NCBI GenBank assembly: GCA_001938485.1 | Contig: MQRK01252463.1 | Span: forward strand, 1 to 50,389 | Length of the DNA stretch: 50,389 nucleotides | From: Girardia tigrina | Lineage: Eukaryota | Direction of reading: 5' to 3' | Shown here: positions 1-50,389 of the stretch, in pieces | How positions within the stretch are numbered: the first letter of the stretch is position 1 | Layout of the letters: each line of letters begins with the position of its first letter | Notes under the pieces: model-generated | Database searches by the model: none | What the model saw: only the letters and a program-made list of their open reading frames with translations | What the model was told of the DNA's origin: nothing | Program-made: the position numbers and the translations under genes

Positions 1-50
1 TCCAAATGTATTAAAAATAGAATAATGTAGTTATTGAATTAACATAATAT

Positions 51-1001
51 TTAATTTGATTCAGAGTCACTGTCATTACTACTTTCACTATCGCTACTAC
101 CACTGGAACTATCTGACATATGTATATCTTTTAGAACTTGATCAACTGCAGAGTTCTTTTCTTCTTCGTTCATTTCCGATTCACTTTCACTATATTCAAG
201 ATCGTCCATTGCCACATTATAATCATTACTGTCTTGACAATTTTGAGTTTCATCTTCTGGTTTTTGATAATCGTTAAATAAGTCATATGAATTAGTGTTG
301 CCATTTTTAGGTATATTTTCCGTTTCGATTTCCTGTAATAAAATGTTAAAAGAATATTATTTTTTAATAAGTTTTTACATCAGATGAACTGTCATATAGA
401 TTGTGACTATGAGATGTTTTATTTCCTGAATTGGTATTGACTTTCTTAGGAGGACTTGAATATTCCATTTCCTAAAATGAAATTAAATTCACTGTTATTA
501 TATCTTTGAAATATATATGTTTTACGTCGCTGGAAGAATCTGATAGATTTTTACTTTCACTTGGTTTTTGTGACATTTTAGGAGATTTATTGTTAGATTT
601 ATTTGACTGATTATCTTGATATAAATTGTAAGGAATAGGATTTTCTTGGCTTCTGATGTTTTTCAAACTAACAATGTAATCTAATCTTTCTAAAATCATT
701 TCCCCTGTCTTTATTTGAAAATTTATCATTTTGATTTATTAAAAAAAATTACTTTTTTATTCACTAATAGGACACATTCTTTAGCAGCATTTTTGGCATT
801 ACCTTTAAATTGAGCATAGTAACCAGAGGTTGATGGTAATTTAACGCTTATATTATTTTCATTATCCCATACAACTTCACCAGGTGAATTCTTTTCAACG
901 GATCCAGGAATGAAATCGTATTGAAATGTAACTAGATTGCTCTTTGTATTTCTTTTTATACTGTCCCCGATTTTAACACTATGTGTTCCTTGTAAATTCA
1001 T
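51..1001 (-). CDS. EAF: ELL-associated factor (EAF1/2-like), 4 exons: 1001-753, 708-526, 471-379, 332-51
   Basis: EAF-domain motifs FQYDFIPGSV...FKGN...KECVLLVNKK|TGEMILERL join across a 44-nt GT-AG intron (709-752). Further GT-AG introns 472-525 and 333-378 keep the frame open to an acidic/Ser tail (DIHMSDSSSGSSDSES) and TAA at 53-51. Confidence 0.9.
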
Positions 1002-2100
1002 CTAAACTTAAAAATGATTTATTTACATAAACTATTCAATTATTTTAAATCATTAAACTCATTAACTATAACATATTGTGTATAAATAGCGATAAATTTA
1101 CCTCTATGGTGTGAAGCTTAATAAAAAATTTTATTTGAAATAAATCTAAATATTATTTAAACAAATATAAAGATTTAACTTATTTTTATATCTTTTTAAA
1201 AATTAAGGTGTAATTATTTTCAAAAAATTCTAATTAAAAAGTTTAAAAATTACAAATTATATCGAATTATAATTGATTTTTACTTAAATCAAGCTCCACA
1301 ATTATCGAAAATTAGTGTGATTTAGTATTATCTTGAATGCAGAACAATTAAATTTCTATTTTCCTCAATTTTAACTTGTTTTTATTTTGTCTATTAATTA
1401 TTCTCCAAAAATTAAAACAATTTTTTGTTTTTATTTTTATGTGAATTATTAAATATGGAAATTTGATTTTTATATATTTTAATATTTTTCAAGACCTTTT
1501 TTAAATTACAATAAATATCTTGTAAAAAGTGTATTAATTCATCAAGATTATATGAATCTTATTTCTATTGCAATCAAAGCTTTACATTTAATTATTTTAA
1601 TGTTCTTATCACTTCTATTTTTCGTAATTTTTAATTCTTTTAACTCAAAAGTATTTCCATGTTTTTATTAGTAATTGTTTTATTGTCTTAGTAATATTTT
1701 AACCTTGATTTTTTTTCTTTTACAGCATAATTCAGTTTTCATCTCTTAAAAAATAACTTTATTAAAAATAGGAATAAATTAAAAAAAATTGAAAAAATTA
1801 TTTCAAACTTAAAATTAAATGGCTCAATTTTGAAATAATATGACATGAATTATAAATTCCTACCAATGCTTAAAATATTGACTATTGATACCTTAATTTT
1901 GTTAAAATTATTTTCAACATTTTAAAATATTGTGGATATTTAACCATAAAACTATTTGTGCTTTGATAATAAATTTAAGAAATTTTCTATAGTTTAAATC
2001 AAGGTATTATCATTTTTAAAAATTTTAATTAATAATATTGTTATAAGGTTTGTTGATAAATGTAATTAATAATTACGCTATTACTGAAATTAAATTGGTT

Positions 2101-3040
2101 ATCTGTTTAAAATAAGCAGTTAGAAATTTCTATATTATTATAATGAATTTTGTTTAATTTATTTTGAAATAAATTTAGCAAAGATTAGTATTTTTCAATT
2201 CAAAATTAAGGGACATAACAAATGTTTAAAATGAATTTCATTTTCCTTTTTTTATAATCTTTTCTCAAATAAAAAAGATAAAAATTCTAAATAACCGTAA
2301 TTTGAATATAATTATTTAAAAGAAAAAAGTTTAAATCAAATAATATTATTTACTAAGTAATGTAAAAAACAATGGCGTTCAGGTTTTAAATAATCATTTC
2401 ATCCTGTTTTTCTTTACTAAGACATGAAAATTTCATATAATTAAATTTATTAACGTTTCTCATTAATTAAAATATTGCTGTTTCGAAATTCCGAAAGCAT
2501 TTATTATACCATAATTAATTTGGATTTATTGGTAGAACAATTTCAGGGATTGGAATTATTAGTTGCAATTTTCCTTTATCTGTTTAAAATAAGCAGTTAG
2601 AAATTTTTATATTATTATAATGTATTTTGAAATAAATTTAATAAAGATTAGTATTTTTCAATTCAAAATTAAGGGACATAACAAATGTCTAAAATTAATT
2701 TCATTTTCCCTTTTTTATAACCTTTTCTCAAAATGAAAAAAGATAAAAATTCTAAATAACCGTAATTTGAATATAATTATTTAAAAGAAAAAAGTTTAAA
2801 TCAAATAATATTATTTACTAAGCAATGTAAAAAACAATGGCATTCCTGTTTTAATAATCATTTCATCCTGTTTTTCTTTACTAAGACATCAAAATTTAAT
2901 ATAATTTAATTTATTCCTAACGTTTCTCATTAATTAAACAATTGCTGTTTCGAAATTCCGAAAGCATTTATTATACCATAATTAATTTTGATTTATTGGT
3001 AGAACGATTTCAGGGATTGGAATTATTAGTTGCAATTTAG
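2101..3040. repeat. Tandem duplication, two diverged ~477-bp units, followed by short attattagttgca reiterations to ~3100
   Basis: atctgtttaaaataagcagttagaaattt starts at 2101 and 2578. Copies are colinear with substitutions and indels and no gap between them. Confidence 0.9.
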
Positions 3041-4204
3041 GGATTAGTTGTTGCAATTATTAGTTTATTAGTAGCAATTATTATTATTAGTTGCAATTTT
3101 TTATTTGACGTGATTTGAATTTTTGACTTTACTGATTTTGAGTAATGGAAAGAATTTTGTGAGATTATAATATTTAAATATTTTTTTGAGTGAAGAAATA
3201 ATAGACATTTTTAACGATTTGTTAATTAAATTAATTTCTTATCGTAAGTTTTCTGACAGTTTCGAAGTGTTTCTATATTTTTGAACTTGACGGTTGAATA
3301 GTATTTCAGGTTGCACAAATAAAAGTCGGTTTAAAAATTCAATTTATTTTTATTGACAATTTTGAAAAAAATGTTTCAAACGAGTGAATTTAAATTTCTG
3401 ACGAATTGAAAATTATTTTGTTTTGAAATTTAAAATCAAGGCTTTTGAAGAACGATTTTAGCAAAACAAATTTGCGAGTTGAAAAATATTTGTCATTGAT
3501 TTGAGATTATTACGGTTGTTCGGAATTCAATTTTTAAAAAAATTATAATATTTTTACATGGGTTCTTTATCTCTCTTTCTTATCTCGAAACATCATCAAT
3601 AACAGTTCTCAACAATCGAATAACAATCTAAATATTTTTATTATGTATTTGTAATCGCTTGATATTTAATTTCTTTTAATGCTTTTTACAAGTATATTTT
3701 TTGCAAATATTGCAACTGTTTGTTTGTTCTCGCAAATATGGCAACTTCCTCGCATACGGCCTTGTTTTATTGTAGAATCTGCGTAAGATGATGTATTAAA
3801 GCAAGAAGAAAATAATACTGCATAAGTGTAAAATGAATTTTATTTATAATAGCTCTGCTTTCAATTGGCAGTGGAAGGGTAATTCTTTCTGACATATGTT
3901 TTCAATTAAACTTTCTCCCACATTTTCAATAAAAAACCGTCTTCTATCATTCTTTTTTATTCCAATTAGGAACATCAGTAAAAAGTACAAACGAATTGAT
4001 CATAGATAAATCAATTATATTATTAAATACAATTATAGGTCACGTCTTTGTTTTTTTCTTTGTCGAATAATTTCTTTGTAATCTAAAGTATTTTTTGTTC
4101 TTTTGTGGACCATCACTTATTTCTTTCAAATTGTGCAGCGTACTTTGAAGAATAACAAATTTGTTTTTCTTTGTTATATAAGATACTAATGTTATTTGTA
4201 AGTG

Positions 4205-6480
4205 CAACCTCAACTCAAAAGTATCCGGACACTTGATATTTTAAGCAATCTAAAATTTTCAAATGTCTATAACATGAAAAGTATAATTCAGAAGCAGTTG
4301 TTATTTTATCTGGAATTAAGTAATTATGTTAGCAGTTCATTCCAATAAAGATTTGTGTCTAAGATATTTATTAGACACAGATTACACAGTTAAAAAAATT
4401 ATCACCGACCACAAAAGTATCCGGACAGTCAAAATTCAACAAAAAAGTATTCGGACACTTTAATCTAATGAATTAAACAGTACATAATCTTTATAATTTG
4501 TGCTCTAATGTCACATACAGTTGTATACACATCCTTAAATTATACACACAAACAATATTTCCCACTAATTATGTGTTAGACTCACTCTAAGTATAGATTT
4601 CTTAGAAATAAGACTGTGACGTGATATATGAATCCACCTTTTCTGTGTCATATGGTAGTCATCGCAATGTAGTTATTCAAACAACAAAGGAAGCATTTCA
4701 TCCTCATTGTCTCAAACGCTCAGTAAAATTTCCTCAAACTGTCATTTTGACTATCTACATTTTATCGATGGAATGGTGACTGCAACTAAATAATAATCAA
4801 TTCTGGAGCAATCTCTACTTCCATCTCTTGCACATTTACATCCAGATGGTGAATTTATTTTCTTAGAAGATGTTGCCTCATCACATATCGCAAAGTCAAC
4901 TCAGAAATGACTAGAAGACCATTGTTGTGTACCACAACATTTTACAACAAAAACATTAAAAAATACTTATATTATTGTAAAAAATACTTATTTTATCATG
5001 TAAAAAAATTTTTCTTTCAATGAAAAAAATTATTTTTTATGTTAAAAAATTATTTTATAATGTATATAAAAAACAATACAAAGGCGATATTGTTTTATTG
5101 AATTAATTTAAATAAAATTTAAAAAATGCCGTGTTGGTTTGTTTTTTGAAAATCGAATTTTTTTCCTTTTGTTTCACGTTAAACNNNNNNNNNNNNNNNN
5201 NNNNNNNNNNNNNNNNNNNNNNNNNNNNNNNNNNNNNNNNNNNNNNNNNNNNNNNNNNNNNNNNNNNNNNNNNNNNNNNNNNNNNNNNNNNNNNNNNNNN
5301 NNNNNNNNNNNNNNNNNNNNNNNNNNNNNNNNNNNNNNNNNNNNNNNNNNNNNNNNNNNNNNNNNNNNNNNNNNNNNNCAGTTCCATCGATATTTTTCAA
5401 AATTCCGAATTTACCGTCGCCACTCCTCATTGATCGCTTCTTCACAAAATAATCGGTTTCCACGACGATCAGAAACAACAAGTGTCAAATAATCGACAGT
5501 CGGAAACAATAATTGTCCGACGAAGAAACCGTATCGAAATCGCGCAAAGTGTGTTCGAATCCGCACGAAGAAACCTGATCGACAAGCGCGTGCGCGTCTT
5601 CGCCATAATTCTTCGATTTCTTCATCATCTGTCTCTTGCTCGAATAAAGCGATCGTGAATTCTAATTGCGTAAAAAAATCGCAATTGTCGCCACCGCAAA
5701 TCTGTGTGAAGTTGTTAAAGATGATCGATAAAGAATCGATATTGCGCGACGAACAGTTTCTATTGAATTCGTATATGTCCGAAGACACCGAGCGATCATC
5801 ATTGCCGTCAATCGAGCCGAAGATAATCGTCACCGCAGAATTTTGGTCCGCACTGGTCGGAAGTGCCGCGCACGCCGCACGAGCGGAACGGTCGACTCGG
5901 CGACCAGTTAAACCGACTTTTATATCGGTTATTATTACCACTGGAACGGCTCAGGTCGAGTCGCTATATCTATTTATACTAACATATAATAACCATCATA
6001 TTGAAACAATTACTTGGTCAAGCAATAGTCCTGACATGTCGCAAATCGAAAATCTCTGGGGAATGATGAAGAAACAAGTGATTTAAAGAAGACCTCAAAG
6101 CAAAGAAGAATTAAAAGCTATTATTATGTAACAAATATGGAATGAAATCATTCCTCAACAGTGGGAAAAAATCATTTCTACCTTTCCTGATCGTTTAAAA
6201 TGTTTGTTGAATGCAAAAGGTGATGTTACGAAGTATTAAATTCTAATGTCCGAATACTTTTGTGTTGAATTCTGACTATCCGGATACTTTTGTGGCGGNT
6301 GAATTTTTAAATTGTGATATCTGTATCGAATTAATATTTTAGACACAAATCTTTTTTGGAATGTACTACTAACATAATTCTTGAAACAGAGAAAATAGAA
6401 ACTGCTTCTGAATGTTAAACATTTGAAAATTTCACTTTGCTTAACATATCAAGTGTCCGGATACTTTTGTGTTGGGGTTG
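4205..6480 (+). mobile_element. Tc1-family (DD34E) transposon with long IR/DR-type TIRs, inactive
   Basis: ~255-bp imperfect TIRs, each with three copies of aaaagtat(c/t)cggaca. TA on the right, TG on the left. Transposase remnants FIFLEDVASSH (~4855-4890) and WSSNSPDMSQIENLWG (~6015-6065) give D34E spacing once the internal LTR is removed. Confidence 0.88.
4923..5991. mobile_element. Solo-LTR-like insertion (~1.07 kb including gap)
   Basis: 5-bp direct repeat ACCAT at 4918-4922 and 5992-5996. Starts TGTTG, ends TAATA (CA end not intact). Removal restores the transposase frame LEDH|HIETITW. Confidence 0.75.
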
Positions 6481-6904
6481 TACAAATGTTGAACTATGTA
6501 CTTTTTCCAAAGGTTTGGTGGAATAGATGTTTTATTATTTCTCATAGGAGTAAAGTCAACGTCCACGTGCAGGGTCATCTGGACTGCTTTCTCCAACATT
6601 AGTGGTCCACATAGCTGATTTTTTTGCTTGCGTTTATTTGAACTACTGGATAACAGCATGTTCCACCGCCTTAAGATAGTTAACTCGTTGACGTTTCTGT
6701 TAATCAAAGGTTGTGCTCGATTGCTGTTCGCCTTTGCCCTGATGTAATCCACGGCTGATTGTACAATGCTGAACTATCAGGAAATCTGCTCTTAAGCAGG
6801 TCTAAAATTTCAAAATTTTCTGCACTTTCTCATCCATTTTTATTCAAGAGATTTAACTAGCTTTAAGAAGTTTTTTAATACTATCCAATCAAAATGAACT
6901 AGAT

Positions 6905-7243
6905 CAGGGATGGCAAACCTTTTTTTAATGTCTGGTCCATAAAGTCATAAAAACTCTTTTTGTTTTTGTGCTAATAAAATATTATTCGAAATGTGCTGGA
7001 TACCAAAAAAAATATCTAATGCGAACTTTATGTACTTCGAAAGAATTCATGCGATATTTTAATAATTAAATGGTTCTAGTTAACATACAGTATTCAGTAC
7101 TTCAAATTTATATCATAAATTTAGTGAAGATTAATCATTTTTAATTCATTCCTATAAAAACAGATAGCTTATAAATTATTTTGTTTTTGTGCGTGCCATC
7201 AAAATTTTCAAACGTGCTACTTGTTGCACGCGTGCCATACCGG
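6905..7243. mobile_element. Non-autonomous hAT (Charlie-like) MITE, right end partly deleted
   Basis: Left terminus CAGGGATGGCAAAC, subterminal gcacgcgtgccat, 8-bp TSD AACTAGAT at 6897-6904 and 7244-7251. Confidence 0.75.
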
Positions 7244-7577
7244 AACTAGATTATGAACCCATATTGCTATGTCCATTATCCAGACCAAAATATGTTAAAT
7301 AATCCTGACTGTCACACAATAGCGAGTCATATAAACTGAAGTGATGCCATTTACAAAATATAGATCCAATTATTTTGGAATATAAACAATCATATTGACT
7401 AAACTCTCACAGTAACCAGAATAGACTGTATATGGATTTGATAATCTACAGGGTGACGCAAAATAAACTCCAAGGTACTTTTCTATTGGATCTTTTTATC
7501 TACCTACTTTTTTATAGGTAAAGTATACATTTTTAGAATCCTGAGCGTCGCCAAATTCTGATGGTATATAAAAAAAT

Positions 7578-8566
7578 GGTAACCAGACAATTCGACACAA
7601 ATTTTTTAATTCGACACATTTTTTTAATACCACATATTTTTCATTCAATTCGACACAGATTTTTAATGGGACAAATAACTAAAATGAAATATTTTCATTA
7701 TTACTACACATTTTTTGAAACTCGACATTTTCAATAACTATATTTTTAGTTAGACTAATGAGTTATATCAATGAAAAAATATCAATTTAATATGAAAAAA
7801 ATCAATTTTTATGAAACAAATTTTTTAATTCGACACATTTATTAATTCAACACAGTAAAAGTTAATTTTTAACATTTTATTTATTGCAAAATAGCTAGCC
7901 AACGCAAGTATATTTCAGTTTTTCATCATTCGATGCATTCAAATTGTATTCTTGCACAGTCATTACAATAGCCTCACTCAATGATACATATTTTTTCTTT
8001 ACAANNNNNNNNNNNNNNNNNNNNNNNNNNNNNNNNNNNNNNNNNNNNNNNNNNNNNNNNNNNNNNNNNNNNNNNNNNNNNNNNNNNNNNNNNNNNNNNN
8101 NNNNNNNNNNNNNNNNNNNNNNNNNNNNNNNNNNNNNNNNNNNNNNNNNNNNNNNNNNNNNNNNNNNNNNNNNNNNNNNNNNNNNNNNNNNNNNNNNNNN
8201 NNNNNNNNNNNNNNNNNNNNNNNNNNNNNNNNNNNNNNNNNNNNNNNNNNNNNNNNNNNNNNNNNNNNNNNNNNNNNNNNNNNATTTTTTCATATTAAAT
8301 ACAGAAAAACTCATTAGTCTAACCAAAAATATAGTTATTGAAAATGTCGAGTTTCAAAAAATGTGTAGTAATAATGAAAATATTTCATTTTAGTTATTTG
8401 TCTCATTAAAAAAATGTGTCGAATTAAAAATCTGTGTCGAATTGAATGAAAAATATGTGGTATTAAAAAATGTGTCGAATTGTCTTGTGTCGAATTGTCT
8501 TGTGTCGAATTGTCTGTGTCGAATTGTCGTGTGTCGAATTGTCTTGTGTCGAATTGTCATGGAACC
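7578..8566 (-). mobile_element. Mutator/MULE-like foldback element nested in the rosa TIR
   Basis: GG...CC termini and ~200-bp inverted arms with aattcgacac subrepeats (tandem run at 8470-8560). 8-9-bp A-rich TSD (aaaaaaat). Internal KKYVSLSEAIVMTVQEY...LKY resembles a MULE transposase C-terminus. Confidence 0.75.
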
Positions 8567-8663
8567 AAAAAAAATCGAAAAAAAACATCAAAAATTAAAA
8601 AAAAAATTTTGAGACGAAAAATTTAACAAGCTTTTTATTTCATAAAAGCATAACAACAATTAA

Positions 8664-9808
8664 TTATTTAATTTCAATTTGTCCTCCATCTCTAAGAAAA
8701 CATTCATGCAAACGTCGTTTGTAGTCGGCCACAACGCGTTCACGAAGTGCGCGGTCTCCACGGATTTCATTGGCAACTCCTTCAATCGCTGCTCTCAACT
8801 CTTCGAGTGTGCTTGGACGTTGTTCGCGATGATAAATTCGACCTTTCATGTAGCCTGGCAACCAATAGTCACTTCTGTAAGATCTGGCGAGCGAGGTGGC
8901 CATGTAATTAGAGCAGGATGCGCCCGTGTTCTGTGACCTATCCATCGATTTGGAAACTGTTAACCCAACAATTCTAGAAAATCTCCAAGAATGTGTGGCA
9001 GAGCGCCGTAATGCTGCTCAATGAGAAAATTGAAATTCGGCCAAGTTTGAAGCTCTGGAAAAACGTGCTCTTGATACAATTCAGTCATCCAACGACCATT
9101 GATTCCGCGCTCATTTCCTTGTCGCTCCCAAAAGTATGGGCCAACAACACCTTCGACACCAATTCCCATCCAAACTGTCAATTTTTGAGGATGAAGTCGA
9201 CGAACATCAAACCAATGAGGATTTTCATCGGCCCACGTGATCCAGTCTTGACGATTCACGCTTCCGTCCAAATGAAAGTGGGCTTCATCCGCAAAAAGAA
9301 GATTGTTGAGTCTGTTTGCATCTTCATCCAATCGATCCAATTCGGTTCGAGCAAACTCAATTCGAGCGGCATAGTCGGTCTCCCCCAAGACATGAGCCAT
9401 TTGCAAATGATAGGGACGCATCGGTAAGTCTTCTTTCAAAATTCGCTGCAAGCTTCTTTGTGACATATGAACTGTTCCGTGATCGTCTTCTTCGCTGTCA
9501 GTGTCGCCAGTTGAAACAAATGGATTGCGTCGAGTTGATAGATGAGGATTTGCAGTAAAGGCTTCACGGACGTCCTTAATGGCTTCTTTGGTGCGAACAC
9601 GTTTTGGCTTGTTCTTTCCGCGCTTTCCATGGACACTTCCAGTCGCTTGAAAATCGTCAATCCATTTTACAATGACTCTATTTTCCGGAATCTTTGCTCG
9701 ACCATTTCTTGTTTCACTTCGAAATCGAGTTTTGAGCTGCGCATAATCATAGGCTTCCTCAACAAGTATCAAAACCAGATGAGCTTTTTGCTGATCCGTA
9801 TACGTCAT
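8664..9808 (-). pseudogene. rosa-like transposase with an in-frame stop (8960-8962), a mutated second catalytic D and a frameshift near 8870
   Basis: Motifs LLFADEAHFHLDGSVNRQ, LHPQKLTVWMGI, QHYGALPH (for QQDGAPPH), FPNRWIG, WPPRSPDLT, DYWLPGYMKGRIY. Confidence 0.9.
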
Positions 9809-10858
9809 TTGAATCAAATTTTAGGGTAAAACTTTCTAAGTTCATTTAAAAAAACGCTTGTTAAATTTTTCATCTCAAAATCTTTTTAATTTTTGATGTT
9901 TTTTTGATTTTTTTATATACCATCAGAATTTGGCGACGCTCAGGATTCTAAAAATGTATACTTTACCTATAAAAAAGTAGGTAGATAAAAAGATCCAATA
10001 GAAAAGTACCTTGGAGTTTATTTATCGTCACCCTGTATATAAAATATTTCCTCCTATATATTAAAAAAATTTAAAAAGCATAAATCTGTCTTAATATTTT
10101 TTATTTGTGATATTAATACATTTTTCTTAAAAATAGAAATTCGATTTGATATTATTAGAAATTATAATTTAAATGATATATTCTTCGTTATACATCATGA
10201 GAATAAAAAACGAATGACGTATAGACAATGGACACTTACGGCATTAAAAATTATGTGGTGTCATAAAATAAAAAAGGAATTTATTTTAGTAATTTATTGG
10301 ATTTTTCATTTTTATAAAATAAATATAATAACAATATCATTTCATAATCTTTTAGTGCACTTAAATTTTTTAGTATTTTTGAACAAAGAATGAAATAAGC
10401 ATTTCATTTTTATTTGCAGGAACATTGATATAAGTTTGGTCTTCATAAGTGCGTATCCATGTGTATGATGGACATGTTTATTGATACTTGTTTCATCTAA
10501 AAAAAATAATTTTAAAGGCATAATTTCGCTACGTATAAATTACACGTTACTTTGAACCGAATTTACACACACACACATATATATATATATATAGAAAAAA
10601 ATAATATTTTATATGTAACCAATTTTAATGCGATATCGAATAATAATTTATGAATTTTAAATTAAATGTGATTTATACACAATGGGTAATATCTTAAGGG
10701 TAATATCACTTAGTTCTTCAAGAAAAAGATTAATCAATTAAATTAGAATGTATTATATAAAGAAAATATTCTTACAAAACTTTTATATATAAAATTTATT
10801 TAATTAAAAAATATAAGATTTAATTTCATGATCCATTTAATTTCGATCATTGCTATGA

Positions 10859-11571
10859 TTAAAAATCATCGTCGAATCCAAAATCATCTTCTTCTTCATA
10901 ATTCGTCACATCATTTGCTCTAACGGTAGCTAATTTTACTCCTTTGGTAGCTTTCTTTTTCTTTGCTCCACTCTAAACGAAGATGTTTATTTATTAATAC
11001 ATATTAGAAATATATTAATTATAAATTTATGATATTACTTTTTCAACTTTTGACTTTTCATTTGCGAGGGCACTGAACATAACTGAGAATTTTTTCAATG
11101 TTTCAGCGTCAGAAGAAACAACCAAATCTCGAATTATATTTTCAATGAAAACTGTGTAATTAGGATCAGCCTGTCATAAATTATTATATTCAGTCAAATT
11201 AAAAACATTTTTTTCAATCTAACTTGTAATGGTAGAATTTTCTTTTTTAGAAGTTCTTTTAATTTTTCGAAGTCATCCTTAGTTTTTACTTGAAAATCGT
11301 CAATTCCTGTTACTTGAACTTTCATTTGAAAACTGTCTTTAAGTAATTCATATTCGGATTCTTTTAAGAAATTTTCTCTTTCTTTTTCAGTTATAACTTT
11401 AGTTTCCTCTAATTTTTCTTTCATTTCTTTTTCTTTTAATTCCTTTTTCAATAATTTAGATTTTGGAACTTCAGATTTTTTCACAGGCTTGGGTGGAACC
11501 TTTACTTGCTCTTCTTCAGCATCCCATTCATCGAGAACTTCGTCTTCGTCTTCACCGGCAAATCTATTCAT
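10859..11571 (-). CDS. eIF3j: Translation initiation factor 3 subunit J, 3 exons: 11571-11224, 11170-11039, 10972-10859
   Basis: Acidic N-terminus VLDEWDAEEE, ESEYELLKDSF, IDDFQVKTKDDFEKL, FIENIIRDL, LANEKSKVEK, C-terminal DDDF. GT-AG introns 11171-11223 and 10973-11038 keep the frame. Confidence 0.92.
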
Positions 11572-12525
11572 TGATATGTTTTATATTTTTAAAATTAATA
11601 AATATTAAAACAAATATAAAAGAATTATTTCATTTTAAATTTAAAATCAAATTTAATGAAAATAATTAATTAAAATTTCTTTTAACTATATTAACATTTT
11701 TTATATTTAGAAAAAATTCAGAATTTTGAAAAGAATCAAATTATTTTTAATGTTTAGAATTTATGTTATCAAAATGAATATTTTAAAATTTAGTTATTTT
11801 GATGTGAAATAATTTTTAGATAATTTTTTGCCTGTTCTATGCCAGAGCAATTTTTATATTTTAAAATTGGTTTTAAGTAACAAAAGCCATTCTTTAATAT
11901 CAAATAACGATTTTGGCTTTTATAATAAAAGTCTTATTATTTAAATTGATTTTAATATTATTTTGGCACATGATTAAATTAATATAGATTAAATTATTGA
12001 TTTAAAAAAGGATTTACAATTAAAATTGGATTAAATGTTACTTTGAGTTTCAAAGTGTAATTGTGATTTAAAAAATAAAACAATATTGTGCTTTTAATTA
12101 ATTCTGATTTTGATGTAACAAACATATATATTATGTTAACAGTAGGATATTTTATTTCATTTTACAAATGAATTTTTTTCCATTCTTATTTTCTTCTATA
12201 AATTCAATTTTTTGTAAAAAAATAATTTTTCTGATTTGTTTGGTCTTGGGTTAAATTTCTTTTATTTACCCAACTCCTAATATTTAGATTCAAAAAAAGA
12301 AAATCGCTGCTTTGATTTTCAATTTTATTTCTCCAATTAGATTAGGTAACTATATAAAAGAAATCACACCTAAGTTAAATAAATTGAAACAGGTAAAAAG
12401 TCAAAAATTGTCAAAAATTATTTATGTATGCTTGGAAATAAATTTTAAAAAGCATTAATGATTGCTCATTCATAATCTAAAGATACAACATTAAGATAAA
12501 AATTTGGCCCAAAACTTACAATTAA

Positions 12526-15111
12526 TTAAATCATACATAAAACCATTCTACCACTCTCACGCGATTTGGTCTTTTCTTTGGCCTCTTTCTGTAATTTATT
12601 AACATCATTGTCAATGATTCTTTTGTGCTGTTATATTAGACAATATCAATATGATATCGGTATCGATTAATTCTAACTTGATGAAGTGCAAATTGGACTT
12701 TGAATCTCTTGAAGTCAGTCAGATTTGCTCGAATCGACTTCCTTTTCAGATCCTTGCCAGGCGGTAACTCCTCCCATTTCGTGGTGATATCAGCCTGTAG
12801 CTATCTGCAATGTGGGGTAACAAGGAGCGTTAGTTATCTTGTAAAATTTACCACGTGTGGATGGCGCTCGGAAGTCACATGGGTCGCCATTAATCCCGCG
12901 CATTGCTCTTCACCTTGATGAAGCGAAGGCAGGGGCGCAAGCCATCAATCGGTTATCGAGAAACAGAAATAGAGATCGGAATAAAATAAAATCGACAATA
13001 ATTCGCGACGTGTTAATATTGTTTATTTATGTTAAGACACGGGCAAAGGAGAAACACTTTCCTTTACTTTACTATTGTGCTTAACAAAAGAAGACAATAA
13101 ATCTTCTATTAATTTATTAAATCTCCTATGGAGTTAATTAAGTAAAATCTCCTTCGGTTAAAATCTAACAAATGATCAATATTTATTCAATTATCAATAA
13201 TGCAAAACGATAAGAAATAAAAATTTATTGACAATATAAACAATGTAGTACAATTTAATTGAAAGAAAAATAAAAATATAAAAATATCCCACGTGTGGAT
13301 TGTAATTAGAGCGCTTTGAAATCACCGTTTCAAAGCGTTCAACAGTTTAATAAATAACGATTATTAATTTATTATAATTCGAATTAATTATTTTATTTAA
13401 TTAAATTTTAAAAAAAGACTTAGTTTTAAAGGGAAATATAATAACCTCCAACTAAAGAAATCCTTCTAGATCGCAAATCGAAATCCTTCAATTATCCACT
13501 AAGCTCGTCGAAAGGAACTCGCGAAATCGAAATCCTCAATATTTCACTAAACTTGTCGAAAGGAANNNGCGAAATCGAAATCCTCAATATTTCACTAAAC
13601 TTGTCGAAAGGAATAATCTCCACGCAGTTAAAATTGGATTGAATCGTCGTCAAATGGTTTAGGGCCTGTTAAAATAATTATGTAACTACGGCTTGAGACG
13701 TTTTATCAATTATTTTATACTGTCTTGACGTAGTCGCGTAGTAAACAAGATTGTAAGAAGAATAATGTAAATCGCGTGTCTTGACGTAGTCGCGTAGAAA
13801 AAACAAGATTGTGATTTGCGCGTGGTCGTACAGTGATGCGTCTGAGAACAAACAATAAACGCGTGGCTCACACGAAAAAATAATAATTTGATTTAATTAT
13901 TTTACATTTAATTTGAAAATTTTTTTTATCAAGTTTACTTAATTATTTACAGTAAATTTTTNNNNNNNNNNNNNNNNNNNNNNNNNNNNNNNNNNNNNNN
14001 NNNNNNNNNNNATGGAGTTAATTAAGTAAAATCTCCTTCGGTTAAAATCTAACAAATGATCAATATTTATTCAATTATCAATAATGCAAAACGATAAGAA
14101 ATAAAAATTTATTGACAATATAAACAATGTAGTACAATTTAATTGAAAGAAAAATAAAAATATAAAAATATCCCACGTGTGGATTGTAATTAGAGCGCTT
14201 TGAAATCACCGTTTCAAAGCGTTCAACAGTTTAATAAATAACGATTATTAATTTATTATAATTCGAATTAATTATTTTATTTAATTAAATTTTAAAAAAA
14301 GACTTAGTTTTAAAGGGAAATATAATAACCTCCAACTAAAGAAATCCTTCTAGATCGCAAATCGAAATCCTTCAATTATCCACTAAGCTCGTCGAAAGGA
14401 ACTCGCGAAATCGAAATCCTCAATATTTCACTAAACTTGTCGAAAGGAANNNGCGAAATCGAAATCCTCAATATTTCACTAAACTTGTCGAAAGGAATAA
14501 TCTCCACGCAGTTAAAATTGGATTGAATCGTCGTCAAATGGTTTAGGGCCTGTTAAAATAATTATGTAACTACGGCTTGAGCCGTTTTATCAATTATTTT
14601 ATACTGTCTTGACGTAGTCGCGTAATAAACAAGATTGTAAGAAGAATAATGTAAATCGCGTGTCTTGACGTAGTCGCGTAGAAAAAACAAGATTGTGATT
14701 TGCGCGTGGTCGTACAGTGATGCGTGTGAGAACAAACAATAAACGCGTGGCTCACACGAAAAAATAATAATTTGATTTAATTATTTTACATTTAATTTGA
14801 AAATTTTTTTTATCAAGTTTACTTAATTATTTACAGTAAATTTTTGTGTGGTCTAGCGGTCTCTAGATAGCCTTTATCCATTCCATTCGCACAATCTTCG
14901 ACCTCGAGCCTCGTTTGAAATTCAATTTCAAAGAGGTCAACGGCAACTTTTTAGTGCTTATGCCTTGTCGTTGTACACCCGAGCACGGTCCATCAATCAA
15001 AGCTCGGTTTTGATCAATTATATGAACTATTACTGTCAATATGTCTTTCATCTTTCCGGCTGTAATTAAAGCCACTCGTCCAATTTCGATATTCTTTCTA
15101 CTATTTTTCAT
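12526..15111 (-). CDS. RPL14: 60S ribosomal protein L14 (eL14) homolog, segments 15111-14872, 12794-12678, 12627-12526; possibly a pseudogene
   Basis: EIGRVALI...IVHIIDQNRALIDGP...WIK|ADITTKW...RANLTDFKRFKV. Canonical 50-nt intron at 12628-12677. The first interruption (12795-14871) is an LTR-like insertion. Confidence 0.85.
12796..14867. mobile_element. Solo-LTR-like insertion in RPL14 (length probably inflated by an assembly duplication)
   Basis: Starts TGTAG, ends CTAGA (one change from CTACA). Flanked by cagcc/tagcc (5-bp TSD, one mismatch). Internal ~43-bp triplicated and tgtcttgacgtagtcgcgta duplicated motifs. Confidence 0.6.
13128..14845. repeat. ~835-bp near-identical direct duplication across an N gap, likely an assembly overlap
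   Basis: 13128-13961 matches 14012-14845 with very few differences and the same internal nnn. Confidence 0.85.
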
Positions 15112-15152
15112 TTTAAATTTGAAAAGGTAGACACAAAGAAAGAAACTTGACA

Positions 15153-15191
<39 letters not shown>

Positions 15192-15229
15192 TCGAATTCA
15201 CTAATAGTACATTCATTAGTTCAATACAA

Positions 15230-15525
15230 TCATTTATCTCTTTCCTTAAAAGCTTTAAAAGGCTTGCTGATAGCCAAATCTAATATTTGTATGTAAGCCG
15301 TCATACTTGAGGGAATCATAACTTGATCAATTTTCCTTCCTCTTAAAAACTCTTTCATCGCTAGCGCTCTGTTTGTACTAGCAGAATCCTAACTAAGAAG
15401 TCCTTTTCTATCACACCTGAGAACTAAAGGAAAAGTGATGTCAATCCATTTTTTTATGACATCTTGGGTACACCATGCTTTTGGACTTATAGACGATATA
15501 GACTCCATTAACCTTCTCTATAGCC
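15230..15525 (-). mobile_element. pogo-type DDE transposase fragment between (TA)n tracts
   Basis: SPKAWCTQDVIKKWI...S*DSASTNRA...MIPSSMTAYIQILDLAISKPFK. Confidence 0.8.
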
Positions 15526-15527
15526 TC

Positions 15528-15593
15528 ATATATATATATATATNNNNNNNNNNNNNNNNNNNNNNNNNNNNNNNNNNNNNNNNNNNNNNNNNN

Positions 15594-15636
<43 letters not shown>
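15528..15636. repeat. (TA)n microsatellite; others at ~10565-10592, 15159-15188, 30847-30886, 47380-47404
   Basis: Directly visible dinucleotide runs. Confidence 0.95.
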
Positions 15637-15640
<4 letters not shown>

Positions 15641-17614
15641 CCAGATCGATACAATATCATTGTATTTTTAGTGAACACGATTTATTTTACTTTTTATCCA
15701 TAATCTATTTTTTGATCAGAACTAATAATTTTTTTATTAATTATTATATTACGATAGAATTATAATTTTAAATGTTCAAATTTTATTATAAGATTTTGAG
15801 ATAAAATGAACCTGAATGCGATGCGTATAACGACGTCACACAAAACGAAGTTTGAGAAACTGATATTCGGAAAATAACCAAAATTTCGTAAACTTCAATC
15901 AATGGAAGGCCAGGAAAATATCAAATCAAATTTATTCGGAGAAAACCACTAATTCTCGAATTACTCAAAGATCTGTTATTCCGCTAAGCAAATTATTACT
16001 TTTGTCAAATTTCTATTCTTCTTCTAAGTTTAAATATTATGTGTATGGCTTATAATTAAATATTGTATTCTATGCGAAATGAAAGATACTTATGAATGCG
16101 TGACTGAGAAATAAAAATTAAATTCAATTAAAAAAATTAAAGGTATAAATTCTAAACGCATAATCAAAATATGTACGACACAAATAACTACATAAGCATG
16201 ACGTTCTCGCGAAGTTTTTTACTTAAAAATACATGTATTTATATTTTAATCAAACATTTTCATAAATAAAGAAGATATATAAACAGATTATATATAACAT
16301 AAGCACTACCCGAACAGATTCAGTTTACTTTCTTCCCTTTCGGTATAATGAAACTAAAAACGAATAATAAATATTGATAAATTACAGTAAATAAGATTTA
16401 CCTCTAATTAAATATAATATAAAAAATTTTCTGTTATCAAAAAAATTGTATTTCAAAATTTGATAAAGGTATTTATATTCGAATAGGATGTTTAGTATAA
16501 TTAATACTAATAAATTTAGTAATAAAAGTAATATTAGAAAAATGGATTAAAAGTTCCTACCCAAGTTGACAAACAAATTAATTTTATGATTAAGAATTTC
16601 CAAAAAGTAAAGATATAATTTTGAATCTTCGAAATTCTTTATTGGCTAAAGTGTCAGCCTTTTAAATGACATGGCCTTTAGTTGCGATACAAGAATCATT
16701 ATAATTGAGCTGTAATTAAATGCATTAGTCGAGTTTTGGAAATAATAGTAGTCACTTCGGTCAATGGAGCACCGATTTCGGCTCGATATTTTATAAGGTA
16801 GTCACAACTTCCAATCACCGATTGTTTCGGATTTAAATCAAGAAAGACAAATTATTATAAAATTATTAATTAAAAAAATACAAAATATTTATTGATTTAA
16901 AAAAAATAATTATTTTGTAAAAAGATTATCTGTTAAAAAAGAATTTTTATAGTGTTGTTTTAACACTTCATTTAATAAGATAAATTTGAAAATTCGAATA
17001 ATCATGCTTTTTGTTTGATATTGGCCTTTAATCAACTCAAAATAATAAATTTTTCTTTGAATTAGCATTTTTACTGTCGTTTGTGTTATTCGGAGAGAAA
17101 CAAATCGTCTCGTCATTGGATTATGTTGTTCGCTTTCTCAGATAGAATGATTACCAGATTGACATGTCGATCAGGAAACACGGAGCAGGTTCCCAAGAAA
17201 TGTCAGAGACAATTAGAGGATGTGGCGTAAGATGGTATCGCGAAATCACCAACCATTCTCTATGCATGTTCATTGTTCTCGGCACCAGGCTCGATGCGTA
17301 CAGGACTGTCATCTATGACTAGGCGGAAAGAGACCGACAAAACACTCTGATTAGTTATCCACAGGCTTAATATTACCCAAAGAAATCGAAACTGTCAATA
17401 ACGCTGATGAAATCTTGAACAGGATTGTGCATTCACCAGTAATAGTTCTTAACATGTATTAAAAATTCAAATCGATTATTTGTTTAATTCAAAAAATCAC
17501 AGAACCCAATTACCAAATAATTAATATACATACTTCTTTAAAACTTATTATACATCAAGAATCCTTTAATCTAGTTAAAAGAAAATTCGAAAATACTTAT
17601 TTATTTTGCCTATA

Positions 17615-19629
17615 AAGTGAAACCTCATTAACTCGATTTGGAAGGGACCTATATAATTTATCGACTTATCCAAAGTTTATAGAAACGGATATTTCAAAAA
17701 AAAATATTACTCTCAGTGGGAATTTGATACATAATCATAGTCAAAGTTTTAATTTTGTAAAAAATTTGTAATTTTAGACTGTATTTTCATTGCATCATGG
17801 GAGGTTGTAATAAATCTTTCCAAATTAGCAATGTTAAATAACATCGGCATTTTAAGTATCTTTGGCATTTCCATTTATTTGACATAGTAACGCAAAGCAT
17901 GAATCACATTTTGAACCACCAAATATGTTGGAACTGACTCATTATCAGCGTCCATATTATCATCGTCATTACTACTATCATCAAAATCATCATCACCAGG
18001 TTTAGTACTTTTAACTGAGAGAATTATGTCATCATCCGTCTCCATAGTGCAGATATCAAGGTTATAATCCAGTGATACAGAATCCGCCAAATTGGTGGTG
18101 TTACAAACAAAACCAGTAGCACTGAGTCTTTCAAAAATGTTTCCAAAAATGTAGTATCATGAATGTTAACATCAACATTATCAGATGTTGCCGGTTCAGG
18201 TAATTTGAGTTTATATCCAGCATGGGCAAAACAGTTAACAATTGTCGTTAAGGAAAGCTGTAACCAGAATGCATATGAGATGCATGGCATTTAAAATACT
18301 TGTGTGAAATTCAGTTTTATAGTCAATTGAGGAAATTAATTTCGAAAGTAATTTCTTGCGATACAAAGATTTTAGGCATTTAATAATTCCCATGTCCAAT
18401 AGATGAATGGATGATGTTGTTCTAGGAAGTGCGAATACAAGCTCTATGCATTTTAGGCCTTGTGCATGTGGATGGGCTGCACAGTTGTCATTCACCATTG
18501 CAACTTTGCGTTTTGCACTCTTCATTTGTTTATCGAATTGTCTCAATCATTCGGTTAATAATTTACCCGTTATCCATGACTTTTGGTTAGGACGAGAAAA
18601 GATTTAACTTTTTTAAATCATCGAGGCTTAACCGCTTTTTCAATAACAAGTAGCTTTCGCTTCACTGATTCATTCATATTGAAACAAACTAATACTGTGA
18701 GACGCTCCTTTGATTTCTCCCCGCTATGAGAAGTTGTACATTTCATAGCTAAAGTGGTATCGATAAGCATCTTAAAGAACATTCCAGTTTCATCTGCATT
18801 ACATATGTCTTGAGACTTGTACTTTGATAAAAGGTCATTCAGTCCTGTATTCATCCAGGAATTGGTCATTTATGGTGTAACTGATGCACCCACACCACTC
18901 AATTTGTAAGAACAAATATCTAATCTTGCTTTAAATCTCTCTAACCAACCATTACTGCAGTGAAAAATCCTAATTGGAAATCCTAATTGTTCAACGAAAT
19001 GGTTGGTCTTTGCCAATATAATGACAACTTATGTAGTTACATGATCTTTGCGAACTTAGAGAAACCAATTAAACAAATCAGATTCTAATTTCGGATTAGC
19101 ACCAGTGCACATTCGCCTTCTGGAAAGGGCAAATTCGAATTGTTGAACTGAAGAGAGGATACTTTGTTTTGCTCGTCACCAAATGGACACTGTGCTTTTA
19201 GGAACGTTATACTTCTTTGAAACATCTGAAATGCTAACCCTTTCTTTTTTTTAAATTGACGCTTTAAACTCAAAGGAATAGGCAACCAACTTTCGAGAAC
19301 TCATCCTTTAATACAAATTTAATGTAAATTAATTGATAATTTTTGTAAAACAAAAATATGAAAATAAACTTTATTGGATTGAAATTTAACACAACAACAA
19401 ATGTTTCTCACGATTTGATTTGTCGCTCGTCTATTTCAGATAAACGAATCGATTTTATTTAAATTCATAATTAATTATTACAATTTCAATGGATAAATTC
19501 AATGAATTAATTAATCTAGTTATCCATATTGAGTTAACCAGTCACATTCATATTTATAATGACCAGTAATTACACGGGACTCATTAATCACATCGAGTTA
19601 ACCGATATGGTCTTAACGAGGTTTCACTG
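17615..19629 (-). mobile_element. Tigger/pogo transposon with a degraded transposase
   Basis: TA-flanked TIRs (c/a)agtgaaacctc(g/a)ttaa. Fragments CSNGWLERFKAR, ICNADETGMFFK, SKERLTVLVCFN, DNCAAH, LDMGIIKCLKSLYRK, TIVNCFAHAG. Confidence 0.92.
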
Positions 19630-20339
19630 TATTAATAACCAGAAATCTTCTATAATAAAGTTCAAATTGCATTGATCGAGCGCATCTATGTTTCGGAATG
19701 GAATAGCGGGAGACCCATTTAGAGTTCATTAAACACAAAACAAATGATACTGAAAAAAATAATGAAGACTTTGATGCAATAATATCATTGTCATTTTTCA
19801 ATAAATATTCATTTTATTTTGTCATTTAGCTTTTATTGTTCTTTTTATTCATGGCAAGGATGTGCAATACTTTTTATTAACTTCAATAAATCGAAATAAA
19901 TTTTGAAAAACAGAAGAAAATTAAAATACGCGAAGTTTACTGTATTAACTGTGAGACTTGTGAACAGACATAGTTACCAATCTTGGTTTAAATATTTATA
20001 TTTATTATTTAATCAACTTGGAAGCTATTGTAAGTAACACAAACATAAAGTCTACTGAACCCAATACATTATGGACAAGGTTAACTATATATAGTTTTGA
20101 TCATGTATCACTAGCAAAAATTTGTAAACCTTCAGTATGATTTATGGCTTAGAAAAGGAGTTCTTAACTTGCACCCCCTGACACTTAAGCGAATTTGAGG
20201 AATCCATGCAAAGAATATTTTAGAACAAGATAAAATAAAAGATGTAATATAGAATATTTATTTTTATAGGTTCATATTGTATTACTACACTAAAATTATT
20301 AAATAATTTGAAAATACATGTCAGCTATTGTCCTCTTTA

Positions 20340-21500
20340 TAGGACTTAGATGGGATTAAAAAGAACCACAAATAACAATAGGTTGAGAAACTCTGGTTAA
20401 TTTATCAATATTAACTAATTTGTCAATCATCTCTTCAAAATGCATGGGCCGGCGTCTAGGATTTGCAGAAATTGATTGACCGGTAGTCCGGATTTCTTGT
20501 TTGATTACCGTGGTGTGACCTAAATGAAATTTTGAAGCCATAAAAATTGATCCGTATTCTTTAACAAGTAAAGTTAATGGAAAGTTTGACTTGTCAATTA
20601 AACTCCATAACGCAGCAGTAATATGATCATGATTATTAAGTATAAGTTCCAATTCCGAAGTATCAATAGTGTTCACTTCCGTTAAGTCTATGCCACACAT
20701 TCTGATCATATCGATTTTCCTCCAATAAATTCAGAGCATATATTTCGCACAATCACTATTCATTTTTTTCCTCAACACTGTCCCACAAAATTTCAACATA
20801 TATTTTACCTAAACACATTTCAGGACTTGTAATAAAAATACCTGAAAGTTTAATTTCTGATCACGGCATATCTGGTCTTCTTATTCGATGACATTTATCT
20901 TCGCTCGTAACTGTGATTGAAGCACCGGAATTTCAAAACATTTCAACATTAATTCCATTATAATTCATCAAACTCCATATTCTACCATCTGCCTTCTGGA
21001 ACATCCCTTCTTTCATCACTTGTCCCATTCTTCGTCATCTATTTCTGTCTTCAATCATATTTACTGACTCAACCCCACCGACGAGATAGGCACGATGGTT
21101 TGATATCGATTTTTTACGTCGTTATCTTCTTCAATTTCCTGTAATTTTTCCTCGATCGGGTCATGAGTTTTATCATCTTGAATGTACATTATTTATATTG
21201 GGGATTTTGATTTAGTTTTGTTGCCAAATACCAATCTTTAAATCTATGATCGTGCTTACCGCATAATTAATAACGATTTCTCAAGGGACATTCTCTTCTT
21301 TGATGGCTATATCTCCACAATAAAAACATGCACCGGGCCGGAGAACCTCCGGATTTGGTGGGGCAATACCTCTACACTTATTATAAAATTCCTTTCCTAT
21401 TATTTTCTTAGATCTCGGAGGCCTATTATTCTGACCATATCGATTCTCAGACTAATTTCCAGATGGGGTTGTATGATGTGAATATCTATTATCAAAATAA
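20340..21500 (-). mobile_element. Degraded Ty3/Gypsy gag-protease-RT start
   Basis: Knuckle remnant CFYCG (~21320), protease-like CF..GASITV (~20920), and FHLGHTTVIKQEIRTTGQSISANPRRRPMHFEEMIDKLV of the pre-RT region. Confidence 0.75.
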
Positions 21501-24462
21501 CGATCATATTACCGACAAAAGGCTGTGATCTGTCTTGAATTCGGGCGGCTGTCGTATATAATTGACTGGACTGTGTAAACTGACGCGCCTACTCTGGTTG
21601 GATATTTCTGGATACCATTTCGGCATACTTTGATTTGACCCCATTGATCTCCTTACGCACTGTTGATTTTTCCAAATTGCTTGCCAGTTCTCGGCGTCTC
21701 TCATCATTTAATGAAAGATAAGATCCAACGCAAAAAAACTCTCAATTCAACATATATCAGTCCCTGAAATATAAATAAGGGAATCATTTCTTCTGAGGAT
21801 AACTTAAGATATAAAATGTCATCCACCATTTTCCGAATCTCAAAACTTCGGTACTTCTCGTCAGCTCTAAAAATTGAAAAGTGTGCCAAACAATTACACA
21901 ATCAAATAATTATTAAAACAACGTTGTATCTAACTACGAAGATAAAAAATTAATAAATATAATCAAATCATCAATTTTGCTCTAACCAATTTTTTCTTTT
22001 CTCGTATTTTCTACTCTGCCAACCAATTGTTGAGTGACTACGCAGAGTTTGTAATGCTTCTTTGTCTGTCGTTGAAATCGTCAAAATAAGCATATATAAG
22101 TGTGGATAATAAGACATACTGATCATAATTTCTTGTCTAATTTTTTGAGCTGTCTAATTAAAAACTTGGGAAAATTTACTAAAAGCTTCAATTTTTTGAT
22201 CTTGTGACATTGACTGATATTTCTGTTCTGTTATCACTTTAGTGATTGACAAATCAAGCACTTTTTCAAATTCACTGAAACTAAAAAAATGACAATTTAA
22301 TAAATTAAAATTATCATGTTGATCTTAAGGGTCCTCATTAGGTCCATAAATTTTGATTGGTGGCCGGGATTAAGATCCACGAGTAGTGAACGAGAGGGTG
22401 TTGATTTTTTTGTATCTGCAATGGCTGTCAGAGGGCGATGGACATTAACAATTTGATTAAAAACAGAAAAAAATATTACTTTAATAATTTGGAAAAAGAA
22501 TTAATTTAAAATTATAACAAAAGTGTTTGTTTAACTGAAAAAAATTACAAGTTATTAGAGAAAAGTGAAGTGAAAAACAAAAATTAATGTTCTAAGCTCA
22601 CATTTAATTTAGTTAATATAGTTTGGTATTAAAAATTACAATGACAGCTAAGATAGACGTAACTAACAATCATAAAATAAAAAGACATTTTATTGTTTTT
22701 GATGATAATTTTGAATAATTTTTTTAGAATCCCCTATAATATATTCATTAACTTCATATTCATTACAGTATATCGTATGTATAATTATTAACAATAGCTT
22801 AAACACATCTTTTTAATGAATGTGTATTTTTACAAATAAAACAGTAAATTATTTAATAAAATACAAATTTTATAAATTTTTTATTAAAGTAGAAAAATCA
22901 AGTTGTATTTAATTCTTTATTTTTTAGTTTTTGAGGCATTTCCGGCCACTTGTTTATATCCATTCTTTCTACAAATATCGACTGGATTCACATCACGACT
23001 ATATTTAATTATAAGAACGTTCACTGCCATTGCACCGCTGTTTAAAAGTGACAACACTAAAGTTTCAAAAATAAAGTTTCATAATTTTTTAAACAATAAA
23101 TCAATTCTCTTTTTTTTCATAAAACTGTTATGACTTCTCAGAGATTATATCGACGGTCGTCATTTTGCACATCCGAAGATCGAAGTCTCGCATTTTGAGT
23201 AAAAGTTCAATTGATGATTTCTGAAAATAGTGAAGTCCCTGTTGTTTTTGACTTTCCATCCGTTATTGAATCTGTAACAGAGAATCACGCGAAATAAAGA
23301 ATAAACACAAATACTAGAAGATTCATGTATCTCCTCACTTGATTTGTCGGTCATTTATGTTCTTTTAATATTTTATGGCCAAAGTAATCCCCTATTCTCA
23401 AAGATTAGCAATGATTGTATTCAACTTTTCTTGCTGATCGATGAACTTCTAAAATTCAGAAGCATCAAGAAACGAACGACACGAGTTCGTTGATTATATC
23501 AATTGATTACTAAATGCCTTAGACAACTCCCTTGCAAACAGAACTGCCGATAAATCACAGAGAATTTTGACGATGATTAAATAATTGTATTACGATTTCT
23601 ATGATGCATTTATCGACACAATTTGTTATTTGAATTTAGTTATAATCTAGGGTGGGCTTAAGTTTAATATTAAATTTAACGCCTGTACCCATGCCCGCTA
23701 CTATTCTTTGTTGCCCGGCTTGAAGACGAGCCCAAGATATATAAGTGCTTTAGCATTTCACACTATATATACATAACATATTAATGTATAAATGCTTATA
23801 CATAATAATATTATAATATAAACATGTACTTTAAGGGATTGGAAAGGAGGTAGATGGGTTATGGTTAGTGTTTTGTGAGCAAAAGTTTTTTTATTTTTTT
23901 TATTTATCGAATTATAATAATAAATAATATAGCAACGGATTTTTAACGCCGAAAAATTAAATATTTTATCATATCTTTATGGAATAAAATTTATCTTGTG
24001 GTGTTTATTCGAATCAAATGAATAAACAAATCCGATTTAAATCATTATTATATTGATAAAATGACTGATAGTGAAAGTCAAGATTCTCTATCAAAGGATG
24101 GTACATTTTTTTTAGTTAATGTTGGTACTACAATTAATTCCGATGATTAAATGGATAACAATCAAATCGATTGTGACTTTATCGATAAAACAGTGACGGA
24201 GAAAAATTTCACAAAAAATATTGTTTTTTTTAATATAACTAATCGATTTAATAACATTGAATAAATAATTATCCATATAAAAGTGAAATACATAAAAAAG
24301 ATAATTTACGAAAATTTTCTCAAAATATTTTTCTCGATGGAATCGATCGTTAATAAATACGAATTGTCGCTACTGTTGGGATTCTGAAAAAATAAAAATA
24401 CAAAATATATAAATGAGCGTACTCGTTGTCCTAAATAAAAAATTAAGAAAAATAATAAATAA

Positions 24463-26107
24463 ATGGAAAATAAACGAGCTAAATCGAAATTTCTGCACTT
24501 GTTTATGGAAGAGCTGGGAAAGGTTCATAGATTACCAATTTTGCGCAGTGATTGGAGTGATAACGAAACGTCTGATGTTGTCAAGGTCAAATTGGTGTTA
24601 CAGATGAACGAAACTGCTAATGAATATGAAACTCGTCTCAATTAAGCCGGCAAAATTATGGAGCAACAGCTAAATCAATTGAAGTCTATTAAAAATTAAC
24701 AAAATAATCAATTTGGTAATATGTTAGAGTTTTGGAAATATACATGTTGTTTCAGAATGAATTAAAAAAAATGAGAAATGAGGTAAAATACGTAAAAATA
24801 TTAAAGAAATTATTGAATTAAATTTACAAAATGATAAAACTGAACATTTTATAAAGTTGGTAGTAAATTATTTAGATGATAATACAACGATGAATTGTGA
24901 AATGAAAACATTTTTGAATTTTTTAGGAGAACAATTGAGAAAAATGCCTATGACAGATAACCTTCAGATTTTTATAACTCTTAATGGACAAGAATTTACA
25001 GAAATACAAATTGATCATCTTAAAAAAGTTAAACATTTGAAAGAAATGCTTGTGCAAAAGATTGGAAATGATAAATTTATTATGAATTTTAAATGTTTTG
25101 AATTAGAATTAGTCGACTATTTAGTGGATTATGGAATATTACCAAAAAACATTAATACTGTTGATATTATAATGTTAGAAAATAATGATAATAAAATGAA
25201 TATATCTGAACATTATATTAAAGATTTGGCATTACGATTAGAAAATGAAGTTAATGAAGAAAAGTTAAAGAATATAATTAAAGAAATAGAAACATTCAGA
25301 TTCCTGGTCACAACGCTTTGGAAGATGCCATCGCGATCAAGAATATTTATAAGGCAATCGAGCCGAATTATATCGATCACAGGATTTAGGAATCCATGGA
25401 AGTGGAAACCCAAAAAAAGAAAAACAGCGCCAGACTGTAGAATAGTGATCGATGAGAAAAGAAGAAAAAGAAATCTTGAAGAAGAATTAAAGATATTAGA
25501 AGTAAATTTTGACCCATTGGTAGATCCTGAGGTTGAGTTATTGGAGGAGGAGGATCTAATTGCGACACTGACGGAAGGAATTAAAGTGGATTTAGTAATC
25601 AGTTTTGGTACGCAAACTCATCGGAAAAAAACACCTTGAGTTCGGGACTCAAACCTTAAGACCAACGGTGGCCGAACAATCAACGAAGATTACAAACATA
25701 ACCCCGCAAAATCAAATAGAAGTCATGGGAAAAACCTACTATTTGGAGAAGTTAATTTTTCGGGCGGAGACGGGAGAACGGAAGGACCGAATTAAAAAAA
25801 ACTATCAATTCATAGAAACTGATAACACAATCGTGGGAAACTACGCAAATAATTCCAACCTATTCAAAAAAAGGAAATAATATGAACTAACATTGCAACA
25901 AAATCGTGGGATTAATTTAATACCCAACAAATATCTAAAATATTGTCCCTGATTTAAAACGGAAGGTCAAGGATTTGGTTAGGCGATACGGAAAAATATT
26001 TTGAATCGATTGAGTGTATGTTACGGTCAAATATGGGTCTATTATGAATTTGAGGGAGTGGTGGATCGATCATCGGCGGCTCTGGAGAGTTTATCGAGTG
26101 AGATAAT
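24463..26107 (+). pseudogene. Decayed intronless ORF with a ubiquitin-like domain; origin unknown
   Basis: Consecutive plus-strand ORF pieces. 24962-25175 reads LQIFITLNGQEFTEIQID...VKHLKEML...ELELVDYLVDYGI, which aligns by eye with ubiquitin. Confidence 0.55.
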
Positions 26108-26752
26108 NNNNNNNNNCCCACCGCCCCTCCCCCCGACTACAGGGTGCTGCAGACGGGCTGCGCAAAACACTCTGTTATCAGTTAGATAGAAGAGTTATAT
26201 AAATATTCATCAACTTCATATTAATCATAGTATATCGTATGTATAATTAGTAGTAATAATTATTTATTGATTCCTGTGGATGTTCCTTTCCATAAACGGT
26301 CGCAATCTGACGGGGGAATATTTACATATACAGTTACTTCCAGTTATTACAAACTCTCTTACCAAGGCGAAAGTTTGTAATGACTGATTATTTGTAATAA
26401 CCCAGAGTCACTCTACGGTAATCGGATTCATAACTCGATAAGTCAAAGTTTTTAAAACTAAGCAAAAATCAGAAAAAGTAATTGTAAATTTCTTAAAAAA
26501 ATAAAGCAATACCATTTGAAAACAAAATAATATCAACTTTTATTTTACAACATGTTTTTGATTTCGACGGATTTACTCTCAGTCTGTTCAGTTATGTTTA
26601 TTTCAAAATAAAATGTTAAATGTAAATGTTATGCTAAACACGGTCGCTATTTTACAGAGCTTTCTCTTAAGAAATGGGGATCGTTTGTCGTTTTCATCAT
26701 TCTCGTGAATAATCTGCTTTATATATTGCATTATAATATAATACTGTAATAT

Positions 26753-27391
26753 TGTTGGGTATACAATTAAAAATCTCGTTTTATTTTAAATTTTTAATCA
26801 ACTACTAATTCTGACTCCAAATGAACAAAAGGTTTCTTCCAACAATAATATATGAAGAATGAACAAGACCTTTTAATAATAATTTATTCTGCAACAACAA
26901 TTGAAGTACAAATATAAATTCAACTTTTTCAGTACACTTCAATTCAAAGATCAAACTTCAAATAAACAATTACAACAACTTTTTAGTTCGAGCGATGCTA
27001 AACTATTTTATTTAAAACTTAACTTCTCCTTTACAGGATACTGATATTTTCGTAATGTTTGAATTTAATTTATAAACCTAACTTTTCTCCTTTATAGGAT
27101 ACTTGAATTTTACCTAATATTAACAAAAATCAAATTTACCGTACATTCAGGTTTTTAAATCTTCTTTGAGTAATAATTTGTGTGAGATGTAACTGAAATA
27201 ACTATTGCTTATATACTTTTTTTCCTAACCTTGAAAATTGAATAACTAAAACAATTCTTAAAATATTTACAAATATTTATAAATTTTATTAAAATACTAT
27301 TATAGTAATCAAAAAATTATGAACTTTAACCAACGAATTAAAATTTTTTTTGGAATTAAAAATTAAATTTATATTTTTCGGAACCCCAACA
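26753..27391. mobile_element. Solo LTR (639 bp)
   Basis: TGTTGGG...CCCAACA inverted termini and a 4-bp TSD ATAT (26749-26752, 27392-27395), as expected for Gypsy. Confidence 0.85.
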
Positions 27392-27998
27392 ATATTATAT
27401 ATTGTAAGTGTAATATTTTATAATTATTATATTTTAATTTTTTTATGATTGCAAGATTAAATCAATTTTTATGGAATTGTATTTTCAGTTTAAAAAATCA
27501 AATAAAAATAAAAACTAACAATAACGTTTTTCCGTACGATGCTTGATAGTTTCAATGTTAATTTTCATTGTTCTTTCGAAATCAATCATTGGAAGTACTT
27601 AATTAAAAAATAAATAAACAATAAAGAAATAACTCTTGATAAATTACAGTTACATATTACTAACTTCTATTCATCCAAAGTAGGTTAGATTATTAACATT
27701 TTTAGTTATTATTACCATGACCCTGTTTCCTTTTTGTGATCCCATACTTCTATCTAGTATTTGATCAAAAAGGTTTTGTTGAAAATAAAATAAAAATAAT
27801 TAAATATATATAATAATTAAATTTTATAAAAAAATCACAAGAATTAATCAAATCTATAAGTTGAGCGTGACACAACAAATTGTATCTATAGTAAATAACT
27901 TTCTATTACTTTATTTTTATTATTATATTCATATTCATCTTATTTAATGTTTATAGTAAAATTTATCATATTTTATACGTATTATTATTTATAGGCAT

Positions 27999-28682
27999 TG
28001 TGAGGGATATTGAAATGATGTTTAAATGAAGTTGAGTGATTGTTCAATGAGTTTTATAATATGTTTGAGACTGGTTAGTTTTTGAAGCATAACATCTCTC
28101 CATAGACAATTGAAGTCAATTATTGTTGAATTTAAAAATATATTACTAATTGTATAATAAATTAATTGTTATTTAACAATTAATTAAAAATACAATTGTT
28201 TTAATCATTGAAGATTTTGGCAAATTTTTGAAGAAACAAGTCATGCCACAGACGCTGATTACATATCATTTAGTCTTGATAAATCTTATAATAACACTTG
28301 TTAGTATTCTTAATATGGCGACCACGACTCCCATGAACCTCACGCTCAAAGGACCAGAAATCTATTATGGAAACGACAATGTGTTGCAGAATTTATCAAA
28401 GAATTCGACAGATATTCAAATTCGATCAAGATTCCTGAAGAAAAAAAGATGTTGCTGGTAACCGTTTTTCTTTTAGCAGAAGGCAGGGACAAATACGAAA
28501 TCGCAGAAGAAAATTATGTTGCCAAACTGCGATCGGCTTTTTTAAAAAAGACAAATCTGTTGGATATAATGGGAGAACTCTATCTGTCAAAACGCAATGG
28601 AGAAAATCCTCAAAAATTTTTCAAGATGGCGGACCAATTAATAGAAAAAATTGGAAAAAAAGAATTATCAAATCAAGTATAA
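27999..28682 (+). mobile_element. Gypsy 5' LTR (27999-28315), PBS and truncated gag
   Basis: LTR start TGTGAGGGATATT, PBS TGGCGACCACG, gag-like MATTTPMNLTLKGPEIYYG...KLRSAFLKKTNLLDIM with a frameshift. Confidence 0.75.
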
Positions 28683-29081
28683 ATGAATTAATTATCAGAA
28701 AGGAGGTCATCGTCTTCATCATACCTTTTACTGCTGGCTAATTTTTCTTCAGCCTCATTATCGTAGAATTGACATGCTTTGATTGGTTGAGCTCTAATTC
28801 GTTGCATCAATGGTAGTAGGCATTCGTATTTCTCATCATCTTCGTAACTCTCTACAACTTTGTTTTTTAAATTATACTGATGTAATGTTCTTGGCATTTT
28901 AAAATTAATTTACAGTTTTAATATGAGCAACACTTAATAATAGGCAATAAATGTGAGATACTTTCAGTAAATTACAGTCAGTTGGCACTAATCTAAGCGG
29001 TCCTAGGCATAAAATAATAGCATATTATAACAATGATGCATCAAGCATTTAATTCGAGAATGAGAGGGATATATTCAAATA

Positions 29082-29780
29082 TTAGGTTGGTCGAAAAATA
29101 ATGGCGGTTTTGGAACACAAACTTCAAACACGTACAAATTCTCAGAAACAACAGTTTATTAATCAAAGTATGAACCGTTGGCATCAATACATTTTTGCCA
29201 ACGAGAAACAAGTTGTTTTATTGCATCAGCAAGTTGCATCAGCATAAAATGCATCGGTTCTTGAAGCGACGAATTCTTAGAATGCATTTTGAGCATCATT
29301 TTGGTTTTTGAAAATATTTTCACGTAGGAAGTTGTTCAAATGCCTGAAAAAGTTGAAGTCCGTTGGCGAGAGGTCTGGTGAATATGGTGGATGAAGCAGG
29401 GTTTCATAGCCCAACTCACTAAGCTTTTGAAGAGTCACTTTTGAAATATGAAGTGTAACGTTATCATGAAGAAGGATGGGACTTTTTCGATTGACCAATC
29501 CCGGACAAAGGGTTTTCAATTTTTTATGCATTTCATCAATTTCATGACAGTACCTCTCCGCTGTGATTGTTTCANNNNNNNNNNNNNNNNNNNNNNNNNN
29601 NNNNNNNNNNNNNNNNNNNNNNNNNNNNNNNNNNNNNNNNNNNNNNNNNNNNNNNNNNNNNNNNNNACTTCATCTTTGTCCAACCACTGTGCAGATCGAC
29701 GTCGGTTATCATATAGGATCCATTTCTCATCACATGTAACAATACGATCAAGAAATGGATCGTTTTTATTGCGAAGATGA
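29082..29780 (-). mobile_element. mariner (DD34D, Hsmar1/SETMAR-like) 3' half
   Basis: TA plus TIR ttaggttggtcgaaaaataatggcggttt. Motifs RIVTCDEKWILYDN, LLHDNV, HPPYSPDLSPTDF. Confidence 0.92.
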
Positions 29781-29829
29781 TTGGCGGAACAAATTTCATA
29801 GCGTATATTATTATATTTATATAATATTT

Positions 29830-30731
29830 ATATTTTTTCACATCTATATCATCCACACAATGTGTCAAAAAATATGACATTAATTCTGGTTTGGTCCATT
29901 TATGATTGAGGATTCGGTCAACCATCTTTTCGATTTTATTGCAATATATAATCGCTGAATCTTCGCCTTTCCTGTAGTTGATTATTTCTTGTAGATCTTG
30001 AATCAGCGACGTTGGTCTTTTGAATGCTTTCCTGAGTCGGTCAAGGAAATTAAAAATCATACTGTCCACATTTTCATACGTGGCAAGCAAATCACAGTGT
30101 ATAAATGCTTTAACCACCAGTGGTTGTAATGTCTCACTGATTTGTGAAACCTCAAAAAATCGCTGGCAATCTGTGATGAACTGTTCCAGATCTCCCACTC
30201 CATTATACATTTGAGGCGTCAGGTTATTTATGGCACTTGGTGTGGTCGCCATGTAAGTACTTTCCATTATAAAAAGAAAATATCGCTATTAAGAACACCA
30301 ACATGGGTTTTCAAACTTTTCTTTTCAATACAATCAGAATTGTCTTTTGGACAACTCTCAGCAAAACTCTCGTCATTCGACATCGTTCTAAATTGATAAT
30401 TTTTGTTAATAAACAATTATTCGAACAAATTTTTCATTATTTTCAGATTTTATTTTTAAAGTTCAAATTTTGGTAGTTTTAGTATTAATTTTATTTAAAA
30501 ATTATTTTACGTAAAGAAAGAACATTTATTTAATTCAAAACTTAGTTAAAACTATTTATTTTATTTAAATTTTAATATGAAGATTTGAAAAGATTTAATA
30601 TTTTTATGTTTTTAAATATCTTAGCTGTACTTTAAAATGTAAATTATACTCGAATAATTATCTATACTAAACTCAACATACAAAATTCAACAAACCAATT
30701 TCAACATAACAAATTTAAAATATTCCTCACA
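29830..30731 (-). mobile_element. Gypsy 5' LTR (30731-30252), PBS and truncated gag
   Basis: TGTGAG...CTTACA termini, PBS TGGCGACCAC, gag PQMYNGVGDLEQFITDCQRFF...LRKAFKRPTSLIQDL. Confidence 0.82.
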
Positions 30732-30842
30732 ATCGCAAAACACAAAATCTAGCAAAATTTATTAATATTCAAAATTTGTGCCAAAACACAATATGAAAAA
30801 CAAATCAGGAGTTTATAAAATTAATCTGGATCCAAATTACAA

Positions 30843-30889
<47 letters not shown>

Positions 30890-31359
30890 ATATGATAATT
30901 TAATATAAATAGTAATATATAAGTTAATTTTCCTAACAATAATATAATAATTTGTTGAGCGTGGATAGTACATCTCGATTTCGACGACAAGAAAAAAGAA
31001 ACACAAGAAACAAAGCTAACAAAAAATAAAATATCATCTTCACCAAATTACCAATATCCTGACAAATAGCTATTACCACTGACGATATTATCAACAATTA
31101 TTAACGAGGTTATTGACAATATTGTTCTGATTAATTACCTGACGATATTATTCTGATTAGTTAGCCGACGATATTGTCCAACTATTTTTTTACGCTGTTA
31201 TTATCATTATTGTTATTTTAATCTAATTCATTTATTCGTTGAAACCGGTTTTTTTTATTTTGTTATCTCCACAAGTCTAAACAGATTCACCGCACAACAT
31301 ATTATTTCGGTTAATCGGGTTAGATTTTAATTATTCGACCAATAATAAAACATTCTATT

Positions 31360-32356
31360 CTAGTTAGAAATAGTGTTTTTAATTTCCCTCTAATTGTAAT
31401 TCGGAAGGTAAAACCATTATTTCAACAACATCCATGGCAATTGTTTTGCCAGAAAGCGTTTTTATAAATATCTGCAATTCTGTGTCTTTTCAGTCAAACA
31501 TTTTTTTTTCATCCTCATATTCCGGCAAATCGAGATCTTCACTGCCAACTACACCCTTCACAAAATTCGAATTTATTTTTTCAGACGGAATTCTTGGGGA
31601 TTCGGTTAAATTAGCTAGACTTGCGACTCAATCGTTATAATCCTATTTATTGATTTTTCCACAATCGAAGCAAATCCACATGATTTTATCAGAATATTTT
31701 AATGATTTTCTTTTAACAGATAATATAATCGGTGCTCCATGCTCCAAGATATCTAATCGATAAAAACCATCAGTACCATAATTGTCGATGAAAACACAGT
31801 GGTCACACAATCTTTTATTATTTAATTCTCTCCATCCACATTGAAAGCAGTACTTTTTCTCATTTATCACTCGGCACACATCGCATCGTTCACTAAAGGC
31901 CTCATTTATTGAAGTGCAGAGAGAGCAACTCAATTTCATCATTCTCTCTCTACCACAACATTCACACCGCTGAGAGGAGACATCATTAATTAACTTCCAA
32001 ATGTCACACTTCCATTTACCGCGAAGATTGATATTCTATTGACTGTAAACTCTGATTTCCTTTGCGACGGTAACCAATTGGATCTTGTTTGTCTTCAATG
32101 ATTTATGTATGGCGATTCCACATCGTATACAAACTTCACTAAATTTATTAAAAATTTTACATTTCTTACAAATCCAAATTTGATCGAGGGTATGATTCTT
32201 ACACCGACAATCATTTCTCATGACCTCTCGATTCCACACGATTGACAATATTTATCTTTTTACAAAATTGATACGGTCGAATTATTCGTAATTCATGTTT
32301 GGTATGTGGGTGCCCATTTAACCACAACCAATTTCTGCTCCAAAATATTGAGCCAT
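31360..32356 (-). pseudogene. Decayed ORF: five RanBP2/NZF-like Cys4 fingers plus a ubiquitin-like segment
   Basis: One frame broken only by stops: WICKKCKIFN...CIRC, WKCDIW.LIN...CECC, LSCSLCTSIN...CDVC, YCFQC...CDHC, WICFDCGKIN, then LQIFIKTLSGKTIAMDV (31477-31427). Confidence 0.75.
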
Positions 32357-33757
32357 TTTTTAAATTTCAAGTAATAAGATCAAAACTCAGTTCGCTTTTT
32401 TAAAAAACTTTTATTTTCAAAATGTTTTCATGATATGATTAAATTGATCAATTAAAACAAATTTAACCCTAAATTTTCACAATTATAATTCGATTTTAAA
32501 TTAAATGTTTTTATCACAATTTTAAATAATTAATTGATTCATATTTGAATCTTCCAATTATTACCATGTTTTAAATAAAAAATTCTCAATAAGCTGGTTG
32601 AGACTGACGATTGAATATTGATTTTAAGGCAAAATGCTTCATGCGACACTGTCTAATAATAGTAATTGTGGAAATTCAGTGATTATTATCACGGAAATTT
32701 AGTAAAGCTTCATTGTCTTATTCGTTTATTCATACTCATTGCCATTTTAAAATATTTAAGTGTATTAATTAAAGTGTTTACCATAGTTCCATCAACAGAA
32801 ATGACTTGCTTTTATTGAGAAGGTTCTTATACTCATGAGTTTCAATGATCGGGAAAGGTTCAATATTACGTTTCGGCCATGTATATGCCGACTAATCATA
32901 GATCCATCAACAAAAGAGATGTACAAAAACAAGCAACATCTTTATGTTGTGTTTCTTACTTTGATTACATAAACATCTGACCGCAATTTCAATTTTGAGT
33001 CATTTACCCAGAGAAACACATCATACTTTAATGTTTACCTCAGATGCGTGTATTCGCGCTCCTCAACATTTACGTAACCCATTACCTTCCATAATTCTAT
33101 AAACTAAAATTTTTTTTTGGAACTTTGTTTCAAATTCTGATAAATTTCAACTTATATTTTGTTAAATCTACAGTGAAAAATTAGCAAACCTCATTTGAAT
33201 ATCAGAGAAATATATCTAATAGATATAGCAAAAAGGTTAGATATATGTAAATACTGACAGATAGTCACGAAATTTGTGATTTTTAAGTTATCACATATGA
33301 GGTCAGTGGTAGATAATTGGTTAAGTTTGCAAGTCGTATTCCTCAAGCCACAATTCCTCAATAACTCAAGCATGTGAAACAAGCAATAACCAATAACGTC
33401 GAACCAAAATAACATTTTAAATCGTTGCTACCGCCTGAGATCCTGGGTTTGTTTCTAGAAATATAACTTGAAAAGTAGACCCAAATATTATGCGGGTGCC
33501 AGAATAAATTAGTTAAGCAAGCAAAATTACTTGGCTTCATTTCGACCCGTTCTCATTGGAAATTATCCATAGTTCGACATTACTGAGAAAGGGAACGCCT
33601 TCCCCGATCCGATGCCGGTCGTCGTCTCTTTGCATCTCTTCTCTATCAGGCCCAATATCCCTACAAAAATAAAAATTGTATTGCAAGTAATAAGTAAGAA
33701 AAAGTCTCCCTAATGACCTCGGCATTTGAAACATTAAAATCTGAATTTAAAAGTTTA

Positions 33758-34842
33758 AAATTATTCACTAATGAAAAATATTCACCAATGAGGTGCGTAA
33801 ACCAGGCGTCCGTTTTGAACTGAAAACGGACAGCACTTTTAAACACGCAAAAGAATATCGGCTGAAGGCTTGAAAGGTAAACACGCACACACCCGAAGAT
33901 ATAATATTGTTAAAATTGGATATATCAAGAAAATGAACGAAAAGTTTCGATGAGAACCGACTTAGGTTGATGATAAAGTGAAATCTGAAGTGCTATCGAA
34001 TTTCGTTCTTAAATGATTTTGTTTCTTGGAATATTGATTGCCGTCGAACGATGAATTTCAAGGCGGAAAGAACACTCTTATTTTGAGAAGAAAATCTTAA
34101 TGAATAATTGCTTGTCGTTCGGGAAGTGGCACGAAGGAAGTTTGATATCGTAATATTCTTTTATGTGATTCCTTCGAATGAAAAAAGAATGAAAAGTCGG
34201 CCCAGCATATCAACGACAAATTTGTAACTGCTCCTTAATCACGTCTGCCAGTTTCTCGATGCGACCCGGGAAAAGAGCCGACCAATTTCCATTTTAAAAA
34301 ATTTAATTGGATTTTATTATTTTTAAAAATTTAATTGAATTTTATAATTTTATGTGGTCTCTTTTTCCGCTCTCCGATATTTTGGTATTTACAGAAAAAA
34401 TAGACGAACATTAACCGGTACATAATTTGCGCAGTGCAAAGAAATATCAGGGACTAGATTCAGATTTTATCTTTAAAATGTCAGCTGCTAAGGAAGGAAG
34501 AGACTATGGACCAAACAGATCCTAGTTTTTTTTCAACTAGTTTTTCTACTAGTTCATCAATCTTTTTTAAATACTTCTGATTGATTTTTATCCCCAATTA
34601 TATCTAAATTTTATCTATTCATTATATCTAAAATATTTTTCTCTTTCGAGAATAATAAATTATTCACTAATGAAAAATATTCACCAATGAGGTGCGTAAA
34701 CCAGGCGTCCGTTTTGAACTGAAAACGGACAGCACTTTGAAACACGCAAAAGAATATCGGCTGAAGGCTTGAAAGGTAAACACGCACACACCCGAAGATA
34801 TAATATTGTTAAAATTGGATATATCAAGAAAATGAACGAAAA
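33758..34842. repeat. 186-bp direct repeat pair (33758-33943 and 34657-34842)
   Basis: Copies differ at about one position; the second copy interrupts the gag remnant. Confidence 0.9.
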
Positions 34843-35558
34843 AAATGCACTTCTCATTCTCGTTTCCCAGCTTCCTCCTTGTGTCTTCTCATATTTGTTT
34901 ATCGCTTCTGGGGTCATGAAAGCTGTAACTAATATTGCTTTTCTTTCTTCCTTAAATCCCAAAATCATTGAATATCTCTCAAAGCTTATTAGGAATTCTT
35001 CTAATTTTACTTCTGACACATCGTATGTCTCCGTCCCTTGATAACTGATGTCACGTAGTCGTGTGTCGCCATATTAAGAACATTTAAACAAGTCTCGTTT
35101 GAATGTTTATTACAATCACATTTAGAGTCATTATGACTCTCAGAAAGTCTTTCATCGTTTGCCATCCTTCTAATTGGTTTTGTTATTTCTGTTATTAATC
35201 ATGATTATTCGAAAAAATTTTCTGAATTAATTTTTAAAATATTAATTAAAAAATAATAATTTTTACCAGTTCTCAATAAATCTTAAAATAATAAAAATGT
35301 CATCAAATTATTAAAAATGCATTTAATTTAAATTTTTCTAAAAATTAGTAAACTTAATTTTAATTGTGAAATTTTAAATATGAACCTATCAAATGATTAT
35401 TTGAATTATGTTCGAATAGTCAATCACTTTAAATTTAAATAAAAAAAATACCAATTTCCATCTGGGTGGGAGAATCACTTTCTAAATTCAACATATTTAA
35501 ATCAATATACCCCATCCATACATTTACACATTCAAACAATTTTAAAATATTCCTAAGA
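34480..35558 (-). mobile_element. Gypsy 5' LTR (~35558-35072), PBS and degraded gag
   Basis: The LTR resembles the 30.3-30.7 kb LTR (aggaatattttaaa start, gttcttaata motif). PBS TGGCGAC. gag KLEEFLISFERY...RMRSAF...KEKNILDIM. Confidence 0.75.
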
Positions 35559-36339
35559 GTCTAATTTAAAAATAGTATCAATAACAAAAAATTAAACAAT
35601 AACTTGTGAATTTGTTAAATTATTCATTTGAAAATCACCGGTATAAAATTTGAAATAAGTTTAGTTCAAAAATTCTAAATCAATGATTAGATCTCGTTAC
35701 AATTCTTTGATATATAATAATCCAGTGAACGAAATTTTGTCAAATTATTCTTCTAATTCAATTAAGCCTTTCAAAGTGCTTTTATAGTGCTTTCATAGTG
35801 CTCATTTAAAAACTCTTTTACTTGGTTCTAATTGGGAAAAATATGATTCAATTATGCCTGATTTGTGTAATCAAATTGATTTTGAATTAATATGGAGGCA
35901 CAGTTTCCGTTCCAGCGGAGGAACATAATTAAAAAAATATAAACTTTTTTTTCAAAATATCGTGTTTAAAACTCTAATTAAATCTAAATATTTAAACATA
36001 TTTTGAATATTATCTAACTGAAATATAAAAAAATAATTTTTCAACTGCAAATATTCATTTTATTCATAAAAATATTTAGAAAATTAAGAAATTTGTGCTA
36101 AAAAAATTTATTATTTTGAATATCATCAATTAGTCTTCGTCACTATCTTCATTTAATTCTACCTTCATGTCAAATCCGGAAATCAGAAAAAAATATTTAC
36201 TGGGTGATGTGAAAGTCTTGTAAAAAAGCACTTCAAACAGATTAACATGTACATATAAGAAAATGTAACAGAAAGCGCTATGAAACTTTAAATTCAATTT
36301 GAATAGAAGTGTTTCAAACAATTTATTTGAAATAATCAC

Positions 36340-36850
36340 CTCGCATGCACGACGGTGTCACTGATATCATCATCTCGTTAGCGAATGATACAGTTATTAT
36401 GACGGTTCAATGATCGATCTACTGTGAAATTTTTTACGTCTTCAAATACATTATCGAATCCTGCTGGACGGGACTTCGTGTCGTTAAAAGCGTCTGACAC
36501 CGTTCAAAACGATTCTGCTTCATTTCATTGGTTAGAATAGGTCTCTCAATAATCACAAGACTCTTGATAACAAGTTTCTTGACTATACGACTGATATGTG
36601 ACTTATAAAAACCAAACTTTGAAACATGAACTGTGATTGATAGCTCTGGATGAGCCTTGATGTTCTTTCTGAGCTGGGATACATTTATTTTTTATTTTTG
36701 ACCACTCCTATAACTGTCATGAAGACTCTCGTTTGAAGCCAAACGTTTGCTGCATCAATTAAAAATACCGAGCTACTTCAGCGATTTTCTGTTCTCGATT
36801 AAAAGTGAAGAAGAGCACGATTCGGAAACGTATATTCATTCTTATTATAC
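36340..36850 (-). mobile_element. maT/DD37D-like transposase N-terminal remnant
   Basis: ISRIVKKL...ERPILTNEMKQNRFERCQTLL...VFEDVKNFTVDRSLNRHN resembles the FSDEKxFTVD...NRQN motif. Confidence 0.65.
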
Positions 36851-36959
36851 ACGTATTATCTTTTCTTTTTCTTTTGAACCTTAGCCATTGAGCCTTAAGT
36901 GCACCCAATTATGCACAACCATTCGCTACCTCTATTTTCCACATCTATTTTCAACTTAA

Positions 36960-38535
36960 ATATATTTTAGATTTTCAGTATAGTGAAATTTTATTATAAA
37001 TAATCAATCATTTCATCATCAAATTTATCGTATTTCAGTGTTTTAGACTTTCATTTGGTTACAAAATTCGGTTATTTTGAAAAACTGGTATTTCGTTGAA
37101 TGTTGATATTTTTAAGTAAGAACGGTGTATAAGTAACAAAACTTTAAAATAATTTTTCTCTGAATTAATAACAATGAACTTCTGTAATTTTATATACAAA
37201 TATTATTTTTAGATTATCGACATAATTTACAAAATTTTGATTATATTAATTTTAAAATAATGAACATTTAGCACTTTTTTTTGAAAATTTTTAGTATTTT
37301 TTATAATCTTCGTTCATTCTAGTATATCATATTTATCTTCTTATATCTTAAATTTATTCTTATATTTTTAAATCATATTTTGAAATAAATTTCAGAAATA
37401 TTTTTAGTCTAGTGAAATTTTATTATAAATAATCAATCATTTCATCATCAAATTTATCGTATTTCAGTGTTTTAGACTTTCATTTGGTTNNNNNNNNNNN
37501 NNNNNNNNNNNNNNNNNNNNNNNNNNNNNNNNNNNNNNNAATCATTTCATCATCAAATTTATCGTATTTCAGTGTTTTAGACTTTCATTTGGTTACAAAA
37601 TTCGGTTATTTTGAAAAACTGGTATTTCGTTGAATGTTGATATTTTTAAGTAAGAACGGTGTATAAGTAACAAAACTTTAAAATAATTTTTCTCTGAATT
37701 AATAACAATGAACTTCTGTAATTTTATATACAAATATTATTTTTAGATTATCGACATAATTTACAAAATTTTGATTATATTAATTTTAAAATAATGAACA
37801 TTTAGCACTTTTTTTTGAAAATTTTTAGTATTTTTTATAATCTTCGTTCATTCTAGTATATCATATTTATCTTCTTATATCTTAAATTTATTCTTATATT
37901 TTTTAATCATATTTTGAAATAAATTTCAGAAATATTTTTAGTCTAGTGAAATTTTATTATAAATAAACAATCATTTCATCATCAAATTTATCGTATTTCA
38001 GTGTTTTAGACTTTCTTTTGGTCACAAAATTCAGTTATTGTGAAAAACTGGTATCTCTTTGAATGTTGATATTTTCAAGTAAGAACGGTACAGAAGTAAG
38101 AAACTTTAAAATAATTTTTATCTGAACTTTTGTAATTTTAAATACAAATATTATTTTCAGCTTATCGACAAAATTTTACAAATTTTTGATTATATTAATT
38201 TTAAAATAATGAATAATTCTGAAAAAAATAAAAATTAATTTTACAAAAAATCCATGTTCCATTTTGAAATTTAAGTTGATTTTTCAAAATTAAACATTTT
38301 TTTGGCTTTTATATAGAAAATATTCGTTTTTATAAAGAAGTTATTCGTTTTTATAGCTAAATTCAACTTTTTTTGCAAAAAAAGTAAGTGTATCTTTAAG
38401 TATAAAAACATTTATTTCTTCAACATTTAGCACTTTTTTTAAATATTTTAGTATTTTTTATAATCTTCCTTCATTCTAGTATATCATATTTATCTTCTTA
38501 TATCTTAAATTTAGTCTTATATATTTAAATCATAT
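36960..38535. repeat. Tandem array of ~430-bp AT-rich units spanning a gap
   Basis: tagtgaaattttattataaataa...atcatttcatcatcaaatttatcg recurs at ~36981, 37410 and 37943 (partial at 37540). The last copy is diverged; a partial copy lies at 38420-38535. Confidence 0.85.
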
Positions 38536-39490
38536 TTCATTCATTCCTTATGAATTATATATTACTATCAAAACTAATTAAATAAATATTATTTTTAAAA
38601 CCATTCTTACGTATATGGGCGACGGGATATAATGTGTTTACTTTAAAAGCGTTTATTTGTGCGAGATGAAATAATTCATGTCGTTGAGTTTGATGTAATA
38701 GGTATTTTTATTAATAAAAAATTTTCCAAAAAATTATATATGTAAATTTTACTTATCCAAAATTTTAATCTATCAATAAATAGAGATATCATAAATAAAT
38801 TCTCAAAAAAATATTTAAAATAAAAGAAGTATCGAAATAAATTATAGATTAAATAAAAGAAATGATATTTATGAATTGGAAAACAACTTTTTGTTCAGTT
38901 TTGCGTCGAAAAGAATTAATCTCTCTATTTTTTCAATTATTCGAATCGGAAAAAGTATAATTTTAATGCGTTTTAAAAAAATAAATATAAAGAAATTTTC
39001 AAATAAAAAATATTTTAATTAGTTTAAATATTACAATAATAAAATACTTTCCATAAAATTAATCGGTTAAAATTATTTGGAAGAAATACAATTTTTAGAA
39101 TTGTCACAAAAATTTAGTTAGAAATATTTTATGTATATTAAAATACTTTTGTTTTTGACCTTTTGAAGTCGTGATCTTTTATCGAATTTAAGAATACTTT
39201 CGAATTCAAAACACTAATTAAAAACAGTACAATAACCATATCTTAAGTGAAGAATCTTGTTAATATAATCTCGATAAAAATGTGTCATTTAGAAATTCGT
39301 TTGTTCTGTAAATAAATTTTATTTATCTTCCTAATATAATTAGTATTTTTTGTACAATTAAAATAGACATATCTGAAACTCTTCAGTAATTATTTTTAGA
39401 AACTATTACTAACATGTAACATTTTATATCATTATATTATATGATGTATTGTAAATTTTGTCAAACTTCATTTAATATAACACAACTCTA

Positions 39491-39990
39491 ATGGCAGGTA
39501 ATCAATTCGAATGACTCAAGAAAGATTGTTTACTTCTTTGAAAATAAGAAGAAATATTGAATTTGAAATCGATGGTGACTGTGACAGAGATATGCTTTGT
39601 GTGATTTGTGAGAATGTATTGATGAACGCTCATTTGGTCCTTGTGGGTGTCGATATTGCCTAGATTGTGTGAGAGAATATTTGAACGGAGAAGAGAAGAT
39701 GTCCTGGGAATACAGACGAATGCCACGAGGAATTATTAGATATTGATAGAAATGTTTGTGAAGATGAGCTGATGAATATACAGCTTTCGAGAGTGATTGT
39801 GAAATGTCCTCATTTTAATTGTCAGTTCAAAGATGAAGTGAGAAGAATACAAAGTCACTTGAAAAAATGTGGTTCTTTATCAACGACTTTAATGTTTCAA
39901 AATAGAAACAATAGCGATTCGAATACATTAAGTGATGTTAAGAGAGACGAAATTCTGAGAGGGGTTTTATTACAATCAAAATCTTTCTTA
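39491..39990 (+). pseudogene. TRAF-like RING finger plus zinc finger remnant with frameshifts
   Basis: CVICENVLMNAH/GPCGCRYCLDCVREYL.../CPGNTDEC, then VIVKCPHFNCQFKDEVRRIQSHLKKC, the N-terminal TRAF arrangement. No MATH domain seen. Confidence 0.8.
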
Positions 39991-40237
39991 TCAGACATAT
40001 TTGACGTTAATATTCCGAATACCACTAAAACTATCAATCACCCCATCCAACCTTCAGCACAGCAGCATGAAAGTAGTGTGAATCATAAAAATACACAAAC
40101 AACACAACATCACCACACACAACCACCTTCACAAACATCAAGAACAAAAAAAACAAGTTCGTTTCGCTACATATTCACACAGCAAATCAACTGATAACAT
40201 AACCCGATTACAACACAAAACCCTAATCCTTCTTTCT

Positions 40238-40592
40238 AGACGGGGGGATATGTTGTGTTGTAACTTTTGTAAATTATTTTTATTGTGCAGCTTTGTTTTT
40301 TTGTTGGTTGTACATTGAAAATTATGTAAATTTTTTTGTGTAAATTGTTATGTAAAAAAGAATTATTTTTAATGTGAAATTGAAATAACTGTAAAAAATT
40401 TGGTTTAACTTTATATTGAACTTGATTTTAATTACTTTTAAAAATATTAGTTGTAAAATTTTTTTTTTGCGAATATTGTCTCATTATTTTAGATAATTTT
40501 CTTATCATGAGAAATTTGTTTTAATTAACTATTTGATTAAAAATAAAATTATTTGAATCTAGACTATTTTTGCTTTTTTGATTGCTGCAACA
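40238..40592 (+). mobile_element. Polypurine tract plus 3' LTR (40251-40592)
   Basis: AGACGGGGGGATA directly before TGTTG. Inverted end CAACA at 40588-40592, AATAAA near 40542. Confidence 0.7.
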
Positions 40593-40683
40593 TCTCTTCA
40601 CTATTCAATTCAGCATTTGTTAAATCACTGAAATTAAATATCTTTGTTTCGTCCTTTCGGAACAAATAAAAAACGAAAACCAA

Positions 40684-40911
40684 ATGAGTGATTCATTATC
40701 ATCGGACTGTGAAGATGATACCAATCGTTTATTGGAATTAGAAACCATACTATTAGAAAACAGCGTTTTTTTTAAACTCCGAAGCATTTGTCGAGACCGT
40801 CCGATTCCCAGTCATTTGCGACAAGAAGTTTGGAAAATCTGTCTCAATATCAACCCCCAAATCGATCAACTGGAGCAATTCAATGAACTATTCGATTTAC
40901 CGAACCAAGAC
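40684..40911 (+). CDS. TBC1D23: TBC1 domain family member 23, first exon or 5' fragment
   Basis: LELETILLE...LRSICRDRPIPSHLRQEVWKICLN...FDLPNQD matches the TBC1D23 N-terminus as I recall it. Candidate donor gtaacc at 40912. No further exons recognised in the window. Confidence 0.8.
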
Positions 40912-40919
40912 GTAACCCC

Positions 40920-43049
40920 ACAATTCTTCTTCTCTTTTTTCCACACATAAATTAATGGTGTATTCCGAGGTGAATTACACTTCCGAATGATATTATTATG
41001 ATACCAATTTTTTATAGTCTCAATGATTTTTTCTTCGAGATGCATTGGTTGACGAAAAGGTTTTAAATTAATTGGCTCACCATTCGTCTTAATATGATGT
41101 TTTGCTAAACTGGTACATCCGATATCCCATTTGTCAGCCATGATTACTTCTGCTTGAATCCGAATGAGCTCTAACAGTTTTGAATCTACTTAACCTATGC
41201 AATCTAACGCTCTTTTCAATCTCTCTCCTGGCCTTATCACCCTGCCGAATTTCGCCTCGATGTTACACACACTTCCACGTGCTTCCCTAGATACATTATT
41301 TTCTTGAGACTCGCTCCTTTGTATGGAATAACCGAAAATTTTCATGAATACTATGCCTCCGATCAGTTCTGGAACCACACTCTCCACAACAATAAATGGT
41401 ACTACTTTTCTTGTCTGACATAGTTCTACTTCTACGTCTATTTTACCCAATACTTTCAATTTTCCGTCGTTGGCAACTCTCAAATTGATATCACGTTTTT
41501 ATAACACCAAATTATTCAAATCTTGATAATACTTCTTACTCATAACATTAACACCTCCTCCATCCATCAAACACTCCCATTGTTTCCCCTGAATTTCCAC
41601 TGTAACGCTCGGGCTCCCCTGCATTTTACTATAACATATCTCTGATTTCTGATCTTCAATCAACGCGTTAACATAGAATACTTGTTCAAAATTCTTTTTC
41701 GCAAATCCATAGACCTTATTCATCGTTCGCACATCTAGCTCGCATCCGAATCCGTGGGAATTATCTTCTAATCTCAGTGGCATCCGGCTCCAACCAACTC
41801 CCCAATTGGCGATCCCAGTCGTTTGGGTACGGCTTATCGTTTTTTTCTTCATTATCATCAAATGTGCGTTCTTCATCTTCGTTCATTGTGTTGATTTTAA
41901 ATTTTCGATCATTGTTCTGCATTCTCGATCTTCTATTGTTGTAACTATTATTTTGATTGCTAGAGTTCACTAAACATGCCGCTGTTAGATGCCCATTCCG
42001 GCCACATTTTTCACAGCGTATCTCTGGACATTGAGTTCGCCTATGTCCTTTTTTCCGCACAAGAAACAAACCAATGGCTGTCTGTTAGGGCAGTTTCGAC
42101 TGATGTGCTCAGTCTCTTTACAATTCCAACACTGCACAGGTCTTCTTTGTTGGCAATTTCTGCTGAAATGTCCTGGTTGCTGACATGTATAGCATTTGGA
42201 CTCGGTTGATTCCACTCTTGAGAGTTGTTTTCTCGACTGAGTTTGATTTACCCATTTTTTAGTTACCTCAGGAGCCCTGCTGTTTTGAACAACATCTCGA
42301 TAACTTCGGACAGCATTGATCCTGCTCTTCTTTTCGTGGTTTATTTCGTCTACGAGAGCAACGAACTCAGATATTTCCTTGGCACTCTTTAATTTCCGTA
42401 ATTTAATTTCACGAACAACATCTTCATCATCAATGCAATGAATTAAAATTTGAGCTTTTAGCTCTTCTTCCTCGAGTCTATGCGACAACGCATTTTTTTA
42501 CCAACCGGTCTACTTTTTTGAAAAAGGTCTGTGCGTTATCAGCACCTTTGCGATAACTCAACAGTTTTCCCAATCCGTCGCGGCTGCTCTCGGCTTCTCA
42601 AACGCTAGTCTTAGCCGATCCTCAAAATTATCAGCTTTACCAGCTGTGTTCTCATATGCTTCCAAGAGATATATCATGTATCATGGAGTAAATACATGTT
42701 TGCCATTTCTTTTGATTAATTCCCGCTGCTTCAAAATATCTTCTGCAACGAGAAATAAATTTCTCTAGATCTTCTCCGATCTGGAACATGTCAGGAATCA
42801 GTCGGTTCGTGATTGAATCCGCTAGCGCTGCCACCATGTTAAGTTGGGTATTATCTTCCATTCTAAATCAAAAGAAATTAAAATTTTCAAAATTTATTCA
42901 AAATCTTGTTATTTAAACAAATTTTCATTTTTTTATTTTCTTTTTTTTAATTTTCCAATATTTTTTTAATTTCGATTATAATTCGAAATTTTTAAAAAAC
43001 CGAATTTCCTATTTCTGAAAATTAAAAAATTAACAACAACACTCTTACA
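40920..43049 (-). mobile_element. Ty3/Gypsy element: 5' LTR (43049-42837), PBS, gag, protease and RT start; 3' truncated
   Basis: TGTAAG...CTTAACA LTR, PBS TGGTGGCAGCG, four CCHC knuckles, protease ECLMDGG.VNVM...LIGGIVFMKIFG, and ADKWDIGCTSLAKHHIKTNGEPI...SPRNTPLIYVWKK. Confidence 0.92.
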
Positions 43050-43115
43050 ATCTTTTCTGGCTTATTTTATGCACATTATTAAATTATTTATCATTAACTT
43101 ATTTATTTATATGTA

Positions 43116-45155
43116 TAGTGCACTATCGATTATCCGGGCTAATGCTGGGGTGGATGGACACGTTTAATTGAGAAACACGGTTAATCAGAATCATCAAATT
43201 TTTATTTTATTTTCGAATACAATATCATCTACACAACATAAATTTTTAACACATTATTTTTATATTCATTATTTATCAAGAAACCCAAAAAAATAAGTAA
43301 ATATATAATATTTATCATAAATCATAAAATGAAACATCAATAAATCATCAAAATATAAAAAAATATACATCGTTTTATATATATACAAATTAAAAAATCT
43401 GTTATTTTTGTTTGTTTTTGACGTCTTTTTAGAGAATTTCTAATTTCACATCTAAATATCCTTAAAGCCATAATATTATTATATTCTGTTCCCCTTTGAT
43501 TAGCATACTCTAATAGTGTTTCTAGACAATTTAATGCCGTTTCATGGCTTACGTAACCACTGATGTCTTCTTCGCTTGAAGTATCACTCTCATTTTCTTC
43601 CTCTTGAGTGACAAGAGAAAGGATTTCAGGGTCATCCATGCGTTGAAATCCGGGGTCATTCAAATCACGGTTGAGCTATTCTTCTATATTTTCTTCATCC
43701 ACGTCTTTAAAAAAAATTTATATTTTCTAATAATCCACACAATTCAGTTACAAAATTTTCTTCATTCTCTTCCGGATCCATTAAATCTTTTTCTATGTCA
43801 GGAAGAATCTTTCTCCATGATCGAGCGAGTGTTACTGGCTTCACTTTTGTCCAAGATTGCGCTATCCCATGTATANNNNNNNNNNNNNNNNNNNNNNNNN
43901 NNNNNNNNNNNNNNNNNNNNNNNNNNNNNNNNNNNNNNNNNNNNNNNNNNNNNNNNNNNNNNNNNNNNNNNNNNNNNNNNNNNNNNNNNNNNNNNNNNNN
44001 NNNNNNNNNNNNNNNNNNNNNNNNNNNNNATTTTGTGATCATAAGTCCATCGTTTTTCTTCAATATGCTTTCATTCGGATGAGAAGAAGCATTATCTAAT
44101 AACAAAACTGCTTTCTGTGGCAACCCCTTATTTTTTAAAACTAATTGCACCTCTTGGACCCATTCCTTTTTGAACCAATCTTCAAAAATTTCCCTGTCCA
44201 TCCATGTCCCTTTCTGACTATAATAATCGACGGGAAGATTTTTTACTTCGGTTCCCTTAAAGGATCGAGGTTTTCTTGATTTTCCGATTACTAACAGTGT
44301 CAATTTATGCGATCCGGATGCATTCCCGCAACATAAAACCGTAATTCTCCCTTTGGACGATTTATGTCCAGGAGCAGACTTTTCTCTTATCGAAGCTAGA
44401 GTTTTTGTTGGTAAACACTTCCAGTACAAGCCAGTTTCATCTGCATTATAAATTTGATCAGGTTGCAAATTTTCTCTTTGCAAAAATTCTTGAAATTCGA
44501 TACAGAAGTCGTGAGCAGCGTCAGTATTTGAACTGAGGCGTTCTCCCTGAATCGTAAGCTGACGAATCCCGTGTCGCTGTTTGAACCTCGTCATCCAGCC
44601 TGACGAGGCGTTGAAATTTTCTTCGATTTCTAAATTTTTATGAAATGTCTTCGCTGCTTCGATGCACATTTCGCCACTGATTGGTATTCCCTATGCTCGT
44701 TTTTGATTGAACCATATCAGCATGGCTGCATCCAAATCTTCGAATGTCGACGTTTTCATACTCTTTCGTTTCGAAGGGCCTGCAGAACTATCGCAATCTC
44801 TAGCAAACGCCTCTAACTTATTTTTTTGTTTGACTATATCTCGAACAGTTTGAATACAAATTCCATATTCTTCGGAAAGTTTTGACATGGATTCTCCTAT
44901 TTCGCATTTCTCAATCAACGTAAGTTTCTGTTTTATCGTGAGTACGATTCTCTTTCGTTTTTTTGTTAATTGTTCTTTTTCCATTTTTAAACGGTACAGA
45001 TATGTAGAGCTAAAATATGAATTTTTGAGATTATATATAACAATAAAAATAATATCAAACAAAAAGAAATTAAAAATAATCAAACTAAATTTTTATTAAA
45101 AAATATTTATTTTCAGGCACGGTTAATCCGCGCACGGTTAATCGAGAGTACACTG
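43116..45155 (-). mobile_element. Near full-length Tigger (Jerky-like) transposon; transposase ~44984-43390 with a stop and a frameshift
   Basis: TA-flanked TIRs (c/t)agtg(t/c)act(c/a)tcgatta. HTH KRKRIVLTIKQKL, ASSGWMTRFKQRHG, YNADETGLYWK, LLLDNASSH, C-terminal QTKITDF. Confidence 0.95.
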
Positions 45156-45844
45156 TAGTTTTAATTGATTGAGCTTTATATTTATTTAAATTAATTTTTA
45201 TGATTATAGACTATTTCTAATTAATTTATTTAAGTTTATTAAAAATTATGATTACAATTTATAAAAAAAATAATTATTTTTGAATTTTTATTATTTATTT
45301 TTTATTAATAAATTGTTATTATTTAAATTATTTTTTGACGTATTTTAATTAAATAAATTTATTATTTATTTTTATAATATTTTATTTCTAATTTTTTTAA
45401 TTTAAATTGATTAAAATTAGTTATTTTTTTCAATTATTTAATTTATTTTTTATTATTTTTTAATTAATTAATTAATCCTCGAGTAAGAGTAACAATTCAA
45501 AGATATTCGCCTCTCTCTGTCTCAATTGTAACGAACGAACTTTGAACGATTCATTCGATCGATGCGATGGCCTCTGTCGCTCGTAAATTCGAAGTGCGTC
45601 CGATCAAATCGCATTTTTTCTCTCACAAATTCGTTTTGATCGTTGATCAAGTCCGTGAACGAGAGAAATTTCAGTTAATCCCACAAAGATTTTGTCGCAA
45701 AGTGATTCAAATGAGCACTTTGAACAATTTGTTTAAACAACAATTAAATTTTTATACAATAAAATCATGAAATAATTAACATATTTATCGGCATTAAAGC
45801 AGCAGGTGATGTAATATTTTACAAAAAAGACAAAAATTTCATGT

Positions 45845-46830
45845 GATGCGTGTTATCTGCCGGTGCGGGTTATACAATAAATTAATATCAAAAATAAAAC
45901 TAAAATTTATTTAACAACATCATCAGACAAAAATTATCACAAATCGAATCATCTTCATTAAAATTATCTAAGCAGTAATCTATCGTTTCAATTTTATTGT
46001 CTTTAATGCTGTCTCAACGCAAAATTTCCTATCTTACAAAATCATTATATTATTACGGAACATGGAACATCTCTTCTGCTTTAACAATCCAGTTCCACTC
46101 CAGAATATATAGCACGTTTTTCTCTGCAACACTTTATCCAATCCTACCATTCTTTCTTTACCTTTATTTAAAAGAATGATTTTCCGTTAAATCTAATCGT
46201 TGAAGCCTTTTTGTAAGTCCTCCTCGGCTTTTAGTAATATTTGCAACTGATAATTTAATAATTTTTGTACAACTTCTTTAAAAGCTGACATCGAACAATT
46301 AAATAATAATGATATTCTATTAAAAAATCCATTAGCCTACCTCTGAAAGATTTATTGGTTCATGACATAATTGTATCGGTATTCGTCCATCCTTTTTTGT
46401 TGTCTTCAACAATAATTTCAGAAGTAAATATTTCATGCGGTATTGTTGCTCGTTTAAATATGACTATTGGCTTCAACTGTTGTCCATCTATAGCACTAGT
46501 CGAAGCAACTGTGAAACATGATTTTTTACACTTTTGGTTGATTTTGTTACTCTTTTCGCGCCCCTTTCATTTAATGTTCTTGTTAGTGGTATGTGAAATG
46601 CGATAAGGATTTCATTCATACTAATATTCGATGATTAGAATAGCTTATTTTCTTTGATTTCAGTACAAAATAATTCTCAAAACAAAGAAATTTATTTTCA
46701 AGTTCTCCAGTAATTTCTGGCCGGTTGTTGTTCTGGTTGAAATTGGCAATGACATCCTTTTCATAAATCAACTTATCCACCCAGACCCACAAGTAAAACC
46801 AGTTATTTGTTTCTTTAAAGCCAATTGAAT
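45845..46830 (-). mobile_element. Degraded pogo transposase remnant
   Basis: GFTCGSGWI, SMNEILIAFHIP..RTL..RGAK, FTVASTSAIDGQQLKPIVIFK, NKKGWTN. Confidence 0.75.
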
Positions 46831-47379
46831 AACATTGCTATGATTAAAAAAAACCAGTATAGCATTGTCAATTTAGTCTAATGAGGACGGTTGATGCGAC
46901 GAAATTGATTACAATATATTTTTGACGAACGTTTTTGATTTTTAAAAATAATCAATCGTCATTGTGGTGCTCGAATATTAAATAAAATTACATTTTGTTT
47001 TAATAATATAATAATTTACAATGAAATAGAAATATTACAATGACATTTAAATTTATAAACCAAATTAGCTTGCAATTTACAAAACGTTTTCGATTTATTT
47101 GAGAGGAAGCTTTGTGCTTTGGGCACCAATAAAACCATTGTGATACTACCTATATACTTGCAAATACTTTTTTAACGCTAGATTTACGATGGTTGATTAT
47201 ATACCTATTTTACTGAAGTGAACCAATTTAACTCATACAACAAGTGATCTCATAACCGTAGAAATATGTAAACCACATTCAAATATGCGAAATGAGGGAA
47301 TCTGAAGAGTTGAGTAATCTTTATTTCATTACGTAACTAAAAACCATGATATGTGTTTAAAAAAATGATATTTCAGTTG

Positions 47380-47410
<31 letters not shown>

Positions 47411-47586
47411 AAATGAGTCAAATAGAATCAGTCCATAAATATAGTTTTAAATGCTTCATATCCTTCAGAATATGGTATTTTAATGATTTGTTTGTAATTT
47501 TCAATGTTTTCTTAAAAGAAAGAAATCAGAGAAGAAGACAACTTTAAAAAATCACGTTACCATAAATACATTGTAGGAATGTAATA

Positions 47587-48880
47587 CAGTGCATTCCAAA
47601 AGTCTGTTCGCACCCATTGAAATTTTGATTTATGCTATTTATTAATTTTTTTAATTTGTTTAAATGCTTTAATTTAAATAATTTTAGTAAATTTAAAATT
47701 GAAATATCAAGACCATCTTTTTTTAAGATGAATTAATTAAATGTCTATCTTTTAGATTCAATGACAAGTCAAAATATAGATATAAGGTTTAGAATTATTA
47801 TTGTAGAATTAATGAACGAGGGTCATTCAACGGATCGGATACAAGAAATTATGAAGGTTAGACATGGTATTATTGTTTCAAAACGGGGTATTCAAAAATT
47901 GTACATAAGTTCAAGACATTAGGTATATATGAAGATAAAAAACGTAGTGGACGACCTTCAAAATTATGCTTGAAAAATAGGCGCATGTCGATAAGTAAAA
48001 TAACAGGAGCTTTCAATGCAGCTGGAATGATACATGCATCACGAAGTACAGTGAATAGAATTTTGATAAAGTACGGCTTAAAAANNNNNNNNNNNNNNNN
48101 NNNNNNNNNNNNNNNNNNNNNNNNNNNNNNNNNNNNNNNNNNNNNNNNNNNNNNNNNNNNNNNNNNNNNNNNNNNNNNNNNNNNGAATGTAGTTTTTAGC
48201 GATGAATCTATGTTCCGCACATATAGCCACACTCGTAGCGAAATCGTTAGAAGGTTGACAATGAAAGACTTAGTCACATTTGTACTAAGAAGGTCCTCCA
48301 ACACGGTGCCCAAGTTCATGTATGGAGATCTTTCTCCAGATTTGGTGTTGGTATCTTAAAACGGATAAACGGAAATTTAAATTCGAAGAACTATCAAGAC
48401 CTAACTGTCAATAACATAGACATTACAGGGCAATACTTGGTATTTCCTCTTCCAAATTTTATATTTTCGCAAGACAATGCGCCTTGCCATCGATCAGCAT
48501 CAACAGTGTCTTTTGAAAACAAAGAAGATAAATATTTTTGATTGGCCTGCCAACTCACCAGATATAAACCCAATAGAGAATTTGTGGGGTATTATAAAGA
48601 GAAAAATAAATAATATGGATACTTTGAATTCAGAGAAAATGTGGATAGAAATACAAAAGTTATTGTACAACATACCAAGTTCTTTATGTCGTCGACTTGT
48701 CGATTTGATGCCGCAAAAGGTGTCTTCAATCATCAAGATGAAAGGATATCACACAAAATATTAAAAATAACATTTTTATTTGTAAATATAATATTTACTT
48801 CCACTTCATCGTCTTTTTACTTAGGAAATTTGTATAAGTGATGATTTTTATGGGTGCGAACAGACTTTTGGAACNCACTG
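47587..48880 (+). mobile_element. Tc1-family transposon; transposase ~47761-48764, frameshifted
   Basis: TA-flanked 30-bp TIRs cagtgcattccaaaagtctgttcgcaccca. Motifs RSGRP, VVFSDES, QDNAPCH, WPANSPDINPIENLW, GYHTKY. Confidence 0.95.
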
Positions 48881-48899
48881 TACTAAAATCCCCTTTTAC

Positions 48900-50300
48900 A
48901 TACGCTCAAATAAGATCTAAATGAACAAATTCTAAAACAACAAGGATCAAGCACCTGCCTTTGATATCACAGTCAGAGGTCAAGTACAAAATTCATGAGA
49001 TTACCTGAAAACACCAGCGACCACATTTTCTATACAACAGCTGCAAAAGATGGAGCCGGTATCAAACGAATGGCTGACGAATACGTCATTCAATCAATCA
49101 TGTACATATACCGCCTTCTAAATTCCAAAGATCATAGATTAAAAGGAGCAACTTTTGCAAATCCCCGCAACTTTTACACTAATCACAAATCACTAAATGA
49201 TATCCCAAATATGTTCCATAACCTAAACAGTAACGATCCAAAACCTTACGCCAGTGGTGGCCAAACTGGGTGTCGCGACACCCTAGGGTGATTTTTAAAA
49301 AGATTTTTACGCGTAAGTAATTGTTTTATCATACTACTAACGCCTTGTTACAATTCACCAAAAATTTAATGCAAAGGCATATGGGTGTCGCGAAATTTTT
49401 CCGTTTACAAAAAGGTGTCGCGGTGCAAAAAAGGTTGGCCACCACTGCCTTACGCTAAAGCAGCTTGAAAATGGTCCAAATTCACCATCGTAAGAAAAAT
49501 GCTTATAAAAGAACTCCACATAAATATCAAACTTGACTGGATCGAAGACGAAAACAGAGTCAACTTAACTATTGAATTCGAGAACAAGATTGCCTTTGTC
49601 AACTCATCCAATGAAGCAGCAATCTCATCCATCTTACTCAACTACAATAACCAACCACCTAAATGTCTACCCTTACAAAATAAAAGACTACACCTTTGAT
49701 GTATACACTAGTAATGAAACTTTAAACAAAACAATCATGAGAGGATGGATCACCTTTGAAGGATGGTACTTCATACATTACACAAGACTAGGCCTCCACC
49801 TGAAACTATCGAAGTCACTTGTTTTACACCAAAATCACTAACAAGTGCAGAAGATGCAAAACACACATGGAAATACCCATGCATATCATCAACCACTACA
49901 TCTACTCCTTAGACTTCGGCACTAAAAAAACATGAAAATAATAAAAATGACTTAGCAAAATTCCTTCGAAAGCGATTCGGAGAAGATGCGGTCTTTACAG
50001 AAACACTACATACTCTCGCAGATGGTACTCTTAAAGTAATGGGCATATATATCGAACTTGGAAACAACGTATAGATCATCGAAGTAAGAAACCCGTGAGA
50101 CTCAGATAGATAGGTTTTCAACACTTATGACAGAGTCTGTTTCCAATACCTTGATGTGCAAATCGACCTCATAGAACGCAAGAACAAGAACGAAGTGATC
50201 ATTTAACCTTTGTTATCGGCAGCCTAGGAAGATGGCACTATGACGACGATTCCCTTCTGTTACCAATTGATCATATATATACAGGGTTATCATAAAGTAA
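48900..50300 (+). mobile_element. 3' part of an RLE-type (R2/NeSL-like) non-LTR retrotransposon, degraded
   Basis: IFYT...DGAGI...RLLNSKD, WYFIHYTRLGL, CRRC...E...HI, KHE, IIEV, VIGSLGRW in the order of RT thumb, CCHC and restriction-like endonuclease. Confidence 0.78.
49252..49447. mobile_element. 196-bp hAT MITE
   Basis: TIRs CAGTGGTGGCCAA, perfect 8-bp TSD CCTTACGC (49244-49251, 49448-49455), internal ggtgtcgcg repeats. Confidence 0.93.
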
Positions 50301-50389
50301 CTAGAGTTTTAAAACCACTTTAATATTTCGTAGAAATAGTGGAAAACACAAAACAAATTGAAAAATGTATTCAGTTATATTTCGGATTT

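Follow-up and report, generated by a model that had tools for sequence, protein, structure and literature searches.

A gag reading frame continuous across the tRNA primer site in four decayed Ty3/Gypsy copies of Girardia tigrina

GAG of the Saccharomyces retrotransposon Ty1 begins inside the LTR. The Ty1 primer-binding site (PBS) lies within the GAG ORF according to the available text of PMC4974528, and the available part of PMC5371799 reports that the PBS is neither inherited from the tRNA in Ty1 nor perpetuated from it in Ty3. In Ty3/Gypsy elements the PBS usually lies in an untranslated leader, a trait that is not strictly defining; in Ty3 itself, where primer pairing is interrupted (bipartite), the 5' PBS segment adjoins the 5' UTR and is not in GAG (PMC4974528, same portions). 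Mosquito elements of the Mag lineage, as presented in the accessible portions of PMC3286476, are ~4.5-5 kb long with short LTRs, a 5-bp TSD, Leu/Ser/Arg primers and no env. Several of these have long 5' UTRs; those portions describe no gag that begins within the LTR or at the PBS, and none of four passages from a motif search of the supplement lay at a junction. Microsporidia-specific Ty3/Gypsy groups are described in the available text of PMC4202319 as having a single polyprotein frame and LTRs of 50-120 bp. No description of a translated PBS in Ty3/Gypsy was found in the literature covered, which was thin for older and subscription papers.

The window analysed here, a 50,389-nt stretch of G. 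tigrina DNA (contig MQRK01252463.1), holds four decayed copies of one small Ty3/Gypsy lineage, whose gag frame is continuous across the tRNA primer site. The PBS thus lies inside the gag frame, as is described for Ty1. By contrast to Ty1, which belongs to another superfamily (Ty1/copia) and uses an iMet primer, these elements have Arg or Leu primers, an in-frame ATG is formed by their LTR end and PBS together, and PBS copies derived from the tRNA are integrated on rare occasions. The Ty1/copia order, with IN before RT, was not found; Pfam analysis of one family copy (L112) gave PR-RT-RH-IN, an order shared with Ty3, as is the interrupted primer pairing of some subfamilies. Two LTRs, PBS, PPT and TSD were all present, and, for each of the four families, two-LTR copies contained RT, with an identity of only ~48-67% by segment between the families of elements 1-3 and one protein of the element 4 family. 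A zf-CCHC domain was found in 5 of the 8 Gag members tested. The Pfam capsid domain was not matched in Gag; Atlas look-alikes do carry Retrotrans_gag/Ty3_capsid, and Gag was taken to combine CCHC with a retrotransposon capsid. An errantivirus env ORF was absent, as the 3' LTR comes after IN in two-LTR copies of 4.3-5.1 kb, which were found for all four families. Unlike the single frame of the microsporidian groups, gag and pol occupy separate overlapping frames (in the metagenome element L309, gag ends at a stop and pol overlaps it in a different frame), Gag proteins end at ~350-400 aa, and the LTRs measure about 200-490 bp. Size, short LTRs, 5-bp TSD and Leu/Ser/Arg-type PBS are those of Mag elements, a likeness by description; no named reference RTs by which to name the clade were among the 120 matches listed.

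LTR ends were fixed without recourse to the PBS, by use of solo LTRs and two-LTR copies with 5-bp TSDs. The termini are TG…CA or TG…TA, and the PBS abuts the LTR end with zero spacer. Among 30 loci of the element 1 family, a PBS-like stretch was next to the LTR in 7 and absent in 23, the latter with an exact 5-bp TSD (16 loci), a TSD with one mismatch (5) or no TSD (2). For the element 4 family, solo LTRs with TSDs were complemented by 3' LTRs behind the PPT. All four LTR ends of the original prediction were upheld by these data, as were its A-TGG junctions at 28315 (+), 30252 (-), 35072 (-) and 42837 (-), which read MATT, MATT, MATH and MVAA, respectively, in the gag frame.

Element 1, on the forward strand, has a 5' LTR at 27999-28315 (TG…TA ends) that includes an in-frame ATG at 28243-28245, the likely gag start, which precedes the junction by 72 nt (by 78 nt in the family). 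Its junction ATG (28315-28317) consists of the last LTR base and the first two bases of the PBS (28316-28326), an 11-nt match to host tRNA-Arg(ACG), and a frameshifted, truncated gag remnant covers 28243-28680 (end approximate). The other elements are on the reverse strand. The LTR of element 2 is split, 35 nt from its end, by a solo LTR from a sister subfamily nested within it (30287-30731, TSD GCGAT), in which a separate in-frame ATG lies at 30381-30383, 96 nt from that LTR's end. The 30252 junction was considered as a non-LTR end and this was rejected, since the end is genuine and the LTR merely interrupted. The 5' part of element 2's own LTR lies at 30732-30938, its start set by likeness to a two-LTR relative, and the 3' part (30252-30286) holds an in-frame ATG at 30265-30267, 15 nt before the junction ATG (30250-30252). 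The tRNA-Arg(ACG) PBS at 30238-30251, 14 nt in the family, has one mismatch in this copy, and the gag remnant (29830-30267, end approximate) is open for ~140 codons and then truncated. In element 3, the 5' LTR (35072-35558, its start degenerate and approximate) has an in-frame ATG at 35163-35165, 93 nt before the junction ATG (35070-35072); the interrupted PBS (35056-35071) has a 7-nt contiguous tRNA-Arg(ACG) match, the family form having two unpaired bases, and the gag remnant at 34830-35165 (end approximate) is frameshifted and truncated. Element 4 comprises a 5' LTR at 42837-43049 (TG…CA ends), an in-frame ATG at 42859-42861, 24 nt before the junction ATG (42835-42837), a PBS at 42826-42836 with an 11-nt match to host tRNA-Leu(AAG/TAG), a frameshifted gag remnant with CCHC knuckles at 41780-42861 (end approximate) and a broken, truncated pol start at 40890-41882 (end approximate); family copies encode PR-RT-RH-IN. 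Both primers that had been proposed, Arg and Leu, were thus matched to host tRNAs. An upstream ATG had been noted in two copies; all four have one.

Integrase requires the LTR-terminal A, and the CCA of the primer tRNA requires TGG in the PBS. The junction ATG itself is therefore unavoidable, and only its frame is informative. The Arg-type junction pattern had 1,452 genome matches compared to 0 for a reversed control, which is beyond chance. When 169 copies were examined, 144 had an independently located capsid anchor, and the junction ATG was in frame with gag in 124 of these, not in random frames; 8 of the 20 out-of-frame copies were deliberately collected tRNA-corrected copies. Junction-to-capsid distances varied only by whole codons. 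The proposal that no untranslated leader separates PBS and gag, and that the PBS is within the gag reading frame, was thus supported. A Trp-PBS pattern, used as a control from other Gypsy clades, had 0 matches. A looser control pattern had 18, including five Leu-type junctions (L517-L519, L528 and L532; LTR ends not fixed) in which the frame stops within 27-85 codons and has no capsid motif. Among 76 distant metagenome loci no verified junctions were found.

Upstream of the junction, an ATG with an open frame was present in 27/30, 16/19, 29/38 and 50/55 LTR ends of the families of elements 1 to 4. In-frame stops averaged 0-0.37 per ATG-to-junction segment and, in three of the four families, 0.5-3.1 in an equal stretch directly upstream. 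All 13 representatives outside one related family (MATTTGV, below) had such an ATG, its frame open for 15-96 nt; after shuffling of their LTR ends, an in-frame ATG open over the observed length arose in 0.7-19% of trials. The 15-nt extension of element 2 is weak alone (19% by shuffling, with no stops in any frame). Extensions diverged at 32-46 of 96 sites, for which the probability of no stop is 0.11-0.20 per pair; as the subfamilies are related by descent, per-family probabilities cannot be multiplied together. No third-position excess or synonymous bias, that is, no amino-acid selection, was seen in the LTR-coded extension (3-38 codons), of which the frame is retained and the amino acids are not; for gag codons 8-70, shared variants within families were too few to assess synonymous bias. 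Some copies of element 3 and of sister subfamilies have another ATG 24-37 nt further upstream.

The same organization was found in distant Gag relatives, with starts as chosen by gene callers: an extension precedes a (N/Y/H/E)-M-A/V motif (N in 41) in 46 of 66 proteins, 10 begin at the junction Met and 10 are without the motif. The extension-bearing Gags were spread over the whole of a quick gag tree, and the layout of L309 matches the window families. Because all four families and these 46 relatives have an upstream extension, Gag likely starts in the LTR, in the manner of Ty1, and the junction ATG would mostly be an internal Met. We consider it probable, based on these reading frames, that gag opens at the ATG in the 5' LTR and stays open across the LTR end and the PBS, the PBS then being read as codons 2-6 after the junction Met. 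The junction ATG would serve harmlessly as an internal Met, or as a fallback start, and would probably be the sole start in families that have lost the upstream ATG. Taken together, a Ty1-like coding PBS is shown across a large Ty3/Gypsy lineage. A single stretch of 15 bases there answers to integrase, primer tRNA and gag frame at once, and gag annotation searched only downstream of the PBS misses the Gag N-terminus in this lineage.

A coding PBS would have its length locked. Several subfamilies were newly found to retain a PBS that exceeds the tRNA complement by two bases; among the 100 matches listed first out of 1,052, 98 kept the extra base of this interrupted PBS, and in a sister subfamily 91 of the 100 listed first out of 357 had the standard length. 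With two bases over the complement, tRNA-copied correction is impossible without a frameshift. All 17 tRNA-corrected copies found, some of which may be alleles of one insertion, are frameshifted: in a first set of 9 rejoined to gag, the 8 that could be anchored were all out of frame, and a second set of 8 were all +1 by counting matched letters. In the longer-PBS subfamilies such copies would presumably die on arrival. The interrupted PBS and these copies provide a genomic read-out of the frequency of primer-sequence inheritance, a question studied mostly in yeast.

Use of both AUGs, with leaky scanning from the LTR AUG to the junction AUG to give a long and a short Gag whose ratio primer annealing could shift, is a tentative possibility. 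It would account for a junction ATG that stays in frame over the whole tree despite extensions of 3 to 38 codons, has G at +4 in all families and A at -3 in most, and is separated from the upstream start by only 0.05-0.07 out-of-frame ATGs per copy in the families of elements 1, 2 and 4; in one family the junction ATG also seems to suffice without any other start. However, retention of frame can be historical lock-in, and several sister subfamilies have 2-4 out-of-frame ATGs between the starts. The element 3 family has ~4 such ATGs in this interval, which scanning ribosomes would encounter before the junction ATG. Equally tentative is a broader reading in which the primer site is a translational control point throughout the lineage: the tRNA-covered LTR-PBS AUG would switch between translation and packaging, as the only start in some families and the source of a second Gag isoform in others, and coding constraint would push the PBS off the tRNA complement and purge tRNA-corrected copies.

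A gag start at the junction ATG in every family, with upstream ATGs unused or outside the transcript, as in the original prediction, is improbable. It is best served by the MATTTGV family, from outside the window, where the junction ATG is the only candidate start because an upstream ATG is absent in 28 of 29 copies. There, an in-frame stop lies 24 nt before the junction, the last 55 nt have no ATG in any of the 29 copies, and 28 of them lack a Met over the 90 codons that follow the junction. The family includes two-LTR copies that have TSDs, pol and a gag of 348 codons; its gag variants (3 synonymous, 8 non-synonymous) do not point to selection on gag. A TATA-like box lies at -79/-80 in 24 copies; as transcription-start signals, TATA/initiator-like motifs were clear in only one family. 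For the four window families, the in-frame PBS of this proposal stood and the junction start was not supported, as each has a conserved stop-free in-frame ATG upstream, and, across the 13 representatives, an unused stretch would not be expected to stay open while diverging as above. The two kinds of family, with the upstream ATG and without it, offer a natural comparison for the question of whether a bound primer blocks initiation.

It is quite improbable that the start is supplied or shifted by splicing or by spliced-leader trans-splicing at a YTTAG immediately upstream. In several subfamilies a TTAG precedes the LTR ATG by 1-5 nt, and the MATTTGV family has one in frame 21 nt ahead of the junction; some flatworm leaders end in AUG, with use of the leader AUG reported in the parts of the literature available. 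Against this, if weakly, among the rows listed for seven RNA runs (contigs only, ends not visible), no starts, canonical splice joints or recurring leader or leader-like loose ends were seen, and genomic RNA needs its R region for strand transfer. A coincidental frame with a gag start downstream of the PBS is highly improbable and already largely refuted by the junction-frame counts and the distant Gag set: the junction ATG is mechanically forced and a Met occurs 6-15 codons past it in the families of elements 1, 2 and 4, but these Mets are not common to the families, element 3 has none before ~codon 53 and its family none before the capsid motif, junction-to-capsid distances differ only by whole codons, and frameshifting PBS corrections have not spread.

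The window, a single contig of a 1.43-Gb, AT-rich genome, holds at 27999-43049 four broken LTR elements (elements 1 to 4), each represented by its 5' end; all are truncated (4/4) and three of four have a frameshifted gag. The original prediction placed an ATG, formed by the last LTR base and the first two PBS bases, at 28315 (+), 30252 (-), 35072 (-) and 42837 (-); these positions were found to be correct, each leading into gag. LTR ends were determined independently of the PBS. In the element 1 family, 23 of 30 loci lacked a following PBS, and 16 of these 23 carried an exact 5-bp TSD around TG…TA. For the element 4 LTR, which has TG…CA ends, solo LTRs and 3' LTRs preceded by a PPT were observed. 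The ends were further verified by two-LTR copies of 4.3-5.1 kb, found for all four families, with pol in the order PR-RT-RH-IN. The LTR of element 2 itself ends at 30252; the LTR seen directly upstream is a solo LTR of a sister subfamily (30287-30731, minus strand, TSD GCGAT) nested within it. In elements 1 and 3 the LTR terminus is TA rather than CA, which TSDs confirm in the element 1 family.

The PBS directly abuts the LTR, with zero spacer. Genes for tRNA-Arg(ACG) and tRNA-Leu(AAG/TAG) were found in the host to match the PBSs, as anticipated, the contiguous match being 11-14 bases long for elements 1, 2 and 4 and 7 bases long for element 3. In the element 3 family and its sisters the PBS exceeds the tRNA complement by two bases, with placement of the extra bases varying by subfamily. 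At six loci (L442, L464, L468, L470, L441 and L252), an LTR runs into 17-39 nt of tRNA-Arg complement, beyond which the DNA is unrelated; these are probably integrated plus-strand strong-stop products and suggest tRNA-Arg(ACG) as primer for these interrupted-PBS subfamilies too. The 225 matches of the corresponding search were mixed: of 30 loci read, about two thirds belong to a distinct family whose 18-nt PBS is genuine. At locus L146, four tRNA-Arg genes cluster within 1.3 kb.

The mere presence of the junction ATG is uninformative on its use, because an LTR-final A followed by TGG always gives ATGG; its frame, by contrast, is informative. Of 169 junctions examined, 144 had a capsid anchor located by tblastn (residues 14-70), and in 124 of these the junction ATG was in the gag frame; from family to family, junction-to-capsid distances varied in whole codons. 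Compared segment by segment, RTs of the element 1-3 families were about 48-67% identical to a protein of the element 4 family; thus, the family splits are old and the frame outlasted the primer switch.

The interrupted PBS retained its extra base in 98 of the first 100 listed among 1,052 matches, and a sister subfamily had the standard PBS length in 91 of the first 100 listed among 357. Copies with a PBS equal to the tRNA complement and rejoined to gag were found (9 + 8), and all 17 were out of frame with both the junction ATG and an upstream ATG within the LTR (8 judged by capsid anchor, the other 9 from a count of matched letters). If gag started downstream of the PBS, such corrected forms, which pair better (about -33 to -36 vs -19 to -23 kcal/mol uncorrected), should have spread, which is not what was seen. 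Their scarcity is also compatible with a report on yeast that the tRNA sequence is seldom passed on to the PBS (PMC5371799), so that low inheritance and selection may each contribute and are inseparable here. The PBS within the gag frame is a real, lineage-wide design.

An in-frame upstream ATG with an open frame to the LTR end was detected in all four families, 78, 15, 93 and 24 nt upstream in the families of elements 1 to 4 and in 27/30, 16/19, 29/38 and 50/55 of their LTR ends, respectively, as well as at 39-96 nt in eight further subfamilies and one metagenome element (L309). Shuffled LTR ends attained the observed open length in 0.7-19% of trials. Four 96-nt segments differed at 32-46 sites per pair with zero stops gained (no-stop probability 0.11-0.20 per pair), and no third-position excess was found in them; the LTR-coded extension is kept in frame but not in peptide sequence. 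Among 66 Gag relatives, picked by N-terminal coverage from the 150 matches listed and with starts chosen by gene callers, 46 carried an extension of 3-38 residues ahead of the junction motif, while 10 started at the motif and 10 lacked it; the extension spans the entire quick tree (70 rows). In the element 3 family the stretch separating the upstream from the junction ATG contains about four out-of-frame ATGs, and no Met is encoded downstream of the junction before about codon 53. On sequence grounds, the simplest reading is that gag would be initiated at the LTR ATG. Extensions of the element 1/3 subclade are Cys-rich with a fixed Asn-Lys encoded by AATAAA, which is invariably in frame at a distance of 27-42 nt from the LTR end and may be a poly(A) signal doubling as code.

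A related family outside the window, the MATTTGV family (44 matches; e.g., L426, L501, L503 and L512), carries a stop in frame 24 nt upstream of the junction. An open upstream ATG is missing from 28 of 29 copies, and in 29 of 29 the final 55 nt of the LTR contain no ATG; a TATA-like box lies at -80 and TTAGTT at -55. Two-LTR copies, TSDs and pol occur in this family, as does a gag frame of 348 codons, on which selection was not demonstrable in these copies, and the family's closest tree neighbour carries a 5-codon extension. The start at the junction ATG originally proposed is therefore the sole candidate in this family, but the four window families have an open upstream ATG; overall, the observation was confirmed and its interpretation partly supported. 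A putative translate-versus-package switch driven by primer annealing is a reasonable idea. The PBS of Ty1 is likewise located in GAG (PMC4974528), although the window elements are Ty3/Gypsy, for which our search, scant on older papers, found no published description of a translated PBS. They share size, TSD and primers, the traits compared, with the Mag lineage (PMC3286476).

Elsewhere in the window, a broken ORF at 39510-40190 (+) shows by eye a Cys/His spacing like that of a TRAF-type RING plus zinc finger, with no Pfam match for the piece scanned, and an open frame of 285 codons at 24782-25639 (+) also had no Pfam match. DNA transposon remnants, pogo/Tigger-like (CENP-B_N match) and Tc1/mariner-like, lie at 43340-45092 (-), 8960-9820 (-) and 5493-6086 (+). 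Near-identical direct duplications at 13128-14497, 33758-34842 and 37006-37839, two of which adjoin 50-N gaps, are likely assembly artefacts.
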